Source: Demequina sp. (GTDB taxonomy: Bacteria; Actinomycetota; Actinomycetes; Actinomycetales; Demequinaceae). Taken from it: a stretch of DNA of 64,000 bases. Positions 1 to 64,000 of the stretch are shown one piece after another. The notes beneath the pieces were generated by a model. That model was not told where the DNA came from, made no database searches, and was given only the letters and a program-made list of their open reading frames with translations. How positions within the stretch are numbered: the first letter of the stretch is position 1; each line of letters begins with the position of its first letter. The translations under genes were made by a program, and so were the position numbers. The DNA lies in the NCBI GenBank assembly GCA_030148645.1, contig JASBTB010000007.1, positions 12,571 to 76,570 of the forward strand, given 5' to 3'.

Positions 1-2
1 TC

Positions 3-1601
3 GTCGCCGAGCATCCGGCCGTCCGCATCGGGGCTGCGCGTGATCTTCTCGACAGTCGCGAGCGGCACCGTCGGCCCGGCCAGGTTCGCTGCTCGTTCGA
101 GGAGTCGGTCCTCCGCCGCCAACTGGGACTCGGAGGTGAACACGGTCGAGCTCTTCGGACGGAACACCGAGCTGCCGTCTGACCGACGGAACACGATCGG
201 GGACGCGACGAGCTCGGGCGGGGTCAAGCGAAGCGAGACGAGTTCGGCGGCGTCGGCGACAATCGCGACGATGGCTTCCCGGTCTTGCATGGTGGCGAAC
301 CGCCAGCCCATCGTCTGCCGGGAGGCCTCAGCCATGAGATTCCATCGCCGCCAGGTCGAGCGCTTCTCACCGACGACCTCGACAACTGAACGCCCAATCT
401 CGCCGATCACGTCGAGCGGCACATCGTCCGCGCGCAGGAGCAGCGGCTTGTCGTTGTCGGTGACGTGGCGTGCCCACGTTGTCGCGTCCCGCCCCAGCGT
501 CTTCGTGGCGCGCTCCCGCCACTCGGCGGTCAGGTCAGCCAAGGAACGGACCTGCTTCTCAGGCCTCGTGGCAAGCGTTGCTTGGGCTCGGAGCTTCATG
601 ATGGCCGCCGGTGTCGGGCGTCGCCCGTGCGTTGCGACGTACTCAGCGATGAGGCGGTCGGTCTCCGCGTCGATGTGCCGAGCGCGAGTGGAGAACTCGG
701 CGATCAGTTCCTCGGGCACTCCGGTAATGGCCCAGGCGGGGTTGTGGTCGCGGCCCATCTCTCGGGCCTCCCACGAGACGCCGAAGGCGCGCGTCATGTG
801 GTCGGCGAACACGGCTTCGTGTAGTTCAGAGAGGGCGACTACAGCGGCGTGCATCGGTCTGCCGTCGAGCGAGCGCCACTTGCCGTCGAGAACGGTCTTG
901 GCCTTGTTGCTGATGACCACGTGCGTGTGGAGGTGGGGGTCACCGGCGCGGGAGTCAAAGTGATCGAACGCGGTCGCGATGAGCCCGGTGACATCGACCT
1001 GCGCAACCGCACCGTCCCCGGCGGTTGCGCCTGTACGGGTGGCTGCAACCTCGCGCTCCATGAACGCAACCACCTCCGCAACCGCGCGATGATGCGCCTC
1101 CGCGATGAGCGCTTGGACCCCGGCATCGGCGACCGCCCACAACACGCTCGCGGACTTCGGGATCGAGAAGGTGAAGTCGAAGCCCGCCACCGCTCGTCGC
1201 GTACTCCGGGCGGCCTCCTCGGCAACGATTTGCGCGACAGCTTGACCCTTGGCCCCCGGGGTCATCGTCAGCTCAAGATCGGCGATCCTCGCCTCGATCC
1301 GCTCGTCCCGGCTCTTGTAGGTCGGGAACGCGCGACCGAGCGGCTTGTCGGTGATCGGATCATGGCCCGCCCCCATCAGGAGTTGGAGTTGATGTTCCGC
1401 TACTCGGTCGCCGACCTGAATCTCGCCCTTGCCGAGGGCTGCTACGCCTGCGCCGAGCCAGCGACCAGGAGGAGTGCCGTCCTCCAGGTAGTAGCGAGTG
1501 AGCGGCGTCGAGAGTGGCCTGTCTCCATCGGCAGCCGCGACCGTCTTGAGCAGGTACTTGTAGCCGTCGCCCGCTGACATCACGCGCATCGAAACCGTCA
1601 T
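3..1601 (-). CDS. MobF (TrwC-like) relaxase, N-terminal part; continues beyond the window start; absent from the ORF track
   Basis: My translation from ATG at 1601: MTVSMRVMSAGDGYKYLL...TRYYLEDGTPPGRWLG...GFDFTFSIPKSASVLWA...FDHFDSRAGDPHLHTHVVISNK, with the MobF tyrosines and HUH motif. Confidence 0.95.
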   Translation of the reverse strand, partial: MTVSMRVMSAGDGYKYLLKTVAAADGDRPLSTPLTRYYLEDGTPPGRWLGAGVAALGKGEIQVGDRVAEHQLQLLMGAGHDPITDKPLGRAFPTYKSRDERIEARIADLELTMTPGAKGQAVAQIVAEEAARSTRRAVAGFDFTFSIPKSASVLWAVADAGVQALIAEAHHRAVAEVVAFMEREVAATRTGATAGDGAVAQVDVTGLIATAFDHFDSRAGDPHLHTHVVISNKAKTVLDGKWRSLDGRPMHAAVVALSELHEAVFADHMTRAFGVSWEAREMGRDHNPAWAITGVPEELIAEFSTRARHIDAETDRLIAEYVATHGRRPTPAAIMKLRAQATLATRPEKQVRSLADLTAEWRERATKTLGRDATTWARHVTDNDKPLLLRADDVPLDVIGEIGRSVVEVVGEKRSTWRRWNLMAEASRQTMGWRFATMQDREAIVAIVADAAELVSLRLTPPELVASPIVFRRSDGSSVFRPKSSTVFTSESQLAAEDRLLERAANLAGPTVPLATVEKITRSPDADGRMLGD

Positions 1602-1612
1602 GTTCACCTCCG

Positions 1613-1638
1613 CTCCTGCTGGGCAGGTGAGCACCCGC
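1613..1638 (-). promoter_or_regulatory. ICE motif copy 1 (GCGGGTGCTCACCTGCCCAGC-A) upstream of the relaxase
   Basis: On the minus strand CACCT-gcccagc is followed by AGGAGCGGAGG and the ATG at 1601; function inferred. Confidence 0.5.
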
Positions 1639-1873
1639 AGCCGGTGACTTCTGCCGCGGTAATGCCTGGCTCAACCTCGATCTGCAAGAGGCGTGGCAGC
1701 TCAGTTGGACAAGTGAGGTGACATGGATCGAGGCTCGGTTCCGGTTGGCATCACAAGGGTTTCGTCGTCCGTCGAGGGATCGACTCTCGTGATGGCTGGT
1801 GGCGATCGTACACCTGGCGGGTGATGAGTCAGCGTGCCGGGACGGGTTAAATCATCCCTCTCTCCCGGCGTCC

Positions 1874-2100
1874 TCAGGTCGGAGTGTCGGAGGGCTCGTA
1901 TGCCAGCAGGTCGCCAGGTTGGCGGTCAAGGACGCGGCAGATGGCACCAAGGGTGGTGAATTCGCAGCGCTTTGGCGCGCCCGATCCGTGAGGAGAGATC
2001 CCAACAACTGCGCGCGCCTCAGCGCTCACACGTTCCACCAGTCCCCGTTCGAGCTGTCGCCGGTTCACCAAGCTCCTCGAGCCACCGTGACCCTCAGCGG
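1874..2100 (-). pseudogene. Degenerate Cro/C1 (YozG-like) HTH regulator
   Basis: C-terminus FTTLGAICRVLDRQPGDLLAYE is typical of the family; the expected GRAKALR-FTT is split by an extra base (gggcgcgccaaagcgctgcga-a-ttcaccacc); N-terminus scrambled. Confidence 0.6.
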
Positions 2101-2338
2101 TCCGCCATCGCGAGATCGATGCAGATCGGCACCGCCACGCTACCCTCTCGCTCGCGTAAGAGTCCGGTGACGAAGGCGTTCCGCTTCGGGCTGTCAGCTC
2201 GCATTCTCGACATCGGCAGCGGTGCCTCGCCCTCGGCTATCGCCGTGGCGACATCACGAAACGGTCGTTAGCGGGCGCCGGTCGCGGTCGACGACCCACC
2301 TGAGAGGATTCAGCTTGGACTGTATAGTTCAGTGAAGG

Positions 2339-2861
2339 CTGAACATTTCCTCCCGTTTGGATGTGATGAACCGGTTGGGTCGGGCCATGGCCGATCCGAC
2401 GCGGTCACGAATACTGATGACCTTGCTGGAACTGCCGTCTCATTGGGCGCGGGCGCATTCCTGCCCCCGGAGGTCATCCCGTACTTCGGACTCATACCGC
2501 TGGGGCTGGGGCTGTGGGCGGCCTGGCAGGCTTGGCGCGGGGATGACGACGATGACGACGAGGCGAGGGTTGAAGGTAAGAACGTCGCCGTGTGGACCGT
2601 GGCCGGGGTGACCTTCGCCAACGCGGGGACAACATCGGCGTCTATGTCCCTGTCTTCCTCCACGTCGGGCCTACTGCCGTGGTGGCCTACTGCATTGTCT
2701 TCCCGGTGCTCGTGGCGGTCCTGGTGATGCTGGCCAAGTTCGTCGCTACCCGTCGTCCGATAGCACGGCTCCTGGAGCGCTGGGAGCATGTGCTGTTCCC
2801 GATCGTGTTGATCGGCCTGGGCGTGGTCATCCTCGTCGAGGGCGGCGCCTTCGGCCTGTAG
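2339..2861 (+). pseudogene. Deletion-fusion relic of a CmtR-like ArsR repressor N-terminus and a CadD cadmium-resistance transporter C-terminus, with a frameshift
   Basis: LNISSRLDVMNRLGRAMADPTRSRILMTLL (CmtR-like) joins near 2440 to LGAGAFLPPEVIPYFGLIPLGLGLWAAW...VTFANAG / DNIGVYVPVF...ERWEHVLFPIVLIGLG (CadD), which is split over two frames; inverted repeat GTTCAG-N6-CTGAAC at 2327-2344. Confidence 0.8.
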
Positions 2862-2988
2862 TGCCCGAACGGCTTGCAGTACGGCTTCGTGGACTGGGAG
2901 TGAACACAAATCGGGCGAGCGCGGGCTCGGAAAGGCGCGCGAGCGCGTTTTGGCCCGGGAAGTGGGGCAGCTCCAACCTCCGGAGGGT

Positions 2989-3360
2989 TCAGTCCTGCGG
3001 TTCCGCGAGGCCGCTGCTGAAGACGGTGCGTACGGCACCCATGGCCTCAGGGCGAGCTTTGTAGTAGACCCACACCCCGCGCTTGTCGCGGTCCACCAGG
3101 CCCGCGTCGTGCAGGACCTTGAGGTGGTGACTGAGGGTGGACTGAGACAGGTCGAAGCCCTCAGTCAGGTCGCACATCGCGCAGGCCTCGCCGCCCTCGT
3201 AGGACAGGATCATCGACATCAGTCGCAGCCGCACCGGGTCTGCCAGGGCCTTGAGCAGGCGGGTGACGCCCTCGGCCTGCTCCGTGGTGATGGGCTCGCG
3301 CGCCAGCGGCGTGCAGGAACCTAGCGTGGCTTCCCGGGCAGGGATCAATGACATCGACAT
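2989..3360 (-). CDS. ArsR/SmtB family metalloregulator
   Basis: LLKALADPVRLRLMSMI...EACAMCDLTEGFDLSQSTLSHHLKVLHDAGLVDRDKRGVWVYY; start placed at MSMSL (3360). Confidence 0.92.
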   Translation of the reverse strand: MSMSLIPAREATLGSCTPLAREPITTEQAEGVTRLLKALADPVRLRLMSMILSYEGGEACAMCDLTEGFDLSQSTLSHHLKVLHDAGLVDRDKRGVWVYYKARPEAMGAVRTVFSSGLAEPQD

Positions 3361-3376
3361 GGGTACATGTTGACAT

Positions 3377-3430
3377 GCATCGAAGTCTGGAGCAATATTG
3401 CTGAAAGGACTTCGATACGCATCGAAGTCT
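3377..3430. promoter_or_regulatory. Probable ArsR operator in a divergent promoter
   Basis: Perfect inverted repeat GACTTCGAT-acgc-ATCGAAGTC at 3408-3429; direct repeat GCATCGAAGTCT at 3377-3388 and 3419-3430. Confidence 0.75.
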
Positions 3431-3457
3431 GACGCTTCCAACGCAAGGAGTTCCGTA

Positions 3458-3703
3458 GTGACCGCTGCCAGCCCACTGCTCCGTTCCAAGTACCGCGCCA
3501 CCGAGGGCGGATGCGTGTCCTGCGCCGGGGACCTCGCACCGGTCCAGGCACTGCCCGGGGTCAAGGAGGTCGACGCGCTGGCCTCCGGCCTCGTGCTGGT
3601 GACTCACGACGGCACCGTGACCGACGACGCGGTGGTCCAAGCCGCGCACAAGTCCGGGCTGCCGCTCGTCCCGGCTGGTCCGGCCCGCCCGGTCCGCGGC
3701 TGA
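3458..3703 (+). CDS. Small HMA-domain metallochaperone-like protein (81 aa)
   Basis: AAGGAG 7 nt before GTG 3458; GGCVSCA (CxxC) followed by LPGVKEVDA...LVLVTHDGTV, as in the HMA fold. Confidence 0.7.
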   Translation: MTAASPLLRSKYRATEGGCVSCAGDLAPVQALPGVKEVDALASGLVLVTHDGTVTDDAVVQAAHKSGLPLVPAGPARPVRG

Positions 3704-3754
3704 GTCCGCGCTGCGGATCCGAGACGGACACGAAACCGGAGAAGAGGCAACTAG

Positions 3755-5773
3755 ATGAGTACTGGTGCGACAACGCCGCCCCAGGTCGTTGCGCCCAACG
3801 TGGCGCGACCTACCCGACGTCGATGGTGGCAGACGCCCGAGATGGTCACCTTGGCCGTCGCCGCGGTGCTGCTGGTGGCCGGGCTGGTGGTGGAGTGGAC
3901 GATCCACTCCGAACCGGTGGCCCTGGCCCTGTTCTGGGGCGCGATCCTCACCGGTGGCGCCTACCCGCTGCGCAGCGCCATCCGGGCGGTGCGCAACAAG
4001 CGGCTGACGATCACCGTGCTGCTGGTCGTGGCGGCCATCGGCGCGATCGCGCTGGGGGTGGTCGAGGAGGCGGCATTCCTCGTGGTCATCTTCAGCCTCG
4101 GTGAGGCGATGGAGGCCTACGCCACCGACAAGGCACGCGGGTCCATCAGCGCGCTGATGGCGCTGGCACCACCGACCGCCAACCTGATCACCTCCGCGGA
4201 GGGCACCGAAACCGTGGCCGTGGATCGGCTCCACCCCGGCCACGTCGTCCTCGTGCGCCCCGGTGAGCGGCTGCCCACCGATGGCACCGTCGTCCAGGGC
4301 GCCTCATGGGTCGACGCCAGCCCGGTGACTGGGGAATCTGTGCCGGTCGAGGCCACCACGGGGACCGAGGTCTTCGGCGGGAGCCTGAACGGCAACGGCG
4401 TGCTGCACGTACAGGTCACCAAGGAGTACTACGACACGGTCCTGGCCCGGGTGATCGAACAGGTCGAGGAGGCCCAGGCCAACCGCAGCGGCGCCGAGCG
4501 CTTCGCGGACAAGTTCAGCGCCGTCTACACCCCGGCCATGTTCATTCTGGCGATCCTGGTGGCCGTAATCCTGCCACTTCTCGGCTTCGAGTGGCGGGAG
4601 GCGATCTACCGGGCGCTGGTTGTCCTGGTCGTCTCGTGCTCGTGCGCCTTGGTGATCTCCGTGCCCGTCAGCGTGGTCACCGCGATCGCTCGTGGGGCGA
4701 AGGACGGCATCCTGATCAAGGGCGGGGTCTACCTTGAGCGCCTGGCGGACATCAAGGCGGTCGCCTTCGACAAGACCGGCACCCTGACCCGGGGCAAGCC
4801 CGCCCTCGCCCGCGTGGTGCCGTTCGGTGACACCCACGAGGACGAGGCCCTGGCCCTGGCGGCCGCGGTCGAGGCCGGCAGTGAGCACCCCATCGCCACC
4901 GCCATCGTCACCGGCGCCCGCGACCGCGGCCTGACCGTCCCGACCGCACACCACGCCCGCGCCCTGCCCGGGACCGGCATGGAAGCCACCGTCAACGGTC
5001 GCGCCCTGCACATCGGCCGCCCCAGCGACGCCGATCGCGCCCACCGTGAGCTTGGCCGCGCTCTGGCTCAGGCGGAGGCCGAGGGCTGCACCGCTGTCGT
5101 GCTTCGCGAGGGCACCCAGCCGCTCGCAGTGGTGGCTGTGGCCGACCAGCTACGCCCCGACGCCAAGACCGCCGTCGCTGAGCTCCGCTCCCTCGGGATC
5201 GACCGGGTCATGATGCTCACCGGCGACAACGACACAGTCGCCCGATCTACCGCGCAGGCCCTCGGACTGGACGACTACCGGGCCGAGCTGCTCCCAGAGG
5301 ACAAGTCCACCGCGGTGCACGAGCTGCGCGAGAAGTACGGCGTGATCGCGATGGTCGGCGACGGCGTCAACGACGCCCCTGCCCTGGCCAACGCGGACCT
5401 GGCCATCGCGATGGGCGCCGCCGGCACCGATGTCGCTCTGGAGACCGCCGACGTGGCGCTCATGGCCGACGAACTCGACCGGCTCCCTGCCGCGATCCGC
5501 CTGTCGCGCCGCGCGCGGAACAACATCAAAATCAACATCGCGCTGAGCCTGGCCGTCGTTGCCGTGCTCATCGTTGCCGCCCTGGCGGGATGGATGTCCC
5601 TGACAATCGGGTTACTCCTCAACGAGGCGAGCGCGGCATTGATCATCCTCAACGGCCTGCGCATGCTCCGCCCCGGCCGCGGCGAAACCCGCAACCCCGC
5701 GACGGGCAAGACCGCCTCGACGCCCGCTCGTGAAGATCATCCCGGTACGGATCTGAACGGTGCCGACACATGA
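3755..5773 (+). CDS. Heavy-metal P1B-type ATPase (CadA/ZntA-like) without an N-terminal metal-binding domain
   Basis: TGES, SCSCALVIS, DKTGTLT, SEHP, MLTGDN and GDGVNDAPALA motifs. Confidence 0.95.
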   Translation: MSTGATTPPQVVAPNVARPTRRRWWQTPEMVTLAVAAVLLVAGLVVEWTIHSEPVALALFWGAILTGGAYPLRSAIRAVRNKRLTITVLLVVAAIGAIALGVVEEAAFLVVIFSLGEAMEAYATDKARGSISALMALAPPTANLITSAEGTETVAVDRLHPGHVVLVRPGERLPTDGTVVQGASWVDASPVTGESVPVEATTGTEVFGGSLNGNGVLHVQVTKEYYDTVLARVIEQVEEAQANRSGAERFADKFSAVYTPAMFILAILVAVILPLLGFEWREAIYRALVVLVVSCSCALVISVPVSVVTAIARGAKDGILIKGGVYLERLADIKAVAFDKTGTLTRGKPALARVVPFGDTHEDEALALAAAVEAGSEHPIATAIVTGARDRGLTVPTAHHARALPGTGMEATVNGRALHIGRPSDADRAHRELGRALAQAEAEGCTAVVLREGTQPLAVVAVADQLRPDAKTAVAELRSLGIDRVMMLTGDNDTVARSTAQALGLDDYRAELLPEDKSTAVHELREKYGVIAMVGDGVNDAPALANADLAIAMGAAGTDVALETADVALMADELDRLPAAIRLSRRARNNIKINIALSLAVVAVLIVAALAGWMSLTIGLLLNEASAALIILNGLRMLRPGRGETRNPATGKTASTPAREDHPGTDLNGADT

Positions 5774-6686
5774 TGGTCTCGGCAACGATCGGTTCTTTCC
5801 GGTCCTCGCCCGCACCCGAACAATCCACCGCCCCCTTGGTCCGGTTGCTTATGACTGTGTGAAGTTGATCTTCGTCCGGCACGGTTCGGCGGTCCTGCTC
5901 AGTGAGTTCGGCGAGAAACCCGTCACGACCGGCGACATCGTGATGTTGGGAGCGAACACGCTGTGCGGGAGCGAGCCTGAGGGCTCGATCACCGTCACGA
6001 CGCTCTACCTGGATAGTGACTACGTGATCGCCCAGGTGTTCTGGCAGCACGCCGCTGTGCTGTCCGACCGTCTCGATGCGCAGGACTTCATGAACGAGCG
6101 GTACTCCGAACCGGCCCAGATACTGCACCTAGGTGAGGATCAAGCCGGCATGCTCATGCCCTGGCTGGACGAGCTGGTCGCCCTCAGCATCGATGGACCC
6201 GCACCGGAACGCTTCTACCGCCTCCAAGCACTCCTGTTCGCGGTGCTCGACGTGATCACCCCGTACGTCGCCACCACCCCAGTGCGGGAGACGTCGACAC
6301 AGCGCAAGGCCACCCACCCCGGCCTGCCTCGCCGCCGCCACTTCACCCCGCTTCGGGCCGAGGCACGTGAGGCAGCGGAGCTTCTCCGCGACGCGCCAGC
6401 GCAGCGATGGACGCTACACGGGCTTGCTGCCGCCGTGCACCTGTCGTCGTCCCAGCTCGGCCGGGTCTTTACCGATGCCTACGGCCAGACACCCATGACG
6501 TACCTGACGACCCGGCGCGCCGAACAGCTGGCTCGGTCGCTGCGCGAGACGGACATGCCGATCGAGGTAGCGATGCGCCAGGTGGGCTGGCACAGCCGCG
6601 GCCACGCCGCCCGGATGTTCCGCCAATGCGTCGGAGTCACGCCCGCCCGGTACCGCGAACTCAGCCGCCAGAAGACGGTGACCTGA
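5760..6686 (+). CDS. AraC family transcriptional regulator (start uncertain)
   Basis: C-terminal dual HTH: WTLHGLAAAVHLSSSQLGRVFTDAYGQTP...VGWHSRGHAARMFRQCVGVTPARYR. Confidence 0.88.
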   Translation: MPTHDGLGNDRFFPVLARTRTIHRPLGPVAYDCVKLIFVRHGSAVLLSEFGEKPVTTGDIVMLGANTLCGSEPEGSITVTTLYLDSDYVIAQVFWQHAAVLSDRLDAQDFMNERYSEPAQILHLGEDQAGMLMPWLDELVALSIDGPAPERFYRLQALLFAVLDVITPYVATTPVRETSTQRKATHPGLPRRRHFTPLRAEAREAAELLRDAPAQRWTLHGLAAAVHLSSSQLGRVFTDAYGQTPMTYLTTRRAEQLARSLRETDMPIEVAMRQVGWHSRGHAARMFRQCVGVTPARYRELSRQKTVT

Positions 6687-6855
6687 AAGGCCGGTTCACA
6701 TCTGCGCATCTGCGATACACGAATCCGCATCATCGCCCGATCTCGGTCTGCCGTGGGTTGCGGGCTGATAGTCCGGTAGGACTCGTCGGGTTCACCGCCA
6801 CACCTTGACGGTCACAGCTGTTGTCCCGTTGCCCGTCTCGTTCGTGTTGGTGTTC

Positions 6856-6874
6856 CCGGCGCACCTGATGGTCA
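6856..6874 (+). promoter_or_regulatory. ICE motif copy 2 (GGCGCACCTGATGGTC-A) upstream of the ArdC-like operon
   Basis: CACCT at 6862-6866, then gatggtc, then A; function inferred. Confidence 0.45.
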
Positions 6875-6922
6875 CCGAGCCCGATCGGCCCGGTGCTCAG
6901 GGTATCGGGAGGAGACACCGAC

Positions 6923-8044
6923 ATGGCCACGACACGAGAGGAAGCCCAGGCCGCGCGGGAGGCGAAGCTCGATGAGCTGCACGGGCGGCTGACCGGCGCG
7001 GTCGAACAACTCGTCTCCGGCGACGACTGGGGCCGTGCGCTCGCGTTCGCCGCACGGTTCAGGGCGAGATCGTTCTCCAACACCCTGCTGATCTGGGCAC
7101 AGCATGCCGCGGCTTACGAGGCAGGTCGGGTTCCGGAGCCGATGCCGTCGTATGTGGCCGGGTATCGCCAGTGGCAGACCCTGGGCCGGCAAGTGGAAAA
7201 GGGTCAGTCGGGATACATGATCCTCGCCCCGGTCACCGGCCGATTCGCCACCGCGACACCGTCCGATCCGGAGTCGTGGCGGCGGCTCGGCAAGGGCGAG
7301 AAACCCCGCCCCGGTGAGGTCGTGCGCTCGAAAATGATTACCGCCAAGCCCGCCTACGTGTGGGACGCCTCGCAGACTGCCGGTGACCCGATCCCCGAGC
7401 CGCCGGCACCGAAGCTGCTGGAAGGCGAAGCACCGGTCGGGTTGTGGAATGGTCTGGCCAAGCTGGTTGAGGATCGCGGGTTCACCGTGCTGGCGGTGCC
7501 GCACGAGGGCCTGATCCACGGCGCCAACGGCATGACGGACTACACCGCGAAGACGGTTGCGGTCCGGGAGAACATGGACCCCGCCGCTCAGGTCAAGACG
7601 CTCGCCCACGAACTTGGGCACGTCCTCCTGCACGGCCCCGACCAGGAGGACGCCCGCCAGCATCGCGGCATCGGGGAAGTGGAGGCCGAATCGGTCGCGC
7701 TGATGATCGGCGCCGCCCATCACATGGACACAACCGGGTACACGATCCCCTACGTGTCGACCTGGGCCGCGCGGGTGGACGGCAAGGAATCGGTCGAGAT
7801 CGTCAAGACCACCGGCGAGCGGGTCCGCAAGACCGCCCTGACGATCCTCGATCAGCTCGACACCGCCCAGCTCGGTGACGGCACTCCACCCGGTCTCGAC
7901 CGTGAGACGCCGCACCGCAACCAGCCATCCCGTGAGCGCTCCGCACCCGAACGCGCAGCGTCGGGCAGGCATGTCGAGCCCGTGCCCGAAACGGGTCCCC
8001 GACCCGCGGCCAGCGCGGCCGTGATGCAGGGACGGAATCTATGA
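6923..8044 (+). CDS. ArdC-like ssDNA-binding domain plus zincin metallopeptidase-like domain
   Basis: RFRARSFSNTLLIWAQ...YVAGYRQWQTLGRQVEKG (ArdC-N); TLAHELGHVLLH and EVEAESVA (HExxH...E); GGAGG upstream of ATG 6923. Confidence 0.8.
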   Translation: MATTREEAQAAREAKLDELHGRLTGAVEQLVSGDDWGRALAFAARFRARSFSNTLLIWAQHAAAYEAGRVPEPMPSYVAGYRQWQTLGRQVEKGQSGYMILAPVTGRFATATPSDPESWRRLGKGEKPRPGEVVRSKMITAKPAYVWDASQTAGDPIPEPPAPKLLEGEAPVGLWNGLAKLVEDRGFTVLAVPHEGLIHGANGMTDYTAKTVAVRENMDPAAQVKTLAHELGHVLLHGPDQEDARQHRGIGEVEAESVALMIGAAHHMDTTGYTIPYVSTWAARVDGKESVEIVKTTGERVRKTALTILDQLDTAQLGDGTPPGLDRETPHRNQPSRERSAPERAASGRHVEPVPETGPRPAASAAVMQGRNL

Positions 8045-8988
8045 TGGCCGCCACGGACGCGCTCGCGGGTGCGCTGACGCAGATGACCGGGCCATGGCCG
8101 GTCTTCGCCGCAGCACGAGAACTCGCCGCCGCAGGTGTGCCGGTGTTCCCGTGCGTGCCGGGCGGGAAGCGTCCGCTCACCGAGCACGGGTTCCACGACG
8201 CCACCACCGATCCTGGCCAGGTGGAGGCCTGGTGGCGGACGCACCCGGAGGCGAACCTCGCTGTCCCCACCGGCGCCACCTCCGGGATGGTGGTGGTGGA
8301 CGTCGATGTCCACGCCCCCACCGACGGGTACAGGGCGTTCGAGCGCGCCCACCGTGCCGGCCTCGTGTTGAGGTGGGCGTTCCTGGTGTCCACGCCGTCG
8401 GGCGGGATGCACGCCTACTACCCGGCGACACCTGAACGGGCACAGCGGTCCTGGCAGGCTGCGCGCGCCGGTGTGGACTTCCGTGGCGACGGCGGCTACA
8501 TCCTCATCCCACCCTCGATGGTGTCCACCAACGGTGCCGCTGTCGGCTACCGGGTACGGCAGATCAACACCGGCCCCTCGGCGACGCTGGATTCGGACCG
8601 GCTGCGGGACTTCCTCGACCCGCGCCCGACGTCCCCGCCCAGGACGGGCCACGATGTGCAGCCGCCCGTGGATGTGTCGCGGCTGGCGACGTGGGTCGCT
8701 GCCCGCGGCGAAGGGGAACGGAACCGGGGCCTGTTCTGGGCCGCCTGCCGACTGGCCGAGAACGGTGTCCCGGCCCCCGATGCGCTCGATGTACTCGCGG
8801 CCGCGGCCTCGGAATCGGGGCTGGGCGAGCGGGAGATCACCGCGACCGTCCGCTCGGCCTACCGCACCACCCAACCCCAAGCCCGCCCTTCGCCGCCGGT
8901 GGAACGCGGCGCGCCTGGGGCCGCGGACGGGTGGTTTGCTCGCGATGCGACCGTGCGTCCGTCCGCTCCGATGCGGGGGCTGTCATGA
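8041..8988 (+). CDS. Bifunctional DNA primase/polymerase (prim-pol)
   Basis: VPVFPCVPGGKRPL..HGFHDATTD...ANLAVPTG...VVVDVD...TPSGGMHAYY...DFRGDGGYILIPPS; C-terminal GERNRGLFWAAC. Confidence 0.9.
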   Translation: MMAATDALAGALTQMTGPWPVFAAARELAAAGVPVFPCVPGGKRPLTEHGFHDATTDPGQVEAWWRTHPEANLAVPTGATSGMVVVDVDVHAPTDGYRAFERAHRAGLVLRWAFLVSTPSGGMHAYYPATPERAQRSWQAARAGVDFRGDGGYILIPPSMVSTNGAAVGYRVRQINTGPSATLDSDRLRDFLDPRPTSPPRTGHDVQPPVDVSRLATWVAARGEGERNRGLFWAACRLAENGVPAPDALDVLAAAASESGLGEREITATVRSAYRTTQPQARPSPPVERGAPGAADGWFARDATVRPSAPMRGLS

Positions 8989-9803
8989 CCGTCCCGACCA
9001 GCCCGACGAGTCGACGGTGGGCGGTGATCACGGCGGTCGCCGGGACGGTGTTCATCGCCGCCGGCGCGTTCTGGCTGTCGTTCACGGCGTTGGCGGACCT
9101 GGCCGCACGCTCCGGGGTCGGCGAGTCGCAGGCATGGGCGTGGCCGCTGATCGTCGACGGCATCATCGTCGTGGCCACCGTCGCCGTCGTCGCCCTGGCC
9201 GGCCAGCGGTCGGCGTGGTACCCGTGGGCGTTACTGATCGGCGGCGCGGCCGTGTCGGTGACCGCCAACGCGATCCACGCCGTGGTGGCAGCCGATGCGG
9301 ACGTTCCCGGAGTGCTGGCGGCTGCGGTGGCGGCGGTGCCGCCAGTGGTGCTGCTGGCGATCACCCACCTGACCGTCATCCTCACCCGCCCGCAACTCGC
9401 CGCCGAGGCACCCGCATCCACCGACGAGTCCGCGATCGAAGCCGCAGCGATCGAGGAGCCCGCCCCGAACGCAGCGCGGGAGCCGGTATCTGAGGTGACA
9501 CCACCAGATGGCGTGGAAGCCACCGCGCTGTCGGCGCCGACCCCGCAGGAGAACGACCCCGTCGCAACTCCCGGGACGAGGCAGGCATCAGCGGACCGGC
9601 GCGCTGACCCGCAGGTCGATGCAGCGGCGGATTCCGCCGACCGGCGCGCGCGGGCAGCGACGCTGCGCGGGCAGGGATGGTCGAACAAGAAGATCGCCCG
9701 CGAACTGGGCGTGCACCCGTCCACGGTGGGCCGGTGGTTCACCAGCGCGCACCTTCCCAATACCACCGAACACGCCGATGCCGAGGAGGCGAAGGACGCA
9801 TGA
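8985..9803 (+). CDS. DUF2637-like membrane protein with a C-terminal HTH
   Basis: AFWLSFTALADLA...AWAWPLIVDG...VTANAIHA transmembrane block; GWSNKKIARELGVHPSTVGRW. Confidence 0.75.
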   Translation: MTVPTSPTSRRWAVITAVAGTVFIAAGAFWLSFTALADLAARSGVGESQAWAWPLIVDGIIVVATVAVVALAGQRSAWYPWALLIGGAAVSVTANAIHAVVAADADVPGVLAAAVAAVPPVVLLAITHLTVILTRPQLAAEAPASTDESAIEAAAIEEPAPNAAREPVSEVTPPDGVEATALSAPTPQENDPVATPGTRQASADRRADPQVDAAADSADRRARAATLRGQGWSNKKIARELGVHPSTVGRWFTSAHLPNTTEHADAEEAKDA

Positions 9804-10210
9804 ATCCCGACCACGACCACCAGCAGCAGGAACCTCGCCGGAGACCGCCGGAGCCGGGGACCGATCACCCGCCGTCGACGCCAGCCGAGAAGATGGAGAC
9901 ACCAGAGGCCGTGCGAGCGGCGAAGATCGCTGGTCTCCGGGGCAACAGCCGTGAGTGGCTCGCCCACGATGCGGGCCTGCGTGCGCGGGGGGTGGAGTGG
10001 GTGCGGCCTACGGACCTGCTCGCCCGCCACGGCGCGGCGCTGGCGGGGCGGGGCATCGACTTCGAGGTCGAGTTGGCTCGCCGCACCCGCACCGCCACGA
10101 ACACCGGTGTGCGGGGGTTCGGGGATCGGGCGCGCCGGCTGCCGCCGCTGTCGGCCTTCGGTCGCAGCAGGACAACCGAGTCCGTTCCGTCGCGGTCGCC
10201 GGTCGGATGA
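9800..10210 (+). CDS. ICE hypothetical protein
   Basis: ATGA overlap with the upstream stop and GGAGG upstream. Confidence 0.6.
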   Translation: MNPDHDHQQQEPRRRPPEPGTDHPPSTPAEKMETPEAVRAAKIAGLRGNSREWLAHDAGLRARGVEWVRPTDLLARHGAALAGRGIDFEVELARRTRTATNTGVRGFGDRARRLPPLSAFGRSRTTESVPSRSPVG

Positions 10211-10273
10211 GCTGAACAGGTGAGAGGTCATGAGCACCACCCGGGCACGGAGCGCAAACGTCGTCGTTGGGGA

Positions 10274-10296
10274 CGGCGTGCGCACCTGCCTGTCAG
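10274..10296 (+). promoter_or_regulatory. ICE motif copy 3 (GCGTGCGCACCTGCCTGTC-A)
   Basis: CACCT at 10283-10287, then gcctgtc, then AGGAGG and ATG 10311. Confidence 0.5.
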
Positions 10297-10310
10297 GAGG
10301 TGCCCCCACC

Positions 10311-11210
10311 ATGACCGAGAACACCCACACCACCAATCACCGGAGAACCGAGAACGGCGAGGACTTCACGAGCAGCGAAGGTCTACGCGCGCTGCTGACT
10401 CGACTCCACGATGCCGGGCCGGGCGCGTGGGAGCACGACCGGACCGCCGCGGCACTGATGGCCTACGCGGCGGAGAAGTACGCGCCACTGGCGCATAAGC
10501 ACGGCCTGGACCCCTGGGAGGCCGCCACCGCAGCATTCGACGTGATGCGCACCACAGCAGCCCGGGAGGCGAATGATCCGTGGGCGGTGATCACCCACGC
10601 GGTACGGATCACCTGCATCTTCGAAGAACGCGCCCAAGGACTCCTGTGCTCGGTCCACCAAGCCCGCCGCCCGCACATCTCAGCGTTCCACGACCCCGAA
10701 CGCTTCTCCGACCGGGAGAACCCGCTGGCCGACTACCACCCCGCATTCCAGATCACCGATGACACCCCGGCCACGGATGAGGAGAACGACGGCGCGCCCG
10801 CGTCGTCGCGGGCGCGCACGTGGGCGGGCTCCACGGTCGAGGACGCCATCGCGTTGTTCACGCTGCTGGACTGGCCGCCAGCCAGCGCGCGCGCCGGGAT
10901 CGAGCACATGTGCGGGGCGCTGACCAAGACCGGCACCCGCCAGGCCACCTACGAGGCGCTGCGCCGCGACAAGCACGCCCGCGCCCTGCTCGACATCCCC
11001 GGCCACTCCTGGACGGCGCTGTTGAAGGCGCTGCTGGGTAACCCCCACCCCGCCTACGCCGCCACGACCGCGGGCCGGGGCGTGCTGCTGCGGCTGCTGA
11101 TCGGCGAGAGCCTGCCGGTGCTGCTGCGCGACGACGACCTCGTGCTCACCATCTCCCTGGCAGCACCCGCCCACCGCAACCGGAAGCCCCGTGGGGGCGG
11201 GTCGCGATGA
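10311..11210 (+). CDS. ICE hypothetical protein, possibly a divergent sigma-70-like factor
   Basis: AGGAGG before ATG 10311; LMAYAAEKYAPLAHKHGLDPWEAATAAFDVM...DPWAVITHAVRITCIFEERA resembles sigma region 2 by eye only; the confidence is for the CDS, not the sigma call. Confidence 0.7.
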   Translation: MTENTHTTNHRRTENGEDFTSSEGLRALLTRLHDAGPGAWEHDRTAAALMAYAAEKYAPLAHKHGLDPWEAATAAFDVMRTTAAREANDPWAVITHAVRITCIFEERAQGLLCSVHQARRPHISAFHDPERFSDRENPLADYHPAFQITDDTPATDEENDGAPASSRARTWAGSTVEDAIALFTLLDWPPASARAGIEHMCGALTKTGTRQATYEALRRDKHARALLDIPGHSWTALLKALLGNPHPAYAATTAGRGVLLRLLIGESLPVLLRDDDLVLTISLAAPAHRNRKPRGGGSR

Positions 11211-12217
11211 GCACGCGGGCGGGATTTATCGAGCTGGAACGCACCGTCGCCTCGATCCAGGTGGGGCGCCGACACCGCACCGAGCTGGGCGACATCGACG
11301 AACTGGCGGCCTCCATCGACCGCGACGGCCTCCTCCAACCCATCACCATCACCCCCGACGGCGTACTCGTGTGCGGGGCCAGGAGGCTGACCGCGATCAG
11401 ACAGCTCAGCTGGAAGACCGTCAACGTGTGGGTCCGCTCGGGCATCTCCGACCGGCTCGGTCACCTCTTGGCCGAGCAGGACGACAACGTCCTGCACAAA
11501 CCCCTGACCCAGACCGAGGCCGCCGCCCTCTACCGCGAGCTGAGGGCGTTGATGGCAGAGGACGCCGCCCGAAGAAAGGCAGCGACGCAGTTCAGCGCCG
11601 CCAATCAGCCAGGTGCTGACGGTCCCGCAAAATTTGCGGGACCGTCACAGGCTCCGGGCGAGGCCCGCCAACAGGCGGCGGCGATGATCCCCGGCGGTGT
11701 CTCCCACACCACATTGGAGAAGATCGGCTACCTCCAGAGGATCGCCGACGACCCCGCCCAGCCCGCCGCGCTACGGGCGCAAGTGACCGCGGAACTGGAG
11801 CGCATCGACGCCGGCGCCCCGGTGCACCCGATCTACGAAGTAATCCGCGCCTCCGCCGAGACCGCTCAGAAGCATCGTGAGGCAGACCTGCACCAGCTCG
11901 CCGCCGAAGCGCTGACCCGCGCCAAGAACGCGAAAGCAAAGAAGCGCGCCCCCCGATCCGCACGACCAGCCGACGACGCTGGTGAGCCGGCGCCATATCC
12001 CGTGCGGGCGTTCGTGCTGACCTGGACCGAACTGATCGACTGGTGGACCCACTACGACGCCGACCAGCTCGTCGCCGAACTCACCGATGAGCAGATCGAG
12101 TCCTTCCTCGCCACCGCTGAAGGCACCAGCAAGTTCGCCGAGGAGCTGCGTACCGCCCGCGACCGCCGGGCGGGTGACGAGACCCCGCCCGCACGGGGGC
12201 ACCTGCGCGCCCTCTGA
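11207..12217 (+). CDS. ParB N-terminal-domain protein
   Basis: IDELAASIDRDGLLQPITITPDGVLVCGARRLTAIRQL (ParB/Srx motif). Confidence 0.88.
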   Translation: MSTRAGFIELERTVASIQVGRRHRTELGDIDELAASIDRDGLLQPITITPDGVLVCGARRLTAIRQLSWKTVNVWVRSGISDRLGHLLAEQDDNVLHKPLTQTEAAALYRELRALMAEDAARRKAATQFSAANQPGADGPAKFAGPSQAPGEARQQAAAMIPGGVSHTTLEKIGYLQRIADDPAQPAALRAQVTAELERIDAGAPVHPIYEVIRASAETAQKHREADLHQLAAEALTRAKNAKAKKRAPRSARPADDAGEPAPYPVRAFVLTWTELIDWWTHYDADQLVAELTDEQIESFLATAEGTSKFAEELRTARDRRAGDETPPARGHLRAL

Positions 12218-12239
12218 GCATTTGGTTGACTGCGGATGC

Positions 12240-12260
12240 TCGCGGTGCACCTACAGGGCA
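12240..12260 (+). promoter_or_regulatory. ICE motif copy 4 (GCGGTGCACCTACAGGGC-ATG), leaderless geometry
   Basis: CACCT at 12248-12252, 7 nt, then ATG 12260; no SD sequence. Confidence 0.5.
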
Positions 12261-12967
12261 TGAAGACTCCCGACCTGTCTGCCCCGCGTTCGCGTCACCG
12301 GCTGATCGCCGCCCTCGCCGCCCTCGTGGCGGTCCTGGTGCTGGCCGGTGTCGGCGTCTACGGCCTCCTCAACGGACCACCCACCGCCAACGAGGACGCC
12401 AACCGCGGCTCCGGGCCTGGACCGGCTGTGACCGCACCCAGCGATCCGGCGTTCGGCGATCCGGCCCCGACCGCGACACCGCGTCTGCCAACGGTGCGGG
12501 CCTCGGCTGATCCGGAGACCTTCGCCCGCGCCGTCGCGACGGCGCTGTTCGCCTGGGACACGGCCAGCGGGTTCATGCCCCTGGACTACACCTCGGTCGT
12601 CCTCGCCGTCGGCGACCCCTCGGGTGCCGAGCAGGCCGGGCTCGCCTCCGACATCGCCACCTACCTGCCGAACCGGGACGCCTGGATCGAGCTGCGCCAC
12701 TACGCCACCGCCCAGCACCTGATCATCGACCGTGTGTACGTCCCCGACGCGTGGGACGCGGCCGTCGAACAGGCGCAGCCCGGGCAGCTCGCCGAGGGCA
12801 CCATCGCCTACACGATCGAGGGAACCCGCCACCGCACCGGCCTCTGGAACGACGAGACCGTCACCTCCGAGCATCCGGTGGCGTTCACCGTGTTCCTCGT
12901 CTGCGGCCCGACCTACGACACCTGCCACCTGCTGCGGTTGTCCCAGCTCGACAACCCCCTCCGATAG
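12260..12967 (+). CDS. Membrane-anchored conjugation protein (possibly VirB8/TcpC-like)
   Basis: N-terminal TM LIAALAALVAVLVLAGVGVYGLL; lies directly before the wall hydrolase; role inferred from position. Confidence 0.65.
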   Translation: MKTPDLSAPRSRHRLIAALAALVAVLVLAGVGVYGLLNGPPTANEDANRGSGPGPAVTAPSDPAFGDPAPTATPRLPTVRASADPETFARAVATALFAWDTASGFMPLDYTSVVLAVGDPSGAEQAGLASDIATYLPNRDAWIELRHYATAQHLIIDRVYVPDAWDAAVEQAQPGQLAEGTIAYTIEGTRHRTGLWNDETVTSEHPVAFTVFLVCGPTYDTCHLLRLSQLDNPLR

Positions 12968-12982
12968 GCCGGCGGTGCGCTC

Positions 12983-14644
12983 ATGGTGAAGAAGCTCGCC
13001 CTCGCGGCCCTCGCACTGGTGTTCCTGGCGCCGTCGCTGGTGTTGATCGGGGTCGGGGTGGTGATGAACCCTGCCGCCTCGGCCTCCTGCACCGTGGCCG
13101 GCACAAGCGTCAGGGTCGGCGACGTCCCCGACGAGCTGGAGGTCACCACCGCCAACGGCGAGACCTTCACACTGAACAATCAGCAGCTCACGCATGCGGC
13201 GACGATCATCGAGACCGGGTCCGGCATCGACGGGGTGACCCAGGACGGGCTGGTGATTGCGCTGATGGCGGCGCTGACCGAATCCACCCTGCGGATGCTG
13301 TCCAACACGAGCGTCTATCCGGAGTCGGCGGACTATCCCAACGACGGCGACGGTTCCGACCACGACTCCCTGGGGTTGTTTCAGATGCGGCCGCAGTCCG
13401 GGTGGGGCACCGTCGCCGAGCTGATGGACCCGACATATCAGGCGCAGGCGTTCTTCGGCGGTCCTACCGGCCCCAACCATCCCTCACCGCGGGGCCTGTT
13501 GGACATTCCCGGCTGGGAGCAGATGGACAAGGGCGAGGCCGCCCAAGCCGTCGAGGTGTCCGCCTACCCTGACCGGTACCGCAACTACGAGCCCGTCGCC
13601 GAGACCATCCTGACCACCCTCACCGGCTCCACCACGACCGCCGACGCAGTCAATGCGGGGATGTCGACCGACGACACCGTGGCTCCAGCGGTTCAGACGG
13701 TGGCGGAGTCTTCGCGGGTGGTGTTCCCGGTGCCCGCGGGCACCTGGGTGCTGACCAGCGAGTACGGGCCGCGGGTCCATCCGATCTCCGGGGAGAGCTC
13801 GTTCCACACCGGCACCGACTTCGCCGCCCCGGACGGCGCCCCGATCCTCGCGGCGGCCGATGGCACCGTCACCGTCGCCGAGTCCTCCGGCGGCTACGGC
13901 GGGCTCATCGTCATCGAGCACACCCTCAATGGGCAGACCGTGGCCACCGCGTACGGGCACATATGGGAGACCGGCATCCACGTCCAACCCGGCGACACCG
14001 TCACTGCCGGCCAGCACATCGGCGACATTGGCTCCTCCGGCAACAGCACCGGCCCGCATCTGCATTTCGAGGTCCGGACCGGCGGCACCGACGGCGAGCA
14101 CACCGACCCCGCCGCGTGGCTCAACGACCATGATGGCGCCGACCTGCCCGAACCCGAGACCGGCGCCCCGGACGGCTGCGACCCCGACACCGGAACTCCC
14201 GGCGGCGACCCGGACCCCCTCGACGGTGACCCGGACCGCCTCGTGGATGCCCCCACCAGCGACGGGCAGATCACCGCTCGGATGCTGCACCTGTACCAGC
14301 AGGGCACCGCCGCCTTCCCCGACACCTCCTGGGCCTGCTACTCACCGCGTCCCGGCACCCGCTCCGAACACCCGCTCGGCCGGGCCTGCGATCTGACCTT
14401 CGGCAACGCCATCGGCCAGCACCCCACCCCGGCGCAGCTCGAAGCTGGCTGGGACGTCACCAACTGGATGCAGGACCACGCCGAAACCCTCGGTGTCGAG
14501 TACCTGATTTGGCAGGGCAAGATGTGGTCACTGGCCCGCGACGCCGATGGTTGGCGCGACTACAGCGGCGGCGGCATGCACGACCCCGGCGACGTCACCG
14601 GCGGCCACTACGACCACCTCCATGTCACCGTTCGGTCCAACTAG
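12983..14644 (+). CDS. Multidomain conjugative cell-wall hydrolase (lysozyme-like + M23 + putative LAS-type peptidase)
   Basis: MAALTES...DSLGLFQMRP..GWG; M23 HTGTDF and HLHFEV; C-terminal EHPLGRACD...HYDHLHV. Confidence 0.88.
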   Translation: MVKKLALAALALVFLAPSLVLIGVGVVMNPAASASCTVAGTSVRVGDVPDELEVTTANGETFTLNNQQLTHAATIIETGSGIDGVTQDGLVIALMAALTESTLRMLSNTSVYPESADYPNDGDGSDHDSLGLFQMRPQSGWGTVAELMDPTYQAQAFFGGPTGPNHPSPRGLLDIPGWEQMDKGEAAQAVEVSAYPDRYRNYEPVAETILTTLTGSTTTADAVNAGMSTDDTVAPAVQTVAESSRVVFPVPAGTWVLTSEYGPRVHPISGESSFHTGTDFAAPDGAPILAAADGTVTVAESSGGYGGLIVIEHTLNGQTVATAYGHIWETGIHVQPGDTVTAGQHIGDIGSSGNSTGPHLHFEVRTGGTDGEHTDPAAWLNDHDGADLPEPETGAPDGCDPDTGTPGGDPDPLDGDPDRLVDAPTSDGQITARMLHLYQQGTAAFPDTSWACYSPRPGTRSEHPLGRACDLTFGNAIGQHPTPAQLEAGWDVTNWMQDHAETLGVEYLIWQGKMWSLARDADGWRDYSGGGMHDPGDVTGGHYDHLHVTVRSN

Positions 14645-14650
14645 CAATTA

Positions 14651-14806
14651 TTACGTTAGATGTAATCCGCGACGGCCGGAATCGTGCGTATTCGCTGGTC
14701 AGGCAAGGGTACCAGGGGTCACTGATCTGAGCCTTGAACCCGGCTCTTGACCAGGGGAAACGCACCAAGTCTTACGTTAGATGTACTTTTCATACATTAG
14801 ATGTAA
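14651..14806 (+). repeat. TTACGTTAGATGTA x2 plus a third TTAGATGTA core
   Basis: Exact 14-mer at 14651-14664 and 14772-14785; core again at 14797-14805. Confidence 0.9.
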
Positions 14807-14816
14807 GACTGTTGGA

Positions 14817-15944
14817 GTGGACTTCGAGGACGGGAACCGCGCCGGATCGGTGACGGCGTTGCGGGCGGGCAACGTGGCGTTGCTGCGTCCGGCGGAGCAG
14901 GTCTTCGATGACATGCTCACGGGCTGGTCGGCGCAGCAGGTCTCACGGATGCTGAACCCCAAGACGATCGGGGCGCGCTTGTCGCAGGTGCGCCGGTTCG
15001 CCGTGTTCTGCGGGAGCTTGCCGTGGGAGTGGTCGCCCGCCGATGTCGAGGAGTGGACGACCGAGCTGGTCTCCGGCGACAAGCCGTGCTCGCACGGCAC
15101 GATCCGCTCGTATCAGAACGCGGTCGCGTTGTTCTGCGACTACCTGACCGACCGCCGCTACGGCTGGATCGAGCGATGCGAGGAACTGTTCGGCACTCAT
15201 CCGGTGCAGGTCTGCCATGAGTGGAACACCGCGATCCACACCAGCGATCACGAGGCACGCCCGGCGGTCCGGCCACTGTCGCGGGAAGAGGTACAAGCCT
15301 TCTTCGACTACGCCGACGATCGCGCCGACCATGCTCGCACGCGCGGAAAGAAGGGCTGGAAGTCGGTGTTCCGCGACGCGACCCTGTTCAAGATGATCTA
15401 CGCCTTCGGGCTGCGCCGCCGCGAGGTCGGGATGCTGGACCTGCATGACTTCACCCGCAACCCGACCGCGACCGAGTTCGGCCGGTACGGGGTCTGCAAC
15501 GTCCGCTGGGGCAAGGCCAGCAAAGGCTCCCCGCCCCGTCGGCGGGCGGTGCTGGCGGTGTTCGACTGGACCCGCCCAGTGATCGAGGAATACGTCACCG
15601 ACGTGCTGCCGCTGTTCGACACGGCAGGCGCCGGGATGCTGTGGCCGACCGAACGACAATCCAGGATCACGGGCAGCTACGTCGGGATGAGGTTCGCCGA
15701 GTACCGCGACGACCTCGGCTTCGACGCCGCGCTGCACCCGCACTGTCTGCGGCACTCGTATGTGACCCATCTGATCGAGGACGGCTTCGACCCGCTGTTC
15801 GTGCAGCAGCAGGTCGGGCACCGGTGGGGATCGACCACAGCCCTCTACACCGGCGTCTCGGGCGACTACCGCAACCGCACCCTGCGCCGCGCCCTGGACG
15901 CCGCGTTCACCCCACCGACCGCAACCGAGGAAGGATCACGCTGA
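14817..15944 (+). CDS. Tyrosine recombinase/integrase
   Basis: FGLRRREV (R), HCLRHSYVTH (HxxR), VGHRWGSTTALY (H, Y); start set at GTG 14817. Confidence 0.95.
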   Translation: MDFEDGNRAGSVTALRAGNVALLRPAEQVFDDMLTGWSAQQVSRMLNPKTIGARLSQVRRFAVFCGSLPWEWSPADVEEWTTELVSGDKPCSHGTIRSYQNAVALFCDYLTDRRYGWIERCEELFGTHPVQVCHEWNTAIHTSDHEARPAVRPLSREEVQAFFDYADDRADHARTRGKKGWKSVFRDATLFKMIYAFGLRRREVGMLDLHDFTRNPTATEFGRYGVCNVRWGKASKGSPPRRRAVLAVFDWTRPVIEEYVTDVLPLFDTAGAGMLWPTERQSRITGSYVGMRFAEYRDDLGFDAALHPHCLRHSYVTHLIEDGFDPLFVQQQVGHRWGSTTALYTGVSGDYRNRTLRRALDAAFTPPTATEEGSR

Positions 15945-16285
15945 TGACGAAGACCGTCGCCTACCACTGGCACCTGCGCAAGATCATGAACGAGCACGGC
16001 ATGAACGCCACCACCGAACTGGTGCCGCTGCTGGCCGACCGGGGCGTGGTGATGACCTCGACCCAGGTCTACCGGATCGTCACCGGCGAGCCGGAGCGGT
16101 TGAACATGCGGCTGCTCGCCGCGCTCTGCGACATCCTCGACGTCACCCCCAACGACCTGATCGAGCCCTACGTCGCCACCAGCTCGCGGCGCGGACGCAA
16201 GACCGGCACCACCGGCACCAGCACGCAGTCCAAGCCCAGCCGGAACCGTCCAACTCGCGCAGTCATCAAGCCTGCTGGGGACTGA
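15944..16285 (+). CDS. Cro/C1-type HTH protein
   Basis: WHLRKIMNEHGM..TTELVPLLADRGV.MTSTQVYRIVTGEPERLNMRLLAALCDILDVTPNDLI; TGATG coupling with the integrase. Confidence 0.88.
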   Translation: MTKTVAYHWHLRKIMNEHGMNATTELVPLLADRGVVMTSTQVYRIVTGEPERLNMRLLAALCDILDVTPNDLIEPYVATSSRRGRKTGTTGTSTQSKPSRNRPTRAVIKPAGD

Positions 16286-16294
16286 CCGGACCAG

Positions 16295-17959
16295 ATGGCG
16301 AGCACGATCGTCCCCGGTGAGTGTTTCCGCTGCGGACGGGTGAGGAACCTGCGCTGGAACCACACACTCAACCGGGGTGAGTGTCGGGCTTGCCGCGCCC
16401 GCCGCTCACCCCAGGAGACCTGCACCGGCTGCGGCAGGCAGCGGCGAGTCAACGCCCGCACCAGCGACGGCGGCGCTATCTGCACCACCTGCTACGCCCG
16501 AAACCGCGCCGGTGAGGATGCTTGCGAGGGATGCGGCACTATCGGCCCGCTCGCCACCCGAGCTGGCGGGAAGTCCGATGGATCGCGGAATCTCTGCGTT
16601 CGCTGCTACCGGCACCCGCGTCGGTCCTGCGGCGTCTGCGGCCGGCTCAAGCGAGTCGCGTTGAAAGCGACCGCCGCGAGCCCGGACGTCTGCCCGACCT
16701 GCTACCAAGCGCCGGTCATCGACTGCTCCATCTGCGGCCAGCGGTCGCTCGGCCGGCGAACCACCAACCACGGCCGGCCCCGTTGCTTCGCCTGCCAAGC
16801 CACCCAGCAGATCGACGCCGCGCTCACCGGCCCGGACGGCACGATCCGACCCGAGCTGAAACCCGTCCGCGATGCCCTGACCGAGCTACGCCAACCCCGC
16901 TCGCTGCTGAACAACTGGCACGACTTGCCGAGCCTGCACCTGCTCACCGACATCGCTCAAGGCCGGCTCGACCTGTCACACGATGCTCTCGATGCCCGCC
17001 CGCAAGTGTTCTCGGTGACCTACCTGCGCGCGATGCTCGTCGCCTCCGGCGCGTTGCCGCCCCGGGACGAGAACGCCGCCCGGCTACACCGCCACGCCGC
17101 CGAAGCCGGCGCCGACATCACCGATCCCGAGCTGCGCGGCGTGCTGTCCCGCTATGCCCGCTGGCACGTCGTCGGCCGCGCCAAGACCAACCGCCACGGC
17201 CACCTCACCGCTCATGTCGCCGCACGCTGCCGCAGCGACATTCACACCGCCCACGCCTTTCTCGACGACCTGACCGCGGGCGGTCACACCCTCGACGACT
17301 GCCCGCAAGCCTGCGTGGACGCCTGGCTCAGCACGAGCCGCAGCACCCGCCTGGGGTTCGTCCGCTGGCTCACACGAGGCGGCTACCTACCCCGAGTCAC
17401 GTTGCCCGAACCCGTCGCGGCGAAAGACCCCGCCCATCAGGTTGACGCCGAAGATCAGCTGGCCCTTGCCCGCCGACTCCTGCACGACTCCACCGTCGCC
17501 AGCATCGAGGATCGCGCCGCCGCCTGCCTGATCCTGCTCTATGCCCAGCCCGTCGCGAAGATCGCCGCCCTCACCACCGACGACATCGAGGTCCGCGACA
17601 CGGGAACCTATCTGCGGCTCGGCCGCGAACCGCTGCTGCTGATCCCGCCTCTGGACGGGCTGGTCACCGCGCTACCGGTCGTCAAGCCGTTCGGCACTGC
17701 GAGCATCCTGGCTGATGCCCGGTGGCTGTTCACTGGCAAGAACGCGGGCACCCATCTTCATCCCGCTTCACTCATGCGGCGGATGAACCAGCTCGGCATC
17801 TTCACCCGCGCCAGCCGGAGCACCGCGCTACTGCACCTGGCCTCCACGACCCCGCCCGCCGTGTTCGCCTCGCTCATCGGCATCCACATCACCACCGCGA
17901 CCCGCTGGGCTGAACTCACCGGCTCAGCCTGGAACACCTACGCCGCCGCCCGACGCTGA
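16295..17959 (+). CDS. Ten-CxxC zinc-ribbon protein with a degenerate tyrosine-recombinase-like C-terminus
   Basis: CxxC pairs CFRC, CRAC, CTGC, CTTC, CEGC, CVRC, CGVC, CPTC, CSIC, CFAC; C-terminal LILLYAQPVAKIAALTTDDI...WLFTG...RASRSTAL..LASTTPPAVFASLIGIHITTATRW. Confidence 0.8.
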   Translation: MASTIVPGECFRCGRVRNLRWNHTLNRGECRACRARRSPQETCTGCGRQRRVNARTSDGGAICTTCYARNRAGEDACEGCGTIGPLATRAGGKSDGSRNLCVRCYRHPRRSCGVCGRLKRVALKATAASPDVCPTCYQAPVIDCSICGQRSLGRRTTNHGRPRCFACQATQQIDAALTGPDGTIRPELKPVRDALTELRQPRSLLNNWHDLPSLHLLTDIAQGRLDLSHDALDARPQVFSVTYLRAMLVASGALPPRDENAARLHRHAAEAGADITDPELRGVLSRYARWHVVGRAKTNRHGHLTAHVAARCRSDIHTAHAFLDDLTAGGHTLDDCPQACVDAWLSTSRSTRLGFVRWLTRGGYLPRVTLPEPVAAKDPAHQVDAEDQLALARRLLHDSTVASIEDRAAACLILLYAQPVAKIAALTTDDIEVRDTGTYLRLGREPLLLIPPLDGLVTALPVVKPFGTASILADARWLFTGKNAGTHLHPASLMRRMNQLGIFTRASRSTALLHLASTTPPAVFASLIGIHITTATRWAELTGSAWNTYAAARR

Positions 17960-17968
17960 CGACCAAGG

Positions 17969-18415
17969 TCACTCCCGCTCCGTCTGAAGCAAGGTCGCGG
18001 TCTGCTCTACCCAGCGTCGTTGCCTGCCCGTCTCGACAGCTCGCCGGTGATAGTGGGAACGGACCCACGCCACCGCGTCTTCTGGCGCGACACCGCTCAT
18101 CGTTGCCAGCAGCGCCAAAGCCGTCCCGGTCCGCCCGATGCCGCCGCCACACCCGATCTCGACTCGCTCCTCACCGGCACGTTCCCACGCCTCACGCAGC
18201 GCCGTCGTCGCGTCGTCGGTCGAGTCCGGTAGCCGGAAGTCTCGCCACCGCACCCAGCGATGAGGCCAAGGACCAGGCGCTGGGTCACGGCCAAGTAGAT
18301 AGACCGCGAAATCGGGGGCAGGCACATCGCCGCGCGGCCGGCGCACGCCGACGCCGCGGATGCGTCGCCCGTCGGGCAACACCACCACACCCGGCTCGTC
18401 AGTCCATGCGTCCAC
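17969..18415 (-). CDS. Small protein-tyrosine/dual-specificity phosphatase-like protein
   Basis: WRDFRLP acid loop and Cx5R motif IGCGGGIGRTG. Confidence 0.85.
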   Translation of the reverse strand: MDAWTDEPGVVVLPDGRRIRGVGVRRPRGDVPAPDFAVYLLGRDPAPGPWPHRWVRWRDFRLPDSTDDATTALREAWERAGEERVEIGCGGGIGRTGTALALLATMSGVAPEDAVAWVRSHYHRRAVETGRQRRWVEQTATLLQTERE

Positions 18416-18465
18416 ACTTCAACGCTAGCCCGACGGCGGCGGTCCTGCCTGCGCACCTCGCCAGC

Positions 18466-18513
18466 ATGGATTTCGAACGCTTCGAATACTTGCGATCCCC
18501 GGTTGGTCAGTAA
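18466..18513 (+). CDS. Putative 15-aa leaderless small ORF MDFERFEYLRSPVGQ (copy A), preceded by ICE motif copy 5
   Basis: CACCT at 18454-18458, 7 nt, then ATG; near-identical to 22826-22873. Confidence 0.45.
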   Translation: MDFERFEYLRSPVGQ

Positions 18514-18633
18514 TGACCACGCGACAAGTAGTGGTTAGTTGTCTGGATAACGCCGATTCGCCTGACTAGGCGAGGGTAGCGGCAGGCCGAGAAGCGGGTC
18601 CCGGAAGCGGCTGCTGGTGAGGAAGATGGGGAC

Positions 18634-18714
18634 GTGGACTTCGGGGACGGGAAGCAGACCTGGATCGGTGGCGGCGGCGAAGCAAGTCTCGACGATATGC
18701 TCACTGGGTGGTCT
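18634..18714 (+). pseudogene. Degenerate 5' fragment of a paralogue of the 14817 integrase
   Basis: gtggacttcggggacgggaag vs gtggacttcgaggacgggaac (14817); DDMLTGWS shared; about 30 nt deleted between the two matching blocks. Confidence 0.8.
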
Positions 18715-19014
18715 GGGAGCGGTCCGGGTGCACGGTGTCGGTGCGGGGACAGGTGGCTCGCCGCCAGCTGTTCGACAGTGACACGGACGAAGGGGCACCG
18801 CGGCACCGATTGCCGCATATGGTCGAGCCGGTCGTGCGCGGTAAACTGGATGAGGACCTGGCCATCACCAGTTGGCCGAGTCAGCCAGCTCCGAGTCCAG
18901 GCCACAGCTGAGCAGACACCTCGAAGCCGATCCGGGTGTTCTGGCCCATACGGCTAGTTTTGCGGAGATCCTGCCGCGGGGGTTCCTTGTCCTGAGGAAG
19001 AGAGAGCACGAGTC

Positions 19015-19662
19015 ATGGCGCGTCTTGCTGTTCTGGGTGGCACCGGCTATACCGGAGGCCACATTGTCGCCAAGGCGGTGCGGGCGGGGCACCACGTCAC
19101 GTCCTACAGCCGCACGGCCCCGTCCGAACCGGTCGATGAGGTCACGTACCGGACGGGGTCGTTGACGGACGCGGCGATCCGCGAGCACGCAGTGGCCGGG
19201 GCGGATGTCGTGATCGGTGCCCTCGCCCCGCGGGGTGAGCTGGAGGACTCCCTGGCAGGGGTGTACCGGGAGGTGGCCGGCCTGGCCGCGGCCGGTGGGG
19301 TGCGGTTCGGGGTGGTGGGCGGGTTCAGTGCGCTACGGCCGGCGGAGGGGGCTCCGCGGTTCTATGAGTCCGGGGAGCTGCCGCCGGAGTTCGCCGCTGA
19401 GGCCCGGACGATGGGCGCGGTGCTGGACTGGTTGCTCAGCGACGCTCCGCAGGGACTGGATTGGTTCTATGTGAGCCCGGCAGCGAACTACGGCTCCTAT
19501 GTGCCTGGTGAGGAGTTGGGCCGGTACCGGATCGGCGGGGAGGTCGCTCTGTTCGATGCTGAGGGGAAGTCGGCGATCAGCGGACCGGACTTCGCCGCGG
19601 CGATCGTCGCTGAGATCGACACGCCCACCCACCGGCGGGCTCAGTTCTCCGTCGCCTACTGA
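19015..19662 (+). CDS. NAD(P)-dependent oxidoreductase (atypical SDR, NAD(P)H-binding)
   Basis: LAVLGGTGYTGG Rossmann motif; VVGGFSAL, WFYVSPAA, SAISGPDFAAAI. Confidence 0.9.
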   Translation: MARLAVLGGTGYTGGHIVAKAVRAGHHVTSYSRTAPSEPVDEVTYRTGSLTDAAIREHAVAGADVVIGALAPRGELEDSLAGVYREVAGLAAAGGVRFGVVGGFSALRPAEGAPRFYESGELPPEFAAEARTMGAVLDWLLSDAPQGLDWFYVSPAANYGSYVPGEELGRYRIGGEVALFDAEGKSAISGPDFAAAIVAEIDTPTHRRAQFSVAY

Positions 19663-19775
19663 GTTCCTGGGCTCTCGCGGGCTCAGCCGCATGACCGCGC
19701 CGGCCCGGCGATCGTTACCGGGCGGGCACGCTCAGGAGGCCGGGCCTGCCGCACCGTCAGGCACGAGCGCGTGGG

Positions 19776-20441
19776 TCATCGGACGAGAAAGATGAGGATG
19801 GCCAGGCTCGCGGCGGCTGCGGTGAAGTACAGCGCGGCGATCTTGCCGCTGGGCTTGGTGTGACCGGTGGCGTAGCGGTTGTAGAGGGTTTGCAGCCGGG
19901 CTCGGAGGCGGTCTTGGTAGAGCAGGCCGATGATCAGGACCGCGAGGGTCGGCAGGGCGTAGATCGCGGTGTAGCCGATCAGCACGGGCACCGCGGTCTC
20001 GGGGCCGATGCCGGTGTCGATGAGGCGTTCGACGGCCAGGAACATCGGGAACGCGTTAGGGATGTCGCTGATCGTGGCGACCAGACCGAGCGGAAGCGCG
20101 GTCCAGGCGTTCACCCAGGACGGCAGCCCGTACCCGCGCCGGGGGCGCGCGGTGAACCGGCGGACGCCGAGAACGATGAAGACCACCGTGATGATCGTGA
20201 ACAGGATGCGACGCAGCCACAGCGTCAACCCGTCCAGCCAGGTCTCGGCGGCGTTGAGCCCGAAGTAGAGCAGCAGCGTGAAGGTCCCGAACGTCACGAA
20301 CGCCCCGACCGCGTACGCCCACCCGGTGGCCGCGGGCCGCTTGGCGGCCAGCAGGATCACCACGACGATCCAGATCGTGGAGACGTTGACCGAGTCCAGC
20401 AACGCCAAGCCCACCAGGGTGAGCAGCAGCCCCACAGTCAC
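19776..20441 (-). CDS. GAP/Sap-family (peptidoglycolipid-addressing-like) membrane protein
   Basis: GLALLDSVNVSTI, ISDIPNAFPMFLA and Y..IYALP hydrophobic pattern; GTGA overlap with TetR. Confidence 0.7.
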   Translation of the reverse strand: MTVGLLLTLVGLALLDSVNVSTIWIVVVILLAAKRPAATGWAYAVGAFVTFGTFTLLLYFGLNAAETWLDGLTLWLRRILFTIITVVFIVLGVRRFTARPRRGYGLPSWVNAWTALPLGLVATISDIPNAFPMFLAVERLIDTGIGPETAVPVLIGYTAIYALPTLAVLIIGLLYQDRLRARLQTLYNRYATGHTKPSGKIAALYFTAAAASLAILIFLVR

Positions 20442-21031
20442 CGCGGATCACGTGCGCCGCCCCCGCCGGATGTGCCGGGTGCACTGGGGGTCTCGGTCGT
20501 GTAGGCGAGGGTGGTGAGGTGGTTCGCGATCCTGGCCCGCATAGAGGGGTGCAGGGGTGTGGTGAGGGACTCGATGAGCCAGAGCCCGTCGGCGGCCAGG
20601 CGGGCGATGAGCTGGCTCAACTCACCCGGGGAGATGTCTGCATGCTCGGGCAGTGGCGGGGTCCACCGGGCCAGGACCCCGTTCCAGGGGGCGTGCATGG
20701 CGGGGTCGTTGACGGTTTCGAGCATCAGCAACAACTCGGCCCGGGTCGCGCTGTGGGTCGCGACCTGGGCGTAGGCGGCCAGACGCTCAGCATCACTGGC
20801 CCGTTCGGCGGGTTTGCCCGCGGCCTCGGTGAGAGCGGTCTCCCACTGTTCGGCGAGGTGCTCGTGCAGCGCCTGCAGCATGACCTCGCGGGTGCCGAAG
20901 TGATACAGCAGCCCGCCTTTGGTCATGCCCGCGGCCTCGGCCACGGCCTCGAAGGTCACCGCGGTGACCCCGCCGGCCTCGATCACCCCCAGGGCCGCAT
21001 CGAGGATCTCGGTCCGCTTGCTGGGACGCAT
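20438..21031 (-). CDS. TetR family regulator
   Basis: MRPSKRTEILDAALGVIEAGGVTAVTFEAVAEAAGMTKGGLLYHF. Confidence 0.93.
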   Translation of the reverse strand: MRPSKRTEILDAALGVIEAGGVTAVTFEAVAEAAGMTKGGLLYHFGTREVMLQALHEHLAEQWETALTEAAGKPAERASDAERLAAYAQVATHSATRAELLLMLETVNDPAMHAPWNGVLARWTPPLPEHADISPGELSQLIARLAADGLWLIESLTTPLHPSMRARIANHLTTLAYTTETPSAPGTSGGGGARDPR

Positions 21032-21056
21032 AGCCTCTGCCTCCACTCCCGCCCGG

Positions 21057-22559
21057 TCAGTGGTTGCCCGAGAAGGCCTGCGACTGAGTCCCCGGCCCGT
21101 GGTGGCGCAGCAACCGTCCGGTGACCGCGGCCCCGACCGCCAGGACCACGGCGAGGATGATCATCGTGACCAAGAACCCGGTGTCGAAGGCACTGCTCGC
21201 CGCCTCGATGATCGCCCGGTCCCCGCCCGCTGTCGCCAGCGCATCCGACAGGCTCTCGTGCGCACCCTCCGGCGCGCCGGCCGGGAGCCGCACGGTGGTG
21301 GTGTAAACGAAGGTGAGCAGGCTGCCCAACAACGCGACAGCGGTCAGGGACCCGAACTCATACGACACCTCCTCGACCGAGGACGCCATCCCGGCACGGC
21401 GGGCGGGCACATTGCCCACAATCGCGGTCGAGGCCACCGACATCGCCCCACCCAGCCCGGCGCCGGTAACCAGCAGCCCGGCAACCAACACACCGAACAC
21501 GTCGGCCTGCACACCGATGATCACCACGACCACCCCGAGCGAGGCGACCGCAAGGCCCCCGGCGATCAACGGCAGCAGGCCGATCCTGTGCAGGAACGCC
21601 CCGCCCAACAGCGCGGTGGGCAGCGACCCGATCGCGACCGCCGCGACCAGCAGCCCGGCCTCCAGGGGGGTGAAACCCTCCACAAGCTGATACCGCTGGG
21701 TCGTGACCAGCTGGGACCCGCCGATCGCGAACATCGAGAACGCCGCCGCCAGCACCCCGGCGCTGAACGCGGGATTGCGGAAGATCGAGAACTCCAGCAG
21801 CGGCTGCTCCAAGCCCCGCTGACGGCGGACGAACAGCACCGACCCGACCACCGCGGCCACCAAGCCCGCACCAACGATCACCCAGTTCTGCGGGGAATGC
21901 GCGAGCTCCTTGATGAAGAACACCGCACCCACCAGCGCGACCATCGCCTGCAACGACGACACCAGGTCCCACCTCTTGGACGGGTCGGGGTCGTTGGGCG
22001 GTGCGATCAGCACCGCCGCGATCAACGCGGCGATCACCACGGGCACGTTGATCAGGAACACCGAGCCCCACCAGAAGTGCTCCAGCAGCACCCCGCCCAC
22101 GATCGGGCCCAGCGCCGCACCCACCACCGCAAGGCTCCCCCACACCGCGATCGCGAAATTGCGCTCACGCTCAACCTCGAACGAGACCCGGATCAGCGCC
22201 AGCGTGGCCGGCATCATCGCCGCCGCGCCCACCGCCAGCACCGCACGCGCCGCGATCAGCAGACCCGCCGACGGCGCGAACGCCGCCCCCAACGACGCCA
22301 CCCCGAACACCACCAGACCGATCAAAAACATCCGCCGGCGCCCGATCCGGTCCCCCAGCGTGCCCGAGCCCAGCAACAGGCCCGCCATCACCACCGGATA
22401 GGCGTTGATGATCCACAAGCTCTGCGACCCCGACGCCCCCAACTCCTCGGTCAACGTCGGCAACGCCGTATACAGGATCGAGTTGTCCAGAGTGATCAAC
22501 AGCAGCCCCGCCGCCACCGTCACCAGCAGACCCCACCGCTGCCGCTTGCTCAAACTCAC
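21057..22559 (-). CDS. 14-TM DHA2-type MFS efflux pump
   Basis: LITLDNSILYTALP, WIINAYPVVMAGLLL..GTLGDRIGRR, WGSVFLINVP. Confidence 0.93.
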   Translation of the reverse strand: MSLSKRQRWGLLVTVAAGLLLITLDNSILYTALPTLTEELGASGSQSLWIINAYPVVMAGLLLGSGTLGDRIGRRRMFLIGLVVFGVASLGAAFAPSAGLLIAARAVLAVGAAAMMPATLALIRVSFEVERERNFAIAVWGSLAVVGAALGPIVGGVLLEHFWWGSVFLINVPVVIAALIAAVLIAPPNDPDPSKRWDLVSSLQAMVALVGAVFFIKELAHSPQNWVIVGAGLVAAVVGSVLFVRRQRGLEQPLLEFSIFRNPAFSAGVLAAAFSMFAIGGSQLVTTQRYQLVEGFTPLEAGLLVAAVAIGSLPTALLGGAFLHRIGLLPLIAGGLAVASLGVVVVIIGVQADVFGVLVAGLLVTGAGLGGAMSVASTAIVGNVPARRAGMASSVEEVSYEFGSLTAVALLGSLLTFVYTTTVRLPAGAPEGAHESLSDALATAGGDRAIIEAASSAFDTGFLVTMIILAVVLAVGAAVTGRLLRHHGPGTQSQAFSGNH

Positions 22560-22584
22560 GTCATCACACCTTTCCGGAACCGAA

Positions 22585-22638
22585 CTATCACCACCCGTAA
22601 CTATACCATACGTACGATACAGTTACGACTGGTGATAG
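22585..22638. promoter_or_regulatory. Long imperfect palindrome, probable TetR operator upstream of the MFS
   Basis: CTATCACCAcccGTAACT...AGTTACgacTGGTGATAG with central ATACGTAC. Confidence 0.7.
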
Positions 22639-22825
22639 GTGGCCGGGCTCCACACCAGCCTTGAACGCACAACCCGGACCCTCAGAAAGACACCGAAGCG
22701 GACAGCGCGCACGTGCAGCAGTCCCAACAGAGCCTCCCGAGAACCGGCACACCACCCGTCGCAACAGCCGCACCAACGCCCCACCCAGCTGACGCCCCCT
22801 GCACCCCGATGCACACCTGAACAGC

Positions 22826-22873
22826 ATGGATTACGAACGCTTCGAATACTTGCTTACGCCGGTTGGGAGCTGA
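22826..22873 (+). CDS. Putative 15-aa leaderless small ORF MDYERFEYLLTPVGS (copy B), preceded by ICE motif copy 6
   Basis: CACCT at 22814-22818, 7 nt, then ATG; its TGA ends 5 nt before the pilin-like ATG at 22879. Confidence 0.5.
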   Translation: MDYERFEYLLTPVGS

Positions 22874-22878
22874 GCGGC

Positions 22879-23145
22879 ATGGACGTGTTCCCCGACTTCG
22901 ACGGCCTCGGCGGGATCGGTGACCTGCGCGAGGTGATCGGCGCGCTGCTCACCTTCGTCCTGGTGATCGCCGTGTTGATGCTGATCGTCTGTGCCCTCAT
23001 CTGGGCACTCGCCGCCGCCAACGGCAACCACGCTGCCGCGACCAAGGCGCGCGTCGGCGCCTGGACCGCGCTCGGTGCCGCGGTCCTGGCCGGCGGCGGG
23101 GTGGCGTGGCTGAACTGGCTCATCGCCCTGGGTCAGCAACTCTGA
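22879..23145 (+). CDS. Pilin-like (DUF6112 / VirB2-like) membrane protein 1
   Basis: MDVFPDFDGLGGIGDLREVIGALLT...; two hydrophobic helices. Confidence 0.75.
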   Translation: MDVFPDFDGLGGIGDLREVIGALLTFVLVIAVLMLIVCALIWALAAANGNHAAATKARVGAWTALGAAVLAGGGVAWLNWLIALGQQL

Positions 23146-23203
23146 CCCCTTGCCCGTCCTCGAACCTTCGCGCCGCGCGGCGCCGGGTTCTTAAGACTGT
23201 GGA

Positions 23204-23226
23204 GCGGGCGGTGCACCTGACCGACG
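23204..23226 (+). promoter_or_regulatory. ICE motif copy 7 (GGGCGGTGCACCTGACCGAC-G)
   Basis: GTGCACCTG at 23211-23219; followed by a hairpin-rich leader and AGGAG before 23282. Confidence 0.5.
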
Positions 23227-23281
23227 AACCCATCCGCGTTCCCCGCCCTCCGGGGCGGGTCCGTTCGTCAGGAGACCCACC

Positions 23282-23602
23282 GTGTTCGATCTCATCACCA
23301 CCGTCCTGGCCGCACCCGCACTGGTGCCGATGGACATCAACATCGACCCCAACGATTCCGGTCTTCCCGGGATCGCCCAGCTGCGCACCATCGTCGGCGC
23401 GGTCATGACCATCGGCCTGATCCTGTCCGTCCTCGCCCTGATCATCTCGGCGATCGTGTGGGGCTTCGGCGCCAACTCCTCCAATCCACATCTGGCCGGC
23501 CGGGGGAAGGTGGGCGTCCTCGTCTCCTGTGGCGCCGCGGTGATCTGCGGCGCGTCGGTGACGTTGATCAACTTCTTCTGGGACGTCGGCCAGCAGGTCT
23601 GA
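23282..23602 (+). CDS. Pilin-like (DUF6112 / VirB2-like) membrane protein 2
   Basis: IDPNDSGLPGIAQLRTIVGAVMTIGLILSVLALIISAIVWGFG...GKVGVLVSCGAAVICG; paralogous to 22879. Confidence 0.8.
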   Translation: MFDLITTVLAAPALVPMDINIDPNDSGLPGIAQLRTIVGAVMTIGLILSVLALIISAIVWGFGANSSNPHLAGRGKVGVLVSCGAAVICGASVTLINFFWDVGQQV

Positions 23603-23633
23603 CCCCACCCTCTCCATCAACTCGATCTGAGGA

Positions 23634-25118
23634 GTGATTGCGGTGGGTGTGTGCGATGTTCCCATCATCTCGACCCTGTGCGACACCGCCGGCGAAGCAG
23701 CGGCCTCGCTGGTGGCGGCGCCGTTCGACTGGCTCGCCCAAGCAATGGGCGCTGCCGCCGGTTGGCTGTTCGAAGCCGTGTGGACGGTGTTCGACACCAC
23801 CACCTTGGTGGATGTCACCCGGCCCGAGTACGTAGCGGTCTACAACATCTTGTTCGGCATCGCGGTGTTCGTGATGCTGATCTTCTTCTGTCTCCAACTC
23901 ATCACCGGTCTGATCCGCCGCGACCCCACCGCCCTGGGTAGGGCTGCGCTCGGTCTGGCGAAGTCCGTGCTCGGCAGCTTCGTCGTCATCACCCTGACGG
24001 CGTTGTTGCTGGAGATCGTGGATCAGTTGTGCGTCGGGATCATCCAGGCCGCCGGGGAGACCACCGAGTCGATGGGCGACAAGATCACCCTGCTGGCCGC
24101 GGGACTGGTCGGCATCAACATCGCCGCGCCCGGGGTGGGCGCGATCATCACGATCTTCCTCGCCGGCCTGGCCATCAGCGCGGCCGCGATCGTGTGGCTC
24201 TCCCTGCTCGTGCGGAAGGCGCTGCTGTTGGTGGCGATCGTGCTCGCACCCCTGGCGTTCTCCGGCGCGTCCTGGGATGCCACGCGGGGGTGGATCGGCA
24301 AGTGGGCGATGTTCGTCATCGCCCTGATCTGTTCCAAGCTGGTCCTGGTCGTGATGTTCCTCGTCGCCGTCACCCAGGTGGCCGCGCCGATCGATGGCGA
24401 TCTGTCCTCGGTCAGCGATCCGATTGCCGGGATCGTGCTGATGGCGATGGCCGCGTTCGCCCCGTATCTGACGTACAAGTTCCTGTCGTTTGTGGGCTTC
24501 GACATGTACCACGCGATCGGGTCCGAGCAGGACGCGAAGAGCGCCCTCAACCGGCCCATCCCGACACCGATGAAACCGGCCGGTGACGGCCCGCAGAAGG
24601 TCCTCGACGGAGGCAACAGCGGCAGCGGCGGGGGCGGCAACAGCGGTGGCGGCGGTGGGAGTGGGAGCGGTGGGAAGACCCCGCCTCAGCCGAAGAGTCC
24701 GACACCCCAGGCCGCGGGGAGCACTGCCGGGGCAGGCGGAGGGAAAGCCGCCGCCGCAGGCGGCGGGTCCGCCGGCGCGAGCGGCACAGCCGGAGCTGGT
24801 GCAGGTGCTGGTGCCGGGGCTGCGGTGGCTGGTCCGGCTGCAGCGGCGGTGGTCGCCGCGAAGGTCGCCAAGGACGCCGCCACCGCCGGCCCCAAGGCCG
24901 GCACCGCCCTCGGCAGCCAGGGCGAGACCGCCGCCGACGCCGCCGGGCAAACCGGCAGCGCCCCACCGCCATCACAGGCGCCCCCGCCATCGAACCTCAC
25001 GCCCAAGCCGTCGTCCACGTCGGCACCCGTGGCACCGTCGACCGGTCCCTCCCAGCCGGAGCCGCGCCCGCCGAAGCTGCCACCACCACCGGCGCCGAAG
25101 CCCACTGGGAAGGAGTGA
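23634..25118 (+). CDS. TrbL/VirB6-like polytopic membrane protein with a Gly/Ala/Pro-rich tail (start may be GTG 23643)
   Basis: Multiple TM segments, LLVRKALLLVAIVLAPLAF, low-complexity C-terminus. Confidence 0.85.
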   Translation: MIAVGVCDVPIISTLCDTAGEAAASLVAAPFDWLAQAMGAAAGWLFEAVWTVFDTTTLVDVTRPEYVAVYNILFGIAVFVMLIFFCLQLITGLIRRDPTALGRAALGLAKSVLGSFVVITLTALLLEIVDQLCVGIIQAAGETTESMGDKITLLAAGLVGINIAAPGVGAIITIFLAGLAISAAAIVWLSLLVRKALLLVAIVLAPLAFSGASWDATRGWIGKWAMFVIALICSKLVLVVMFLVAVTQVAAPIDGDLSSVSDPIAGIVLMAMAAFAPYLTYKFLSFVGFDMYHAIGSEQDAKSALNRPIPTPMKPAGDGPQKVLDGGNSGSGGGGNSGGGGGSGSGGKTPPQPKSPTPQAAGSTAGAGGGKAAAAGGGSAGASGTAGAGAGAGAGAAVAGPAAAAVVAAKVAKDAATAGPKAGTALGSQGETAADAAGQTGSAPPPSQAPPPSNLTPKPSSTSAPVAPSTGPSQPEPRPPKLPPPPAPKPTGKE

Positions 25119-25125
25119 GACGGCC

Positions 25126-26589
25126 ATGACCTCGAAGCAGAACGAGCCCTCGACCGCGCTGGTGCCGGTCAAGTTCTCCCGCTTGACTCGCCGCGGCATC
25201 CTCCTCGGCCTCTCCTTATCCCAACTCATCACCCTCGCCACCGGTGTCCTTTCGGTCGTAGTCGCGCTCTATGCAGGCGGCGGCATCCTGCTGGCCTACA
25301 CCGCGCCCGCCTGGGTACTCTCCGCCGCCCTGACGTGGGTACCGGTCGCCGGGCGCCCGGCAGTCGAGTGGCTGCCGGTCACGTTCTGGTGGGTATGGCG
25401 TTCCACCGGCGGCCAGCTCCTGTACCGGCGCAGGATCGTTGTCCCGCGGCCGGCCGGCACGCTCGCGTTGCCCGGCGATATGGCGCGCTTGCGGGAGTAC
25501 ACCGACCCCCAGACCGGGGCCGGGATGATCCACGACCCCACCGCCGCCACCCTCACCGTCGTCTGTGAGGTGACCCATCCCGCGTTCGTACTGCTCGATC
25601 CCGGCGAGCAGGAACGCCGCGTCACCTCGTGGGGCCGCGTGCTGGCCACGGTCTGCCGCTCCGGGCGGATCGCCACCCTCCAGGTGCTGGAACGCACCCT
25701 GCCGGACTCGGGCACCGGACTGGCCGAATGGTGGGCCAGCCACGGCACCCACGATGACACGTGGGCCGCGATCACCTACGCCGAACTCATCGACCGAGCC
25801 GGTCCCGCCGGGGAACGCCACGCCACCACCCTGTCCCTGAGCCTGGACATGAAGACCAGCGCGCGGCAGATCAGGACCGCCGGCGGCGGCATCCGCGGCG
25901 CCGCCGCCGTGCTGCGACAGGAGATGTCCACCCTCACCTCGGCGCTGCGCTCAGCCGACCTGACCCCATCAGGCTGGCTGACCCCCGGACAGATCGCCGT
26001 CATCCTCCGCGGCACGTACGACCCAGCGGTCGCCGCGACCCTGGAACGCCACGGCGAACTCGGCCAGCACCTCGCCACCGCCGGGCCGGTGGCCGTCAAC
26101 GAGTCCTGGACACGCCTGCGCACAGACTCCGCCTACCACGCCGTTCTGTGGATCAGCGAGTGGCCCCGCTCCATGGTCTACCCCGGCTTCCTGTCCCCGG
26201 TGCTGCTCTCCACCGGCATCCAGCGCTCATTTTCGCTGCTGTGCACGCCGATGCGCTCGGACCAGGCGGCCCGGGACATCCGCAAGAAGAAGGTCGAACA
26301 CATCAGTGACGCCGCCCAACGCGCCAAGATCGGGCAGATCGAAGACGCCGCCCACACCGCCGAATACCACGACGTCCTCCAGCAGGAAGCCGACCTGACC
26401 GCCGGCCACGGCGTGCTGCGCTACACCGGCCTCATCAGCGTCTCCGCACCCACCGTCGACGAACTCGACGCCGCCGTGGCCGCGATCGAACAAGCCGCCA
26501 TCCAAGCCTCCTGCGAGACCCGGCTGCTGGTCGGCCAGCAGGCCGCGGCGTTCACCGCCGCCGCGTTGCCGCTGTGCCGCCACATCTGA
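25126..26589 (+). CDS. PrgI / SCO6880-like conjugation protein
   Basis: VKFSRLTRRGILLGLS...two TMs...LWISEWPR; AAGGAG upstream; lies between VirB6 and VirB4. Confidence 0.8.
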   Translation: MTSKQNEPSTALVPVKFSRLTRRGILLGLSLSQLITLATGVLSVVVALYAGGGILLAYTAPAWVLSAALTWVPVAGRPAVEWLPVTFWWVWRSTGGQLLYRRRIVVPRPAGTLALPGDMARLREYTDPQTGAGMIHDPTAATLTVVCEVTHPAFVLLDPGEQERRVTSWGRVLATVCRSGRIATLQVLERTLPDSGTGLAEWWASHGTHDDTWAAITYAELIDRAGPAGERHATTLSLSLDMKTSARQIRTAGGGIRGAAAVLRQEMSTLTSALRSADLTPSGWLTPGQIAVILRGTYDPAVAATLERHGELGQHLATAGPVAVNESWTRLRTDSAYHAVLWISEWPRSMVYPGFLSPVLLSTGIQRSFSLLCTPMRSDQAARDIRKKKVEHISDAAQRAKIGQIEDAAHTAEYHDVLQQEADLTAGHGVLRYTGLISVSAPTVDELDAAVAAIEQAAIQASCETRLLVGQQAAAFTAAALPLCRHI

Positions 26590-26618
26590 CCCAGCCCACG
26601 GCGGGGCTCACGGTGGGG

Positions 26619-26640
26619 GCGTGCGTGCACCTGACAGGCG
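26619..26640 (+). promoter_or_regulatory. ICE motif copy 8 (GCGTGCACCTGACAGGC-G)
   Basis: GTGCACCTG at 26625-26633; followed by hairpin AACCCCGG-gtg-CCGGGGTT and AGGAG. Confidence 0.5.
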
Positions 26641-26686
26641 AACCCCGGGTGCCGGGGTTGTCCGTTCTCGCCCACAGGAGACGCTC

Positions 26687-27547
26687 ATGCCCACGTTCCA
26701 TGACCCGCTCAAAGATGCCGCTGAAGCATCCGAAGCGCTGCGCGGCCTCGCGCACGCCAGCCGGGTCTTCGACGATCCCGCCGACACGTACGTGGTGTTC
26801 GGTGACCTCGTGGCCGGCGTCCGGTCGCTGCGGCAGGTTCTCGACCAGCTCGCCAACACGCATCTGAGCCACCGCGACCGTGCCCACAATGACGACGGCG
26901 ATCACCTCGCAGGATCGGACAGCGTGTTCGCTGCCGCCGACGAGCTGCACCACGCCGGCACCCTGCTCGACCAGGCCCAGGACCGCCTCGATGCCGCGTT
27001 CTCCCATTCGGGGCGGATCGCCTGGCACCCCGAGCCCGCTATCTCAACTGAGGTCCTCGCCGAGGACGCAGAGCGTCGGTGGGTCTCCGTGGTGTTCCTC
27101 CAGGGCGAGGAGGCCGAGGAGGTGCTGGCCCTGATTGACCGCGAGGGCACCGACACCGCGATCACCCACCTCGCTCAGTGGGACTTCGGGGAGGAGACCA
27201 CCGACGCCGCCATGGAGAACGGCTACGTCTACGACGCACCCCCGACCGGCGCCCTCGACCGGGTCGCGACCGAGGGCGCCTACGCCCTGACCTACAACCC
27301 GGCCATGGGGCACGTCAGCCTGCTGCGCCAGCACACCGTCCCACCCGATCTAGCCTTGGATGACGCCGAGGTGGTGCCCGTCCGTGAAGCCATCGCCGGC
27401 GTCGGTCCCCTCGACACGAGCACACCTGCCGCCACGCCCGTCACGACGCGGGAGGGGCCGCTGCGGACATCTCCCGCGACGAAGGAGGACTGGTTCGTCG
27501 GACCCGCCCGCACCGCTGGATCGACAGGACTGGGGCTGTCCCGATGA
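26687..27547 (+). CDS. Hypothetical protein between PrgI and VirB4
   Basis: AGGAG before ATG 26687; ATGA overlap with VirB4. Confidence 0.7.
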   Translation: MPTFHDPLKDAAEASEALRGLAHASRVFDDPADTYVVFGDLVAGVRSLRQVLDQLANTHLSHRDRAHNDDGDHLAGSDSVFAAADELHHAGTLLDQAQDRLDAAFSHSGRIAWHPEPAISTEVLAEDAERRWVSVVFLQGEEAEEVLALIDREGTDTAITHLAQWDFGEETTDAAMENGYVYDAPPTGALDRVATEGAYALTYNPAMGHVSLLRQHTVPPDLALDDAEVVPVREAIAGVGPLDTSTPAATPVTTREGPLRTSPATKEDWFVGPARTAGSTGLGLSR

Positions 27548-29031
27548 GCGCGCGCGAGACCGAGCGGCTGCACACCTCGGTGCTGGTCGCTCCGGCGAAG
27601 GAGCGACGCCGGATGCGCAAGCAGCGCCTGGAGGCGGCCGCCCGCCTCCAGGCCGAACAGCGCCGCACCGAGCAGGCAGCAGCGAAGGCCAAAGCCGACG
27701 CCGAGCGCGCCGAACGCCGTGCGACGCAATATCTGCCTGCGGCGGGTGAACCCGGACCGGCAGCGCTGCGCACACCGGGCAGATTCCACCTCCCTCGCCA
27801 CCAGGACACGTCCGCGACTCTTGCCGGGGCGTATCCGTTCGTCGCCGAGGGCGGTCTGGGCGCCGACGGGGTCTTCGTCGGCCAAGACCTCTACTCCGGC
27901 GGCTCCTTCGTCTACGACCCCTGGGTGCTCTACGCCCGTGGGGTCATCACCGCCCCCAACCTCGTCCTGGCCGGGATCGTCGGCTCCGGCAAATCCTCCC
28001 TGGCGAAGTCGCTCTACACGCGGTCGTTGCCCTTCGGGCGGCGCGTGTATGTGCCCGGTGATCCCAAGGGCGAGCACACCGCGGTCGCGAACGCGGTCGG
28101 CGGCCGGGCGATCGTCCTGGGACACGGCCTGAACACACGGTTGAACCCGCTCGACGAGGGTCACCGGCCCAGCGGGTTCACCGATGAAGAGTGGGCCACC
28201 ACGGTCGCCTCCCGCCGCCGCGACCTCATCGGCGCCCTGGCCGAAACCGTCCTCGCCCGCGGACTGACGCCTCTGGAGCACACCGCGATCGACCTGGCCC
28301 TGACCGAGACGGTACGGGAGAACGCGGTGCCGATCCTGCCGATGGTCGTCGACCGCATCCTCACCCCCAACGAAGCAGCCGATGGACGGCTGGCCGAGGA
28401 CGGCCGGCTCGTCGGCCACGCCCTGCGCCGCCTTGTGGCCGGTGACCTCGCCGGCCTGTTCGACGGTCCCTCCACGGTGACGTTCGACCCGAGCCTGCCG
28501 ATGATCTCCCTCGACCTGTCCCGCGTGACGGAGAATTCCACGCTCATCTCGGTGTTGATGACGTGCTCGTCGGCGTGGATGGAATCCGCGCTGCTGGACC
28601 CGGCCGGTGGTCAACGCTGGGTGATCTACGACGAAGCCTGGCGGCTGATGTCCCACCCGGCCCTGCTGCGCCGGATGGATGCGCACTGGCGGTTGGCGCG
28701 GCATTACGGGATCGCGAACATGCTGATCTTCCACAAGCTCTCTGACCTGGACAACGTCGGTGACGCCGGCTCCGCGATGCGATCCCTGGCCAGCAGCCTG
28801 CTGGCGAACGCGGAGACGCGGATCGTCTACCGGCAAGAATCCGACCAACTCGGCCCCACCGCCCAAGCCCTCGGACTCACCGGCACCGAACAGAAACTCC
28901 TCCCATCGTTGGGCGTCGGGCAGGGACTGTGGCGGATCAAGGACCGGGCCTTCGTCACCCAGCACCAACTCCATCCCGCCGAACTGGCACTGTTCGACAC
29001 CAGCTCCCGGCTCACCTCGGGGGTGAAGTGA
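27544..29031 (+). CDS. VirB4-like conjugative ATPase
   Basis: Walker A GIVGSGKSS, Walker B VIYDEAW, RHYGIANMLIFH. Confidence 0.92.
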   Translation: MSARETERLHTSVLVAPAKERRRMRKQRLEAAARLQAEQRRTEQAAAKAKADAERAERRATQYLPAAGEPGPAALRTPGRFHLPRHQDTSATLAGAYPFVAEGGLGADGVFVGQDLYSGGSFVYDPWVLYARGVITAPNLVLAGIVGSGKSSLAKSLYTRSLPFGRRVYVPGDPKGEHTAVANAVGGRAIVLGHGLNTRLNPLDEGHRPSGFTDEEWATTVASRRRDLIGALAETVLARGLTPLEHTAIDLALTETVRENAVPILPMVVDRILTPNEAADGRLAEDGRLVGHALRRLVAGDLAGLFDGPSTVTFDPSLPMISLDLSRVTENSTLISVLMTCSSAWMESALLDPAGGQRWVIYDEAWRLMSHPALLRRMDAHWRLARHYGIANMLIFHKLSDLDNVGDAGSAMRSLASSLLANAETRIVYRQESDQLGPTAQALGLTGTEQKLLPSLGVGQGLWRIKDRAFVTQHQLHPAELALFDTSSRLTSGVK

Positions 29032-29591
29032 TGAACCGCAAACCCCCACGCCACGCTACCGGGCCGGAACCGGAGGACACGCCGGTCGTGCTGCCGCACG
29101 CGGTCATCATCGTCACCGAGACCGGCGCCCTGGACGTCACCCTCGACGGCACCGACTTTCCACCACCAGAAGGTGACGCGTGGACGCGGAGCACCTTCGG
29201 AGCCCTGCTGGATGCGCTCACCCGGGACCGAACCAGCACGGTGCGCATCGAGGTGCACGAGAGCGACGGGAGCGTGTTCACCGACATCATCCGCGCCCGC
29301 CGTCGCGCGCCCGAACCACCAGAAACCGAGGCCGAGACCGAAGGGGGCACGCGGTTCACGAGCAGCAGCAAGCGGCGGCCGGAACCGGTCGAAGTGACCG
29401 GCGAGGGGTTCGTGCCCGGCGAAGACGTCGCCGTCGCGGTCATCATCGCCCACACCGATGCCACCAGCACCGGTCATGCGCGCGCCCTCCTGGACCGGGG
29501 TCAACTCCGGTCGCTGCCATCCGATGTTGCCAGCGAGGTCGTGCTGTTCGGCCGCATCTCCGCCACCCTCCATGTTCGGCGGCTGCCGTGA
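29031..29591 (+). CDS. ICE hypothetical protein
   Basis: TGATG and GTGA coupling on both sides within the transfer operon. Confidence 0.65.
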   Translation: MNRKPPRHATGPEPEDTPVVLPHAVIIVTETGALDVTLDGTDFPPPEGDAWTRSTFGALLDALTRDRTSTVRIEVHESDGSVFTDIIRARRRAPEPPETEAETEGGTRFTSSSKRRPEPVEVTGEGFVPGEDVAVAVIIAHTDATSTGHARALLDRGQLRSLPSDVASEVVLFGRISATLHVRRLP

Positions 29592-31375
29592 ACACGCCGC
29601 AGCAGCGGCAAACCGGCTCCTTCGGCGACGAGCTGACCAACGCCGCCCTCATCGGGCTCGTCAGCATGTTCGGGGTCGCACTCATCCTCCGCGCATCCGG
29701 CTCCGTCGCAGCGTTCCTCACCGGCCCACCCCAACCCGACGCTGGCCCCGCCGCCGGCCTCGGGGTGCTGTTCAACCCCGGCGACCCAGCCGCCGCGCTT
29801 GATGCCGACGGACTGAACCCCGTCGCCTACTGGGGCACCACCGCGGTGATGCTCGCTGGGCTCGTAGCCGCCGGGGCATGGGTGTGGGTTCTGCTGCGCC
29901 GCCACTCCCGCAAGGTCGAGACCGACCCGCGCCGCCTCGCTGGCACCGCTACGACCCATGAGATAGCCGAGACAGCCTCGGCGAAGGCACTGCTGCGCCG
30001 GGCCGGGACACTCCGGCCCTCCCTGGACAACCCAGACCCCTCGCATGTTGGCTATCTGATCGGCGCCTCCAAGGGTCGTGAGGTGTGGGCATCGGTGGAG
30101 GACTCGATCCTGCTCATCGGCCCACCCCGCTCGGGCAAGGGCCTGCACATCGTGATCCCGGCGATCCTCGACGCACCCGGCGCCGTCGTCACCACCTCGA
30201 CCCGGCCGGACAACCTCACCGCCACCCTCCGCGCCCGCCAACGCGACGGCCGTCCGGTGGCGGTGTTCGACCCCCAGCACCTCGCCGAAGGCATCCCCGC
30301 CGGACTCCGCTGGTCTCCGATCCGCGGCTGTGAAGACCCGCTGACGGCCATGATCCGCGCCACCGGCCTCGCCGCCGCCACCGGACTTTCCGCTGGCGGG
30401 GTCGAATCCGGCGGGTTTTGGGAAGGCAAGACCCGCACCGCGCTCCAAGCCCTTCTGCACGCCGCAGCTCTCGACCACCGACCACCGGCTGAACTGTTCC
30501 GGTGGACCCTCGACCCCTCCGCCGCGGCCGAGGCCGTCGCGATCCTCACCAACTCACCCAGCGCGGCGATGGGATGGGCGGACTCACTCGGGGCGATGAT
30601 CGATTCGGACCCCAAGACCCGCGACTCGATCTGGCAAGGCGTCGCACTCGCCCTCGGAGCCTTGGCCGACCCCCGCGTTCTCGACGCCGTCTCACCGGGA
30701 CCGGGTGAGGGCTTCGACCCCGAACACTTCATCCGAGAAAGAGGCACCCTCTACCTGTTGGCGACCGGCGCCGGTGCCGGGGCATCCGCCGCCCTGGTCG
30801 CCGCGTTCGTCGAAGACCTCATCGAGACCGCGCGCCGCATCGCCGCCCGCTCACCCGGTGCACGCCTCGACCCGCCCCTGCTGCTCGCGCTGGATGAGAT
30901 CGGCAACCTCGCCCCCTTGCCGTCGCTGCCGACGCTGATGGCCGAAGGCGGCGGCACCGGCATCACCACCCTGCCCGTGCTCCAGTCCCTGGCGCAGGCG
31001 AGGGACAAGTGGAACGAGAACGCCGCCGGCGCGATCTGGGATGCCTCCATCGTGAAGATCATCCTCGGCGGCGCCTCCAACTCCCGCGACCTTCAAGACC
31101 TGAGCACCCTGATCGGGGAACGCGACGAATACACCGACAGCGTGACTCTTGGCGACCACGGCACTCGCTCCAACCAACGCTCCATCCGCCGCGTCCCGAT
31201 CCTCCCACCCGACCGCATCCGCACCTTGCCGTTCGGCACCGGCGTCACTCTCTTGCGCGCCGCACCACCCATCGTCACCGACCTGCGCGCCTGGCCGTCA
31301 CGCCGCGACGCCGGAGGGTTGCAGGTCGACCGGACCGAGATCGAGGCGCTGCTGCGCCGCCCAACCGAGTCCTGA
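29588..31375 (+). CDS. VirD4/TraG type IV coupling protein
   Basis: N-terminal TMs, GPPRSGKG, LALDEIGN, VLQSLAQ. Confidence 0.93.
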   Translation: MNTPQQRQTGSFGDELTNAALIGLVSMFGVALILRASGSVAAFLTGPPQPDAGPAAGLGVLFNPGDPAAALDADGLNPVAYWGTTAVMLAGLVAAGAWVWVLLRRHSRKVETDPRRLAGTATTHEIAETASAKALLRRAGTLRPSLDNPDPSHVGYLIGASKGREVWASVEDSILLIGPPRSGKGLHIVIPAILDAPGAVVTTSTRPDNLTATLRARQRDGRPVAVFDPQHLAEGIPAGLRWSPIRGCEDPLTAMIRATGLAAATGLSAGGVESGGFWEGKTRTALQALLHAAALDHRPPAELFRWTLDPSAAAEAVAILTNSPSAAMGWADSLGAMIDSDPKTRDSIWQGVALALGALADPRVLDAVSPGPGEGFDPEHFIRERGTLYLLATGAGAGASAALVAAFVEDLIETARRIAARSPGARLDPPLLLALDEIGNLAPLPSLPTLMAEGGGTGITTLPVLQSLAQARDKWNENAAGAIWDASIVKIILGGASNSRDLQDLSTLIGERDEYTDSVTLGDHGTRSNQRSIRRVPILPPDRIRTLPFGTGVTLLRAAPPIVTDLRAWPSRRDAGGLQVDRTEIEALLRRPTES

Positions 31376-31395
31376 TATGCCCCGCGTCCGTGGGT

Positions 31396-31417
31396 GCGGG
31401 CGTGCACCTGCCTGACA
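31396..31417 (+). promoter_or_regulatory. ICE motif copy 9 (GGGCGTGCACCTGCCTGAC-A) upstream of ssb
   Basis: GTGCACCTG at 31402-31410. Confidence 0.5.
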
Positions 31418-31467
31418 CAGCGGCCCCGATCAGGTGGTCGCCACCGAGAAGTCAGGAAGGCACTGTC

Positions 31468-31914
31468 ATGGCTATTCAGACGCAGGAGTCGTTGTCGGGG
31501 TTCATCGCATCGGACCCGCAGGTACGCGAGACGTCGAAGGGCGATGCCCGGTTCTACGCACGGATCGGCAAGGAACACTTCCGCCGCGAGGACGACGGCT
31601 CGTTCACCCAGACCGAGACGACCTATCACCACATGGTGATGTTCGGCCGGTCGGCCGAACTCGCGGACGCCCGGTTCGCCAAGGGCGACAATTTCATCGC
31701 CGAGGGCTACACGCGCCCCGTCAGCTACGAACGCGATGGCCAGAACGTCGAGGGTGAAGAGTTCGTCGCCAAGAAGATCGGCCACGACCTCGCCCGCACC
31801 CGCTACGACGTGGATCGCACACCGCGCCGGGCGGCGGTGGAGCGGACAGCGGCCGCGTTTGAGGCGCCGGGCCGGCCGGTACCGGCCGCGCAGTCCTCAG
31901 CGCTGAGTCTGTGA
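31468..31914 (+). CDS. ssb: Single-stranded DNA-binding protein (ICE type)
   Basis: SLSGFIASDPQVRETSKGDARFYARIG...MFGRSAE..DARFAKGDNFIAEG (OB fold). Confidence 0.85.
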   Translation: MAIQTQESLSGFIASDPQVRETSKGDARFYARIGKEHFRREDDGSFTQTETTYHHMVMFGRSAELADARFAKGDNFIAEGYTRPVSYERDGQNVEGEEFVAKKIGHDLARTRYDVDRTPRRAAVERTAAAFEAPGRPVPAAQSSALSL

Positions 31915-31930
31915 ACCGGGAGCGGCGACG

Positions 31931-32548
31931 ATGACTGACGACCCCCGCGAACCCGACCCGGGCATCGACACCGACGAGCCGGACCTGGACGAACCCGACG
32001 TGGACGAGCCGGATGTCTTCAACAGTCCGCCGCGGATCAGCGCTGCGGACGTGTCGGAGCCACCGCACCCGGTGAACTGGAACCTGCTGACCGCGCACGA
32101 GCTGGAACAAGAATGGCTGGCGTTGAACCGGTGGGTGGACTGGCTGCGGCATACCTACGGGCTGCCCGCCAGCGTGATCCCGCCGTTCTGGCACCACCAC
32201 CCCGAGCTGGTCTGGGAGCTGTCAGCTCTGCATCTGCATTGGCTGTGCGCCTACGACGCAGAGCAGAACGGGTCCGCCCCAAGCGGGTGGCACCGCGACT
32301 TCGCCGAGACCCGCAACCGGCTCCGCGACTGGGTCGCCGCCTCCGGCACTCGTCTGGATCGGGACCGGTCCACCCGGCAGACCGTCTGGCCCGGCGAGGA
32401 CCCCGCACCGCCGGTGGAGGACATCGTCATCGCCGACCGCGACATGGAGTTCGTGGAATGGGTCCAAGCCGATGTGCGGCGCCGCCAGCAGGCCGAGGAC
32501 GAGTTCTACGCCCACATTGACGCCGTCACCGGGGAGGTGTGGGACTGA
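31931..32548 (+). CDS. DUF4913-like hypothetical protein
   Basis: WVDWLRHTY...PPFWHHHPELVWELSALHLHW motif. Confidence 0.65.
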   Translation: MTDDPREPDPGIDTDEPDLDEPDVDEPDVFNSPPRISAADVSEPPHPVNWNLLTAHELEQEWLALNRWVDWLRHTYGLPASVIPPFWHHHPELVWELSALHLHWLCAYDAEQNGSAPSGWHRDFAETRNRLRDWVAASGTRLDRDRSTRQTVWPGEDPAPPVEDIVIADRDMEFVEWVQADVRRRQQAEDEFYAHIDAVTGEVWD

Positions 32549-32808
32549 TGGGCACGTACGTGAAGAAGACGAACCGCCGCCGCTATGAGGACCGGTCGTT
32601 CTCGATCCGCGCGGTGCATCGTGACCGGCCCGACCTGCACAAGCTCGCCGAGGTACTCATCCGGCTGACCTTGCAGGAGACCGGCCGCACCCGTGCCGAA
32701 CATCGGGCCGCTGAACCACCCGACACCTACCGGCCGGCGACTGCTGGCACGCCTGGCGCCTCGATGTCTACGGCTATCGACCAGCGCCGGACCGGGAGGG
32801 TAGAATGA
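32548..32808 (+). CDS. Small basic protein upstream of the recombinase
   Basis: TGATG coupling; SIRAVHRDRPDLHKLAEVLIRL. Confidence 0.65.
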   Translation: MGTYVKKTNRRRYEDRSFSIRAVHRDRPDLHKLAEVLIRLTLQETGRTRAEHRAAEPPDTYRPATAGTPGASMSTAIDQRRTGRVE

Positions 32809-32997
32809 ACGAAGCAAGCCTCGCGCACCGCGTGGGGTGTTGTGGTCCTAAACCCCGCCGACTGGCGGGCAACACGCAACGTGGGCCCCTCTGGGTCTAG
32901 TCCTACAGCCTTCGGGCTGCTCTCACGATCAACACCCTCTCCGGGCCTTTGTAGGCCCGCGGGCGCGAGGGTCGATCCGCGTGAGAGAAGGATCCCG

Positions 32998-35712
32998 ATG
33001 ACCACCGCGTCCACCAACACCGACCCTGTGCTTGACGATCCGGTACAGAGCCTCATCGACCCGCCCGAGGGCGCCGCCGTAGCAGTGTCGTATCTGCGCG
33101 TGTCCACCAAGGAGCAGGCGCAGAAGGGCGGCCGGGACGAGGGCTTCTCCATCCCCGCGCAGCGTGAAGCCAACCGGCGCAAGGCCGAACAACTCGGCGC
33201 CGCGGTCGTGGAGGAGTTCATCGACGCCGGCGAGTCCGCGCGCAAGGCCGATCGGCCCGAGCTGATGCGGATGATCCGCTACGTCAAACAGCACAAGGTC
33301 GCCTACTGCATCGTGCACAAGGTCGACCGGCTCGCCCGCAATCGAGCCGATGACGTGACCATCCACCTCGCTCTCCAGCAAGCCGGAGTCCTGCTCGTCT
33401 CCGCGACCGAGAACATTGACGAGACGCCCTCGGGGATGCTGCTACACGGCATCATGTCCACCATCGCCGAGTTCTACTCCCGCAACCTTGCCACCGAGGT
33501 CACCAAAGGCATGACCCAGAAGGCCGCGGTCGGTGGAACCCTCGGCAAGGCGCCCATCGGCTACCTCAACGTCCGTACCCGCGACGAGATGGGCCGCGAG
33601 CTCCGCACCATCGAGCTCGACCCCGAGCGCGCGCCCATGATCGAGTGGGCCTTCAAGGCATACGCCTCCGGGAACTGGAGCGTCAGCCAGCTCCACGACG
33701 AACTCACCTCACGCGGACTCCGCAGCCTGCCAACCCCGAAGCGAGCGGCGAAGGCTCTCGCCGTCTCGACCGTGCACCGGCTCCTCACCAACCCCTACTA
33801 CAAAGGCGATGTCGTCTACCGCGGCACCCGCTACAAGGGGAACCACCCCGCGCTCGTGCCCGCCGAGGTCTGGTACCAGGTCCAGTCCGTGCTCACCGCG
33901 CACCAGTGCGCCGTCGAGGCGACCCAGGTTCACGGTCACTACCTCAAAGGCACCATCCACTGCGGCCAATGCGGGTCGCGGCTCATCGTCTCCAACGCGA
34001 AGAACCGCCACGGCAACGTGTACTGCTACTTCGTCTGCTCCGGCCGGCATTCCAAGCGGACCGAGTGCACGCGCCAGGCCATGCTCATCGAGGACGTGGA
34101 GAAGCTCGTCGAGGACTACTACTCCCGCGTCCAGATCACACCCGCCCAGCAAGACGCCCTCGCCGGGATGCTCCACCACGAGTTCGACCGGCTGATGGCC
34201 GCCGAAACCGAAGAACTCGCGCGTCTCACGGCCAACCGCGACCGGCTCGAAAGCGAGCAAGACCGACTCATGCAGGCCCACTATGCCGACGCGATCCCGC
34301 TGACCGTGCTCAAGCGCGAGCAGGACCGCATCCTCGCCGAACTCGACAAGGTGACCCGACGTATCGACGCCCACTTCGGCGACTACGCCGACGCCCGCGC
34401 CCACCTCGACGACGCCCTCGGGCTCCTCGCCAACTGCGCTGACATCTACAACCGGTGCGACGACGCCAACCGTCGCCTGTGCAACCAGGCGTTCTTCACC
34501 AAGGTCTACATCGACGAAGACGACGAGCTGCGCGTCGAGAACAACCGACCCTTCGAGATGCTCCTCGACCCCGAGATCAACGCCAACGCCCTCACCTGGG
34601 CCGAGAACGCAGACAAGGCCCGAACCACCACCAACGATTCTGTTGGCAAGGGTTCGAGCCTTGTGCGTCGGGTGGAGCTGAGGGGAATCGAACCCCTGAC
34701 CTTCTCATTGCGAACGAGACGCGCTACCAACTGCGCCACAGCCCCATCGCCCCTCGCGGAGCGACGAACAGAGTATCACTTCGACCCCGCCGCCCGGGAA
34801 CGCATCGGCGGGATCGGCGTCGGCGACCCCCAGGCCGCCGACGCCGACCGACCGCTAGCTGGCCGCCAGAATGTCGACCACGAACACGAGTGTCGCGCCG
34901 CCGGGGATCGTGTCACCGGATCCCGCGTCGCCGTAGCCGAGGTCCGGCGGAACGACCAGCAACACCTGGCTGCCGACCTTCTTGCCGACGAGTCCCTGGA
35001 CCCAGCCGTCAATGAGGCGGCCGGACGTCAAGATGAACGTATCGGGCGCGCCGCGATCCCACGAGGAATCGAACTTGTCGCCGTTGAAGATCCAGCCGGT
35101 GTACTGCACGGTCACGCTCTGGCCGTCCTCGACCACGGGGCCGTCTCCGGTAATGAGGTCCTGGGCCACGAGGCCAGAGGGCAACTCGGTGCTGGGGTAC
35201 GCCACCGACGGGGCGCCGTTGGCAGCAAGGGTGACGGTGGGGAGCCCGTCAACCGGAGCAACTGCGACGCCCTCGGCCCGCTCCAAAACGTCGCCCACGC
35301 CGGTCACGGTCACCACCATGATGCTGCCGCCGGTGCCATCACCGGGCGCGGCGTAGAGGAAGTCGGCTCCCACGCGGGCGCCGTTGAGCACATCGGCGAT
35401 GGCGGGGTCGATCTTGCTTGTGAGGAACTGAACCTTCTCAGTGGTGTCGGTGTCGTACGTCGAGTACTGCGTGGAGCCATCCGCACCCGACACGACAATG
35501 TACTGGAGCGAGAGCATCTTGCCCTCAGAAATCTGCTCCCCGCTTCCGTCGGTGACCAGACGCGCACCAGTCGTGGTGAACTCGACGGGCGTGGTCGCCT
35601 CCAGTTCGGGCGCGACTCCGTCGCCGTTGTCGATCCACTTCATCTGCGCGAGGGCGTCGGTGGGGTCGACGGCAGCGACGGGACTTGGTTGCGCGGTGGC
35701 GGAATCGGGTGA
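32998..35712 (+). CDS. Large serine recombinase; the recognisable protein ends near 34670 but the frame stays open through tRNA-Ala to 35712
   Basis: SYLRVST catalytic Ser, VHKVDRLARN, recombinase domain, CGQCG zinc ribbon and coiled coil; AGAAGG before ATG 32998. Confidence 0.93.
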   Translation: MTTASTNTDPVLDDPVQSLIDPPEGAAVAVSYLRVSTKEQAQKGGRDEGFSIPAQREANRRKAEQLGAAVVEEFIDAGESARKADRPELMRMIRYVKQHKVAYCIVHKVDRLARNRADDVTIHLALQQAGVLLVSATENIDETPSGMLLHGIMSTIAEFYSRNLATEVTKGMTQKAAVGGTLGKAPIGYLNVRTRDEMGRELRTIELDPERAPMIEWAFKAYASGNWSVSQLHDELTSRGLRSLPTPKRAAKALAVSTVHRLLTNPYYKGDVVYRGTRYKGNHPALVPAEVWYQVQSVLTAHQCAVEATQVHGHYLKGTIHCGQCGSRLIVSNAKNRHGNVYCYFVCSGRHSKRTECTRQAMLIEDVEKLVEDYYSRVQITPAQQDALAGMLHHEFDRLMAAETEELARLTANRDRLESEQDRLMQAHYADAIPLTVLKREQDRILAELDKVTRRIDAHFGDYADARAHLDDALGLLANCADIYNRCDDANRRLCNQAFFTKVYIDEDDELRVENNRPFEMLLDPEINANALTWAENADKARTTTNDSVGKGSSLVRRVELRGIEPLTFSLRTRRATNCATAPSPLAERRTEYHFDPAARERIGGIGVGDPQAADADRPLAGRQNVDHEHECRAAGDRVTGSRVAVAEVRRNDQQHLAADLLADESLDPAVNEAAGRQDERIGRAAIPRGIELVAVEDPAGVLHGHALAVLDHGAVSGNEVLGHEARGQLGAGVRHRRGAVGSKGDGGEPVNRSNCDALGPLQNVAHAGHGHHHDAAAGAITGRGVEEVGSHAGAVEHIGDGGVDLACEELNLLSGVGVVRRVLRGAIRTRHDNVLEREHLALRNLLPASVGDQTRTSRGELDGRGRLQFGRDSVAVVDPLHLREGVGGVDGSDGTWLRGGGIG
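34673..34745 (-). tRNA. tRNA-Ala(CGC); probable ICE integration site
   Basis: Reverse complement GGGGCTGTGGCGCAGTTGGTAGCGCGTCTCGTTCGCAATGAGAAGGTCAGGGGTTCGATTCCCCTCAGCTCCA; 73 nt, G3-U70 pair. Confidence 0.97.
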
Positions 35713-35811
35713 CGCGCCAGGCGACACCGTGCTGGCTTGACTCGGTGCGCAGGCCGCGAGCGCGAGGGTAGCTGCGGCAAGGGCGGCAGAAAGGACGAAC
35801 TTGTGCTTCAC
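34855..35811 (-). CDS. FKBP-type peptidyl-prolyl isomerase, lipoprotein
   Basis: Lipobox LAAC after MKHKFVL; VQYTGW...KFDSSWDRG...LIDGWVQGL...PPDLGYG. Confidence 0.92.
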   Translation of the reverse strand: MKHKFVLSAALAAATLALAACAPSQASTVSPGASPDSATAQPSPVAAVDPTDALAQMKWIDNGDGVAPELEATTPVEFTTTGARLVTDGSGEQISEGKMLSLQYIVVSGADGSTQYSTYDTDTTEKVQFLTSKIDPAIADVLNGARVGADFLYAAPGDGTGGSIMVVTVTGVGDVLERAEGVAVAPVDGLPTVTLAANGAPSVAYPSTELPSGLVAQDLITGDGPVVEDGQSVTVQYTGWIFNGDKFDSSWDRGAPDTFILTSGRLIDGWVQGLVGKKVGSQVLLVVPPDLGYGDAGSGDTIPGGATLVFVVDILAAS

Positions 35812-35999
35812 GTGCAATACTCCCAGTGATTCGGTGACGCACCAGTGTCCCACGGTGGAGCACATGGTCCGCGCCCACCGCCGACGAGCGGCGTCGGTAC
35901 TTCTCAACCAACGTCGGAAACGGCGCAGCGTTCCCGATCTGAGGAAATTCAGAGGATTCTTGTGCGGGCTGTTCGGGGACGGGGCCGATGACGGAGGAC

Positions 36000-37019
36000 T
36001 TAGGCGCTGGCTTGCCGACGCTTGGTAAGGATCGCGTCGAGCGCCCCTGTACGCGGGAGGTCGTGCGCGGCCTGCTCCGCCAGAGCCGCGGATGGTGTGG
36101 TTCCGTGGGAGGCATGCGAGGACGCCGCGTAGTCGTCCTGTGACAACGGTCGCGCCGTCTGTTGGCGCACCGACGCCTTGAGTGCGTAGGCGGGTACCGG
36201 CATCGTCTTGGGTCGCCACGGGCTGCCAGCGGGCCCCTGTCGGCCACCCTGCACGGCCGACGCGGTGGCTGCGGGAGCCTCGTGAGTGGCCCGCGCGCGT
36301 CGCGGCTTGGAGATCGCGGGCGCCGTGAGCGGCGCCAAGTCCGTCGCCGTGACGATGCGAATGGCCTGTGTCGCCACGTCGCTTGGCTGGACGTCGTGTC
36401 CATGCGCACGGGCGGCAGACACCACCTTGAGGGCACGCAACGCGGTTGCCGCCGCTCGCACCTCGTGATCGACGGCGCGAATCTGGGCGAGCGCTGCCCG
36501 TTCGGCAGCTCCCGCACGCACCGATGCGCCCACCGCGGTCACCATGGCACCCGTCGCGACGGCCGCGATCCAGGAAGGCGCGGTGGTGGTGGCCGAGAGC
36601 ACCCAGGCGACCACGGTCGCCACCGTCGCGACTCCTGACAGGAACGCGCGTCTGCGCGCACGAGCCGCACGCTGAGACATCGATCCCAGCCGGTCCCGCC
36701 GCAGGTGGAGACTCTCGCGTTGCGCGCGTGTGGCCGCGCGGTCGAGCGGGCCGTTCGGGCGCGACATGTGGGTCTGTCCCACCGAAGACACCCGGGCGCG
36801 AGCGGCACCCGTGACCAGCAGGGGGACCTCGGCCGACGCGCTTGCGGCATCGGCGGGGCTCACCCGTGCCGCCGTGGCTCGCACCACGCGCATGTCGGCG
36901 CTGTAACGATCCTCGGTGCGCACCAGCGCATAGTCGCTACGTTCACGGATACGCTGCGGCAGGACATAGGCAAGCACCAGTCCTACGGCGATGATTGCGA
37001 GAAGTCCTGCAGGAGGCAT
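36000..37019 (-). CDS. SepX/GlpR-like membrane protein
   Basis: N-terminal TM, RRRRAF followed by two TMs, PWRPKTMPVPAY motif; lies between rimJ and tRNA-Ala as in other actinobacteria. Confidence 0.65.
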   Translation of the reverse strand: MPPAGLLAIIAVGLVLAYVLPQRIRERSDYALVRTEDRYSADMRVVRATAARVSPADAASASAEVPLLVTGAARARVSSVGQTHMSRPNGPLDRAATRAQRESLHLRRDRLGSMSQRAARARRRAFLSGVATVATVVAWVLSATTTAPSWIAAVATGAMVTAVGASVRAGAAERAALAQIRAVDHEVRAAATALRALKVVSAARAHGHDVQPSDVATQAIRIVTATDLAPLTAPAISKPRRARATHEAPAATASAVQGGRQGPAGSPWRPKTMPVPAYALKASVRQQTARPLSQDDYAASSHASHGTTPSAALAEQAAHDLPRTGALDAILTKRRQASA

Positions 37020-37077
37020 GACACGACGGTAAGGCTGGGCCGGGCACGACGCCGGGACCCGGCTCGGCGTGTCAGTG

Positions 37078-37668
37078 TCAGGGCGCCTTGGCGGCCCCCG
37101 TCCACCAGGTTCCCGTGCGCCGTTCCCCCGCCGTCACCGCGAAGATCCGATGGTCGCGCCACGCGCCGTCGATAAAAAGGTACGACGCACGCATGCCCTC
37201 CTCTCGCAGATGCAGTTTGCGCGCTACCGCCAGCGACGCGGCGTTCTCGGGCCGAATAGCGATCTCGATCCGATGCAGGCCCTCGGCAAACGCATACTCG
37301 CTCAGCAACACCACGGCTGCTGGCGCGATTCCCTGACCGGCCACATGACTCGAGACCCAGTAGCCCAACGTTCCGCCGCGCTCGGGTCCCCATTCGATGC
37401 GACCCAGGGAAGCCCGGCCCACCAACTCGCCGTCGCGCTCGATCACCATCGGAAAACTGCGCCGCGCACGCCATGAGGCCCGCTCGCGCCGAACATAGGC
37501 ACGGAACGACACGGCAGCGTCGTGCGCACCGGGGGGGGAGGACGCCTCCCACGGCCGCAACCAATCCCTGTTGCGTTGACGCAGCGCGATCCACTCCGAC
37601 TCGTCGCGGGCGCGCAGCAACCTCAGTCGCAACCCGTCGCGTTCCAGGCGCGGTCCGCCCCGTCTCAC
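37078..37668 (-). CDS. rimJ: RimJ-like GNAT N-acetyltransferase
   Basis: RNRDWLRPWE, LGYWV...GQGIAP, LHRIEIAIRPENAASLAVARKL..REEG...IDGAWRDH. Confidence 0.85.
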   Translation of the reverse strand: MRRGGPRLERDGLRLRLLRARDESEWIALRQRNRDWLRPWEASSPPGAHDAAVSFRAYVRRERASWRARRSFPMVIERDGELVGRASLGRIEWGPERGGTLGYWVSSHVAGQGIAPAAVVLLSEYAFAEGLHRIEIAIRPENAASLAVARKLHLREEGMRASYLFIDGAWRDHRIFAVTAGERRTGTWWTGAAKAP

Positions 37669-37882
37669 CGCTGCCGCCGGGAGATGGGTGGCGCGTCGCC
37701 TCCGGCGATCCGCACGACGGTGCCCGGCATCACACGCGCGCGGACGTCCGACCGATGCTCGTTGAGCCTGCGCAATGCCACCCCGGCATTGTCCTGTGCC
37801 ACGTCAGCCCCGTGCAACCACAGGTCTTAGTTGGTAGGACCCTCGTCATGCAGGTGTCGTCAGGCTTTGACACAATGGGCCC

Positions 37883-38512
37883 ATGGCCCCGTTGTCCCAC
37901 ATCGACCCGCGCACCATGCCGCCACGCGAGGCCAAGTCCGCCTGGCGTAGCGTGGTGCGCCAAGGGCGGTTGCGCCGCGGAGAGCGGCGTACCAACGAAA
38001 ACGCCGAGTCCTTCCGCGACCGGGTCCTCACGCTACCCGAGGCCGAGGGCATCACGTGTGTCTCGATCTACGCCTCCCGAGCGCACGAGCCCGGAACAAT
38101 GCCGCTGATCCTGGCGCTTCACGAGCGCGGGGTAGAGGTCCTCATGCCTCGCCTGGGAGACGGCTTGGTGCGGGGCTGGGGCGTCTTTTCAGGGATGGAC
38201 GGCATGCTGGAGAGGGCTCCCGGGCGGCCGCCGGAGCCCTCGGGCGAGTTCTTGCCAGCCGATCGCCTGGCCGACGCCCAACTCATCGTGGTGCCTGCGT
38301 TGGGCGTAGACACCAAAGGCACCCGACTGGGACAGGGAGCAGGATGGTACGACCGCGCCTTGGCGGACGCGACACCCGGCGTGCCGATCGTGGCGCTGGT
38401 ATTCGACGACGAGTTCCATGACGCCGATGTCCGTGCCGTGCCGCGCGAACGGCATGACGTTCCCGTGACCATCGTGGTGACGCCGTCATCGGTTGCCCGC
38501 ATCGGCGCGTAA
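37883..38512 (+). CDS. 5-formyltetrahydrofolate cyclo-ligase
   Basis: IVVPALGVDTKGTRLGQGAGWYDRAL, ERHDVPV. Confidence 0.92.
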   Translation: MAPLSHIDPRTMPPREAKSAWRSVVRQGRLRRGERRTNENAESFRDRVLTLPEAEGITCVSIYASRAHEPGTMPLILALHERGVEVLMPRLGDGLVRGWGVFSGMDGMLERAPGRPPEPSGEFLPADRLADAQLIVVPALGVDTKGTRLGQGAGWYDRALADATPGVPIVALVFDDEFHDADVRAVPRERHDVPVTIVVTPSSVARIGA

Positions 38513-38521
38513 AATCCACAC

Positions 38522-38791
38522 ATGCCCACCTACTCGTACGCTTGCAGCGCGTGCGGACACCGTTTCGATGCCAACCAATCGATTCACGACGACGCGCTGA
38601 CCACCTGTCCCGTGTGTGAGAGCCAGATTCGGCGCGTCATCTCCGCCGTGGGCGTCGCCTTCAAGGGATCCGGTTTCTATCGAACCGACTCGCGTGCCAG
38701 CGCCAAGCGGGACACGACTGGCGCGGCCGGCACCCCCAAGCCCAAGGCAGAACCCACGCCTGCTACCAGTGCGGTGGCCGATCCCGTGTGA
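38522..38791 (+). CDS. FmdB family zinc-ribbon protein
   Basis: MPTYSYACSACGHRF...CPVC...FKGSGFYRTDSR. Confidence 0.93.
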   Translation: MPTYSYACSACGHRFDANQSIHDDALTTCPVCESQIRRVISAVGVAFKGSGFYRTDSRASAKRDTTGAAGTPKPKAEPTPATSAVADPV

Positions 38792-41700
38792 TCTCCTCGT
38801 CGCGGCTGGTGTCGCGATCCCCCCACGCGGCATCCTCGTCCTCCCACGCCCGCGTCGGGATGAGCGGGCGGTCTGAGCCCGTGCGCGAGGGGGCCGCCAC
38901 GGGCGCCGACTCGTCCATGGTGGCGGGCTCGTCCCGCGCGGCACCTTCGTCCGCGACGGCGGTGTCGGCTGGCGGGTTTTCCACTGAGTCGGACTCCTCC
39001 CCTGGCTCAGAGTGGTCCGGCGGCTCGTGGTCCTCGGCCGGCTCCGCCGCATCGTCGTCGTCGCCCAGCACGTCGTCACGGGTCGTCGCCTCTTCGAACT
39101 GCCCCGCCCCTTCCGGGTAAACGGCCAGCGCCGTCGCCACGTCGTCTGCGCCCCTCAGCGCTCGCGTGACCTGCGCCGCCGCCGATGCGGGGTCCATGAA
39201 GACGTCGATCGTCCACAACGAGACAACCTTCCAACCGATCGCCTCCAGATGTCGGTACTGCCAGCGCAGACGGTCGCGCACCGAACCGCGTGGCCCCGCC
39301 GGCGGTTCGTCCGTGACCACAGCAACGCGGTATCCGCGGTCGTGGGTGTCCCCCACCACCATGGGAATCGCCTGAGCGCCCACCCCGTAGCGGAGGCGCA
39401 CGGCCAGTCCCTCGGCGCGCAACAGACCCGCCACGTCGGCCAGCAGCCAATCCGAGGGGCCTGGCCCCGACCGTTCGGCAGGCACTGCGGGCTTGGTGGA
39501 GGCCGCGACCAGTTCCGCGAGGCCCTCCACGCCGCCAGCGTGCTCGTGACCGCTTACGACATGCATCAGATGATGCGGGGCGAGGGCGCTCAACACCGTG
39601 ACACGAGACCTCGCGGCGACGAGCGCCTGAGCCACGGCCGCAGCCCCGCGTTCGGTGGTGAGGATGCCCATGTCGGACGGCCCCACCCCCCGGTGGTCGC
39701 GCGCGTAGCCCACGCTTAGCACCACCTCGTCGGCGCTCAGACCCGCCGCCTCCCCGCACACCACCACGGGAACCCGGTCGGCGACGGCCTGGTCGCGTTC
39801 GCGCAGCGCCTCGGCAACACGTGCGGCGTGCAGGTCGTTGCCAGCCACGACGGCCACGGTGCGGCGGGGCAACGTCGCCGACGCGCGCATCACCGTTTCG
39901 ATTACAGCGGCAACCTCGGCGCGAGTCGACTCGACGGCGGTGCGTCCCGCGACCGGCTGAGCCACCGCGTCGACGACGGTGACGGCCAGGCCGCCCTCAC
40001 CTCCGGGCTCCCCGGGCGCCGGTATCGCCACGACGGCCTTGTCGTAACCCAACCCCGCCAAGACGGCGCTCACTCGCGGGTCCCGGGATTGCGGCAGCGC
40101 CCGAAGCGCCACGTGAGGCAGAAGCTCAGCGAGGTCGGCGACCGCCGATCGCGTGGCGGCGTGCGCGTCGGCCACGACCACCACCTGGGTGGCACGCGCC
40201 AGCGCAGGGATTAGTTGTGCTGTCGCGAGCGACTCGGCGCCATACACGATCACGAGGTCGACACATCGTGTGGGCGGCAGAAGGTGCGAGACCTGTTCGG
40301 CACGGGCAATCACCACGGGTCGCAACGCCGCGACGACCGGCCCGAAGTCGCGGCGCACGTCCCGCACCGACACTTCCGAACCCTCCATGAGGGTGGCAAA
40401 CAGGTCGCGCGCGTCGGCCGGGTGGCGCGCAATGGCCTGGCGGCGGTGCTCCGCGACCGCCCGCATGAGCGGCCCCACCCGCCGCTCGCCGAATTGCGCG
40501 TCGAGTGTGAGGTACTGTTCCACGGCGGCGCCCAACGCTCCCGCCTGAATCAGCCTCGGGTCGGCCTCGACGATGCCGTCGAATGCGGCAGCCCACCACG
40601 AGAATTCGAGGTCGACGCGGATCTGCTCGGCGGACGCGTGGCGTGATTCGAGGTCGGCCAGCAGCGGCGCGAAGCCTGGCACGGCAAGATCCATCGATGC
40701 GGGTCGCATGGGGGCCCGATCAATCCCGCCGGGAACGCCGTCCGCCAGGTTCTCCAGGGCCGACGCTAGTTCGCCCCACTCGGTGTCGGCCGGTTCGTCG
40801 ATCCCGCAGGCGTCGGGTAGCACGGGCGCGAGAACGGCCCACGCGTCTTCCACCCGCGCTAGTCGCGCCGCGTAGGCCAAATAGCCGTCGGGCACGACGG
40901 GCCAGCCACCGGAGGAGCAGTGTGCACGCCACGTCTGGGCCTCAAGGGCTGCGGCGAGGAGTCGCGCGTGAAGCGTCGACGTGTCGCGACCGGGCCGCAG
41001 GAGTTCCCGCGCTCGCCGGGCCAGCGCCCGGCGCACCCGACGCGGCATGTCGGAATCGCCGTCGCCACCGCGGGGCGCGGTGGCGACCACCAACTCCGAC
41101 AGGGAGCGGTGGTAGACGGCTGGCGAGAATGTCTCGAGCGTCGCCTGCACATCGCTGAAGAGCTTCACCTGCTCGCGCCACACGGCAAGGGTCTGCGCCT
41201 CGTCCACCCCCGTGTCGCGCGCCGCCGCCTGGGCATCCGAACGCAATCCAGGCACCATGCGCACCAGGACCGCCAGCGCCTCGTCCAGGTGGGCGCCATG
41301 CTCGCTGGAGGCCGCGATGCGATACCACCACGGCGCGACCTGATCCTCCGCGTCGGCGTCGGGTTCGTCCGGCCACTGTGCTTCGCCGTGGAGCCGTTCC
41401 ACGATCGCCGCGGCCACATGACCCAGGCCGTGTTCGGCGACGGCAGTGGCGGCGTCCGTTCCCAGGCGCAGGGCCGTGCCCGGATGCGGCTCCTGCGCGG
41501 TCAGCCGCACGATCGCCTGGACCGTCTCGAATGCGCTCACACCCCAAGGACGGTGCGGCCGATGCAACGCGTCGTAGCGGGCTGCCGCGTCGGCCCTGGC
41601 GTCGAGGAGTCGCTCCCCGAGCACACGCAATTCCGACTCGTCGATCTCGGGGGTGTTGAGGGTGAGGGATGCCAACAGGCGCGAACGTGACTCCGCGTTC

Positions 41701-42767
41701 CACGCGGGAGCCACTCCCGTCAGGGCCACGTCTCCCGCTCCCGTCGACGCGAGCACGCTGTCGACAGATGCCAAGGCAGAATCGGAGCCGCCCACCACGA
41801 TGGCGGTGCGACCCGATGCTGCGGCATCGGCGGCTATCGCTGCCACCACCGCGGTGGCGTCGGACCCGGGGGGCGCGTCCACGGCGACAGAGCGGCCCAG
41901 CGCCACCGTGTCGAGCACAAAGAAGGAGGAGTCGTCCAGGTCGCCCATACCACGTTCGGCGAAGGGGTCGCGTTCGACCGTCGCCCAGCGAGGCAGAGGC
42001 TCGGCGAGCGCGGTGCGAGCGTCTTCGTCGCCCGCAATCGCCGCCACCACGTCGGAGATGCCGATGACGGGGTCGAGGTCGTCGAGGTCGTCGAGTAGTC
42101 GCTGCTCGGGGTCGTCGAACGAGCCGATCAAGAGGCGCTCGCTCACCTCGAGACGCTCGAACAGGTGCGCCTGGTCGCGCACTTCGGTCCACAGGGGGCG
42201 CGGGTCGAATTCGCGGCCCTCAAGGGTGTCGGGGGCGCGGGACGCAAGATCCGCAGGACCGCCACGGTCGCGCAGAATCGCGGCGAACACGGGGTTGAGG
42301 AAGGCCTCGTGTCTGAGTGTGACGACCAGGTCGTCTTGACGGGCGGCATCGAGAGACACGGGCCGCAGCAGGAGCGGCATCTCGCAGCCCTCCCACGAGA
42401 CGGTGCCGACGACGAGCGCGGCCGTCCACATGCCCGTGGTCGCGGCCACATCGACTGCCTCTTCGAGAATCAACCGCCCTCGCACAGACGCCGTCGCGTA
42501 TTCCTCGCGGTCCTGGACAAGCGTCGACAGGAGTGTTGCGCGACCGGCGAAGAGTTGCGCAAGACCCGACGGGTGTGCGTGCTCGAGTTCGACGATGGCC
42601 GATTGCGTGGCCGTGAGATTGCGTAGCGGTGACACCGTCGAGCGAGAACTCAGATGAGTCCGCCACTGGCTCAGTGCGTCGGCGACCAGCGCCCGCGAGA
42701 TGTAGTCCACCACGAACCTACGGTAACGATGTAGCCACCCCACCACGAACTGCCACGCCGCGCCCAC
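38763..42767 (-). CDS. Large DUF4011/SF1-helicase-like protein with degenerate motifs and a C-terminal restriction-endonuclease-like domain (start uncertain)
   Basis: HAHPSGLAQLFAGR; DAPPGSDAT at the Walker A position; helicase-C-like VALARARS-type segment; C-terminal RHLEAIGWKVVSLW. Confidence 0.7.
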   Translation of the reverse strand: MGAAWQFVVGWLHRYRRFVVDYISRALVADALSQWRTHLSSRSTVSPLRNLTATQSAIVELEHAHPSGLAQLFAGRATLLSTLVQDREEYATASVRGRLILEEAVDVAATTGMWTAALVVGTVSWEGCEMPLLLRPVSLDAARQDDLVVTLRHEAFLNPVFAAILRDRGGPADLASRAPDTLEGREFDPRPLWTEVRDQAHLFERLEVSERLLIGSFDDPEQRLLDDLDDLDPVIGISDVVAAIAGDEDARTALAEPLPRWATVERDPFAERGMGDLDDSSFFVLDTVALGRSVAVDAPPGSDATAVVAAIAADAAASGRTAIVVGGSDSALASVDSVLASTGAGDVALTGVAPAWNAESRSRLLASLTLNTPEIDESELRVLGERLLDARADAAARYDALHRPHRPWGVSAFETVQAIVRLTAQEPHPGTALRLGTDAATAVAEHGLGHVAAAIVERLHGEAQWPDEPDADAEDQVAPWWYRIAASSEHGAHLDEALAVLVRMVPGLRSDAQAAARDTGVDEAQTLAVWREQVKLFSDVQATLETFSPAVYHRSLSELVVATAPRGGDGDSDMPRRVRRALARRARELLRPGRDTSTLHARLLAAALEAQTWRAHCSSGGWPVVPDGYLAYAARLARVEDAWAVLAPVLPDACGIDEPADTEWGELASALENLADGVPGGIDRAPMRPASMDLAVPGFAPLLADLESRHASAEQIRVDLEFSWWAAAFDGIVEADPRLIQAGALGAAVEQYLTLDAQFGERRVGPLMRAVAEHRRQAIARHPADARDLFATLMEGSEVSVRDVRRDFGPVVAALRPVVIARAEQVSHLLPPTRCVDLVIVYGAESLATAQLIPALARATQVVVVADAHAATRSAVADLAELLPHVALRALPQSRDPRVSAVLAGLGYDKAVVAIPAPGEPGGEGGLAVTVVDAVAQPVAGRTAVESTRAEVAAVIETVMRASATLPRRTVAVVAGNDLHAARVAEALRERDQAVADRVPVVVCGEAAGLSADEVVLSVGYARDHRGVGPSDMGILTTERGAAAVAQALVAARSRVTVLSALAPHHLMHVVSGHEHAGGVEGLAELVAASTKPAVPAERSGPGPSDWLLADVAGLLRAEGLAVRLRYGVGAQAIPMVVGDTHDRGYRVAVVTDEPPAGPRGSVRDRLRWQYRHLEAIGWKVVSLWTIDVFMDPASAAAQVTRALRGADDVATALAVYPEGAGQFEEATTRDDVLGDDDDAAEPAEDHEPPDHSEPGEESDSVENPPADTAVADEGAARDEPATMDESAPVAAPSRTGSDRPLIPTRAWEDEDAAWGDRDTSRDEEITRDRPPHW

Positions 42768-42868
42768 CGATCACGCGACAATGCGCGCCGACTTGTCCAG
42801 CCGACGCGCATCGTTGGACGCATTGTGGCGCCCCTATGCCAGCGTCGTCAACTTGTCACGCGGCACTG

Positions 42869-44218
42869 TCAGAACATGTAGCCAAGGTCCGAGCCGACCG
42901 TCGGGTAGGTGGCGGTCATGGACTTGAGCTGGCGGGTGGTGAGCTGGAGTTTCATCGCCAAGCCGACGATGTTGACCAACTCGCCGTACTCGGGTCCCAG
43001 GAGGTGTGCGCCGACAATCTGGTCGGTGGCGCGGTCGACGAGGAACTTGGTGGCGGCGGTCGTCTCTCCGACGCGGTAGTTGGAGTACCAGCCGCTGGTG
43101 TCCCGGTAGCGGACATCGATGTCGAGGCCCTTGTCCCGGGCCTCCTGTTCGAGCAGTCCGACGCGCACCAGTTCGGGGATCGTGAACACGGCCGTGGGCA
43201 CTCCGGTGTAGTCGGGAACGGTGGTCGCGCCCTTCAGCATGTTCGAGGCGACGACCCTTCCCTCGAACCCCGCGACGGGGGTCAGCGCCATGCCCGGCGT
43301 GTTCGCCGCGTCCCCGGCCGCATACACGGCCGGGTTGGTGGTGCTTTGGAGATGGTCGGCCACACTCACCCCTTGCCTACCCCATGCGACACCCGCGGCG
43401 TCGAGGTCGAGTCCCGCCAGATCCGGGAGACGGCCAGCGCCGTGCACCACGAGGTCGCATTCGATCGTCTCGCGTGCGCCCGATCGATCGACGCTGACCC
43501 GCAGGCCAGTCGCCGTCTTGTCGATTCCCGCGATGGTGGTGGACCGTTGCACGTCGATCCCCGCGGCGTTGCCGCGCGCGACAAGCAACTCGACAAGGTC
43601 CGGGTCGAACCCCTTCAGGGGGCGTGTACCGCGATCGATGATCACTGGAGTGCTGCCGACGCGTGCGGCAAGGTGCGCGAACTCGAAGGAGATGAACCCC
43701 CCGCCGACGAACAGAATCCTCTTGGGGAGTTCCTCGAGTTCCATGAACCGCGTGCTGTCGACCAGGTGCTCGTGACCGGGGAAGTCGAGCGGGCGGGGGC
43801 GGGCACCCGTGGCGATCAGGAAATGCGACGCCTCGTGCGGCGTGCCGTCGACGTCGATGCGGTTCTTGCCGGTGAACCGGGCGGACCCGTGCAGGGTTTC
43901 CACACCGTTGTCCGCGAGCCCCTCCTCCATGCTCTGCGGGACCGGATCGGTGAACCCGTGCTTGTGCGCCATCAGGTCGCCCCAGTTGATCGACAGGCCG
44001 TTGGCGTCGATGCCCTTGCCCTGCAGCAGCCGGGCGCTGTCGAGGATCTCTGCCCCACGTCGCAGGATCTTCTTCGGGTCGCAACCCCGCAGCGCACAGG
44101 TGCCGCCGTAGGGGAGTTCGTCCACGATCGCGACGCTCCACCCCTGAGACGCGCACTTGTTGGCGGCGCCGATGCCAGCCGTCCCGGCGCCGATCACGAT
44201 GAGGTCGTAGGTGGTCAT
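42869..44218 (-). CDS. Class-I pyridine nucleotide-disulfide oxidoreductase (glutathione-reductase-like)
   Basis: GAGTAG, GGTCALRGCDPKK, VGGGFISFE; C-terminus YPTVGSDLGYMF; AAGGAG before ATG 44218. Confidence 0.92.
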   Translation of the reverse strand: MTTYDLIVIGAGTAGIGAANKCASQGWSVAIVDELPYGGTCALRGCDPKKILRRGAEILDSARLLQGKGIDANGLSINWGDLMAHKHGFTDPVPQSMEEGLADNGVETLHGSARFTGKNRIDVDGTPHEASHFLIATGARPRPLDFPGHEHLVDSTRFMELEELPKRILFVGGGFISFEFAHLAARVGSTPVIIDRGTRPLKGFDPDLVELLVARGNAAGIDVQRSTTIAGIDKTATGLRVSVDRSGARETIECDLVVHGAGRLPDLAGLDLDAAGVAWGRQGVSVADHLQSTTNPAVYAAGDAANTPGMALTPVAGFEGRVVASNMLKGATTVPDYTGVPTAVFTIPELVRVGLLEQEARDKGLDIDVRYRDTSGWYSNYRVGETTAATKFLVDRATDQIVGAHLLGPEYGELVNIVGLAMKLQLTTRQLKSMTATYPTVGSDLGYMF

Positions 44219-44279
44219 GTCGTCTCCTTGTGAGTGTCGAGGCCCGGTGAAATGGTGCCCCTGAGCCGTAGGTTGTGGG

Positions 44280-44532
44280 CTACCTGAATGGCGTAGGTGC
44301 TCGAGCGTCGGGGCGCTGGCCAGGCCACTCGGGATCTGGTAGATGCGGCACGCCAGCCCGTTTCCTGCGGTCCATCCGCGCACACGTTCGCGCCAGCGAC
44401 CAGGATGCGCGGCAGCCCGTTCACAGCGGCGCGCTGTGTCTCAGCGACCGTCTCGACCGTGTGGTGGCTCACGCCGATGTCAACGCGGGTCACGGTGGAC
44501 GCACGCCACGGGATTTTCCATGCAACCACCAT
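44280..44532 (-). pseudogene. Frameshifted thioredoxin-like small protein of the type found beside actinobacterial MerR regulators
   Basis: TVETVAETQRAAVNGLPRILVAGANVCADG in one frame continues as GLACRIYQIPSGLASAPTLEHLR in another; family recognised from memory. Confidence 0.55.
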
Positions 44533-44562
44533 AAACCCTTCACCGCACTACAACGTCAAGGG
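44528..44562 (-). promoter_or_regulatory. MerR-type promoter/operator
   Basis: TTGACG, a 19-20 nt spacer, then TTATGG/TATGGT; imperfect dyad CCCTT...AAGGG overlapping the spacer; divergent from merR. Confidence 0.75.
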
Positions 44563-44575
44563 GTAGACTGGGGGG

Positions 44576-44995
44576 ATGTTGATCGGGGAACTCGCCGAGG
44601 CCGTCGGCTTGACCAGCCAGACCATCAGGTTCTACGAGCGCCGGGGACTGCTACCCGCCCCGCACCGAGCCGCCAACGGCTACCGTGCCTACGACGACTC
44701 GAGTGTCTTCCGTGTGCTCTTTATCCGCAGCGCTCAATCCGCTGGCCTCACCCTCGCCGAGATCGGCAGCATCGTCGGCCTGCGCGACCACGGCGACCTC
44801 CCGTGCACGCACGTGGCAACCCTGCTCCATGACAAACTCGACGGCGTGCGCGCCCGGCAAGCCGAACTCGCCTCGCTTGAGGCGGAACTGGAACGCCTCC
44901 TCGCCCGCAGCCGCCATCTCGACCCTGCTGACTGCGCCGACTCCGACGGCTGCCACATCCTCACCGAACCGCGCCGCAGCGGGCGCGGTGGGTGA
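44576..44995 (+). CDS. MerR family heavy-metal-responsive regulator
   Basis: MLIGELAEAVGLTSQTIRFYERRGLL...NGYRAY; Cys in LPCTHV and DCADSDGCH. Confidence 0.93.
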   Translation: MLIGELAEAVGLTSQTIRFYERRGLLPAPHRAANGYRAYDDSSVFRVLFIRSAQSAGLTLAEIGSIVGLRDHGDLPCTHVATLLHDKLDGVRARQAELASLEAELERLLARSRHLDPADCADSDGCHILTEPRRSGRGG

Positions 44996-45134
44996 ACACG
45001 CGCGTCGACGCACGGGTGACGTGTCCTGGTGCCAGCCAGGCGGAAGTCTGTCAGGTCACCGCGTCTGACAGCGATGCAGTTTCTGAGGCTCGACAGGAGT
45101 GCGCTTCGGGGCCCGGCGGAGGTTGCGCGGCGCG

Positions 45135-45353
45135 TTAGGCGACCGCGTACTTCTTCGGGTCCGCGTCGAACATGGGGGCGCAGGCATCGCAGCACAGGTA
45201 GTAGGTCTTGCCTTCGTACTCGCGTACGAGTCCGGCGGCCTCGGCCTCGGCCTTGACCGCCATACTGCCGGGCATCACGGGGCACTCGGCGAGGCCCTCG
45301 GCCGACGCGTCGGCGGGGGTGTGGCTGTGGTCGTGGTGGTGGTCGTGCGCCAT
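45135..45353 (-). CDS. His-rich YHS-domain protein
   Basis: MAHDHHHDHSH...CPVMPG...REYEGKTYYLCCDACAPMFDADPKKY. Confidence 0.88.
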   Translation of the reverse strand: MAHDHHHDHSHTPADASAEGLAECPVMPGSMAVKAEAEAAGLVREYEGKTYYLCCDACAPMFDADPKKYAVA

Positions 45354-45417
45354 GGTGTGCTCCTCGTGCAGTCGGTGTTCGGGGCGATCAGCGACGATCG
45401 CGTGCCGCCGCAGTGCC

Positions 45418-45441
45418 CACTGCGACACTGCGACACTGCGA
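45418..45441. repeat. Tandem repeat (CACTGCGA)x3
   Basis: Three exact 8-mers read directly. Confidence 0.9.
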
Positions 45442-45448
45442 TGCTAAC

Positions 45449-45465
45449 ATACCTCCCAGGGGTAT
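45449..45465. promoter_or_regulatory. CsoR/RicR-type operator
   Basis: ATACCtcccaggGGTAT matches the TACC-C/G-tract-GGTA pattern; lies between divergent YHS and reductase genes. Confidence 0.7.
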
Positions 45466-45490
45466 ATGCGGGTGGGGAAAGGACGAGGGG

Positions 45491-46720
45491 TTGGCCGACG
45501 GCTTGGGCGTAGTGATCGTGGGTGCTGGCGCGGCCGGTACGGCGGCCGCGCGTACGTTGCGCGACCAAGGGTACGACGGACCTGTCACCGTGGTCACCGC
45601 AGAGGCAGGGCCTCCCTACAACCGCACGACCGTAAGCAAAGGCCTGCTCAAGGGCCAGTTCGATGTCGACGCCATTGTCCTGCCCCAGGCGGCCACTCCC
45701 GACGTCGCGTGGCGCCCGGTCGACCCAGCCATGGCGCTCGATCTTGACTCGCGTCGGCTGACCCTGACCACAGGCACGCAGTTGCGCTGGGACGCCCTCA
45801 TCATCACCACCGGCGCCGCTCCCAGGGCGTTGTCCGGACCGGTGGAACCGGCTGCGCGAAAGCACATCCTGAACCTGCACACAGCCGCCGACGCACAACG
45901 CCTGCGCAGCCTTGGTGGGCTCGCGGAATCCGCCGCACCGCCCAGACGGGTGGCCTTGCTGGGCGGCGGCATCGTCGCCTTGGAGGTCGCCGGTGTCCTC
46001 CATGCCGCTGGCGCGGAAGTCACGATGGTGACCCGAACGCAGGCCTCCATGAGCCGCCACCTGGGGTCGATCGTCGGCGCGTGGGTGGCCGAGCGGCACC
46101 GGCGCCACATCCGTTACCTCGCGGGCACCACCGTCGCCCAGGCCACGCTGGGGGGCGACGGTCTGCGGCTCGAACTCACCGACGCTCAGGTGCGGGACGT
46201 CGACATCGCCGTGCTCGCGCACGGTGCCGAGCCCGCAGTCGCGTGGTTGGCGGACAGCGGCCTGCCCGCCACTGACGGCATCGCCGTCGACTCCCGCTTC
46301 CGCGTGCACGCGACGCCCGGCGTCTACGCCGCTGGCGACGTCGCCCGGGTACAGGACTCGGACGGACGACGCAGGGCGAGCGGCCACTGGACCCTCGCCG
46401 TCGAGCAAGGTAAACACGCTGCCCGCACCGCGCTGTTCGACCTGGGCGTCGCAGCGGCGGAGCCGGAACCGTTCGAGGCGCAGCCCACGTTCACCAGCGA
46501 TGCCTACGGCACCCGCCTGACCGTCGTCGGACACCCGGACGCCGCGACAAGCGAGACGGTCATCGATGGGGACCCGGCCACCCATGCATTCACGGTCGCC
46601 GGTCAGGACGCGAACGGCGTCATCGTCAGCGTGGTCGGCGTCGGCCCGGCCCTGACCGCTCTGCGCCAAAAAGAGGCCATCCGTCGGGGCGAACTTCTGG
46701 AGCACACGACGGCGGAGTAG
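45491..46720 (+). CDS. FAD-dependent ferredoxin-reductase-like oxidoreductase
   Basis: VIVGAGAAG, PYNRTTVSK, LGGGIVALE, VYAAGDVA, HWTLAVEQG; start set at TTG 45491. Confidence 0.88.
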   Translation: MADGLGVVIVGAGAAGTAAARTLRDQGYDGPVTVVTAEAGPPYNRTTVSKGLLKGQFDVDAIVLPQAATPDVAWRPVDPAMALDLDSRRLTLTTGTQLRWDALIITTGAAPRALSGPVEPAARKHILNLHTAADAQRLRSLGGLAESAAPPRRVALLGGGIVALEVAGVLHAAGAEVTMVTRTQASMSRHLGSIVGAWVAERHRRHIRYLAGTTVAQATLGGDGLRLELTDAQVRDVDIAVLAHGAEPAVAWLADSGLPATDGIAVDSRFRVHATPGVYAAGDVARVQDSDGRRRASGHWTLAVEQGKHAARTALFDLGVAAAEPEPFEAQPTFTSDAYGTRLTVVGHPDAATSETVIDGDPATHAFTVAGQDANGVIVSVVGVGPALTALRQKEAIRRGELLEHTTAE

Positions 46721-46749
46721 GTCCGCTGGCTCACGGGCCCCACGGCCCG

Positions 46750-46779
46750 CCGGACACTCCGACTCACCGGACACTCCGA
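46750..46779. repeat. Direct repeat CCGGACACTCCGA x2
   Basis: Copies at 46750-46762 and 46767-46779, between the reductase and the integrase remnant. Confidence 0.8.
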
Positions 46780-46957
46780 ACCGAATCCGGACGCGCCGCG
46801 CCGGACCGACCGGGACAAAACGCCCATGTTCTGGCGTGTCGCGCGTGAAAACGGTTCGGAGTGTCGGGACGGGCGGTCGCAAGTGTCGGGGCGGGCGGGC
46901 GCAGCACGATTCGTGCGCCCGACGCCGAGCACAAGTCACAGCACAAGGCCCCGAACG

Positions 46958-47143
46958 CTCGCGCTACACAGACTGCTGGGGCATGCGAAGCCCTCGACCA
47001 CACTTGACGTGTACTCGGACCTGTTCGACGCGGATCTCGACGCCGTTGCGGATGCGCTCGGGAGTGCTCGCGCTCGTACGCTTGCGGACTCTGTGCGGAC
47101 TGAGAGCTCGGTGCGGATCGACCGCCAGGAGGTTAGCGCATGA
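46958..47143 (+). pseudogene. C-terminal remnant of a tyrosine integrase
   Basis: LHRLLGHAKPSTTLDVYSDLFDADLDAVADAL (box II H...Y) with no upstream catalytic domain. Confidence 0.85.
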
Positions 47144-47161
47144 TTACCAGGGATTTTGAAG

Positions 47162-47234
47162 TGCGCCTGGGCAGATTCGAACTGCCGACACCCGCTTTAG
47201 GAGAGCGGTGCTCTATCCCCTGAGCTACAGGCGC
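47162..47234 (-). tRNA. tRNA-Arg(CCT)
   Basis: Reverse complement GCGCCTGTAGCTCAGGGGATAGAGCACCGCTCTCCTAAAGCGGGTGTCGGCAGTTCGAATCTGCCCAGGCGCA, 73 nt. Confidence 0.96.
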
Positions 47235-47438
47235 CGGGGCTCTCAGGTTACCGGTTCCACGAGGGTCGAAAGAATCCTCCAGCGTCATCGCAACGCCGCA
47301 GGCCTCGAGTTCCTTGCTCGGTGCCTCAAGTTCCTCGAACCGCCGGAGGCGAGCTTCGATCGAGAGCGGGCTGGTCCGGCCGGAAGCGCACGAGCAGACG
47401 ACACGCTGCGGGCCGGGCCCCAGGCGGCCGATAGACGA

Positions 47439-50144
47439 CTAGTCACTCACCGTCACCAGGTTCCTTTCGAGGATCGCAGCGCGCCCAGCTTCGAGCCTGG
47501 CGACGGGGATCCTGAATGGTGAGCACGAGACGTAATCGAGTCCGACGTCATGGAAGAACCGCACCGATTCGGGGTCTCCACCGTGCTCGCCGCACACGCC
47601 GAGCTTGATGCTCGTTCGCGTTGCCCGACCGGCTTCCACTGCCGTCTTCACGAGCTGTCCCACACCGTCGACGTCGAGGGTTTCGAACGGCGACACGGTG
47701 AACACGCCCTTGTCAAGGTATGAGGCGAAGAAGGCGGCCTCGACGTCGTCGCGCGAGAAGCCCCACGTCGTCTGAGTGAGGTCGTTCGTGCCAAACGAGA
47801 AGAACTCGGCAGCCTCTGCGATGCGGTGGGCGGTCAGCGCGGCCCGGGGCAGCTCGATCATCGTCCCGATCGGGATGGCAAGCTCCACACCGGCCTCGCT
47901 GGCAACCGCCGCTACGATTCCGTCGATCTCGTCCCGGATGAGATGAAGCTCCATGACGGAGCCGACGAGCGGCACCATGATCTCGACCTTCAGCCGACCG
48001 CCAGCGCGCAGCCGGGTGACCGCGGCCTCGGCGATCGCCCGCACCTGCACGCCGAAGAGTCCTGGAACGACCAGGCCAAGGCGCACCCCGCGCAGACCGA
48101 GCATCGGGTTACTCTCGTGCAGCCGGTTCACGGCATCGAGCAACCGGCTCTCAGCCTCGTGCGGTTCGCCCCGCTCCTCCGCGCGCGCCACCTTGACCAT
48201 GAGGTCGGCCCGATCTGGCAGGAACTCGTGCAGCGGCGGATCCAGCAGCCGGACCGTCGTTGGCATTCCGTCCATCGCCTCGAAGAGGGCGACGAAGTCG
48301 TCCCGTTGCGGGGGCAGCAGCGCGGCCAACGCCTCGTCCCGGTCCTGGTGGGTGTTGGCAAGGATCACCCGCTCGATGAGCACCCTGCGCTCCCCGAGGA
48401 ACATGTGCTCAGTCCGGCACAGTCCGATCCCTTGGGCGCCGAGACTGCGGGCCCTGGCAGCGTCGACCGCAGTGTCGGCATTGGCCCGCACGGCCAGCCG
48501 CCGCACGCTGTCTGCGTGCCGCAGCAGTCGGTCGACCGCCATGACGAGTTCGGCCGCCTCACCGTGCAGGCCCTGAACAGCCGCTACCAGGCCCTCCTCC
48601 AGGTACCTGGCGACCGGCGAAGGCACGACCGCGACCGCCCCGGCGTAGACCGCTCCCGTAGAGCCGTCGATCGAGAGCACGTCGCCCTGGCGCAAGAGGG
48701 TGTCCCCCGCGCGCATGCAACGCTCCTGCTCGTCAACGTCGAGCCCATCCGCACCACAGACCGCCGTGCGACCCATACCCCGGGCCACCACGGCAGCGTG
48801 GCTTGTCTTGCCCCCACGGCTTGTCAGGACCCCGATTGCCGCGATCATGCCCTCGAGGTCGTCAGGGGTTGTCTCGCGACGGATCAAGATGACGGACTCA
48901 CCCCGCGCGGCCCACTCGGTCGCCGTGGCGGAGTCGAATACCGCGCGGCCCACCGCAGCGCCGGGTGAGGCCGGTGTCGCGGTGGTGAGCTGGACACGCT
49001 CCTGGTCGGGGTCGAACTGCGGAAACATCAACTGTGCGAGTTGGGAGCCGGTCACCCGGCTCAGGGCCTCGTCGAGGCTGATGATCTGCTCGTCGACGAG
49101 CTGGACGGCGATTCGGAAGGCCGCGGCGGCAGTCCGCTTGCCAACCCTCGTTTGGAGCATCCAGAGCTTGCCGCGCTCGACCGTAAACTCGATGTCGCAC
49201 AGGTCTCGGTAGTGGCCCTCCAGCGTCCGCATGATCCCGAGAAGCTGCGCGTGGCTCGCTGGGTCGAGGCGCTCCATGTCCGCGAGCGAGAGGGTGTTGC
49301 GCACCCCGGCCACCACGTCCTCGCCCTGGGCGTTGGAAAGGTAATCGCCGTAGTCCCCGGTGTGGCCGGTGGCGGGGTCGCGCGTGAAGCAGACACCGGT
49401 GCCTGAGGTCTCGCCGAGATTGCCGAAAACCATCGTGCAGACGTTGACTGCCGTTCCCAGGTCGTGCGGAATGCGCTCGCGGCGCCGGTAGACGCGAGCC
49501 CTGTCGGTGTTCCATGAGTCGAAGACGGCGGAAATCGCGAGGTCCAACTGCTGGCGTGGGTCTTGCGGGAACGCTCGTCCGGTGCTCTCCAACACGATCC
49601 GCTGGTACTCCCCCACCAGAGCCTCGAGGTCGGCTGCGTCCAGCTCGACGTCGGTCTTCACGCCCTTCGCCTTCTTCAGAGTGTCGAGCGCACCGGAAAA
49701 CCGTGCCGCGTCGATGCCCAGCACGGTCCGCCCGAACATCTGCACGAGCCGGCGGTACGAGTCCCAAGCGAAGCGCGGGTTGGCCGAGACGCGCGCCAGC
49801 CCCGCCACGGACTCGTCCGTGAGGCCGACGTTCAGGACGGTCTCCATCATCCCTGGCATCGACGCCGTCGCGCCGGACCGCACGCTGACGAGTAGCGGGT
49901 CCTTAGGATCGCCAAGCCGTCGCCCGACGCTCGCCTCAAGCGTGTCGAGCGCCTCACTGACCTCGGCATCGAGGCTGTCCGGTGTGCTCCCGTACGCGAG
50001 GTAGTGACGGCACGCCTCGGTAGTAATGGTGAAACCTGGCGGAACAGGCAGGCCCAGTTTGGTCATCTCCGCAAGGTTTGCGCCCTTGCCGCCAAGGAGA
50101 GCCTTCATGGTGCGATCGCCGTAGGAAAAGGGGTATACGAACAT
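47439..50144 (-). CDS. ppdK: Pyruvate, phosphate dikinase (alternative start 50204)
   Basis: LLGGKGANLAEM, SVRSGA..SMPGMMETVLN, GGKTSHAAVVARG, GLCRTEHMF, FSFGTNDLTQ. Confidence 0.97.
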   Translation of the reverse strand: MFVYPFSYGDRTMKALLGGKGANLAEMTKLGLPVPPGFTITTEACRHYLAYGSTPDSLDAEVSEALDTLEASVGRRLGDPKDPLLVSVRSGATASMPGMMETVLNVGLTDESVAGLARVSANPRFAWDSYRRLVQMFGRTVLGIDAARFSGALDTLKKAKGVKTDVELDAADLEALVGEYQRIVLESTGRAFPQDPRQQLDLAISAVFDSWNTDRARVYRRRERIPHDLGTAVNVCTMVFGNLGETSGTGVCFTRDPATGHTGDYGDYLSNAQGEDVVAGVRNTLSLADMERLDPASHAQLLGIMRTLEGHYRDLCDIEFTVERGKLWMLQTRVGKRTAAAAFRIAVQLVDEQIISLDEALSRVTGSQLAQLMFPQFDPDQERVQLTTATPASPGAAVGRAVFDSATATEWAARGESVILIRRETTPDDLEGMIAAIGVLTSRGGKTSHAAVVARGMGRTAVCGADGLDVDEQERCMRAGDTLLRQGDVLSIDGSTGAVYAGAVAVVPSPVARYLEEGLVAAVQGLHGEAAELVMAVDRLLRHADSVRRLAVRANADTAVDAARARSLGAQGIGLCRTEHMFLGERRVLIERVILANTHQDRDEALAALLPPQRDDFVALFEAMDGMPTTVRLLDPPLHEFLPDRADLMVKVARAEERGEPHEAESRLLDAVNRLHESNPMLGLRGVRLGLVVPGLFGVQVRAIAEAAVTRLRAGGRLKVEIMVPLVGSVMELHLIRDEIDGIVAAVASEAGVELAIPIGTMIELPRAALTAHRIAEAAEFFSFGTNDLTQTTWGFSRDDVEAAFFASYLDKGVFTVSPFETLDVDGVGQLVKTAVEAGRATRTSIKLGVCGEHGGDPESVRFFHDVGLDYVSCSPFRIPVARLEAGRAAILERNLVTVSD

Positions 50145-50482
50145 GACCAGGTGCCGCCTCTCGTGTCCGGGGTAGTGGCCATCGAACGGGCCTCCGGCCG
50201 CCACCGGATCAAATGAGCTTGTTGAGCGAGGCGCGGACCGCGTGGGGACAATCCGCTATGCGCATATCCTTGCACGGGCGCTGAAACTCCACATGGTCAA
50301 CGCCCTTGACCGCCTGCTCGACCCGCAGACCCCGAGGGGGTTGGCTTGGGCGGCATCGGCACGCAAGGGGGCGGCTTGTCGCCCTCCAAGGGAGCGTGGG
50401 TGGCGCCAGTCATGTTCCGCCCGGGGCGTCCGCGTGTGGGACACAACCGACCTGTTGCCCCGAAAGAAACTCCCAGGGACCA

Positions 50483-51478
50483 CTACCAGCGGGCGTGCAC
50501 GTGCTCGCGAATCGAGTCGTTGTAGATCCGCGCAAGTTCCGCCATGGTGGCGTCGTCGATCGCGGGCAGTTCGCCCACCGCCGCGTTGCCCTGCGCCTGC
50601 TCCACCGTGCGCGCACCGGGGATCGCCGTGGCGATGCCGGATTGCGTGAGCCATCGAAGCGCCAACTGCGTCGTCGTCCACCCCTCGGGCGTCAGGGCGG
50701 CAACCTCGCGCGCCGCGCGCACACCGACGTCGAACGGCACCCCTGCGAACGTCTCACCCACGTCGAAGGCGGCGCCGTCGCGGTTGTAGTTGCGGTGGTC
50801 GTTCTCGGCAAACGTGGTGGTCTCGTCGTACTTGCCCGACAGCAGTCCCGATGCGAGGGGCACGCGCGCGATGATACCCACGCCAAGTCGGGCCGCCTCG
50901 GTAGCCACCTGTTCCAGCGGCTTGCGGCGGAACACGTTGACGACGATCTGGATCGACGCCAAGTCGGGCTCCCGCAACGCTTGGAGCGCCTCGTCTACTT
51001 TTTCGACCGAAACGCCCCACGCGCGCACTCGACCCTCGTCGACCAACACGCGCAAGGCGTCGTACGTGGCGGGGTCGAAGAACACGGGAGTGGGCGGGCA
51101 GTGAAGCTGGATCAGGTCGAGCGTGTCGACCCCGAGGTTCTCCCGGGAGCGATCGGTCCACGCCCTGAACGCATCCAGCGTGTAGGCCTTGGCCTCGTGC
51201 GGTTGCGCGCGCCTACCCATCTTGGTCGCGACAAAGAACCTGTCAGCATCGGCGCAGGATGCGAGGAAGGAGCCGATCGCTCGCTCCGAACGACCGTCGC
51301 CATACACGTCGGCGGTGTCGAAAAACGTGACGCCCGAGTCGGCAGCCGCCTCGAGAATCGCCTGTGAGCGATCCTCGTCTACGTTGCCCCAGTCCGCACC
51401 GAGTTGCCAGCAACCCAGGCCGATTTCGCTGACGTGGCGGCCTAGCCGCTCAATCTTTGAAGTGCGCATGGGTTCCAC
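50483..51478 (-). CDS. Aldo/keto reductase
   Basis: IGLGCWQLG, FFDTADVYGDG, VATKMG, DLIQLH. Confidence 0.93.
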   Translation of the reverse strand: MEPMRTSKIERLGRHVSEIGLGCWQLGADWGNVDEDRSQAILEAAADSGVTFFDTADVYGDGRSERAIGSFLASCADADRFFVATKMGRRAQPHEAKAYTLDAFRAWTDRSRENLGVDTLDLIQLHCPPTPVFFDPATYDALRVLVDEGRVRAWGVSVEKVDEALQALREPDLASIQIVVNVFRRKPLEQVATEAARLGVGIIARVPLASGLLSGKYDETTTFAENDHRNYNRDGAAFDVGETFAGVPFDVGVRAAREVAALTPEGWTTTQLALRWLTQSGIATAIPGARTVEQAQGNAAVGELPAIDDATMAELARIYNDSIREHVHARW

Positions 51479-51514
51479 GCTACGGGACCACGAGCGCCGA
51501 CCGTGCCATGGAGC

Positions 51515-52183
51515 CTAGCCAGTGACGCGAACGTACACCGGGTTCTTCTGCCAGATGGGGCGGAACTGAATCGTCTTGCCGGGTCGCGGCGAGTCGATCT
51601 GCAGGTTGGGCCCGGCGTAGATGCCCAAGTGGCCGGGCGACACGATAATGTCGCCGACCTCGGGAGTGCTCACGCGAGTGCCCACGTTGTAATAGGCACC
51701 CGAGGTGCGCGGCAAAGAAATGCCAAACTGCGCATACACGTAACTCACGAAGCCTGAGCAGTCAAAGCCCGTGCTGGGCGAGGTGCCACCCAACAGGTAG
51801 AGGATGCCAACGTACTTGGCCGCCTCGGCGATCACTGCGGATCCTGCAACGGCCTGGGCCACGTCGGCGCTGTTGGCCACGGTCCGAGCCGAGGAAACCG
51901 GTGCCGCACGCCGCACTACCGGCTTGGGGTTGGGCTTCACATCCAAAGACGGGGTCTCTACCGTGAATCCCGCCGCGGAATCGGCAACGACAGGAGCGCC
52001 AATCTGCTCGACCTGGTCGACGAACTCGGCGCCTTGGCTGGCCACCGCGTCCACGTCGGGCGTCACCGGTGTTTCACCGGCGATCGCGACGGCGGCCGCT
52101 CCCGACACGGGCACCACAATCAGCGCCACACCTGCCGAAACTGCCGCCGCGCGCGTCTTGGCGCGCATGTATCCGTACCTCAA
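51515..52183 (-). CDS. NlpC/P60 (C40) peptidase
   Basis: Signal-like N-terminus; GFDCSGFVSYVY, GHLGIY. Confidence 0.92.
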   Translation of the reverse strand: MRYGYMRAKTRAAAVSAGVALIVVPVSGAAAVAIAGETPVTPDVDAVASQGAEFVDQVEQIGAPVVADSAAGFTVETPSLDVKPNPKPVVRRAAPVSSARTVANSADVAQAVAGSAVIAEAAKYVGILYLLGGTSPSTGFDCSGFVSYVYAQFGISLPRTSGAYYNVGTRVSTPEVGDIIVSPGHLGIYAGPNLQIDSPRPGKTIQFRPIWQKNPVYVRVTG

Positions 52184-52303
52184 ATTCCCGTTCCCTTCGC
52201 GCTGTCAGCGCCGCTCAGCATCGTGCCCGATCCCAGATCGCCATCACGTGGCTGACCGCTCGCACCATGCCCGGGGCGGAAGATACCGCTCCTGTTGACC
52301 AAA

Positions 52304-53020
52304 CTACGGTACCTGATAGCCAGCGTGCCTGGCTTCCGGGCTAACGAATAGGTGGCGCGCAACGTCCCCGGAAACCACCACCGATCCGCGGTCCGTGGAC
52401 AACTCGACATCGTCTCCGGCGGACCTCAGGCGGATCGAAGTGCCCGGTAGCAGGCCTACTTCAAAGGCGTCCTGGAGGAAACCGGCGAGTGCCTGTGGGT
52501 TTTCACCGATTCTTACCAGGATGGCATTAGTTACGCCCTCAGCGAACGCTGCCGCGATACTGATGGGCTCGGCGCCAGCGGCGGGCTCGGCCACCGGAAC
52601 CACATCCAACTCCTCAAGGCCGGGAATGAGGTTCCCGTAGGGGGACCTCGCGGGGCGTCCCAGCATCTCCACCAACCGGCGCTCCACGCGGTCGCTCATC
52701 ACGTGCTCCCACCGGCAAGCCTCTTCATGAACGTGTGGCAGATCCAGTCCGATCACGTCGGTCAGCAGCCTCTCGGCGAGCCGGTGCTTGCGCATCACCT
52801 TGGTTGCTCGGTCGACGCCCGCCGCAGTGAGGACCAACGTGCGATCCTCCCCCACCACCACGAATCCGTCGCGTTCCATCCGGGCGATGGTCTGCGAAAC
52901 GGTGGGACCCGAATGCCCAAGTTGGTCGGCGATCCGCGCCCTCAGCGGCGGCACGCCGTCTTCGATCAGCTCGTAGATGGTTCGCAGGTACATCTCGGTG
53001 GTGTCGATCAGGTCAGTCAT
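52304..53020 (-). CDS. ideR: DtxR/IdeR iron-dependent regulator
   Basis: DTTEMYLRTIYEL...LRARIA..LGHSGPTVSQT.ARMERDG, MRKHRLAERLL, HEEACRWEHVMS. Confidence 0.9.
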   Translation of the reverse strand: MTDLIDTTEMYLRTIYELIEDGVPPLRARIADQLGHSGPTVSQTIARMERDGFVVVGEDRTLVLTAAGVDRATKVMRKHRLAERLLTDVIGLDLPHVHEEACRWEHVMSDRVERRLVEMLGRPARSPYGNLIPGLEELDVVPVAEPAAGAEPISIAAAFAEGVTNAILVRIGENPQALAGFLQDAFEVGLLPGTSIRLRSAGDDVELSTDRGSVVVSGDVARHLFVSPEARHAGYQVP

Positions 53021-54348
53021 GTGGTGTACCTACCCATGCCTCGATACCGCCATCCGGCGGCCTTCCACGACTCGACATCAAGACAGTTTCGCGCATCGAT
53101 CACGAGATCGCCGCGGCAGTGGGATCGCAGTTCCACGGGATCCGCCTGTCGGAACTCTTTCCATTCTGTGGACACGACCACCACGTCGGCGTCTCGCACC
53201 GCGTCCATCATGGAGACCGAGAACGTCAAGGTGGGCCACACCTGCCTGGCGTTGCCCATCGCCTGGGGGTCATACACCCTGACGTCGGCGCCCATGAGGT
53301 GCAGACGGCCTGCCACGTCAAGGGCCGGTGAGTCGCGCACGTCGTCGCTGTTGGGCTTGAACGCGGCGCCCAGCACCGCGACGGTGCGCCCGGCGATCTT
53401 GCCTCCCAGTTCCCGTTCGGCAAGGTCCAGCACGTGCTGCCTACGCCGCACGTTGACCGAGTCCACCTCCCGCAAGAACGCGAGCGCCTGATCGACGCCG
53501 AGCTCCGCCGCCCGCGCCTGGAAGGCCCGGATATCCTTGGGTAGGCACCCGCCGCCGAAACCAAGCCCGGCGCCCAAGAACTTGCGGCCGATGCGGTCGT
53601 CGTAGCCGATGGCATCGGCCAGTTCCACCACGTCCGCGCCGGTCGCCTCGCACACCTCGGCGATCGCGTTGATGAAGGAGATTTTGGTGGCAAGGAACGC
53701 GTTTGCGCTGACCTTGACGAGTTCCGCCGTCGGCAAGTCGGTGACGAGGAACGGGGTGCCCCTGCCGATGATCTCGGCATACACCTCACGGGTGACCGCC
53801 TCGATGCGGCCGGGACGTTCCCTGTCGATACCCAGAACCTGGCGATCGGGCCTCAACGTGTCCTCGACCGCATGGCCCTCGCGCAGAAACTCAGGGTTCC
53901 ACCCCAGTTCCGCCTTGTCGCCCACGGGCGCAAGTTCGCGCACGCGTTGCGCCACGCGCGCTGCCGTGCCCACCGGCACGGTCGACTTGCCGAGAATCAC
54001 CGTGGGGCGTTCAAGCAACGGCGCGAGGGTTTCGATCACGGCGTCGATGAATGTCATGTCGGCGGCATATTCGCCGCGCTTTTGCGGGGTGCCCACGCCG
54101 ATGAAGTGGACGTCCGCGTCGGCGGCCTGAGCCGCATCGGTCGTAAACCTCAGGCGCCCCGACTTGACATGCTTAGACAGTAGCTCTGGTAGCCCCGGCT
54201 CGAAGAAGGGAGCCTCACCTTCGGACAGCCGCGCCACCTTCACAGGGTCCACGTCAACTCCGACGACGTCGTGTCCCAGTTCGGCCATCCCCGCGGCATG
54301 CGTCGCCCCCAGATACCCGGTGCCGAAAACCGATACGCGCATCGTCAT
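53017..54348 (-). CDS. ugd: UDP-glucose 6-dehydrogenase
   Basis: FGTGYLG, WNPEFLREG, GFGGGCLPKD, FKPNSDDVRDSP. Confidence 0.95.
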   Translation of the reverse strand: MTMRVSVFGTGYLGATHAAGMAELGHDVVGVDVDPVKVARLSEGEAPFFEPGLPELLSKHVKSGRLRFTTDAAQAADADVHFIGVGTPQKRGEYAADMTFIDAVIETLAPLLERPTVILGKSTVPVGTAARVAQRVRELAPVGDKAELGWNPEFLREGHAVEDTLRPDRQVLGIDRERPGRIEAVTREVYAEIIGRGTPFLVTDLPTAELVKVSANAFLATKISFINAIAEVCEATGADVVELADAIGYDDRIGRKFLGAGLGFGGGCLPKDIRAFQARAAELGVDQALAFLREVDSVNVRRRQHVLDLAERELGGKIAGRTVAVLGAAFKPNSDDVRDSPALDVAGRLHLMGADVRVYDPQAMGNARQVWPTLTFSVSMMDAVRDADVVVVSTEWKEFRQADPVELRSHCRGDLVIDARNCLDVESWKAAGWRYRGMGRYTT

Positions 54349-54357
54349 GACGCCAGA

Positions 54358-55503
54358 CTAGTCGCGCCCGTGGGGTACGGATGCGACTGCGGTCACACCT
54401 TGGGAGGTGACCGTGACCGGCCCCGCACAAGCGCGCACAAACACGGCGTGACCCTGGGCCAGCGCCCGCGTTTCGGCCTCGGTCGCGACCTCGCATTCAC
54501 TGCCGAGAGCCAAGACGATGCGGGGCCCATCCGTGACGACCACGGTGCCGCCTTCGACGATGTCGAGGCAGAATTCGGTGGCATCAGGACGAAAGCGACG
54601 CACCCCGCGCTCCGTCCACACCTCCGGACGTACGGGAATCGTCGGTTCGAGCAGGGCAAGCCTTCTCAACAGTGCGGTGTTGACCGGTTTCGAGGTCAGC
54701 CCCGCACGCACGACGCTGTCCGAGTTCGCCATGAGCTCAAGCCCCATGCCGCCCAGATAGCAGTGCACGATGCCGGCGGGGGTGAAGACCGCCTCACCGG
54801 GGGCCAACGACACGGCGTTCATCGCCAACGCGACGAGCACGCCGGGGTCTCCTGGATAGGTCCGTGCGGCCAGACGCGCCCCCCCCAGCGAGCCGTCCGC
54901 GTCCTCCGGCAACGACGCCAGCGCAGCCACCGTGTCAAGGTGTCCGTCGTCGAGCGCGGCCGTGACATAGGCGGCAACTGACCCGGTGTCGAGTGCCTTC
55001 ATCAGCGCCAGCGCGCCCGCACCGCCAAGCGACTCCAGGTCGTGGCGCAGGTCGGATGCCGGGCGAAACCCGATGAGCACCACCATCGGTGTCATGGCCA
55101 CCAGCAACTCGGGCTTGTGCGAGTCGTCCTTGAACGTGCGCGCGCACGAGTCGTAGGCGATGCCTTGCGCCTGCTCGGCCGCGAATCCGTCGCGGGCGGC
55201 AACAGCCGTCGGATGGACCTGGATGGACAGCGGCCTTGCGATGGACAGCACCTTCAGCAAGTAGGGCAGACGCCCAAAACTCTCAGCCACCTCGGCGCCC
55301 AGTGCGGCCACCGGGTCGCGGGCTATCACGGCGTCGAGGGTTCCCTCCTCGGTGCCGGACGGCACGAGCGGGTGCGCCCCCCACCACGCTTCCGCGTACG
55401 GCCCACCGTCGGAGTCGATGCCCAGCAGGTGAGGCAGGTCCTCCGGCGCCCCCCAATCGAAGCGTTGCACGGCGGGAGTCAGGGCGATCACCCACGCCAT
55501 CAT
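54358..55503 (-). CDS. manA: Mannose-6-phosphate isomerase, class I
   Basis: AEAWWGAHP, LLKVLSIARPLSIQVHP, DDSHKPE, HCYLGG..LELMANSD. Confidence 0.92.
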   Translation of the reverse strand: MMAWVIALTPAVQRFDWGAPEDLPHLLGIDSDGGPYAEAWWGAHPLVPSGTEEGTLDAVIARDPVAALGAEVAESFGRLPYLLKVLSIARPLSIQVHPTAVAARDGFAAEQAQGIAYDSCARTFKDDSHKPELLVAMTPMVVLIGFRPASDLRHDLESLGGAGALALMKALDTGSVAAYVTAALDDGHLDTVAALASLPEDADGSLGGARLAARTYPGDPGVLVALAMNAVSLAPGEAVFTPAGIVHCYLGGMGLELMANSDSVVRAGLTSKPVNTALLRRLALLEPTIPVRPEVWTERGVRRFRPDATEFCLDIVEGGTVVVTDGPRIVLALGSECEVATEAETRALAQGHAVFVRACAGPVTVTSQGVTAVASVPHGRD

Positions 55504-55532
55504 GCCATCGAACCGCCCGCTACTGTGTGCGT

Positions 55533-56651
55533 ATGGCCATGAAGTCGACAATCCCTAGCCGCCTGTTGCCGCGGGACGGCAGGTTTGGCTCGGGGCCCTC
55601 CAAGGTGCGCGCCGCGCAGGTGCAAGCAGTTGCCGACGCGAACCCGACGGTGCTCGGCACGTCGCATCGGCAGGCCCCTGTGCGCGGGCTCGTCGGCGAT
55701 GTGCGGCGCCTGCTCGCCGAACTGTACCGATTGCCCGACGGATACGAGGTACTGCTGTCCAACGGCGGGGCGTCGTTCGTGTGGGACGCGGCGGCGTTCG
55801 GCCTCATCCGGGACAAGGCTCAACTCGCGGCCTTCGGGGAGTTCGGTTCCAAGTTCGCCGCATCCGTTTGCGCGGCACCCCACCTGGACGAACCGACCGT
55901 GCATCGTGCCGCCCCCGGATCCATCGCGGTGCCCGTGCTCGAGGCCGGTGTCGACACGTACGCGTGGCCACACAACGAGACGTCCACAGGCGCGTGCGCC
56001 CCCGTCCACCGCGTCGGGGAGGCTAGCGAGGCCCTCATCGTGGTCGACGGAACCTCTGCTGCGGGCGCAATCGAACTCGACCCCACCCAGGTGGATTTCT
56101 ACTACTTCGCGCCACAAAAGTCCTTCGCGTCCGACGGCGGCCTATGGTTCGCGCTGACCTCCCCTGCGGCGGTGGAACGCATCGAGCACATCGCGGCGAG
56201 CGGCCGATACGTCCCGGCGTCCTTGTCCCTGGCCGATGCGGTGACCCATTCGCGGGCCGACCAGACCCTCAACACACCAGCGATCACCACGCTGATCATG
56301 ATGCGAGCCCAACTCGAATGGATGCTGGACCAAGGCGGCCTCGCCGCGATGGCCGCCCGATCCGCGGCATCGTCCACCGCCATCTACGAGTGGGCCGAGT
56401 CGCGCGACTTCACCTCGCCGTTCGTCGCGCACCGCGCCCACCGCTCACCCGTGGTCGTCACCGTCGACCTCAGCGACGACGTCGACTCCAGCCAGTTGCA
56501 GGCGATCCTGCGGGCCCACGGCATCGTGGACGTCTTCGCGTACCGCAAGTTGGGGCGCAACCAGGTCAGGATCGGCGTGTTCCCCGCCGTCGCGACGGCC
56601 GATGTCGAGGCGCTGCTTGCGTGCATCGATTGGGTGGTCGACCACCGGTGA
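55533..56651 (+). CDS. serC: Phosphoserine aminotransferase
   Basis: PRDGRFGSGPSK, HNETSTG, DGTSAAG, YYFAPQKSFASDGG, QTLNTP. Confidence 0.95.
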   Translation: MAMKSTIPSRLLPRDGRFGSGPSKVRAAQVQAVADANPTVLGTSHRQAPVRGLVGDVRRLLAELYRLPDGYEVLLSNGGASFVWDAAAFGLIRDKAQLAAFGEFGSKFAASVCAAPHLDEPTVHRAAPGSIAVPVLEAGVDTYAWPHNETSTGACAPVHRVGEASEALIVVDGTSAAGAIELDPTQVDFYYFAPQKSFASDGGLWFALTSPAAVERIEHIAASGRYVPASLSLADAVTHSRADQTLNTPAITTLIMMRAQLEWMLDQGGLAAMAARSAASSTAIYEWAESRDFTSPFVAHRAHRSPVVVTVDLSDDVDSSQLQAILRAHGIVDVFAYRKLGRNQVRIGVFPAVATADVEALLACIDWVVDHR

Positions 56652-57391
56652 CGACGCAACGACCGGGCTCCGCCGCCACGTCGACCTGGCGGCGGTGGGC
56701 CGCGCCCTTCGCCCTGGGCCTCGTGGCGGTGTTTGCGACGGCTACGATCGTGCGCGCCGCCTTGCCCGCGGCGGATACCGTGGTGGCCGAGGTTCGAGCC
56801 CCCTCCGGCGAGTCTCCGGTACCGCAGATCGCTGCCCCAGCACCCACAGCCAGTCCCGAACCCTTCGTCTCACCCATCGAGATTGTGCTGCCTCCACCTC
56901 CACCTCCGCCACCGCCCGTTGCCAAGACGCCCAAGCGGGGATCGTCGAGCCAACGCAGCCAGGCGGCCACCAGCGCGGGCGTCACCACGACCGCGGCCTG
57001 GTGCGACGGTGGCTACGGTGCGACGGCATCGGCGTCGAGCGTCGGTGGCCTCCTGGACGCCGCGAACGCGGAGCGTGCCCGCTGGGGGTTGAGCACGCTG
57101 GCGTGGAATGGCGCCCTGGCGAGCGACGCGCAAGCCTGGTCCCAGGCTCAGGCCGCAAACAACGACCTCTCCCATGGGATGGCACCGAGCCCTGGAGGCC
57201 AAAACGTGGCGTACCGCTACTCGTCTGGCGGACAGTCGCAATCCGGTGCGGCGACGTGGGCCCATTCCGCATGGATGGCGTCGCCCAGCCACTGCAAAAA
57301 CATCCTGAACACCAGGTGGAACTCCATGGGGGCGGGTGCGGCGTCGGTCGATGGCGGCAACACCTGGTTCCTCACCGTGAACTTCCAGTAG
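56648..57391 (+). CDS. Secreted CAP (SCP) domain protein
   Basis: TM and Pro-rich linker; ANAERAR.GL..L.WN..L...AQAWS...GQNV...WMASPSHCKNILN. Confidence 0.85.
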   Translation: MTTQRPGSAATSTWRRWAAPFALGLVAVFATATIVRAALPAADTVVAEVRAPSGESPVPQIAAPAPTASPEPFVSPIEIVLPPPPPPPPPVAKTPKRGSSSQRSQAATSAGVTTTAAWCDGGYGATASASSVGGLLDAANAERARWGLSTLAWNGALASDAQAWSQAQAANNDLSHGMAPSPGGQNVAYRYSSGGQSQSGAATWAHSAWMASPSHCKNILNTRWNSMGAGAASVDGGNTWFLTVNFQ

Positions 57392-57406
57392 TGGTGGCGG
57401 GGATGC

Positions 57407-58630
57407 TTACGCCCGCGAGGACTCTGGCAGTGTCCACCGGGGAGTGAACGTGTACAGCACCCCCGCGGTCGCGGCACCCACCGCGCCCACGGCGAAGAAC
57501 CCGAGAGGCAACGCAATCGCCGCGCCAGCGGCAACGACCACTGGCCCCAACAACCCGCCCGCGTCCTGAAGAATGGACCACGCACCCAGGAACACCGCCT
57601 TGCCCTGTTCGGGCGCGGCATCGGCGCCCAACGTCATCACGATTCCCGAGCCCCACCCATTGCCAAACCCAATCAGGACAACGACGGCTGCGACCTGCCA
57701 TGGCTGCGATGTCGCGGGCAGCAGTGAGGCGCCCGCAGCCAAAGCGATCGCCGAGGGCACGGCAGTCCACACGCGACCGAAACGGTCCATGACGTAGCCA
57801 GCCGGAACGAACATCGCCATATCGATCGCCGTCGCCACTCCAAAGACCAGCGATGCCCCCGAGTCGCTCATCCCGATGTGTGCGGCCCACAAGGGAATGA
57901 CCACTACCCGCGCTTGCCGCAAAGCGCCCATCAGCAACACCCCCACACCGAGTGTCGAGAAGATGCCCCATTGCGGCCGCAACACCTCACCCACGCGCAC
58001 CTGAGGCCTGTGCGCGCGCGGGATCGACAGATGGCGTGGAGCCGTGAACACGAGCGTCACGATGCCGACACACACCATCGCCGCCGCGAACACATAGGCC
58101 GCGGGCAATCCCGAAGCCTGAATGATGACCGCGCCAGCGAACGGCCCCACAAAATTGCCGATGCGCCATGAGCCAGCGAGGGTCGTCAGGCTGCGCGCGC
58201 GAATCTTGAGCGGCGCCACGGCGTCGATGTGGGCCTGGCGGGCCACGTGTACGCCGCCGTGACCGATTCCGATGACCGCCACCCCGAGCGCCAACACGGC
58301 CACCTGCCCCGCGATCGCACTCACCACCGCGCCGCCAGCAAGGACGGCGTACGCCCCGAACGTCGCAGGAATGGGGCCTCGACGCGTCGAGGCCCACCCT
58401 CCCAATGCGGAGCCGACCATCCGTCCGCCCGAGTACACCGCCACCGCGATCGATGCGACGGCTGCGGGCTCACCCAGGGACAGGGCCGACAAGGCGAACA
58501 GTGGCAACGTGGCGCCGATGCCGATCTCGGCGAGCAGGGTGGGAAGGTAAACCGACAGCGCAAGGACGCGCACGACGCCCGGGTCGGACGCGTCTTGCCT
58601 ACTCAGCGGGCGCCCCCGGCGCCTTGCCAT
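57407..58630 (-). CDS. MFS transporter (start uncertain)
   Basis: LSVYLPTLL, about 12 hydrophobic segments, GYVMDRFGR. Confidence 0.88.
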   Translation of the reverse strand: MARRRGRPLSRQDASDPGVVRVLALSVYLPTLLAEIGIGATLPLFALSALSLGEPAAVASIAVAVYSGGRMVGSALGGWASTRRGPIPATFGAYAVLAGGAVVSAIAGQVAVLALGVAVIGIGHGGVHVARQAHIDAVAPLKIRARSLTTLAGSWRIGNFVGPFAGAVIIQASGLPAAYVFAAAMVCVGIVTLVFTAPRHLSIPRAHRPQVRVGEVLRPQWGIFSTLGVGVLLMGALRQARVVVIPLWAAHIGMSDSGASLVFGVATAIDMAMFVPAGYVMDRFGRVWTAVPSAIALAAGASLLPATSQPWQVAAVVVLIGFGNGWGSGIVMTLGADAAPEQGKAVFLGAWSILQDAGGLLGPVVVAAGAAIALPLGFFAVGAVGAATAGVLYTFTPRWTLPESSRA

Positions 58631-59495
58631 GCTCCGCATCGTACGGGATCGGTTCGGGTGCGGGTGAGGTTTCGTCATTCGCTTGCGCCTCAGGCGCCGC
58701 GAGGCTCCCGCCATCCGGGGCTGCGTCGGGCTCAGCCACGGGCTCAGCCACGGGCTCAGGCGCTGCCAGATCGAGCGCGTCCACGGCCGCGGAGTCAACG
58801 ACCAGGTCCATTGCGGGCCACTCAGACGCGCGCCGCTCCGCGTCAGTCTGCGAATGGGCTCCACACCCGTGGTCCATACTCACGACGCGGCCATCGGACG
58901 GCGACCACTCGTTGGCACACACGCCGAACATGGTGCGCAAGGAACCCGCGAGCGGCACCATAAAGGCGCACGTCGCACACGCGGCACCGGCCGCGACCGC
59001 CGCGGGCGCCGTGGGACCGTGGGAGCCGCGGTACCAGCGTCGGGCGGTCGACTCGCGCGCCTCGGGAGCGAGAACACGCTCGCGCCCCAATCCGAACTCG
59101 AAAATCGCCATAGCGTCGCGATCCTCGTCACCCGTCTCGGTGTAGCCGGGGATGAGTCGCGGGTCCTCAGCCTGAAAGGGCAAAATCATGCCGGGTTCGA
59201 GATCGCCGGGCTGCACGCGCTCGGACCAGGGGATCCACGTGGGGGCAAGCAGCGCGTCACCTCCGGGAAGCAGTGCCGACTCGCATACCGTCACCGTGTC
59301 ATCGACGACCGCCAGGTCGACCGTCCACTCCCAACCGCGGTAGCCCGGCAACGTGCAGGCGAAGCGCACGCAGATGAGGTCGTCGCCGCACACCTCGCTC
59401 ACGAGCATCGCACCGACGGCGGACTCGTATCCAGCCGTTTCCACCACGGCGTCACGGGCCGCGTCTGCGATACGGTCCTCCACTGTGACGGCCAT
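58599..59495 (-). CDS. DUF3027 protein
   Basis: LPGYRGWEW, LLPGGDALLAP.W.PWSER, CATCAF...FGVCANEWSP.DG.VV..DHGCGAHS. Confidence 0.9.
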   Translation of the reverse strand: MAVTVEDRIADAARDAVVETAGYESAVGAMLVSEVCGDDLICVRFACTLPGYRGWEWTVDLAVVDDTVTVCESALLPGGDALLAPTWIPWSERVQPGDLEPGMILPFQAEDPRLIPGYTETGDEDRDAMAIFEFGLGRERVLAPEARESTARRWYRGSHGPTAPAAVAAGAACATCAFMVPLAGSLRTMFGVCANEWSPSDGRVVSMDHGCGAHSQTDAERRASEWPAMDLVVDSAAVDALDLAAPEPVAEPVAEPDAAPDGGSLAAPEAQANDETSPAPEPIPYDAEHGKAPGAPAE

Positions 59496-59878
59496 CAGGC
59501 CTCCAGTTGCTCTGCCACGGCACGCAACACGGAGGCGACCTGCTTGCCCTTTGCGGCTTCGGGATAGCGTCCCTTGCGCAACGAGTTCGAGACGCCGTCG
59601 AGCATTTTGATCAGGTCCTCGACAATGACGGTCATGTCGTCGGCCGGCTTGCGCTGCGCCTGAGCGACGGACGGTACCTGCTCCGCGACGATGACACTCA
59701 TCGCCGAGGGCCCGCGGCGACCATCCACGACGGAATACTCGACCTTGGTGCCTTGGCGGGGGGACGGTACGCCGTCGGGTAGCGCGGAGGCGTGCAGGAA
59801 CACCTCGTCACCCTCGTCACTGGCGATGAAGCCGAACCCCTTGTCGGCGTCAAACCACTTCACTCGTCCCGTTGGCAC
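59495..59878 (-). CDS. Cold-shock domain protein (long actinobacterial type)
   Basis: MPTGRVKWFDADKGFGFI...VFLH. Confidence 0.93.
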   Translation of the reverse strand: MPTGRVKWFDADKGFGFIASDEGDEVFLHASALPDGVPSPRQGTKVEYSVVDGRRGPSAMSVIVAEQVPSVAQAQRKPADDMTVIVEDLIKMLDGVSNSLRKGRYPEAAKGKQVASVLRAVAEQLEA

Positions 59879-59994
59879 GTGCACCTCTCCCACGCGCCGC
59901 AGGCGCGGCGCGTATGGCAAGTCTACAAGGGCGATGGCGTGTGCACGGGCGCGCTTCCCAGGTATCTCTCAGCCTGGAGCGTCACACTGGACGC

Positions 59995-60690
59995 ATGGCG
60001 CAGCAACCGGCACGCATCCTGGTGGTGGACGATGAGCCGGACCTACGGGACCTCCTGGCAACGTCTCTCAAATTCGCGGGATACGCCACGGAGTCCGTGG
60101 CGTCCGGTCGGGCGGCCCTCGATCACCTCCTCCACAGTGCCGCGGACCTCGTGGTGATGGACGTGATGATGCCGACGATGGACGGCTTCACCACCGTGCG
60201 TAAACTGCGGGCCAGAGGCGACGACGTGCCCGTGCTGTTCCTCACGGCGCGCGACGCACCCGACGACGCCCTGGCTGGCTTCACCGTGGGCGCAGACGAC
60301 TACGTCACCAAGCCCTTCTCCCTTGCCGAGGTGGCGGCAAGAATCCAGGCCATCCTGCGTCGTGCGCGGCCAACCTCCCCCACAGCGACCACGCTGACCG
60401 TCGCCGACCTCACCCTCGACGAAGCCGCTCACGAGGCAAACCGTGCGGGCACGCCCCTCGACCTCACCCCCACCGAATTCGCACTGCTGCGCTACCTCAT
60501 GGTGAACGTCGGGACAGTACTGAGTAAGGCGAGGATTCTCGATGAGGTGTGGGGCTACGCGTCCGCCTCCAACGGCGCCATCGTCGAGACCTACATGTCA
60601 TACCTGCGGCGCAAGGTCGACGCTGCCTTCGACGCGCCGCTCCTGCACACCAAGCGCGGCATCGGCTACGTCCTGAAGGAGCCGTCGTGA
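59995..60690 (+). CDS. OmpR-family response regulator
   Basis: ILVVDDE, MDVMMP, GADDYVTKPFS, LTPTEF, VETYMSYLRRK. Confidence 0.95.
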   Translation: MAQQPARILVVDDEPDLRDLLATSLKFAGYATESVASGRAALDHLLHSAADLVVMDVMMPTMDGFTTVRKLRARGDDVPVLFLTARDAPDDALAGFTVGADDYVTKPFSLAEVAARIQAILRRARPTSPTATTLTVADLTLDEAAHEANRAGTPLDLTPTEFALLRYLMVNVGTVLSKARILDEVWGYASASNGAIVETYMSYLRRKVDAAFDAPLLHTKRGIGYVLKEPS

Positions 60691-62087
60691 GCAGCTGGCC
60701 GCTGCGGTGGACCATCCCCGGCATCGCGTTGGTGCTGGTGCTCTTCACCGAACTGGTGCTGGGAGCCGCGACGTTGGCCCTGCTTGACCGCACGCTGGTG
60801 GCGCAGATCGACAGCAGGCTCGACGAGGCGATGACGACCATCGAGAACCGGCCCGGCACCGTGCTCAGCCAACTGGGCCGTTCCCCAAAGTCCAACGTGG
60901 TGGATCCCCTCCGTCCTCGCAGCGACGTGCTCGTTGCGGTCATCCGTGCCGACGGTTCGTTCGCGGAGGGACTCAACGGGCGGCTCAATAATGGCCTACC
61001 GGTACCGGCGGTGACGATCTCAGTCAGTTCCGGCAGCCCCTACACGTCGCGTGTGCAGGGCGAGGCGTGGCGAGTACTCGTCCGCGACGTGGGTCCCTCG
61101 GGGGCCGGGGGTGCGACCGTGGCTGTGATGATGCCGCTACGCGATCCCGGCGCCGCCGCGCTGGCGCTGCGGCGCGGAATCATCGTTCTGGGATTGGTGG
61201 TGGCGACCCTGGCGGCCGGGCTCGCGGCGTGGGCTACCCGGCGTTCGCTACGTCCGTTGGCCGAAGCGGAGCGGACGGCGGCGGCCATTGCGGAGGGCGA
61301 TCTCACGCAACGCGTTCCCGACTACCCGCAGGCGACCGAGGCCGGCTCGCTCGCGGCCTCGCTCAACGTGATGATCGATCGATTGCACGGCGCACTCGCG
61401 CGCGGTGAGGCAACCCAGGAGCGACTACGCCGGTTCGTGTCCGACGCGTCCCACGAGTTGCGCACACCGCTGGCCGCCATCCGTGGCTACGCGGAGTTGC
61501 ACCGCATCGGCGGCGACGAGCGCGGCGACGCCGTGGGCAGGATCGAGACCAATGCGGCGCGCATGTCCGATCTGGTGGACGATCTGCTGTTGCTCGCGCG
61601 GTCGGACGAGGACGCGTCTCAACTCACCGCCGACGAGATGGTCGACCTTGGCGCTGTGGTCGCGGAGGCCGCAGACGACCTGCGTGCACAGGATTCGTCG
61701 CGCACGGTAACCGTCACAGACCAGGCAGGATGCGTGGTGCGAGGTTCGCAACGGCATCTGAGCCAGGTCTTCGCCAACCTCGCGGGGAACGTGTTGCGGT
61801 ACACGCCGGAAGGGTCTGCCGTGGAGTTCACCACCGTGCGCGACGGCTCAACGGTCACGGTGACCGTGCGAGACCACGGGCCAGGATTCCCCACGGGCGA
61901 CGTGGAGCGGCTCTTCGAGCGCTTCTATCGCGCCGACGACTCGCGCACCCGCGATACCGGGGGCTCCGGCCTCGGTCTCGCAATCGTGTCGGCGATCGTG
62001 TCAGCGCATGGCGGTTTCGCCGCTGCATCAGACCTTGGCGACGGCGCACAGGTCGTCGTGACGCTTCCCGCGGACAGCGGCGAGTAG
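60687..62087 (+). CDS. HAMP sensor histidine kinase
   Basis: DASHELRTPL, NLAGNVLRYT, VRDHGPG, GGSGLGLAIV. Confidence 0.95.
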   Translation: MSSWPLRWTIPGIALVLVLFTELVLGAATLALLDRTLVAQIDSRLDEAMTTIENRPGTVLSQLGRSPKSNVVDPLRPRSDVLVAVIRADGSFAEGLNGRLNNGLPVPAVTISVSSGSPYTSRVQGEAWRVLVRDVGPSGAGGATVAVMMPLRDPGAAALALRRGIIVLGLVVATLAAGLAAWATRRSLRPLAEAERTAAAIAEGDLTQRVPDYPQATEAGSLAASLNVMIDRLHGALARGEATQERLRRFVSDASHELRTPLAAIRGYAELHRIGGDERGDAVGRIETNAARMSDLVDDLLLLARSDEDASQLTADEMVDLGAVVAEAADDLRAQDSSRTVTVTDQAGCVVRGSQRHLSQVFANLAGNVLRYTPEGSAVEFTTVRDGSTVTVTVRDHGPGFPTGDVERLFERFYRADDSRTRDTGGSGLGLAIVSAIVSAHGGFAAASDLGDGAQVVVTLPADSGE

Positions 62088-62128
62088 GCCACACCCTACG
62101 GCCCTTGACTCACGATTAGAGTCAGCAC

Positions 62129-62398
62129 ATGGCCATCCTGATCGATCCGCCGCTGTGGCCTCGTCACGGGCGCGTGTGGGGTCACCTGGTCTCCGACGTC
62201 TCGCTTGAGGAACTTCACGAGTTTGCTCGGTCGATGGGGATTCCGGAGCGCGGCTTCGACCTCGATCACTACGACGTGCCGGTGGACATGCATACTCGGC
62301 TCATCGAGGCGGGCGCACTCCTGGTGGACGGCCGCGAGTTGGTGCGACGGCTACGCGCCTCCGGCCTGCGAGTGACAGCGGCCGCACGCCGTCGTTAG
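62129..62398 (+). CDS. DUF4031 protein
   Basis: ILIDPP.WP.HGR.WGHLVSD.SLEELHEFA...FDLDHYD. Confidence 0.88.
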   Translation: MAILIDPPLWPRHGRVWGHLVSDVSLEELHEFARSMGIPERGFDLDHYDVPVDMHTRLIEAGALLVDGRELVRRLRASGLRVTAAARRR

Positions 62399-62491
62399 CG
62401 CCGCCCCACGCGGACCGGGACCATTGGTCCACGGCCCCTCCTCGCTCTTACCTGAAAGTCCCTTATAACAGGTGATGCCTCGAGGTGACAT

Positions 62492-62812
62492 GTGGCGGCA
62501 CCGGAAAACGAAGCGACGCGACTTGCGGAAAGACTTGCGGCGATCGCAAGCCCCCCGCGCATGCGGATCATTGCGGAACTGCACGCGCAACCGCTTCACG
62601 TGAGCGAACTCGCGCGCAGGGTTGAGATGTCGCGAGCGCTCCTCTACATGCACCTTCGCAAACTCGAGGAGGCGGGCTTTGTCAGCAGCGAACTGACGCT
62701 CAGCGAAGACGGCAGGGCTATGAACACCTACTCGTCCACCTCATTCAGCATCGCATTGAGTCCCTCAGTGATCGCGGACGCGGTCACCCATCTCACAGAA
62801 AAAGAGGAATGA
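62492..62812 (+). CDS. ArsR-like winged-HTH regulator
   Basis: LAAIASPPRMRIIAEL...HVSELARRVEMSRALLYMHLRKLEEAG. Confidence 0.88.
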   Translation: MAAPENEATRLAERLAAIASPPRMRIIAELHAQPLHVSELARRVEMSRALLYMHLRKLEEAGFVSSELTLSEDGRAMNTYSSTSFSIALSPSVIADAVTHLTEKEE

Positions 62813-63024
62813 ACATGGAAGGCACCGCATAGGTCGGCTGGCTCGTCGTGCTCGTACCGGTGACGGCCATCATTGCCTGGGCCGTCGTCGAGGCCACGAA
62901 GCACATCGGTCGAGACGCTGGCGCGGAGAAGCGTGAGGCGGCGATCATGGCCCGGCTCGACGCTCTCGACGCTCTCGACGCGCGACTGGAGCACACCGAG
63001 AAGACGCTCAACGACATCTCCTAA
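62809..63024 (+). pseudogene. Small single-TM protein interrupted by an in-frame TAG at codon 8
   Basis: MNMEGTA*VGWLVVLVPVTAIIAWAVVEATK...LDARLEHTEKTLNDIS*; ATGA overlap with the upstream regulator; TAG at 62830-62832. Confidence 0.65.
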
Positions 63025-63257
63025 CACACAGCGGGTGATGATTCCGACGCGTCGGTGACCACGCATCCGTGAACACCGGTCCGTGAACACTGGGAACCGC
63101 AAACCGCCCGACACGCGGTATCTCACGCCCCGCAGTCGGCGTGTCGCACGCGCATGCGGTTCTTAGCGTTCGGAGAACGCGCTGTGCGGGGGTGGGGCGG
63201 CAGACGGGCGATGCGGACGGGGGCACAGACGACCGCAGCACCGGACGCCAGCAGAAG

Positions 63258-63295
63258 ACGAAGGGCCCCGAGGATCGCTCCTCGGGGCCCTTCGT
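63258..63295. terminator. Hairpin terminator downstream of groEL
   Basis: Perfect 17-bp stem ACGAAGGGCCCCGAGGA-tcgc-TCCTCGGGGCCCTTCGT. Confidence 0.88.
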
Positions 63296-63311
63296 GCGTG
63301 TCGGCTGGGGC

Positions 63312-64000
<689 letters not shown>

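What the first reader, a model, noticed from the sequence alone, without database searches (positions are those of the whole stretch)
10311..11210. Candidate ICE-encoded divergent sigma-like factor that could read the motif
Seen: the gene has its own motif copy upstream (10283) and is coupled to parB. The segment AGPGAWEHDRTAAALMAYAAEKYAPLAHKHGLDPWEAATAAFDVM...DPWAVITHAVRITCIFEERA follows the helix pattern of sigma-70 region 2, and RALLDIPGHSWTALLKALLG looks like an HTH recognition helix. Established: some conjugative elements encode dedicated master activators (SetCD in SXT/R391, AcaCD in IncC). Inference: this protein may be an autoregulated master switch for actinobacterial T4SS ICEs. The upstream AraC gene (5760) is the alternative candidate.
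Basis: inference. Interest (0 to 1): 0.75.

Follow-up and report, generated by a model that had tools for sequence, protein, structure and literature searches.

The report
Possible hidden sigma-like ICE regulator
This 299-residue protein of unknown family sits in the backbone of a widespread actinobacterial conjugative element; its first half is predicted to fold like the promoter-opening domain of sigma factors, and its gene is joined to a ParB-like gene, so it may be the element's own transcription switch, though no experiment or significant score shows this yet.

Summary
The gene is real: 10311-11210, 299 aa, more than 1,500 homologue clusters, all annotated as hypothetical. A conserved GCGCACCTG motif lies upstream at 10280. 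The stop overlaps the start of a ParB-like gene (ATGA).

Sequence methods find no sigma relationship. Pfam gave no sigma or HTH hit in any of 60 family members. hhalign against the host's own sigma factors gave 0.03%, against 94.8% for the control. Profile searches of PDB sequences found nothing.

AlphaFold gives two confident all-helical domains joined by a disordered acidic linker. A Foldseek search with the N-domain alone found nothing significant (best E 5.3). However, 9 of its 11 weak hits are sigma region-2 domains, including sigmaE region 2 bound to -10 DNA (TM 0.47/0.58, rmsd 3.4 Å) and T4 gp55. The C-domain and the proposed HTH remain unassigned.

The motif behaves like a private core promoter. 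It is strand-specific and sits at orthologous sites. It lies exactly 7 nt before SD-less ATGs. No host regulon uses it and no standard sigma gene is on the element.

My best reading (about 0.4) is a sigma2-like promoter-specificity partner of the ParB-like CTPase. The closest working analogue is BisDC of ICEclc, not SetCD/AcaCD.

The parts
10311..11210 (+). Target gene: 299-aa conserved hypothetical protein (P0001). N-domain about residues 18-118, linker 119-163, C-domain 164-284.
   Evidence: Translation. More than 1,563 homologue clusters. 319 clusters at 50% identity. AlphaFold mean pLDDT 85.2, with both domains about 95-98.
10359..10730 (+). N-terminal domain (residues 17-140) with predicted sigma region-2-like topology
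   Evidence: Domain model pLDDT 89.8, pTM 0.79. In Foldseek against the PDB, 9 of 11 hits are sigma2 domains. Best is 2MAP, E 5.3, TM 0.47/0.58, rmsd 3.4 Å. Nearly invariant D89-P90-W91 and T95 lie at the start of the long helix.
10665..10799 (+). Disordered linker. The proximal part carries a conserved motif (A118 R119 ... R131: ARRxxxxxxHDxxRFxDRE). The distal part is variable and acidic.
   Evidence: pLDDT 50-60. Conservation and net charge -3.4 in the variable part.
10800..11162 (+). C-terminal all-helical domain (residues 164-284) with no assigned fold.
   Evidence: pLDDT 92-97. No Pfam, PDB or HH match. Invariant W188, W234 and G243.
10267..10288 (+). Private promoter-like motif upstream of the target: TTGGGG (10267-10272), 7 nt, then GCGCACCTG (10280-10288)
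   Evidence: Logo TGGg-N7-GYGCACCTG from 121 distinct instances. Same place in 23 distinct loci. 153 plus-strand against 17 minus-strand copies in the related loci.
10295..10300 (+). Predicted transcription start (A 10295), which is also the first base of the Shine-Dalgarno AGGAGG. ATG follows at 10311.
   Evidence: C14/A15 of the motif register coincides with the c-ATG of the SD-less genes.
11207..12217 (+). Translationally coupled ParB-like gene (336 aa) with the GARRLTA arginine patch
   Evidence: ParB_N 26.4 bits. Noc/Spo0J matches in the PDB, E 4e-4. Sequence. ATGA overlap.
11617..11647 (.). Perfect 15+1+15 palindrome inside the ParB-like gene. Candidate clamp-loading (parS/bisS-like) site, or an oriT/ssDNA hairpin.
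   Evidence: Conserved in position in 28 loci, with 9 of 15 pairs changed on both sides. 93.6% of cells paired against 76.8% in shuffles. DNA fold -18.6 kcal/mol, z -6.5.
12245..12262 (+). Next motif copy: GTGCACCT, 7 nt, then ATG 12260 of the downstream membrane-protein gene, with no SD
   Evidence: The exact N7 spacing is kept in about 25 distinct loci.

Best explanation
The protein is the promoter-specificity half of a two-gene master regulator carried by a family of actinobacterial T4SS-type ICEs.

Proposed mechanism, step by step:
- Its N-domain has a sigma region-2-like fold (predicted). It recognises the element's private core-promoter word, GG-N10-GCACCT, which lies at about -25 to -7 (inferred). 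It may do this as a very divergent sigma that docks on RNA polymerase, or as a promoter-bound factor.
- Its conserved linker motif and C-domain contact the co-translated ParB-like CTPase and/or RNA polymerase (inferred).
- The ParB-like protein loads at the conserved palindrome inside its own gene and slides along the ICE DNA (inferred by analogy with BisD).
- The pair's operon has its own motif copy, so the pair would activate its own expression as well as the other motif-bearing operons (inferred).

Shown here: the gene, its conservation and synteny, the motif and its geometry, the predicted two-domain fold, the sigma2-only list of weak structural neighbours, and the ParB-like CTP-motif partner with its palindrome.
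For: - The motif behaves like a core promoter. It is strand-specific (153 against 17) and sits at orthologous intergenic sites. It lies exactly 7 nt before SD-less ATGs in about 25 loci. Register position 15 is a purine in 111 of 121 instances.
- No sigma-70-type promoter is found in 9700-12400.
- No host regulon with the motif is evident. The genome has 466 copies, most of those inspected apparently inside genes.
- No backbone ORF matches a sigma family above a Pfam cut-off. Only the DUF2637 protein's generic HTH touches Sigma70_r4_2, below cut-off (E 0.002).
- In the N-domain Foldseek search, 9 of 11 hits are sigma region-2 domains: sigmaE r2 with -10 DNA, SigE NTD, SigI1, RpoS r1.2-2, T4 gp55, SigH and sigmaS. 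TM reaches 0.58-0.61 and rmsd 3.4 Å.
- Sigma factors also recur among the weak full-length hits in the PDB and BFVD.
- The layout is two helical domains joined by a linker of about 45 residues.
- The most conserved residues (D89, P90, W91, T95) sit in the loop and helix start that correspond to the -10-reading part of sigma2. This mapping is inference.
- The pairing with a ParB-like gene carrying GxxR is conserved even at 33% identity.
- There is experimental precedent for a ParB-like clamp plus a promoter-bound partner that activates ICE promoters and itself: BisD/BisC (PMC12409273).
Against: - No significant score exists anywhere. Foldseek best E is 5.3 for the domain and 0.89 for the full length.
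- Pfam, NCBIfam and PHROGs give nothing. No sigma or HTH family hits any of 60 members at E<=1.
- hhalign against host sigma profiles gives 0.03%, against 94.8% for the positive control.
- The region-2.2 acidic/Gln residues that sigma factors use to bind the beta-prime clamp helices appear replaced by conserved alanines (reading).
- The C-domain has no sigma4 or HTH signal and is not basic.
- Other backbone proteins of unknown function were not modelled, so they are not excluded as the motif reader.
- TM of about 0.5 between small helical bundles can arise by convergence.
- There is no transcript or binding evidence.
Confidence: 0.4

Rival explanations
1. The protein is a DNA-handling partner of the ParB-like protein and not a transcription factor. 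The pair would act on the conserved palindrome inside the parB-like gene as a ParA-less partition or clamping module, or as relaxosome/oriT accessory proteins. Something else would read the promoter motif.
For: - Strict gene pairing and ATGA coupling.
- A strongly covarying palindrome or hairpin inside the operon.
- No relaxase of a known Pfam family was found in the backbone, so the oriT machinery is unassigned.
- The linker carries a conserved peptide typical of partner binding.
Against: - The protein has no ATPase or P-loop and no nuclease or HUH motif (sequence; Pfam).
- This does not explain why the N-domain's only structural neighbours are sigma2 domains.
- The domains are not basic.
Confidence: 0.25
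2. Another factor reads the motif: the backbone AraC-family protein (5760-6686), the DUF2637/HTH_23 membrane protein (about 8985-9803), or a host alternative sigma. The target is merely one of the regulated genes, for example an establishment or anti-defence protein of the ArdC/PrimPol/SSB neighbourhood.
For: - AraC and the HTH protein have bona fide DNA-binding domains and are just as conserved in synteny.
- The two conserved blocks of the motif, about one helical turn apart and containing GCAC, recall the two-HTH sites of MarA-type proteins (my own knowledge of marbox geometry).
- The target has no detectable DNA-binding family.
Against: - The motif covers about -27 to -7 at genes whose ATG follows 7 nt later, a position for a core-promoter reader or a repressor, not an AraC-type activator.
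- No TANNNT-like -10 box is visible at those sites, and one search finds no sigma-70-type promoter in 9700-12400.
- No host regulon carries the motif.
- The element's hosts span many genera in several actinobacterial orders.
Confidence: 0.2
3. The sigma2-like domain is a decoy or modulator rather than a promoter reader. It could be a sigma mimic that titrates a host anti-sigma factor, as PhyR does, or an RNA polymerase-binding protein that reprogrammes the host holoenzyme without contacting DNA itself.
For: - PhyR appears among the weak full-length hits.
- The region-2.2-like residues are not conserved.
- The protein's domains are near-neutral or slightly acidic.
Against: - This does not explain the private promoter or the ParB-like coupling.
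- No receiver domain or anti-sigma partner is visible nearby.
Confidence: 0.08

Closest known systems
BisD/BisC of ICEclc (Pseudomonas): a ParB-like CTP clamp plus a promoter-bound activator (PMC12409273)
   Same: - An ICE-encoded gene pair in which one member is ParB-like with the GxxR CTP motif.
- A palindromic candidate loading site on the element.
- About 8-11 element-specific promoters that mostly point the same way.
- The pair's own operon carries the promoter motif, allowing positive feedback.
   Different: - The partner here has no FlhC/BisC similarity (no hit in 60 members) and instead has a sigma2-like predicted N-domain.
- Nothing links the extra C-terminal region of this ParB-like protein (336 aa) to BisD's activator domain.
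- The motif lies at the core promoter (-25 to -7). The BisC motif is a weak inverted repeat.
- The phylum differs (Actinomycetota) and so does the T4SS type.
- Nothing has been tested experimentally here.
Highly divergent sigma factors that keep little more than region 2, such as phage T4 gp55 (with gp33 and the gp45 sliding clamp)
   Same: - gp55 is among the structural neighbours (7d7c_F, TMq 0.40).
- The promoters have a -10-region word and no -35 box.
- The factor is linked to a DNA sliding clamp (ParB-like CTP clamp here, gp45 in T4).
   Different: - There is no sequence similarity.
- The T4 clamp is a PCNA-type ring loaded at nicks, not a ParB.
- The target has an extra 120-residue C-domain.
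- RNA polymerase binding is untested.
ECF (group 4) sigma factors
   Same: - Two helical domains joined by a linker.
- The best structural neighbour is sigmaE region 2 bound to -10 DNA (2MAP, TM 0.47/0.58).
- An invariant Trp lies at the start of the long helix.
   Different: - Sigma70_r2 and r4 profiles do not match, and hhalign gives 0.03%.
- The linker is about 45 residues.
- The C-domain is twice the size of sigma4 and has no HTH signature.
SetCD (SXT/R391) and AcaCD (IncC), FlhDC-type master activators
   Different: There is no FlhC or FlhD homology, the fold differs, and those systems have no ParB-like partner.
KorB-KorA of plasmid RK2
   Same: A ParB-family CTP clamp works with a small partner protein to control plasmid promoters. 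This is cited within PMC12409273.
   Different: KorAB represses. KorA is a 101-aa HTH protein (my own knowledge). There is no similarity to the target.

Membership tests
Sigma-70 family (including ECF) | Match to Sigma70 region 2 sequence profile | tested here: not met
   Pfam and NCBIfam: no hit. None of 60 members hits any sigma family at E<=1. hhalign against host ECF and group 1-3 sigma alignments gives Prob 0.03%, against 94.8% for the control. Profile searches of PDB sequences find no sigma.
Sigma-70 family (including ECF) | Sigma2 three-dimensional fold | tested here: inconclusive
   For the N-domain model, 9 of 11 Foldseek hits are sigma2 domains. TM is 0.31-0.50 by query and up to 0.58-0.61 by target, and rmsd is 3.4 Å over 91 columns. 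All E-values are 5-10.
Sigma-70 family (including ECF) | Region 4 helix-turn-helix domain | tested here: not met
   By sequence, no Sigma70_r4 or HTH profile matches any member and hhalign finds nothing.
Sigma-70 family (including ECF) | Binds RNA polymerase core and directs promoter-specific initiation | not testable with these tools
   This needs pull-down and in vitro transcription. No multimer prediction tool was available.
Sigma-54 family | Sigma54 core-binding and DNA-binding (RpoN box) domains | tested here: not met
   No Pfam or PDB-profile match. The host genome has no rpoN above the cut-off. Only the promoter geometry (GG-N10-GC) is reminiscent.
BisDC-type ICE activator pair | Adjacent ParB-like protein with a CTP-binding GxxR motif | tested here: met
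   ParB_N 26.4 bits. GARRLTA. Noc/Spo0J PDB matches at E 4e-4. Adjacency in all loci that reach that far.
BisDC-type ICE activator pair | Partner homologous to BisC/FlhC | tested here: not met
   No FlhC family hit in 60 members at E<=1.
BisDC-type ICE activator pair | parS-like loading site on the element | tested here: inconclusive
   A conserved, covarying palindrome lies at 11617-11647 inside the ParB-like gene. Binding is untested, and a hairpin/oriT reading is equally possible.
FlhDC-type activators (SetCD, AcaCD) | FlhC/FlhD domains | tested here: not met
   No such Pfam hit.
ParA partition ATPase (the usual upstream partner of ParB) | Deviant Walker A P-loop ATPase fold | tested here: not met
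   The sequence has no GxxxxGK[ST], no Pfam ATPase family matches, and the model is all-helical with no strands.

The most novel reading that the evidence does not exclude
Actinobacterial T4SS-type ICEs run a self-contained transcription system.
- A cryptic sigma2-like factor would read a private -24/-12-style promoter (TGG-N9-YGCACCT). This would occur in a phylum usually said to lack sigma-54 (my own knowledge; only this host genome was checked).
- The factor would be switched on only on ICE DNA by a ParB-like CTP sliding clamp that loads at a hairpin-forming palindrome inside its own gene.
- This would be a bacterial counterpart of the clamp-activated late transcription of phage T4 (gp55/gp33/gp45). 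It would also be a sigma-type version of BisDC.
Probability: 0.18. Interest if true: 0.88.

Novelty: new variant of a known kind. Interest (0 to 1): 0.62.

Why it matters
No regulator of the T4SS-type ICEs of Actinomycetota turned up in my literature searches. This backbone occurs in Micrococcales, Propionibacteriales and Mycobacteriales, including cheese, skin and environmental genera. The family has more than 1,500 protein clusters and is found in about 1% of species genomes sampled across the phylum.

- It would define a new, sequence-invisible branch of sigma-like factors.
- It would explain how one element expresses its transfer genes in many hosts.
- It would extend the recently discovered theme of ParB-like CTP clamps acting in transcription (BisD, KorB) to Gram-positive elements.
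- It would give a simple handle for switching transfer on or off: one gene pair and a 9-base word.

Tried and rejected
- **Anti-SD hairpin upstream of the target.** The idea was that GCACCT 10282-10287 pairs with AGGTGC 10298-10303. The fold is unexceptional (z -1.0; 32 of 200 shuffles fold as well). The inner spacer is not conserved or complementary across loci. Only one locus (L048) shows a compensatory change. Rejected as unsupported.
- **The ECF sigma fusion P0152 as evidence of sigma function.** P0152 is an ECF sigma (r2+r4) joined to the target's linker and C-domain. It is a single 4.4-kb read-assembly contig. The junction appears to cut the sigma just past region 4 and cuts the target inside its linker. 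The contig still carries a variant motif (GAGTACCT-N7-ATG). It is most likely an accidental or degenerate junction, and I did not use it as support.
- **Longer ORF from ATG 10230 (326 aa).** Not supported by homologue lengths or alignment.
- **AraC as activator through the motif.** Geometrically unlikely where the motif lies 7 nt before the ATG.
- **A host regulon using the motif.** Not seen.
- **Other searches that found nothing.** Known RNA families, defence-system profiles, phage homologues, and plasmids, where there was one hit only.
- **Alignment-based locus search.** It failed because no stretch was conserved enough. The single-protein search was used instead.

Full report
**What is at the coordinates**

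Bases 10311-11210 (+) encode a 299-residue protein. AGGAGG lies at 10295-10300, ahead of ATG 10311. The stop TGA (11208-11210) overlaps the ATG (11207) of the next gene.

A longer frame from ATG 10230 exists. It is not supported: homologues are 293-310 aa long and align from M1.

The surrounding genes, are:
- an AraC-family regulator (5760-6686)
- an ArdC-N/M78 protein
- a Prim-Pol
- a DUF2637 membrane protein with a C-terminal HTH_23
- a small ORF
- the target
- a ParB_N protein
- a membrane protein
- an M23 cell-wall hydrolase
- an inserted recombinase module
- further on, a weak AAA_10 match that may be a VirB4-like ATPase, a TraG/VirD4 coupling protein, an SSB and a large serine recombinase next to a tRNA

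This is the backbone of a T4SS-type integrative conjugative element of Actinomycetota.

**How conserved it is**

The protein has more than 1,563 homologue clusters, all 'hypothetical' or spuriously named. They come from Micrococcales, Propionibacteriales, Mycobacteriales and Actinomycetales. At 50% identity there are 319 clusters.

In 49 loci from species genomes the order is AraC, (ArdC), PrimPol, DUF2637-HTH, a small ORF, the target, ParB-like, a membrane protein and M23. This order is kept across many genera. The target/ParB-like adjacency holds even for relatives at 33-41% identity.

About 1% of evenly sampled genomes of the phylum carry the gene (3 of 400). No phage carries it and only one plasmid in PLSDB does.

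**Is it sigma-like by sequence? No.**
- Pfam, NCBIfam, PHROGs and PADLOC give nothing for the protein.
- None of 60 diverse family members hits any sigma, HTH or FlhC/FlhD family at E<=1.
- Profiles of the whole family and of the N-domain find no sigma among PDB sequences.
- hhalign of the family against alignments of the host's own ECF and group 1-3 sigma factors gives probability 0.03%. The positive control, ECF against group 1-3, gives 94.8%.

**Is it sigma-like by fold? Weakly, but specifically, for the N-domain.**

AlphaFold2 with a 60-sequence alignment gives two confident all-helical domains. They span residues 22-118 and 164-284, with pLDDT about 95-98. A disordered linker (119-163) joins them, and pTM is 0.52, so the two domains are independent.

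The full-length Foldseek searches have no significant hit. The best PDB hit is E 0.89 (Brf2) and the best BFVD hit is E 0.48. Their weak tails nevertheless contain many sigma factors.

I then modelled residues 17-140 alone (pLDDT 89.8, pTM 0.79) and searched the PDB. Only 11 chains reach E<=10, none is significant (best 5.3), and 9 of the 11 are sigma region-2 domains:
- sigmaE region 2 bound to its -10 element (2MAP; TM 0.47 by query, 0.58 by target; rmsd 3.4 Å over 91 columns)
- three chains of the SigE N-terminal domain (TM by target up to 0.61)
- SigI1
- an RpoS region 1.2-2 fragment
- T4 gp55
- SigH
- sigmaS

I therefore read this as real, though sub-threshold, support for a sigma2-like topology.

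- H22-35, then H39-56, corresponding to region 2.1
- H68-79, corresponding to region 2.2
- a loop with D89-P90, then the long helix W91-Q109, corresponding to regions 2.3/2.4

The nearly invariant D89, P90, W91 and T95 lie where sigma2 reads the -10 element. That mapping is my inference.

One point counts against it. The polar residues that sigma region 2.2 uses to bind the beta-prime clamp helices appear replaced by conserved alanines (A71, A74, A75).

**The C-domain and the proposed HTH**

Residues 221-227 and 231-242 are predicted as two helices joined by a short turn. No HTH profile matches them. The second helix is hydrophobic, with invariant W234 and G243, and the domain's mean net charge is about -1.

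It remains unassigned.

The linker has a conserved proximal peptide (ARR...HD..RF.DRE; R119 93%, R131 98%) in a low-confidence region. That suggests it folds on binding a partner.

**The motif**

GYGCACCT occurs on the gene strand at 6859, 10280, 12245, 18451, 23211, 26625 and 31402, and as a variant at 22812. In the related loci it is strongly strand-biased (153 against 17) and sits at orthologous intergenic places.

The logo from 121 distinct instances is TGGg-N7-GYGCACCTG, with C and then a purine at register positions 14 and 15.

- Upstream of the gene after the ParB-like gene, the word is followed by exactly 7 nt and then ATG, with no Shine-Dalgarno sequence, in about 25 distinct loci.
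- The same spacing holds for the two 15-codon ORFs.
- Upstream of the target the same register puts C-A on the first A of AGGAGG.

This is what a -10-region element with a fixed transcription start would give: leaderless mRNAs in some cases and short leaders in others. An earlier agent of this scan reached the same view on another genome. That is not independent evidence.

With the ATG as +1, the conserved GG falls at -25/-24 and the GC at -13/-12. That is the GG-N10-GC geometry of sigma-54 promoters. The host has no rpoN and the target has no sigma-54 features.

No sigma-70-type promoter is predicted in the region. The host genome shows no regulon using the word. No backbone ORF reaches a sigma-family cut-off. 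Something on the element therefore probably reads the motif, and the target is the only modelled candidate with any sigma-like feature. Only the target was modelled, so other unknown backbone proteins are not excluded.

**The partner and a new element inside it**

The ParB-like protein keeps the GxxR arginine patch (GARRLTA) and aligns to Noc/Spo0J N-terminal domains.

Inside its gene lies a perfect 15+1+15 palindrome (11617-11647). It is present at the same relative position in 28 loci, including the most distant relatives.
- The outer CGG/CCG triplets are invariant, while the inner arms vary freely but stay complementary.
- 93.6% of cells are paired, against 76.8% in shuffles and 33-50% in slid controls.
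- 9 of 15 pairs have changes on both sides.
- As DNA it folds at -18.6 kcal/mol, z -6.5.

It could be a clamp-loading site of the parS/bisS kind, with mirrored half-site changes. It could equally be a true hairpin, such as an oriT or a single-strand signal.

**Closest working precedent**

In ICEclc, the ParB-like CTP clamp BisD loads at bisS sites and slides over the element. Together with the promoter-bound BisC it activates about 11 ICE promoters, including its own operon (PMC12409273). That paper also cites KorB-KorA of RK2.

The present pair has the same logic on paper: a ParB-like GxxR protein, a palindrome, a set of private promoters and an autoregulatory copy. The partner is unrelated to BisC/FlhC, however, and has a sigma2-like domain instead.

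T4 gp55, a minimal sigma activated by a sliding clamp, is both a weak structural neighbour and a conceptual analogue.

**Verdict**

- A sigma2-like N-domain is plausible but unproven.
- The HTH is unsupported.
- SetCD/AcaCD is the wrong analogy.

I put about 0.4 on the target being the promoter-specificity partner of the ParB-like protein. I put about 0.25 on a purely DNA-handling role with ParB. I put about 0.2 on another factor reading the motif. I put under 0.1 on a sigma-mimic or modulator role.

Noticed in passing
window 11617-11647 (inside the ParB-like gene 11207-12217): A perfect 31-bp palindrome, TGACGGTCCCGCAAA-A-TTTGCGGGACCGTCA, is conserved in position in 28 related loci. The outer CGG/CCG triplets are invariant and the inner arms are hypervariable but always complementary. 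9 of 15 pairs change on both sides; 93.6% of cells are paired against 76.8% in shuffles; the DNA fold has z -6.5. It is a candidate parS/bisS-like loading site or an oriT/ssDNA hairpin.
   Followed up: yes
window 6859, 10280, 12245, 18451, 22812, 23211, 26625, 31402 (+ strand): With the SD-less ATGs taken as +1, the private motif places GG at -25/-24 and GC at -13/-12 (TGG-N9-YGCA). This is the geometry of sigma-54 promoters, yet the host genome has no rpoN.
   Followed up: partly
L060:212-1306 (protein P0152, read-assembly contig from SRR9691016): A single fusion ORF joins an ECF sigma (regions 2 and 4) to the linker and C-domain of this family, and a ParB_N gene follows. The contig keeps a variant motif, GAGTACCT-N7-ATG. 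It is probably an accidental or degenerate junction, but it is the only domain fusion found.
   Followed up: partly
window 5700-36000: No relaxase of a known Pfam family was detected among the backbone ORFs scanned. Several large ORFs (20919-22664, 24583-26589, 26687-27547) have no family at all.
   Followed up: no
window 10665-10750 (residues 119-146 of the target): The peptide ARRxxxxxxHDxxRFxDRExxLxDxxPA is conserved but lies in a region predicted disordered (pLDDT 50-60). A variable acidic stretch follows. It looks like a motif that folds when it binds a partner.
   Followed up: no
window about 8985-9803: The upstream backbone gene combines a DUF2637 membrane domain with a C-terminal HTH_23 (Pfam). 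PHROGs labels its relatives 'excisionase'. It is another unassigned regulator candidate.
   Followed up: no
window 11610-11616: CAGGTGC, the reverse complement of the motif core GCACCTG, abuts the 5' side of the palindrome in the window. It is only partly kept in other loci and may be a by-product of the coding sequence.
   Followed up: partly

What the first reader, a model, noticed from the sequence alone, without database searches (positions are those of the whole stretch)
14651..17959. Int + HTH + (five zinc ribbons + dead integrase) module nested in the ICE
Seen: an intact tyrosine recombinase (R, HxxR, H, Y), a TGATG-coupled Cro/C1 HTH gene, and a 554-aa protein with ten CxxC pairs arranged as five CxxCG-x-CxxC units. 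That protein's C-terminus resembles a recombinase catalytic domain but has LYAQP at the Arg box, ASRS at HxxR and Trp near the Tyr position. Established: multi-recombinase elements exist (RIT trios, Tn554 TnpA/B/C). Inference: a distinct transposon class in which a catalytically dead, zinc-finger-equipped partner could select targets or assemble the synapse.
Basis: partly seen in the sequence, partly recalled or inferred. Interest (0 to 1): 0.7.

Follow-up and report, generated by a model that had tools for sequence, protein, structure and literature searches.

The report
Three-gene actinobacterial insertion element
A 3.9-kb mobile DNA element sits inside a conjugative element and encodes one working tyrosine recombinase, a small repressor-like protein and a zinc-ribbon protein with a degenerate recombinase fold; the same three-gene unit occurs in about a tenth of actinomycete genomes, where relatives are found inserted at fixed points of conserved genes, often the integrase genes of other mobile elements.

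Summary
Int (14817-15944) has the full R-K-HxxR-H-Y set. A Cro/C1 HTH gene follows (TGATG overlap), then a 554-aa protein with five CxxCG..CxxC ribbons. Its C-terminal 370 residues fold as a two-domain tyrosine recombinase (Foldseek: XerA, XerH, Cre, lambda Int; prob 1.0, TM up to 0.52). No sequence method detects this.

The canonical Tyr is W538 here and W/H/A in relatives. The beta-hairpin Lys and both His are absent. Only Arg II (R508) is invariant. A nearly invariant Tyr (Y549) lies in the last helix, so "dead" is likely, not proven.

The trio is a discrete mobile element:
- Bases 14639-18506 are about 100% identical in three other genera, while the flanking ICE is 70-80% identical.
- Two other replicons (a genome and a plasmid) hold 2-3 copies with sharp ends (3840 and 4067 bp).
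- Relatives split integrase genes exactly after box II, and the gene resumes after the element.
- All 22 scorable loci keep the order Int-HTH-ZnR.

The third protein's family has about 3,700 clusters and no Pfam model. The literature I found mentions it only as uncharacterised "XER modules". The closest analogues are Tn554 and the SE/GInt elements. The ICE has its own serine integrase. The mechanism is inferred.

The parts
12983..14644 (+). Target gene. ICE cell-wall hydrolase (M23 peptidase plus a C-terminal VldE-like domain). The element abuts its 3' end.
   Evidence: Pfam Peptidase_M23; VldE annotation of homologues. In the relatives of this subfamily whose junction was read (L006, L008, L013, L014, L052, L074), the element's left end starts within a few bases of this gene type's last codons. 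L001, L004 and L010 share the window's junction.
14639..14652 (+). Left junction and end, AACTAGCAATTATT. The element supplies the last codon and the TAG stop of the hydrolase gene. It contains a short inverted-repeat arm, GCAATTATT (14644-14652).
   Evidence: The near-100% identity with L001, L004 and L010 starts here, while upstream identity is 60-90%. The motif AA(C/T)TAG(G)CAAT is shared with other subfamilies.
14651..14665 (+). Palindromic site O1, TTACGTTAGATGTAA (TTACRT-N3-ATGTAA), next to the left junction. Probably an operator or architectural site for the HTH protein.
   Evidence: 3 matches in the window against 0.06 expected, all in 14651-14806. Equivalent sites occur at the same place in all subfamilies.
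14747..14806 (+). Probable int promoter region. It holds a conserved -35-like TTGACC (14747-14752) and two palindromic sites, O2 (14772-14786) and O3 (14792-14806), spaced 20 bp apart just before the int start.
   Evidence: Conservation of (C/T)TGACC plus a double site in relatives. The consensus promoter scan found nothing, so the promoter call is inference.
14817..15944 (+). int: tyrosine recombinase with a complete catalytic set. This is the presumed catalyst.
   Evidence: Pfam PF00589 at 54.6 bits; PHROG integrase; catalytic residues read.
15941..16285 (+). Cro/C1-type HTH gene, translationally coupled to int (TGATG).
   Evidence: Pfam HTH_26, E 1e-12; junction read. It lies between int and the third gene in 22 of 22 scorable loci.
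16295..17959 (+). Third gene (ZnR). Five tandem zinc ribbons (residues 10-166, bases 16322-16792) followed by a two-domain tyrosine-recombinase fold (about residues 200-554) with a degenerate active site: K422, no beta-hairpin Lys, R505xxR508, no His III, W538 at the Tyr position. A conserved W546xxY549 lies in the last helix.
   Evidence: No Pfam, NCBIfam or PHROG hit. Foldseek hits. Residue conservation. Ribbon number varies from 3 to 8 in the family.
17969..18415 (-). Passenger gene: a small dual-specificity/tyrosine phosphatase-like protein.
   Evidence: Pfam PTP-SAK and Y_phosphatase. It lies inside the ~100% identical block. It is absent from relatives L006, L008 and L013, which carry other cargo here.
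18450..18506 (+). Right end of the element. A 57-nt conserved block with the imperfect palindrome GCATGGATTTCGAACGCTTCGAATACTTGC (18464-18493), the inverted-repeat arm AATACTTGC (18485-18493), and a 15-codon ORF MDFERFEYLRSPVGQ (18466-18513).
   Evidence: The identity block with L001, L004 and L010 ends at 18506. Copies of the block lie at the right end of the trio-plus-cargo unit, just before the pilin-like gene or a further remnant unit, in L001, L003, L004, L007, L009, L010 and L013.
18507..22866 (+). Decayed second element (E2) in tandem. It has a degenerate left end, a ghost of an int N-terminus (18634-18720), cargo (NAD-binding protein 19015-19662, SfLAP-like 19776-20441 on the minus strand, TetR 20438-21046 on the minus strand, MFS 21057-22559 on the minus strand) and a second copy of the right-end block (22810-22866, 84% identical to the first).
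   Evidence: Direct repeat D2. This 4.3 kb is absent from L001, L004 and L010. The ghost int matches at E 2e-4. Cargo Pfam hits. A parallel case in L007 has a solo left end plus ars genes between two right-end blocks.
22879..23145 (+). Right flank: the ICE DUF6112 gene, the first gene after the insertion. The conjugation genes follow it.
   Evidence: Pfam DUF6112, E 3e-45. The TraG/VirD4 coupling protein is at 29180-31375. In ICE relatives without the element, the hydrolase stop directly abuts this gene.

Best explanation
Bases 14639-18506 are one copy of a site-specific mobile element of Actinomycetes. The element's core is three co-transcribed genes: int, an HTH gene and the zinc-ribbon gene (ZnR). 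It is nested in an ICE that has its own serine integrase.

Shown:
- The unit moves as a block of 3.8-4.1 kb, plus optional cargo between the third gene and the right end.
- Its ends are asymmetric, with no long terminal repeats and no evident target duplication.
- Each subfamily is found at a fixed point of a conserved coding sequence. For this subfamily that point is the last codons of VldE-type hydrolase genes. Other subfamilies are found in integrase genes after box II, in integrase genes after the catalytic Tyr, or (one case, L087) inside an ISL3 transposase gene.

Inferred mechanism:
- Int is the only catalyst of strand exchange.
- The HTH protein binds the 15-bp palindromes TTACAT-N3-ATGTAA, one beside the left junction and two over the int promoter. 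It thereby autoregulates the operon and shapes the left-end complex.
- The third protein is a non-catalytic paralogue that takes the place of a second recombinase in the synapse. Its core-binding and catalytic-like domains would clamp DNA. Its C-terminal WxxY helix would dock on Int as helix N does in Cre or Xer tetramers. Its array of 3-8 zinc ribbons would read the target or the element end.
- With one active partner, only one strand pair may be exchanged. Completion would then depend on replication or host functions, as in XerC-only or strand-biased systems.
- New copies landing at the same target push older ones rightward. This explains the decayed second unit at 18507-22866.
For: Mobility:
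- The block is ~100% identical to L001 (Ca. Lutibacillus), L004 (Haematomicrobium) and L002 (Tessaracoccus). Flanks are 60-90% identical in DNA, and the hydrolase is 70-74% identical in protein.
- Genome G284 holds two copies, 98.96% identical over exactly 3840 bp.
- The Rhodococcus USK10 plasmid holds three copies that share exactly 4067 bp.
- Elements of 3850, 3872 and 3828 bp split Phage_integrase genes at profile position 140 of 172. The remainder of each gene (..LGH..Y.H) resumes right after the element.
- One element splits an ISL3 transposase gene.
- ICE relatives without the element join the hydrolase gene directly to DUF6112.
- The ICE has its own serine integrase beside tRNA-Ala.

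Linkage and spread:
- 22 of 22 scorable loci have the order Int-HTH-ZnR.
- 38 of 401 Actinomycetes genomes carry the third gene, as do 252 plasmid records.
- The family has 3721 representatives at E<=1e-10.

Third protein:
- Recombinase fold.
- No conserved Tyr, Lys or His at the canonical places; invariant R508; near-invariant Y549 in the terminal helix.
- Ribbon number varies from 3 to 8 between subfamilies.

Sites: palindromes occur only at the left end and are conserved in position across subfamilies.
Against:
- The residue correspondences for the third protein rest on helix and strand order plus hand alignment. Profile-profile comparison with the Int family gives no signal, and I had no structural superposition.
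- Arg I may be retained (K here, R in many relatives). R508 and Y549 are conserved, so a non-canonical active site is not excluded.
- Which protein binds the palindromes was not tested.
- Ribbon number tracks subfamily phylogeny, so its link to target choice is not an independent observation.
- The exact crossover points are unresolved. The sequences next to the two short inverted arms differ (CAACTA and GATCCC), which a simple conservative core-identity model does not predict.
Confidence: 0.6

Rival explanations
1. The third protein is an active but divergent tyrosine recombinase that uses R/K422, R508 and Y549. The element would then work with two catalysts, as Tn554 does with TnpA and TnpB.
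For: R508 is invariant and Y549 nearly invariant across relatives down to 26% identity. The Arg I position is Arg in many distant members. The long-protein-plus-short-recombinase layout recalls TnpB/TnpA (PMC3414803).
Against: - Y549 lies in the last helix, 11 residues beyond the canonical position, which is occupied by W, H, A or V.
- There is no Lys in the beta2-beta3 turn and no conserved His II or His III.
- There is no Pfam Phage_integrase signal at all.
Confidence: 0.2
2. The trio is not an element of its own. It is the integration/excision or cassette-capture module of the host ICE or island, an integron-like platform upstream of the pilin-like gene.
For: In this subfamily the trio always lies between the ICE hydrolase and DUF6112 genes. 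Variable cargo bounded by repeated 57-nt blocks follows it.
Against: - The ICE has its own serine integrase at its end, beside tRNA-Ala.
- The same trio occurs in a chromosome between housekeeping genes (L014).
- It occurs as bare 3.8-4.1 kb multi-copy units and inside integrase and transposase genes.
- The block is ~100% identical across genera while the ICE backbone is not.
- Matches to integron-integrase models are far below cut-off: 38 bits against 265.
Confidence: 0.07
3. The sharp identity block reflects homologous recombination or gene conversion between related ICEs, not transposition. The trio would then be a resolution or regulatory system.
For: The block's ends coincide with gene borders. 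I found no target duplication or long terminal repeats.
Against: This cannot explain copies in unrelated flanks within one replicon. It also cannot explain precise interruption of unrelated integrase and ISL3 genes with both halves preserved.
Confidence: 0.03

Closest known systems
'XER modules' of Antarctic Arthrobacter plasmids (Romaniuk et al. 2018, PMC6305408)
   Same: Both have a core of three genes annotated tyrosine recombinase XerD, XRE regulator and recombinase XerC, followed by 4-14 passenger genes. The modules are inserted between two genes of an operon (umuC/umuD) and are 96-99% identical between unrelated plasmids. The authors proposed them as novel integrative elements. Homologues of the third protein lie on 19 Arthrobacter plasmid records; the two I opened (L077, L078) have the same gene order and similar annotations.
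   Different: That paper gives no ends, targets, structure or mechanism, and it treats the third protein as an ordinary XerC. I could not compare sequences directly, because MH067969 and MH067977 are not in the collections.
Tn554 family (TnpA, TnpB, TnpC) and the actinobacterial Tn554-like elements of Van Houdt et al. 2012 (PMC3414803)
   Same: Both are small tyrosine-recombinase transposons with three genes: one ordinary and one long recombinase-type protein plus a small third protein. Both have asymmetric ends, no target duplication and high target specificity (established knowledge; my).
   Different: In Tn554 both TnpA and TnpB carry the catalytic motif. Here only one protein does. The small protein here is a Cro/C1 HTH placed between the two others. 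Two of the listed actinobacterial Tn554-like plasmids (pRHL2 and FB24 plasmid 1) have no homologue of the third protein.
Strand-biased circularizing integrative elements (SE: IntA, Tfp, IntB, Srap) and GInt islands (GinA-D) of Proteobacteria (PMC10214605)
   Same: These elements contain a 'tyrosine recombinase fold protein' (Tfp, GinC) that lacks the RHRY residues and is required for attL x attR recombination. They have operon-coupled core genes at the left end, cargo to the right, target specificity and no conjugation genes.
   Different: SE and GInt elements have two active recombinases plus the fold protein and a fourth protein. They have no zinc-ribbon array and no HTH gene, and they are restricted to Gamma/Betaproteobacteria. 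Sequence relatedness was not tested here.
Xer-type heterotetramers with one silent partner (for example XerC-only integration of CTX-type phages)
   Same: This is the functional analogy for a synapse in which only one kind of subunit cuts (established knowledge).
   Different: In those systems the silent partner is a fully competent enzyme that is regulated. Here the partner seems to have lost the residues permanently and to have gained a zinc-ribbon array.

Membership tests
Tyrosine recombinase superfamily (Int, 14817-15944) | Phage_integrase catalytic domain above the Pfam threshold | tested here: met
   PF00589, 54.6 bits against a cut-off of 27.1; PHROG integrase, E 6e-25.
Tyrosine recombinase superfamily (Int, 14817-15944) | Catalytic R, K, HxxR, H/W and Y residues | tested here: met
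   Read in the translation: GLRRRE, WGKASKG, HCLRH, VGH, ALY. Assignment is by motif order only; no structure was made.
Tyrosine recombinase superfamily (third protein, 16295-17959) | Two-domain recombinase fold (core-binding plus catalytic domain) | tested here: met
   All top Foldseek hits are XerA, XerH, Cre, IntI, lambda Int or XerD. Probability is 1.0, E is 4e-4, and TM (normalised to the target) is up to 0.52 over about 300-350 columns.
Tyrosine recombinase superfamily (third protein, 16295-17959) | Sequence-level family signature | tested here: not met
   No Pfam, NCBIfam or PHROG match. The PDB profile search finds only weak LIM-like hits. hhalign against the Int family gives probability below 1%.
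Tyrosine recombinase superfamily (third protein, 16295-17959) | Complete catalytic set at the canonical positions | tested here: not met
   The Tyr position is W538 here and W/H/A/V in relatives, with Y in only one of 35. There is no Lys in the beta2-beta3 turn, and His II and His III are not conserved. Only R508 is invariant. K/R422 is ambiguous for Arg I. The register was inferred from secondary-structure order, not from a superposition.
Tn554 family | Two catalytically competent recombinases (TnpA, TnpB) plus TnpC | tested here: not met
   Only one competent recombinase is present. The small protein is HTH_26. Actinobacterial Tn554-like plasmids lack the third protein.
Tn554 family | Asymmetric ends, no target duplication, specific target | tested here: met
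   There is no significant left/right similarity in three elements. No duplication is seen at the junctions. Insertion points are fixed.
RIT (recombinase in trio) elements | Three adjacent tyrosine recombinase genes | tested here: not met
   The middle gene is an HTH. Only one gene matches PF00589.
Integron | IntI-type integrase and attC-bounded cassettes | tested here: not met
   The integron integrase models score 38 and 25 bits against cut-offs of 265 and 435. The repeated 57-nt blocks are element right ends, not attC-like hairpin sites.
'XER module' (Romaniuk 2018) | XerD - XRE - XerC core with passenger genes, on Arthrobacter plasmids | tested here: inconclusive
   Gene order, annotations and the presence of homologues on Arthrobacter plasmids agree. 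The published records themselves could not be fetched.
SE / GInt elements | intA-tfp-intB-srap (or ginA-D) synteny | not tested
   No SE or GInt sequences were at hand. The gene content clearly differs (one Int, an HTH, no srap). The resemblance is functional only.

The most novel reading that the evidence does not exclude
The third protein is a natural 'zinc-ribbon-guided pseudo-recombinase'. Its modular array of 3-8 ribbons would read a 20-40 bp stretch of conserved coding DNA, for example the box II codons of other elements' integrase genes. It would then recruit a single active Int to cut there. On this reading the family is a large group of mobile elements that preferentially disable or ride on other mobile elements, and whose target choice could be re-programmed by swapping ribbons.
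Probability: 0.3. Interest if true: 0.85.

Novelty: new variant of a known kind. Interest (0 to 1): 0.68.

Why it matters
- The third protein's family is large: about 3,700 clusters at 50% identity. It is present in about one in ten actinomycete genomes and on 252 plasmid records.
- It has no Pfam or NCBIfam model and is annotated inconsistently as XerD, Fis-family regulator, integrase or hypothetical protein.
- Recognising it as the marker of a discrete mobile element would improve annotation of actinobacterial mobilomes, including Streptomyces, Rhodococcus and Mycobacterium plasmids that carry resistance and catabolic cargo.
- Mechanistically, it offers a compact three-protein system in which a recombinase-fold protein has apparently traded catalysis for a zinc-ribbon DNA-reading array.
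- It is found at precise points in conserved genes, often the integrase genes of rival elements.
- This bears on how tyrosine-recombinase transposons such as Tn554, SE and GInt, whose routes are still unresolved, choose targets and assemble synapses.
- It also bears on the design of targetable integrases.

Tried and rejected
- Sequence-level proof of the recombinase relationship failed. Pfam, NCBIfam and PHROGs found nothing. The PDB profile search gave only weak LIM hits. hhalign against Int alone and against a 23-sequence Int alignment gave no signal.
- The 554-aa ORF at 45275-46939 (minus strand), the same length as the third protein, is a spurious antisense frame of an oxidoreductase gene.
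- I looked for terminal direct or inverted repeats by local alignment in three elements. Scores were within the shuffled range. Only short 9-bp arms were seen by eye.
- I looked for the left-end palindrome at the right end and found none.
- I tested whether the actinobacterial Tn554-like elements of Van Houdt 2012 are the same family. pRHL2 and FB24 plasmid 1 have no homologue. SCP1 was not in the collection.
- I tried to fetch the published XER-module plasmids. They are not in the collection.
- I tried to look for circular junctions or empty sites in sequencing reads.
- The consensus promoter and terminator scan of the element found nothing.
- A look-up of P0058 by identity found nothing.
It was redone without them.
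- I could not fix the exact crossover positions. An apparent shared motif at right junctions (TTGC-N5-6-CCGGTT) may belong to the element or to the target.
- In the window's subfamily the 57-nt right-end block also carries an ICE-wide promoter-like motif and a 15-codon ORF. Its conservation therefore has more than one possible cause.


Full report
**1. What is there**

The window is high-GC actinobacterial DNA. It comes from a 2.2-Mb draft genome that holds one copy of the third gene.

Three co-oriented ORFs lie between 14.6 and 18.0 kb:
- A tyrosine recombinase (ORF 14781-15944). Its likely start is GTG 14817, because relatives align from residue 12-13 on.
- A 114-aa Cro/C1 HTH protein (15941-16285).
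- A 554-aa protein (16295-17959).

Pfam finds Phage_integrase in the first (54.6 bits), HTH_26 in the second and nothing meaningful in the third. NCBIfam and PHROGs agree. The Int translation shows all the catalytic motifs. The int stop and the HTH start overlap as TGATG.

The third protein has ten CxxC motifs that form five CxxCG-x16-19-CxxC units between residues 10 and 166. The cysteines are invariant or nearly invariant in 34 homologues.

**2. The third protein's fold and active site**

A full-length AlphaFold model (pLDDT 79) gave only tyrosine recombinases as top Foldseek hits in the PDB. A model of residues 183-554 built on 29 diverse relatives (pLDDT 83, pTM 0.68) gave the same result. 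The hits were XerA, XerH, Cre, integron integrase, lambda Int and XerD. Probability was 1.0, E was down to 2-4e-4, and about 300-350 columns aligned. With the better model, TM normalised to the target reached 0.52. Both the core-binding and the catalytic domain are covered. Sequence methods see nothing.

I mapped the canonical motifs onto the model's order of helices and strands. This is hand alignment, hence inference. In an alignment of 35 family members down to 26% identity and in A1/A3, the positions read as follows:
- Arg I: K422 here, Arg in many distant members, Thr in some.
- Beta2-beta3 turn: no conserved Lys.
- His II: not conserved (R505 here).
- Arg II: R508, invariant.
- His/Trp III: not conserved.
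- Nucleophile position: W538 here. It is W, H, A or V elsewhere, and Tyr in only one of 35.

A nearly invariant Tyr (Y549, in a WxxY motif) lies in the last helix, which corresponds to helix N. In Cre and Xer tetramers helix N docks on the neighbouring subunit (established knowledge). I therefore read WxxY as a contact motif. It also keeps open a non-canonical active site.

The number of ribbons ranges from 3 to 8 between subfamilies.

**3. The trio is a linked unit and is widespread**

The third protein has close relatives in many actinobacterial genera, at 75-85% identity across families.

In a sample of 401 Actinomycetes genomes, 38 have a match at E<=1e-10. Among good-quality genomes the figure is 34 of 314, and 25 of 175 genera are represented. 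Some genomes hold several copies.

In all 22 loci with a near-full-length match and enough upstream sequence, an HTH gene and an Int gene lie directly upstream in the same order and strand. This holds even where the third protein is only 27% identical.

Beyond that sample:
- 252 plasmid records carry it: Streptomyces 112, Rhodococcus 58, Arthrobacter 19, and others. It is annotated variously as integrase, XerD, Fis-family regulator or hypothetical protein.
- A profile search of 1.84 billion cluster representatives gives 3721 matches at E<=1e-10.

**4. It is a discrete mobile element**

(a) Identity block in the window's own subfamily. Bases 14639-18506 are ~100% identical to loci from Ca. Lutibacillus (L001) and Haematomicrobium (L004), 100% identical to Tessaracoccus (L002, a 2.6-kb contig covering 15554-18111), and about 97% identical to a Pseudoclavibacter MAG (L010). 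The DNA just outside drops to 60-90%, and the neighbouring hydrolase is only 70-74% identical in protein.

(b) Copies in genome G284. This complete genome has two copies, 98.96% identical over exactly 3840 bp. Each starts at the stop codon of a different HATPase_c_2 gene.

(c) Copies on the Rhodococcus USK10 plasmid. It has three copies that share exactly 4067 bp.

(d) Insertions that split integrase genes. Three elements of 3850, 3872 and 3828 bp (L086, L088, L071) sit inside different Phage_integrase genes. Each lies immediately after the box II codons H-x-L-R-H-x-[YF]-A-[ST]-[VM]-L, at Pfam profile position 140 of 172. The rest of each gene (..LGH...Y.H..) resumes directly after the element.

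(e) Other split or abutted targets. Another subfamily lies just after the catalytic Tyr codon of three further integrase genes. Once it lies inside an ISL3 transposase gene, whose remainder also resumes after the element.

(f) Empty sites. ICE relatives that lack the element join the hydrolase gene directly to the DUF6112 gene. Unoccupied VldE-type 3' ends also exist.

**5. Anatomy of the ends**

Left end. It begins with AA(C/T)TAG(G)CAAT. In the window this supplies the last codon and the stop of the hydrolase gene.

A 15-bp palindrome, TTACRT-N3-ATGTAA, follows within a few bases (14651). Two more lie 20 bp apart just before the int start (14772 and 14792), downstream of a conserved TTGACC. 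These are the only three matches in 64 kb, against 0.06 expected. The same layout, with TTGCAT-N3-ATGCAA variants, recurs in every subfamily.

A 6+3+6 palindrome repeated two helical turns apart is what a dimeric HTH repressor would bind. I therefore assign these sites to the HTH protein. This is inference.

Right end. It is unrelated to the left end. Local alignments of the left and right ends are no better than shuffles in three elements. By eye, a 9-bp imperfect inverted pair exists: GCAATTATT at 14644-14652 and AATACTTGC at 18485-18493. The bases just outside these arms differ at the two junctions (CAACTA and GATCCC). I saw no target duplication. Tolerance of heterology in the overlap, as in Tn916 and Tn554, is a possibility. 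It has not been shown.

**6. Cargo and tandem accretion**

The space between the third gene and the right end is variable:
- A phosphatase-like gene in the window (17969-18415).
- SMR pumps in L013.
- A P-type ATPase in L007.

The window's right-end block (18450-18506) recurs at 22810-22866 with 84% identity. The 4.3 kb between the two copies is absent from L001, L004 and L010. That stretch begins with a degenerate left end and a ghost of an int N-terminus (E 2e-4). It carries NAD-binding, SfLAP-like, TetR and MFS genes.

L007 shows the same arrangement more clearly. After the first right-end block comes a solo left end with all its palindromes but no int. Next come an ars cluster, a second right-end block and DUF6112.

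The simplest reading is repeated insertion at the same target. The newest copy lies next to the hydrolase gene, and older copies decay.

The right-end block also holds a promoter-like motif that another note (e1-5271807) reports before many ICE genes, and a 15-codon ORF. It may therefore restore transcription of the downstream conjugation genes. This is speculative.

**7. Relation to the ICE**

ICE-type genes lie on both sides:
- Upstream: ArdC, Prim-Pol and ParB-like genes and the M23 hydrolase.
- Downstream: DUF6112 and a TraG/VirD4 coupling protein.

A large serine recombinase (Resolvase + Recombinase + Zn_ribbon_recom) lies at 32998-34671, next to tRNA-Ala. The ICE therefore has its own integrase, and the trio is a nested passenger element. 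'Nested in the ICE' is correct.

**8. Comparison with what is known**

XER modules. The literature search found one prior mention of this gene set: the 'XER modules' of Arthrobacter plasmids (PMC6305408). They were proposed as novel integrative elements without further analysis.

Tn554. Tn554 and the actinobacterial Tn554-like elements (PMC3414803) share the style of the element but have two competent recombinases. Two of the listed plasmids lack the third protein.

SE and GInt. These proteobacterial elements (PMC10214605) contain recombinase-fold proteins without RHRY (Tfp, GinC) that are needed for recombination. This is the best functional precedent, although gene content and hosts differ.

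I therefore class the finding as a new variant of a known kind, namely multi-protein tyrosine-recombinase transposable elements. As far as I could find, three features are undescribed:
- A single catalyst paired with a zinc-ribbon-bearing pseudo-recombinase.
- An intercalated HTH gene with left-end operators.
- Insertion points fixed in conserved coding motifs, frequently in other elements' integrase genes.

**9. Limits**

- Everything about mechanism is inferred from sequence, models and comparative anatomy.
- Read-level tests were not possible.
- The crossover points, the binding partners of each site and the catalytic status of the third protein need the experiments listed above.

Noticed in passing
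window 32998-34671 and 34670-34746: A large serine recombinase (Resolvase + Recombinase + Zn_ribbon_recom) ends at tRNA-Ala(CGC). It is probably the ICE's own integrase and attachment site. Its frame stays open through the tRNA on the opposite strand.
   Followed up: partly
window 46826-47143 and 47161-47234: A C-terminal fragment of a tyrosine integrase (..LLGHAKPSTTLDVYSDLF..) lies next to tRNA-Arg(CCT). Upstream are MerR-type and pyridine-nucleotide-disulfide oxidoreductase genes. It looks like a decayed tRNA-targeting island. No trio-type end motif was seen there.
   Followed up: partly
window 18466-18513 and 22826-22873: The two right-end blocks each encode a 15-codon ORF (MDFERFEYLRSPVGQ and MDYERFEYLLTPVGS) just upstream of the pilin-like DUF6112 gene. 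Variants occur in L007 and L013. It is unclear whether this is a leader peptide, a recombination site or both.
   Followed up: partly
L007 6016-6260: A solo left end of a trio-type element, with all its palindromes but no int gene. It is followed by ArsR, a methyltransferase, ACR3 and ArsC-like genes and a second right-end block. This is a clear example of tandem accretion and decay.
   Followed up: yes
L002 and L005 (Tessaracoccus caeni HF-7 contigs of 2558 and 2557 bp): Two variants of the trio's 3' part, 97% identical to each other, assembled as separate short contigs with coverages of 88 and 174. The strain therefore probably holds several copies.
   Followed up: no
L012 (MAG labelled Gemmatimonadales), 6483-8598: A trio with a frameshifted int and a third gene that matches only residues 1-199 (87% identical), on a contig binned to another phylum. 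This is either cross-phylum transfer of a decaying copy or mis-binning.
   Followed up: no
L082 4906-5961, L083 11797-12873, L076 1-1059, L086 1233-2918, L088 2526-3884, L071 11905-13155: Six different integrase genes of other elements are interrupted or abutted by trio elements at two fixed positions: after box II, or after the catalytic Tyr. This suggests that the family preferentially lands in the recombinase genes of other mobile elements.
   Followed up: yes
L078, L094, L096, L097, L077 (upstream of int): The three-ribbon subfamily on Micrococcales plasmids and chromosomes has a conserved GCCGATAA-N5-6-ATTATGTCA motif just outside the first palindrome. It could be its target or its end. 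This was not analysed.
   Followed up: no
L068 923-2563 (genome G043): An ICE relative without the trio carries a 546-aa coiled-coil-rich ORF of unknown function in the same hydrolase-DUF6112 slot. There the hydrolase reading frame runs about 20 codons further.
   Followed up: no

Follow-up and report, generated by a model that had tools for sequence, protein, structure and literature searches.

Two similar 15-codon reading frames lie 4360 nt apart in the window, by which we mean the whole 64,000-nt stretch of DNA analysed, and they raise the question of whether they encode a peptide, help to express the conjugation genes that follow, or are something else. Both frames were recovered at the coordinates given in an initial annotation of this DNA, and in both CACCT ends 7 nt ahead of the ATG. 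Copy A runs from the ATG at 18466 to a TAA at 18511-18513 (product MDFERFEYLRSPVGQ), and copy B from the ATG at 22826 to a TGA at 22871-22873 (product MDYERFEYLLTPVGS). The F/Y and S/T changes reported between the products are present and conservative, and the stop of copy B does lie 5 nt ahead of the first pilin-like gene, a DUF6112 gene with its ATG at 22879.

A 57-nt repeat surrounds both reading frames

The two frames belong to a direct repeat of 57 nt, here called T1 (18450-18506 and 22810-22866; 84% identity), which opens with GCACCT-N7-ATG. Sequence similarity of the two copies drops abruptly on either side of these 57 nt. A search of the organism's own genome (2.2 Mb, 152 contigs) returned just these two copies, with 97% identity and an E value of 2e-9 over a 32-nt core, which rules out chance similarity. 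A search of Rfam gave no family match at E <= 1, and fold z-scores of -0.16 to +1.09 indicated no stable conserved RNA fold. No sigma-70-type -35/-10 hexamers were found in 18300-18620 or 22540-22900, and the GCACCT motif itself is unlike a sigma-70 promoter.

T1 bounds two tandem inserts between the M23 and DUF6112 genes

The window carries an ICE backbone with ParB, an M23 hydrolase, a DUF6112 pair, a VirD4-type coupling protein and a serine recombinase. The M23 wall-hydrolase gene directly abuts the DUF6112 gene in ~40 of 59 related loci, and in these uninterrupted ICEs the M23 product ends in HLHVTVRAGS. In the window, the two genes are separated by 8.2 kb, and homology to uninterrupted ICEs breaks at 14637/14638 and resumes at 22865. 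Read from the sequence, the two T1 copies form the corresponding right ends of two small related, putatively mobile modules, E1 and E2, inserted successively inside one ICE. The features of the region are as follows.

12248-12262, + strand: native ICE copy of the GCACCT-N7-ATG signature, opening the gene that precedes M23 (MKTPDLS..., 12260-12967), for comparison with T1
12983-14644, + strand: M23 peptidase/wall-hydrolase gene (PF01551), ending VTVRSN and stop where VTVRAGS and stop is normal
14639-18504, + strand: module E1, ~3.87 kb, starting AACTAG and ending CCGGTT
14645-14816, + strand: E1 left-end region with three TTAGATGTA-type repeats, seen in the sequence and kept in L260, L261, L263 and L264
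14781-15944, + strand: E1 tyrosine integrase gene (PF00589, E 1.5e-14)
15941-16285, + strand: Cro/C1-type HTH gene of E1 (PF13443, E 9.8e-13)
16295-17959, + strand: E1 gene for a 554-aa protein of unknown function, also in L035 and L039
17969-18415, - strand: PTP/DSP-like phosphatase gene of E1 (PF22784, PF00102; CGGGIGRTG P-loop), divergent from T1 copy A
18450-18506, + strand: T1 copy A, the E1 right end and now the E1/E2 junction (CACCT 18454-18458, mini-ORF 18466-18513)
18505-22864, + strand: module E2, 4360 bp, with an E1-related left end opening GGTCAGTAATGACC, an integrase remnant, cargo and T1 copy B
18505-18760, + strand: E2 left end and decayed integrase N-terminus, aligning with the E1 left end and integrase N-terminus
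19015-19662, + strand: NAD(P)H-binding gene, E2 cargo (Pfam)
19776-20441, - strand: SfLAP membrane protein gene, E2 cargo (Pfam)
20438-21046, - strand: TetR gene, E2 cargo (Pfam)
21057-22559, - strand: MFS transporter gene, E2 cargo (Pfam)
22810-22866, + strand: T1 copy B, the E2 right end (CACCT 22814-22818, mini-ORF 22826-22873)
22865-22878, + strand: displaced original M23 end (GGG AGC TGA) and DUF6112 Shine-Dalgarno region (GGGAG), identical to the junction in uninterrupted ICEs
22879-23145, + strand: first DUF6112 gene, pilin-like (PF19607, E 2.8e-45)
23211-23219, + strand: additional occurrence of the ICE-wide GGTGCACCTG motif, lying between the DUF6112 gene and its paralogue
23339-23602: DUF6112 paralogue

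The inserts sit immediately ahead of the GG-initiated last codons of the M23 gene, directly upstream of DUF6112, and the opening AACTAG of E1 gives the M23 gene a replacement Asn and stop. Tandem accretion is evident from the head-to-tail order of the modules, with aligning left ends and 84% identical right ends, and the length of E2 equals the repeat spacing. T1 bounds an inserted segment that is missing from related empty sites, and an integrase is found next to the opposite end (the PF00589 gene in E1, the remnant in E2), as at an attR or arm site; the junctions (left, N/AACTAG; right, CCGGTT/GG) share no identical core beyond CGGT/GG. The final codons and TAA of the copy A mini-ORF are contributed by the left end of E2, bearing out the suspicion of the initial annotation that this TAA is foreign. 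That the duplication consists of the ends of two tandem inserts splitting the M23-DUF6112 pair had been missed.

Related modules carry T1 in other ICEs

T1 marks the right ends of modules in the window and in L016, L035, L037, L039, L047 (two copies), L048, L049, L125 and L196. L035, whose locus is cut upstream of the position matching 15505, is 94.6% identical to the window from there to the right end of E1 (15505-18515); its ICE backbone is just 77-78% identical to that of the window. T1 directly abuts DUF6112 in L035. L049 and L035 keep the E1 phosphatase gene, of which L047 has a remnant. The left-junction sequence AACTAGCAATTATTACG recurs in four further ICE lineages, each time immediately ahead of GG. 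The left end of another module follows T1 directly in L125, L196 and window copy A, and arrays similar to the tandem modules of the window were found in L047, L125 and L268. Cargo at this site includes mer, ars, cop, CDF, crcB, SMR and TetR/MFS genes, and several T1-bearing modules elsewhere have no integrase within 3 kb.

T1 shares a start signature with ICE genes and keeps a frame relation to DUF6112

The signature that opens T1 is found at true gene starts in the same ICE family. CACCT-N6/7-ATG begins the MKTPDLS gene in 30/31 distinct ICE lineages, and in distant lineages (L270, L271, L273, L275) DUF6112 itself starts, in frame, with the CACCT signature. The GGTGCACCTG motif occurs after DUF6112 at the orthologous place in 39/52 distinct loci; its background frequency is 0.2 per 200 nt. 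The start codon of T1 is ATG in 13/14 copies and GTG in L048, and the N7 spacer varies freely; in every other sequence class, too, CACCT is followed at 6-7 nt by an ATG or GTG.

The frame from this start codon was surveyed in the ~19 sequence classes into which such elements ahead of DUF6112 fall. Counted from the DUF6112 start, its stop lies at -10, -8, -6, -2 or +1 (ATGA) in 11 classes, and in six the frame is fused in phase to DUF6112; an out-of-frame overlap with DUF6112 was seen in 0 of the ~19, and a premature stop in one variant only. The corresponding frame test gives (2/3)^17 ~ 0.001, and the start-to-DUF6112 distance equals 2 mod 3 in 10/14 length classes (binomial p ~ 0.004), values to be read with the partial dependence of the classes in mind (p ~ 0.02 for the frame test with T1 junction variants counted once). 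Length differences among related variants are 15, 6, 24 and 39 nt. Within T1, the ATG frame is open to the end of the repeat in 10/14 copies, giving ORFs of 13-16 codons, with the last codons and stop drawn from neighbouring DNA; one copy is fused to DUF6112 and three are frameshifted (L039 and L047b, in which indels end the frame 19-23 nt ahead of DUF6112, and L198). DNA of 65-70% GC is rich in short open frames. T1 and a second class, T2, resemble the M23 3' end and could owe some of their frame agreement to it.

The interpretation offered in the initial annotation is partly supported: the ATG and the stop or frame relation are kept in many variants, and the peptide sequence is not conserved.

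T1 as a proposed adaptor for the interrupted operon

These observations suggest that T1 is the right-end module of two successive inserts, with a promoter-like signature and a mini-ORF that would re-express the interrupted DUF6112 gene, a reading to which we assign a probability of roughly 0.6. With an insert at the M23-DUF6112 junction, DUF6112 is separated from the operon through which it is normally expressed. T1 would make up for this with its GCACCT promoter-like signature and an ATG 7 nt later, the layout of putative leaderless gene starts elsewhere in the same ICE family. Starting at this ATG, a short frame in phase with M23 reaches the former M23 stop, which lies 5 nt ahead of the DUF6112 ATG. 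Transcription is predicted to start at the A of the ATG, and ribosomes are proposed to load on the 5'-terminal AUG and therefore to terminate at the DUF6112 ribosome-binding site, leading to translational coupling or at least to no interference. Coupling may be dispensable, because DUF6112 has a good Shine-Dalgarno sequence of its own (GGGAG). What would count is that translation takes place and where it ends, not the peptide. T1 is an element-end module whose mini-ORF is likely leaderless and translationally coupled. The earlier suggestion of a leaderless uORF gains from the signature at true gene starts and from the frame-DUF6112 relation kept across unrelated variants, but it is limited to copy B, since copy A no longer precedes the pilin-like gene. 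Copy B would perform the adaptor role today, and copy A would be the same module stranded between two inserts.

The strongest competing explanation, which we consider unlikely, is that T1 is merely a recombination or operator site (the P-arm/attR side of the integrase-bearing element or the operator of a divergent promoter), with a reading frame that is incidental, inherited from M23 and cheap in GC-rich DNA. T1 lies at a module boundary in every case, incoming modules enter right behind its CCGGTT and likewise behind the M23 end, and the 3' half of the T2 class resembles the M23 end GHFDHLHVTVRAGS and stop. Constraint at the DNA level is also apparent. Across codons 2-9 of 11 in-frame T1 copies, 0 of 17 codon variants are synonymous (the 17 additional codons specify as many additional amino acids), with changes distributed 8:8:3 over codon positions, and L039, L047b and L198 keep the DNA, including the TTCGAA block, while shifting the frame. 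The alternative proposed earlier, that the shared TTCGAA-like DNA is a binding site, stays plausible because the block is constrained at the DNA level; the TTCGAA-CGC-TTCGAA block in T1 is probably a protein-binding site, recombinase arm or operator. However, a site alone does not account for an invariant ATG/GTG exactly 7 nt after CACCT despite a variable spacer, for the same signature at true gene starts, for unrelated frames of classes T3-T7 that end at or next to the DUF6112 start, or for length differences in multiples of three.

A broader proposal, which we hold to be quite improbable as a whole, treats the M23-DUF6112 junction as an integron-like cargo platform with serial capture of modules, each bringing its own adaptor. 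Metal, fluoride or drug-efflux modules would be captured just before GG, after the M23 end or CCGGTT, and the adaptor, an ICE-specific promoter signature with a leaderless mini-ORF, would make insertion non-polar and recreate the next target.

Still less probable is that T1 is a functionless relic, a fusion of a promoter/ATG remnant with the M23 3' end spread passively by homologous ICE exchange. Its ends do look like the native promoter/ATG on one side and the M23 3' end on the other, copy A has no DUF6112 gene to serve, and T1 also occurs on modules without an integrase. Such a relic fits poorly with 57 nt conserved far above their flanks in hosts from several actinobacterial families, and with a motif, ATG and frame relation retained in many independent variants.

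A conserved functional 15-aa peptide was rejected as a candidate, as purifying selection on the amino acids was not found. Although both copies hold an open 15-codon frame with conservative changes, and small leaderless proteins of conserved sequence are known in mycobacteria (PMC4633059), the idea that the products are functional small peptides (signalling, exclusion or pilus accessory) from two diverged paralogues is scarcely tenable: each codon variant in codons 2-9 alters the amino acid, three copies preserve the DNA yet shift the frame, the peptides of classes T3-T7 at the same place are unrelated (T3 reads a T2-homologous block in a different frame), the last residues and stop of each copy come from adjoining DNA, and the copies are junction relics rather than a gene duplication. 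The signalling or exclusion function suggested initially is unsupported, as no selection acts on the peptide sequence.

Comparison with known systems

Leaderless translation in mycobacteria needs a 5' ATG or GTG, which also suffices for it, and small leaderless ORFs with RTGA coupling are over-represented there (Shell et al. 2015, PMC4633059). The proposed T1 mini-ORF is similar in having ATG/GTG at the presumed transcript 5' end in an actinobacterial host, a length of 10-31 codons and a stop that overlaps or adjoins the next start (ATGA, TGATG, TGA-N5-ATG). Unlike the mycobacterial uORFs, its transcription start is a predicted one, GCACCT stands in place of a TANNNT -10 element, and, as part of a mobile-module end, it is assembled anew with every insertion out of element DNA and the final codons of the gene that was interrupted.

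In streptococci, ICEs, IMEs and cis-mobilizable elements are known to accrete in tandem at a single att site (ICESt1/ICESt3-CIME type; reviews PMC7563491, PMC5812530). E1 and E2 likewise are two related head-to-tail elements at a single target, one with a decayed integrase, with similar site sequences at internal and outer junctions; they differ in that their target lies inside the conjugation operon of another ICE, not in a chromosomal gene, and no long identical att core is seen at their junctions.

Some integrative elements target the 3' end of a gene, which they replace with a sequence of their own. E1 similarly hits the last M23 codons and completes the gene with AAC-TAG; unlike in those elements, the opposite module end is proposed to build a mini-ORF that inherits the displaced stop together with its coupling to the following gene. 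Outward-facing promoters occur at mobile-element ends, as in IS elements and the integron Pc. On the adaptor reading, an element-end candidate promoter would likewise drive the adjacent host gene. In contrast to those promoters, the promoter-like motif of T1 reproduces the host ICE's regulatory signature, and expression would therefore remain under ICE control. A full-text literature search for DUF6112 returned a single paper, on an unrelated subject. The backbone context matches that of actinobacterial T4SS-type ICEs (Ghinet et al. 2011, PMC3218068), where the junction module, the GCACCT motif and the cargo hot spot are not described.

If the adaptor reading is true, a tempting false lead is removed, since there is no conserved 15-aa peptide at this locus. 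In that case a mobile element can also occupy the conjugation operon of another element without silencing it, as the insert would bring a copy of the host ICE start signature and a throw-away mini-cistron that passes ribosomes to the next gene. The junction would then be a cargo hot spot in a widespread actinobacterial ICE family, and GCACCT-N7-RTG could serve as a simple tag in the search for regulatory units, and for genes with a leaderless start, in elements that have been little studied.

Two tandem modules lie between the M23 and DUF6112 genes

The window contains a T4SS-type actinobacterial ICE with ParB, an M23 hydrolase, two DUF6112 genes, a VirD4-type coupling protein and a serine recombinase. 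It was compared with 59 loci carrying DUF6112 relatives (numbered with the prefix L), taken from Micrococcales, Propionibacteriales and Mycobacteriales genomes. In about 40 of the 59, the M23 gene, ending in ...GGHYDHLHVTVRAGS*, directly adjoins DUF6112, for example as GGGAGCTGAGCGGCATGG or GGTGCGTGATGG. The M23 gene of the window ends in ...VTVRSN*, followed by AACTAGCAATTATTACG..., and the alignment to uninterrupted loci breaks at 14637/14638 and restarts at 22865. An insert of 8.2 kb thus separates the body of the M23 gene from its last, GG-initiated codons. A division of this DNA into two modules, E1 and E2, each ending in a copy of the 57-nt repeat T1, is very probable. A literature search for DUF6112 by name returned nothing relevant.

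Features of the window
12983-14644, M23 hydrolase gene
14639-18504, module E1: tyrosine integrase, Cro/C1 HTH gene, 554-aa protein, minus-strand PTP-like phosphatase; right end is T1 copy A
17969-18415, minus strand, PTP/DSP-like phosphatase with CX5R P-loop, divergent from T1
18450-18506, T1 copy A
18505-22864, module E2: left end aligns, with deletions, to the E1 left end and integrase N-terminus; right end is T1 copy B
22810-22866, T1 copy B
23339-23602, second DUF6112 paralogue, behind its own GTGCACCTG motif
12248-12262 and 23211-23219, also ~6861, 10282, 26627 and 31404, ICE-wide motif G[TC]GCACCT(G)

Both mini-ORFs reported in the initial annotation are present exactly as described. They lie in a direct repeat of 84% identity with a spacing of 4360 nt, which equals the length of E2, and similarity is lost abruptly at both edges. 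The 32-nt T1 core matches within the assembly at E 2e-9, and no third T1 copy was found in its 2.2 Mb (152 contigs). The TGA of copy B lies 5 nt upstream of the ATG of the first DUF6112 gene (PF19607, E 2.8e-45). The TAA of copy A, which had been suspected of deriving from adjacent inserted DNA, does belong to the left end of E2 (GG-TCAG-TAA). In parallel, the TAG now closing M23 belongs to the left end of E1 (AAC-TAG), a region with TTAGATGTA repeats. The genes between the two copies (an NAD(P)H-binding gene and, on the opposite strand, SfLAP, TetR and MFS genes) are cargo, not conjugation machinery. A spacerless inverted repeat of 27+27 nt at 22585-22638, between the MFS gene start and copy B, is probably the operator of the cargo TetR. 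In almost all of the ICEs, the first DUF6112 gene is succeeded by this second, diverged paralogue (~37% identical).

Over 15505-18515, the E1 copy in L035 matches the window at 94.6% identity; the ICE backbones share only 77-78%, and T1 there directly adjoins DUF6112. The L035 locus is cut upstream; the left junction was located in that genome at the position expected for a ~3.87-kb element. The same junction, |AACTAGCAATTATTACGTTAGATGTAATCC, was found in three further ICE lineages. Every E1-type left junction directly precedes the GG with which the last M23 codons begin; the sequence at the right end is CCGGTT|GG. Together, these comparisons indicate that E1 behaves as a mobile unit, with a predicted excision joint of ...CCGGTT + AACTAGCAATT... 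and a predicted empty site of ...CGGTCC + GGGAGCTGA.

Nothing identical and longer than a few bases was seen at the E1 junctions, and a lambda-like att site was dropped for lack of such a core. Insertion is precisely before GG at 14638|14639 and 18504|18505 and also in L260, L261, L263 and L264, with no obvious shared core. If joined, the E1 ends would give CCGGTT+AACTAG, containing the palindrome GTTAAC. The recombinase may be tolerant of heterology. An inverted repeat between CGAATAC of T1 and GTATTCG of the E1 left end (14690-14696) was set aside, being only a 7-mer that is poorly conserved in relatives. A longer plus-strand gene ending in copy A (ORF 18103-18513) was rejected: coding conservation in that stretch follows the frame of the minus-strand phosphatase. 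The phosphatase occurs in E1-type modules, in L049 and L035, and as a remnant in L047.

T1 marks module ends at a recurrent cargo hot spot

With an HMM made from the two copies, T1 was found in L016, L035, L037, L039, L047 (twice), L048 and L049. A sequence-model search of genomes across the order added only L196, L197 and L198. T1 is rare; about 1% of that order's genomes have it. The pattern used to scan metagenomes was too loose: among at least 120 matches, nhmmer recognised one true T1, on contig L125. In a phylum-wide pattern search allowing 3 mismatches, matches were no more frequent than with the reversed pattern, and a plasmid database gave one DUF6112 match and no T1.

Wherever it occurs, T1 forms the end of a non-backbone segment that faces DUF6112. 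Examples of these segments carry CrcB (L016, L125), a DUF3788 gene and then HtpX/Hsp20 (L047), an SMR gene (L268) or the phosphatase alone (L049). The left end of a next module, with an ars operon, CopC/CopD or E2, follows T1 in L125, L196/L268 and at copy A of the window; tandem arrays are therefore recurrent. A second, related family, T2, occupies the same place beside mer, ars and CDF/ArsR cargo, with the layout GCACCT-N7-ATG, 15-45 variable nt and then CTATTCCGGCACTTCGATCATCCGACCCTGCCGGT. The 3' half of T2 is similar to the end of M23 (GHFDH...GS*), which accounts for T2-type frames keeping to the reading frame of M23 as far as its stop. L037, with an internal T2-like block (...RLFRHFDHPTLPV...) at ~2351-2430, ~550 nt upstream of its terminal T1, is another stacked array mixing T2 and T1 ends.

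Cargo is found repeatedly at the M23|DUF6112 junction, a hot spot shared by different hosts (L015, L022, L025, L028, L046, L016, L125, L268 and L047; 19015-22559 in the window), with MerA, ArsM/ACR3/ArsC, CDF/ArsR, CopC/CopD, CrcB, SMR, HtpX/Hsp20 and TetR/MFS cargo. The 5-Mb MAG that holds L039 (G793) has at least seven copies of the M23 end or E1 left junction at 74-89% identity (contigs C90, C179, C76, C107, C379, C105 and C218), from either several ICEs or mixed strains. In L028 (1-3000), MerA and a T2 element directly follow ParB, and blastn detected no M23 or MKTPDLS gene there, possibly because the operon has been deleted or replaced.

T1 carries the start signature of the ICE family

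Aligned with one another, 11 T1 copies resolve into four conserved parts. GC(G)CACCT never varies, the 7-nt spacer behind it is free in sequence, and (C)ATG comes next, with GTG instead in L048. The last part is GAT-TTCGAA-CGC-TTCGAA-TACTTGC, which leads into CGCCGGTT. The gene upstream of M23 (MKTPDLS..., 12260) has its ATG 6-7 nt past [CT]ACCT in 30 of 31 distinct lineages. In the distant lineages L270, L271, L273 and L275, DUF6112 itself opens at an in-frame RTG that CACCT precedes by 6-7 nt. The motif GGTGCACCTG follows the DUF6112 stop by 50-125 nt in 39 of 52 loci (expected, 0.2 per 200 nt), often after a hairpin and before the Shine-Dalgarno sequence of the next gene. CACCT-N7-RTG is therefore, as judged from these recurrences, the family's layout for putatively leaderless gene starts. 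No canonical sigma-70 promoter or intrinsic terminator was found in or beside either T1 copy. The ICE-wide motif is not sigma-70-like and includes the 8-bp palindrome GGTGCACC.

The mini-ORF frame is linked to the DUF6112 start

We surveyed the frame opened by the conserved RTG in 85 distinct upstream regions and 8 from a class-wide sample, covering all elements whose signature lies no more than 160 nt from DUF6112.

End of the frame from the conserved RTG, by sequence class (T2-T7 are other classes upstream of DUF6112)
At -10, -8, -6, -2 or +1 (ATGA overlap) relative to the DUF6112 start: 11 classes (T1, L037-type, T2a-c, T3a-b, T4-T7)
Fused in frame to DUF6112: 6 classes
Early (-19/-23): 1 variant (L039, L047b)
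Crossing the DUF6112 start out of frame: 0 classes

The absence of the harmful phase in all 17 classes has a probability of ~0.001 if the three phases are equally likely. Ten of the 14 length classes have an ATG that lies 2 mod 3 nt from the DUF6112 start (p ~0.004, or ~0.02 with T1 junction variants counted once). Related variants differ in length by 15, 6, 24 and 39 nt. T3 uses a different frame of the T2-homologous block, yet still ends on the ATGA overlap. The in-frame fusions (L025, L197, L270, L271, L273, L275) represent either an N-terminal extension of DUF6112 or DUF6112 as a leaderless gene itself.

In mycobacteria, a 5' ATG or GTG is necessary and sufficient for leaderless translation, and RTGA-coupled leaderless small ORFs are over-represented (Shell et al., PMC4633059). 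The pattern here fits that class (PMC4633059). We consider it probable (about 0.6-0.7) that the mini-ORF is translated and coupled to DUF6112.

The TTCGAA block of T1 is constrained as DNA

The initial annotation had proposed a comparison upstream of DUF6112 in related ICEs, in which the relation of stop and frame to DUF6112 holds across classes and codon-level conservation does not. Over codons 2-9 of 11 in-frame T1 copies, 17 extra codons gave 17 extra amino acids and no synonymous variant, with changes distributed 8:8:3 over the codon positions. Three T1 copies have a shifted frame with the DNA kept. TTCGAA-CGC-TTCGAA is thus under constraint as DNA, not as codons. It spans +6 to +26 of the presumed transcript, beside the recombination junction, and is likely an operator or recombinase-binding site.

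These same variants argue against the signalling or exclusion peptide that had also been suggested. The C-terminal residues and stop of each mini-ORF are supplied by the DNA adjoining the copy, and the peptides of other classes are unrelated; the evidence thus speaks against a functional peptide. A structured RNA or riboswitch in T1 was dropped, with no Rfam match and no fold stronger than those of shuffled sequences.

Proposed mechanism

A module inserting before the last M23 codons would cut DUF6112 off from its operon. Its right end would provide the ICE-type start signature and a 5'-terminal AUG, and the short frame would close within the ribosome-binding region of DUF6112, on the displaced stop of M23. 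DUF6112 transcription would be restored, with translation coupled or at least non-interfering. Copy B would be the active instance, copy A having turned internal when the array gained its second module; the junctions are compatible with E1 or E2 having come first.

Insertion into gene 3' ends and outward promoters of mobile elements are known kinds of event. Leaderless coupled uORFs (PMC4633059), tandem accretion of integrative elements (PMC7563491, PMC5812530) and T4SS-type actinobacterial ICEs (PMC3218068) have also been described. What appears to be undescribed is their combination: an element end that copies the start signature of its host ICE and rebuilds a coupling mini-cistron, putatively from element DNA and the last codons of the interrupted gene, at a recurrent cargo hot spot.
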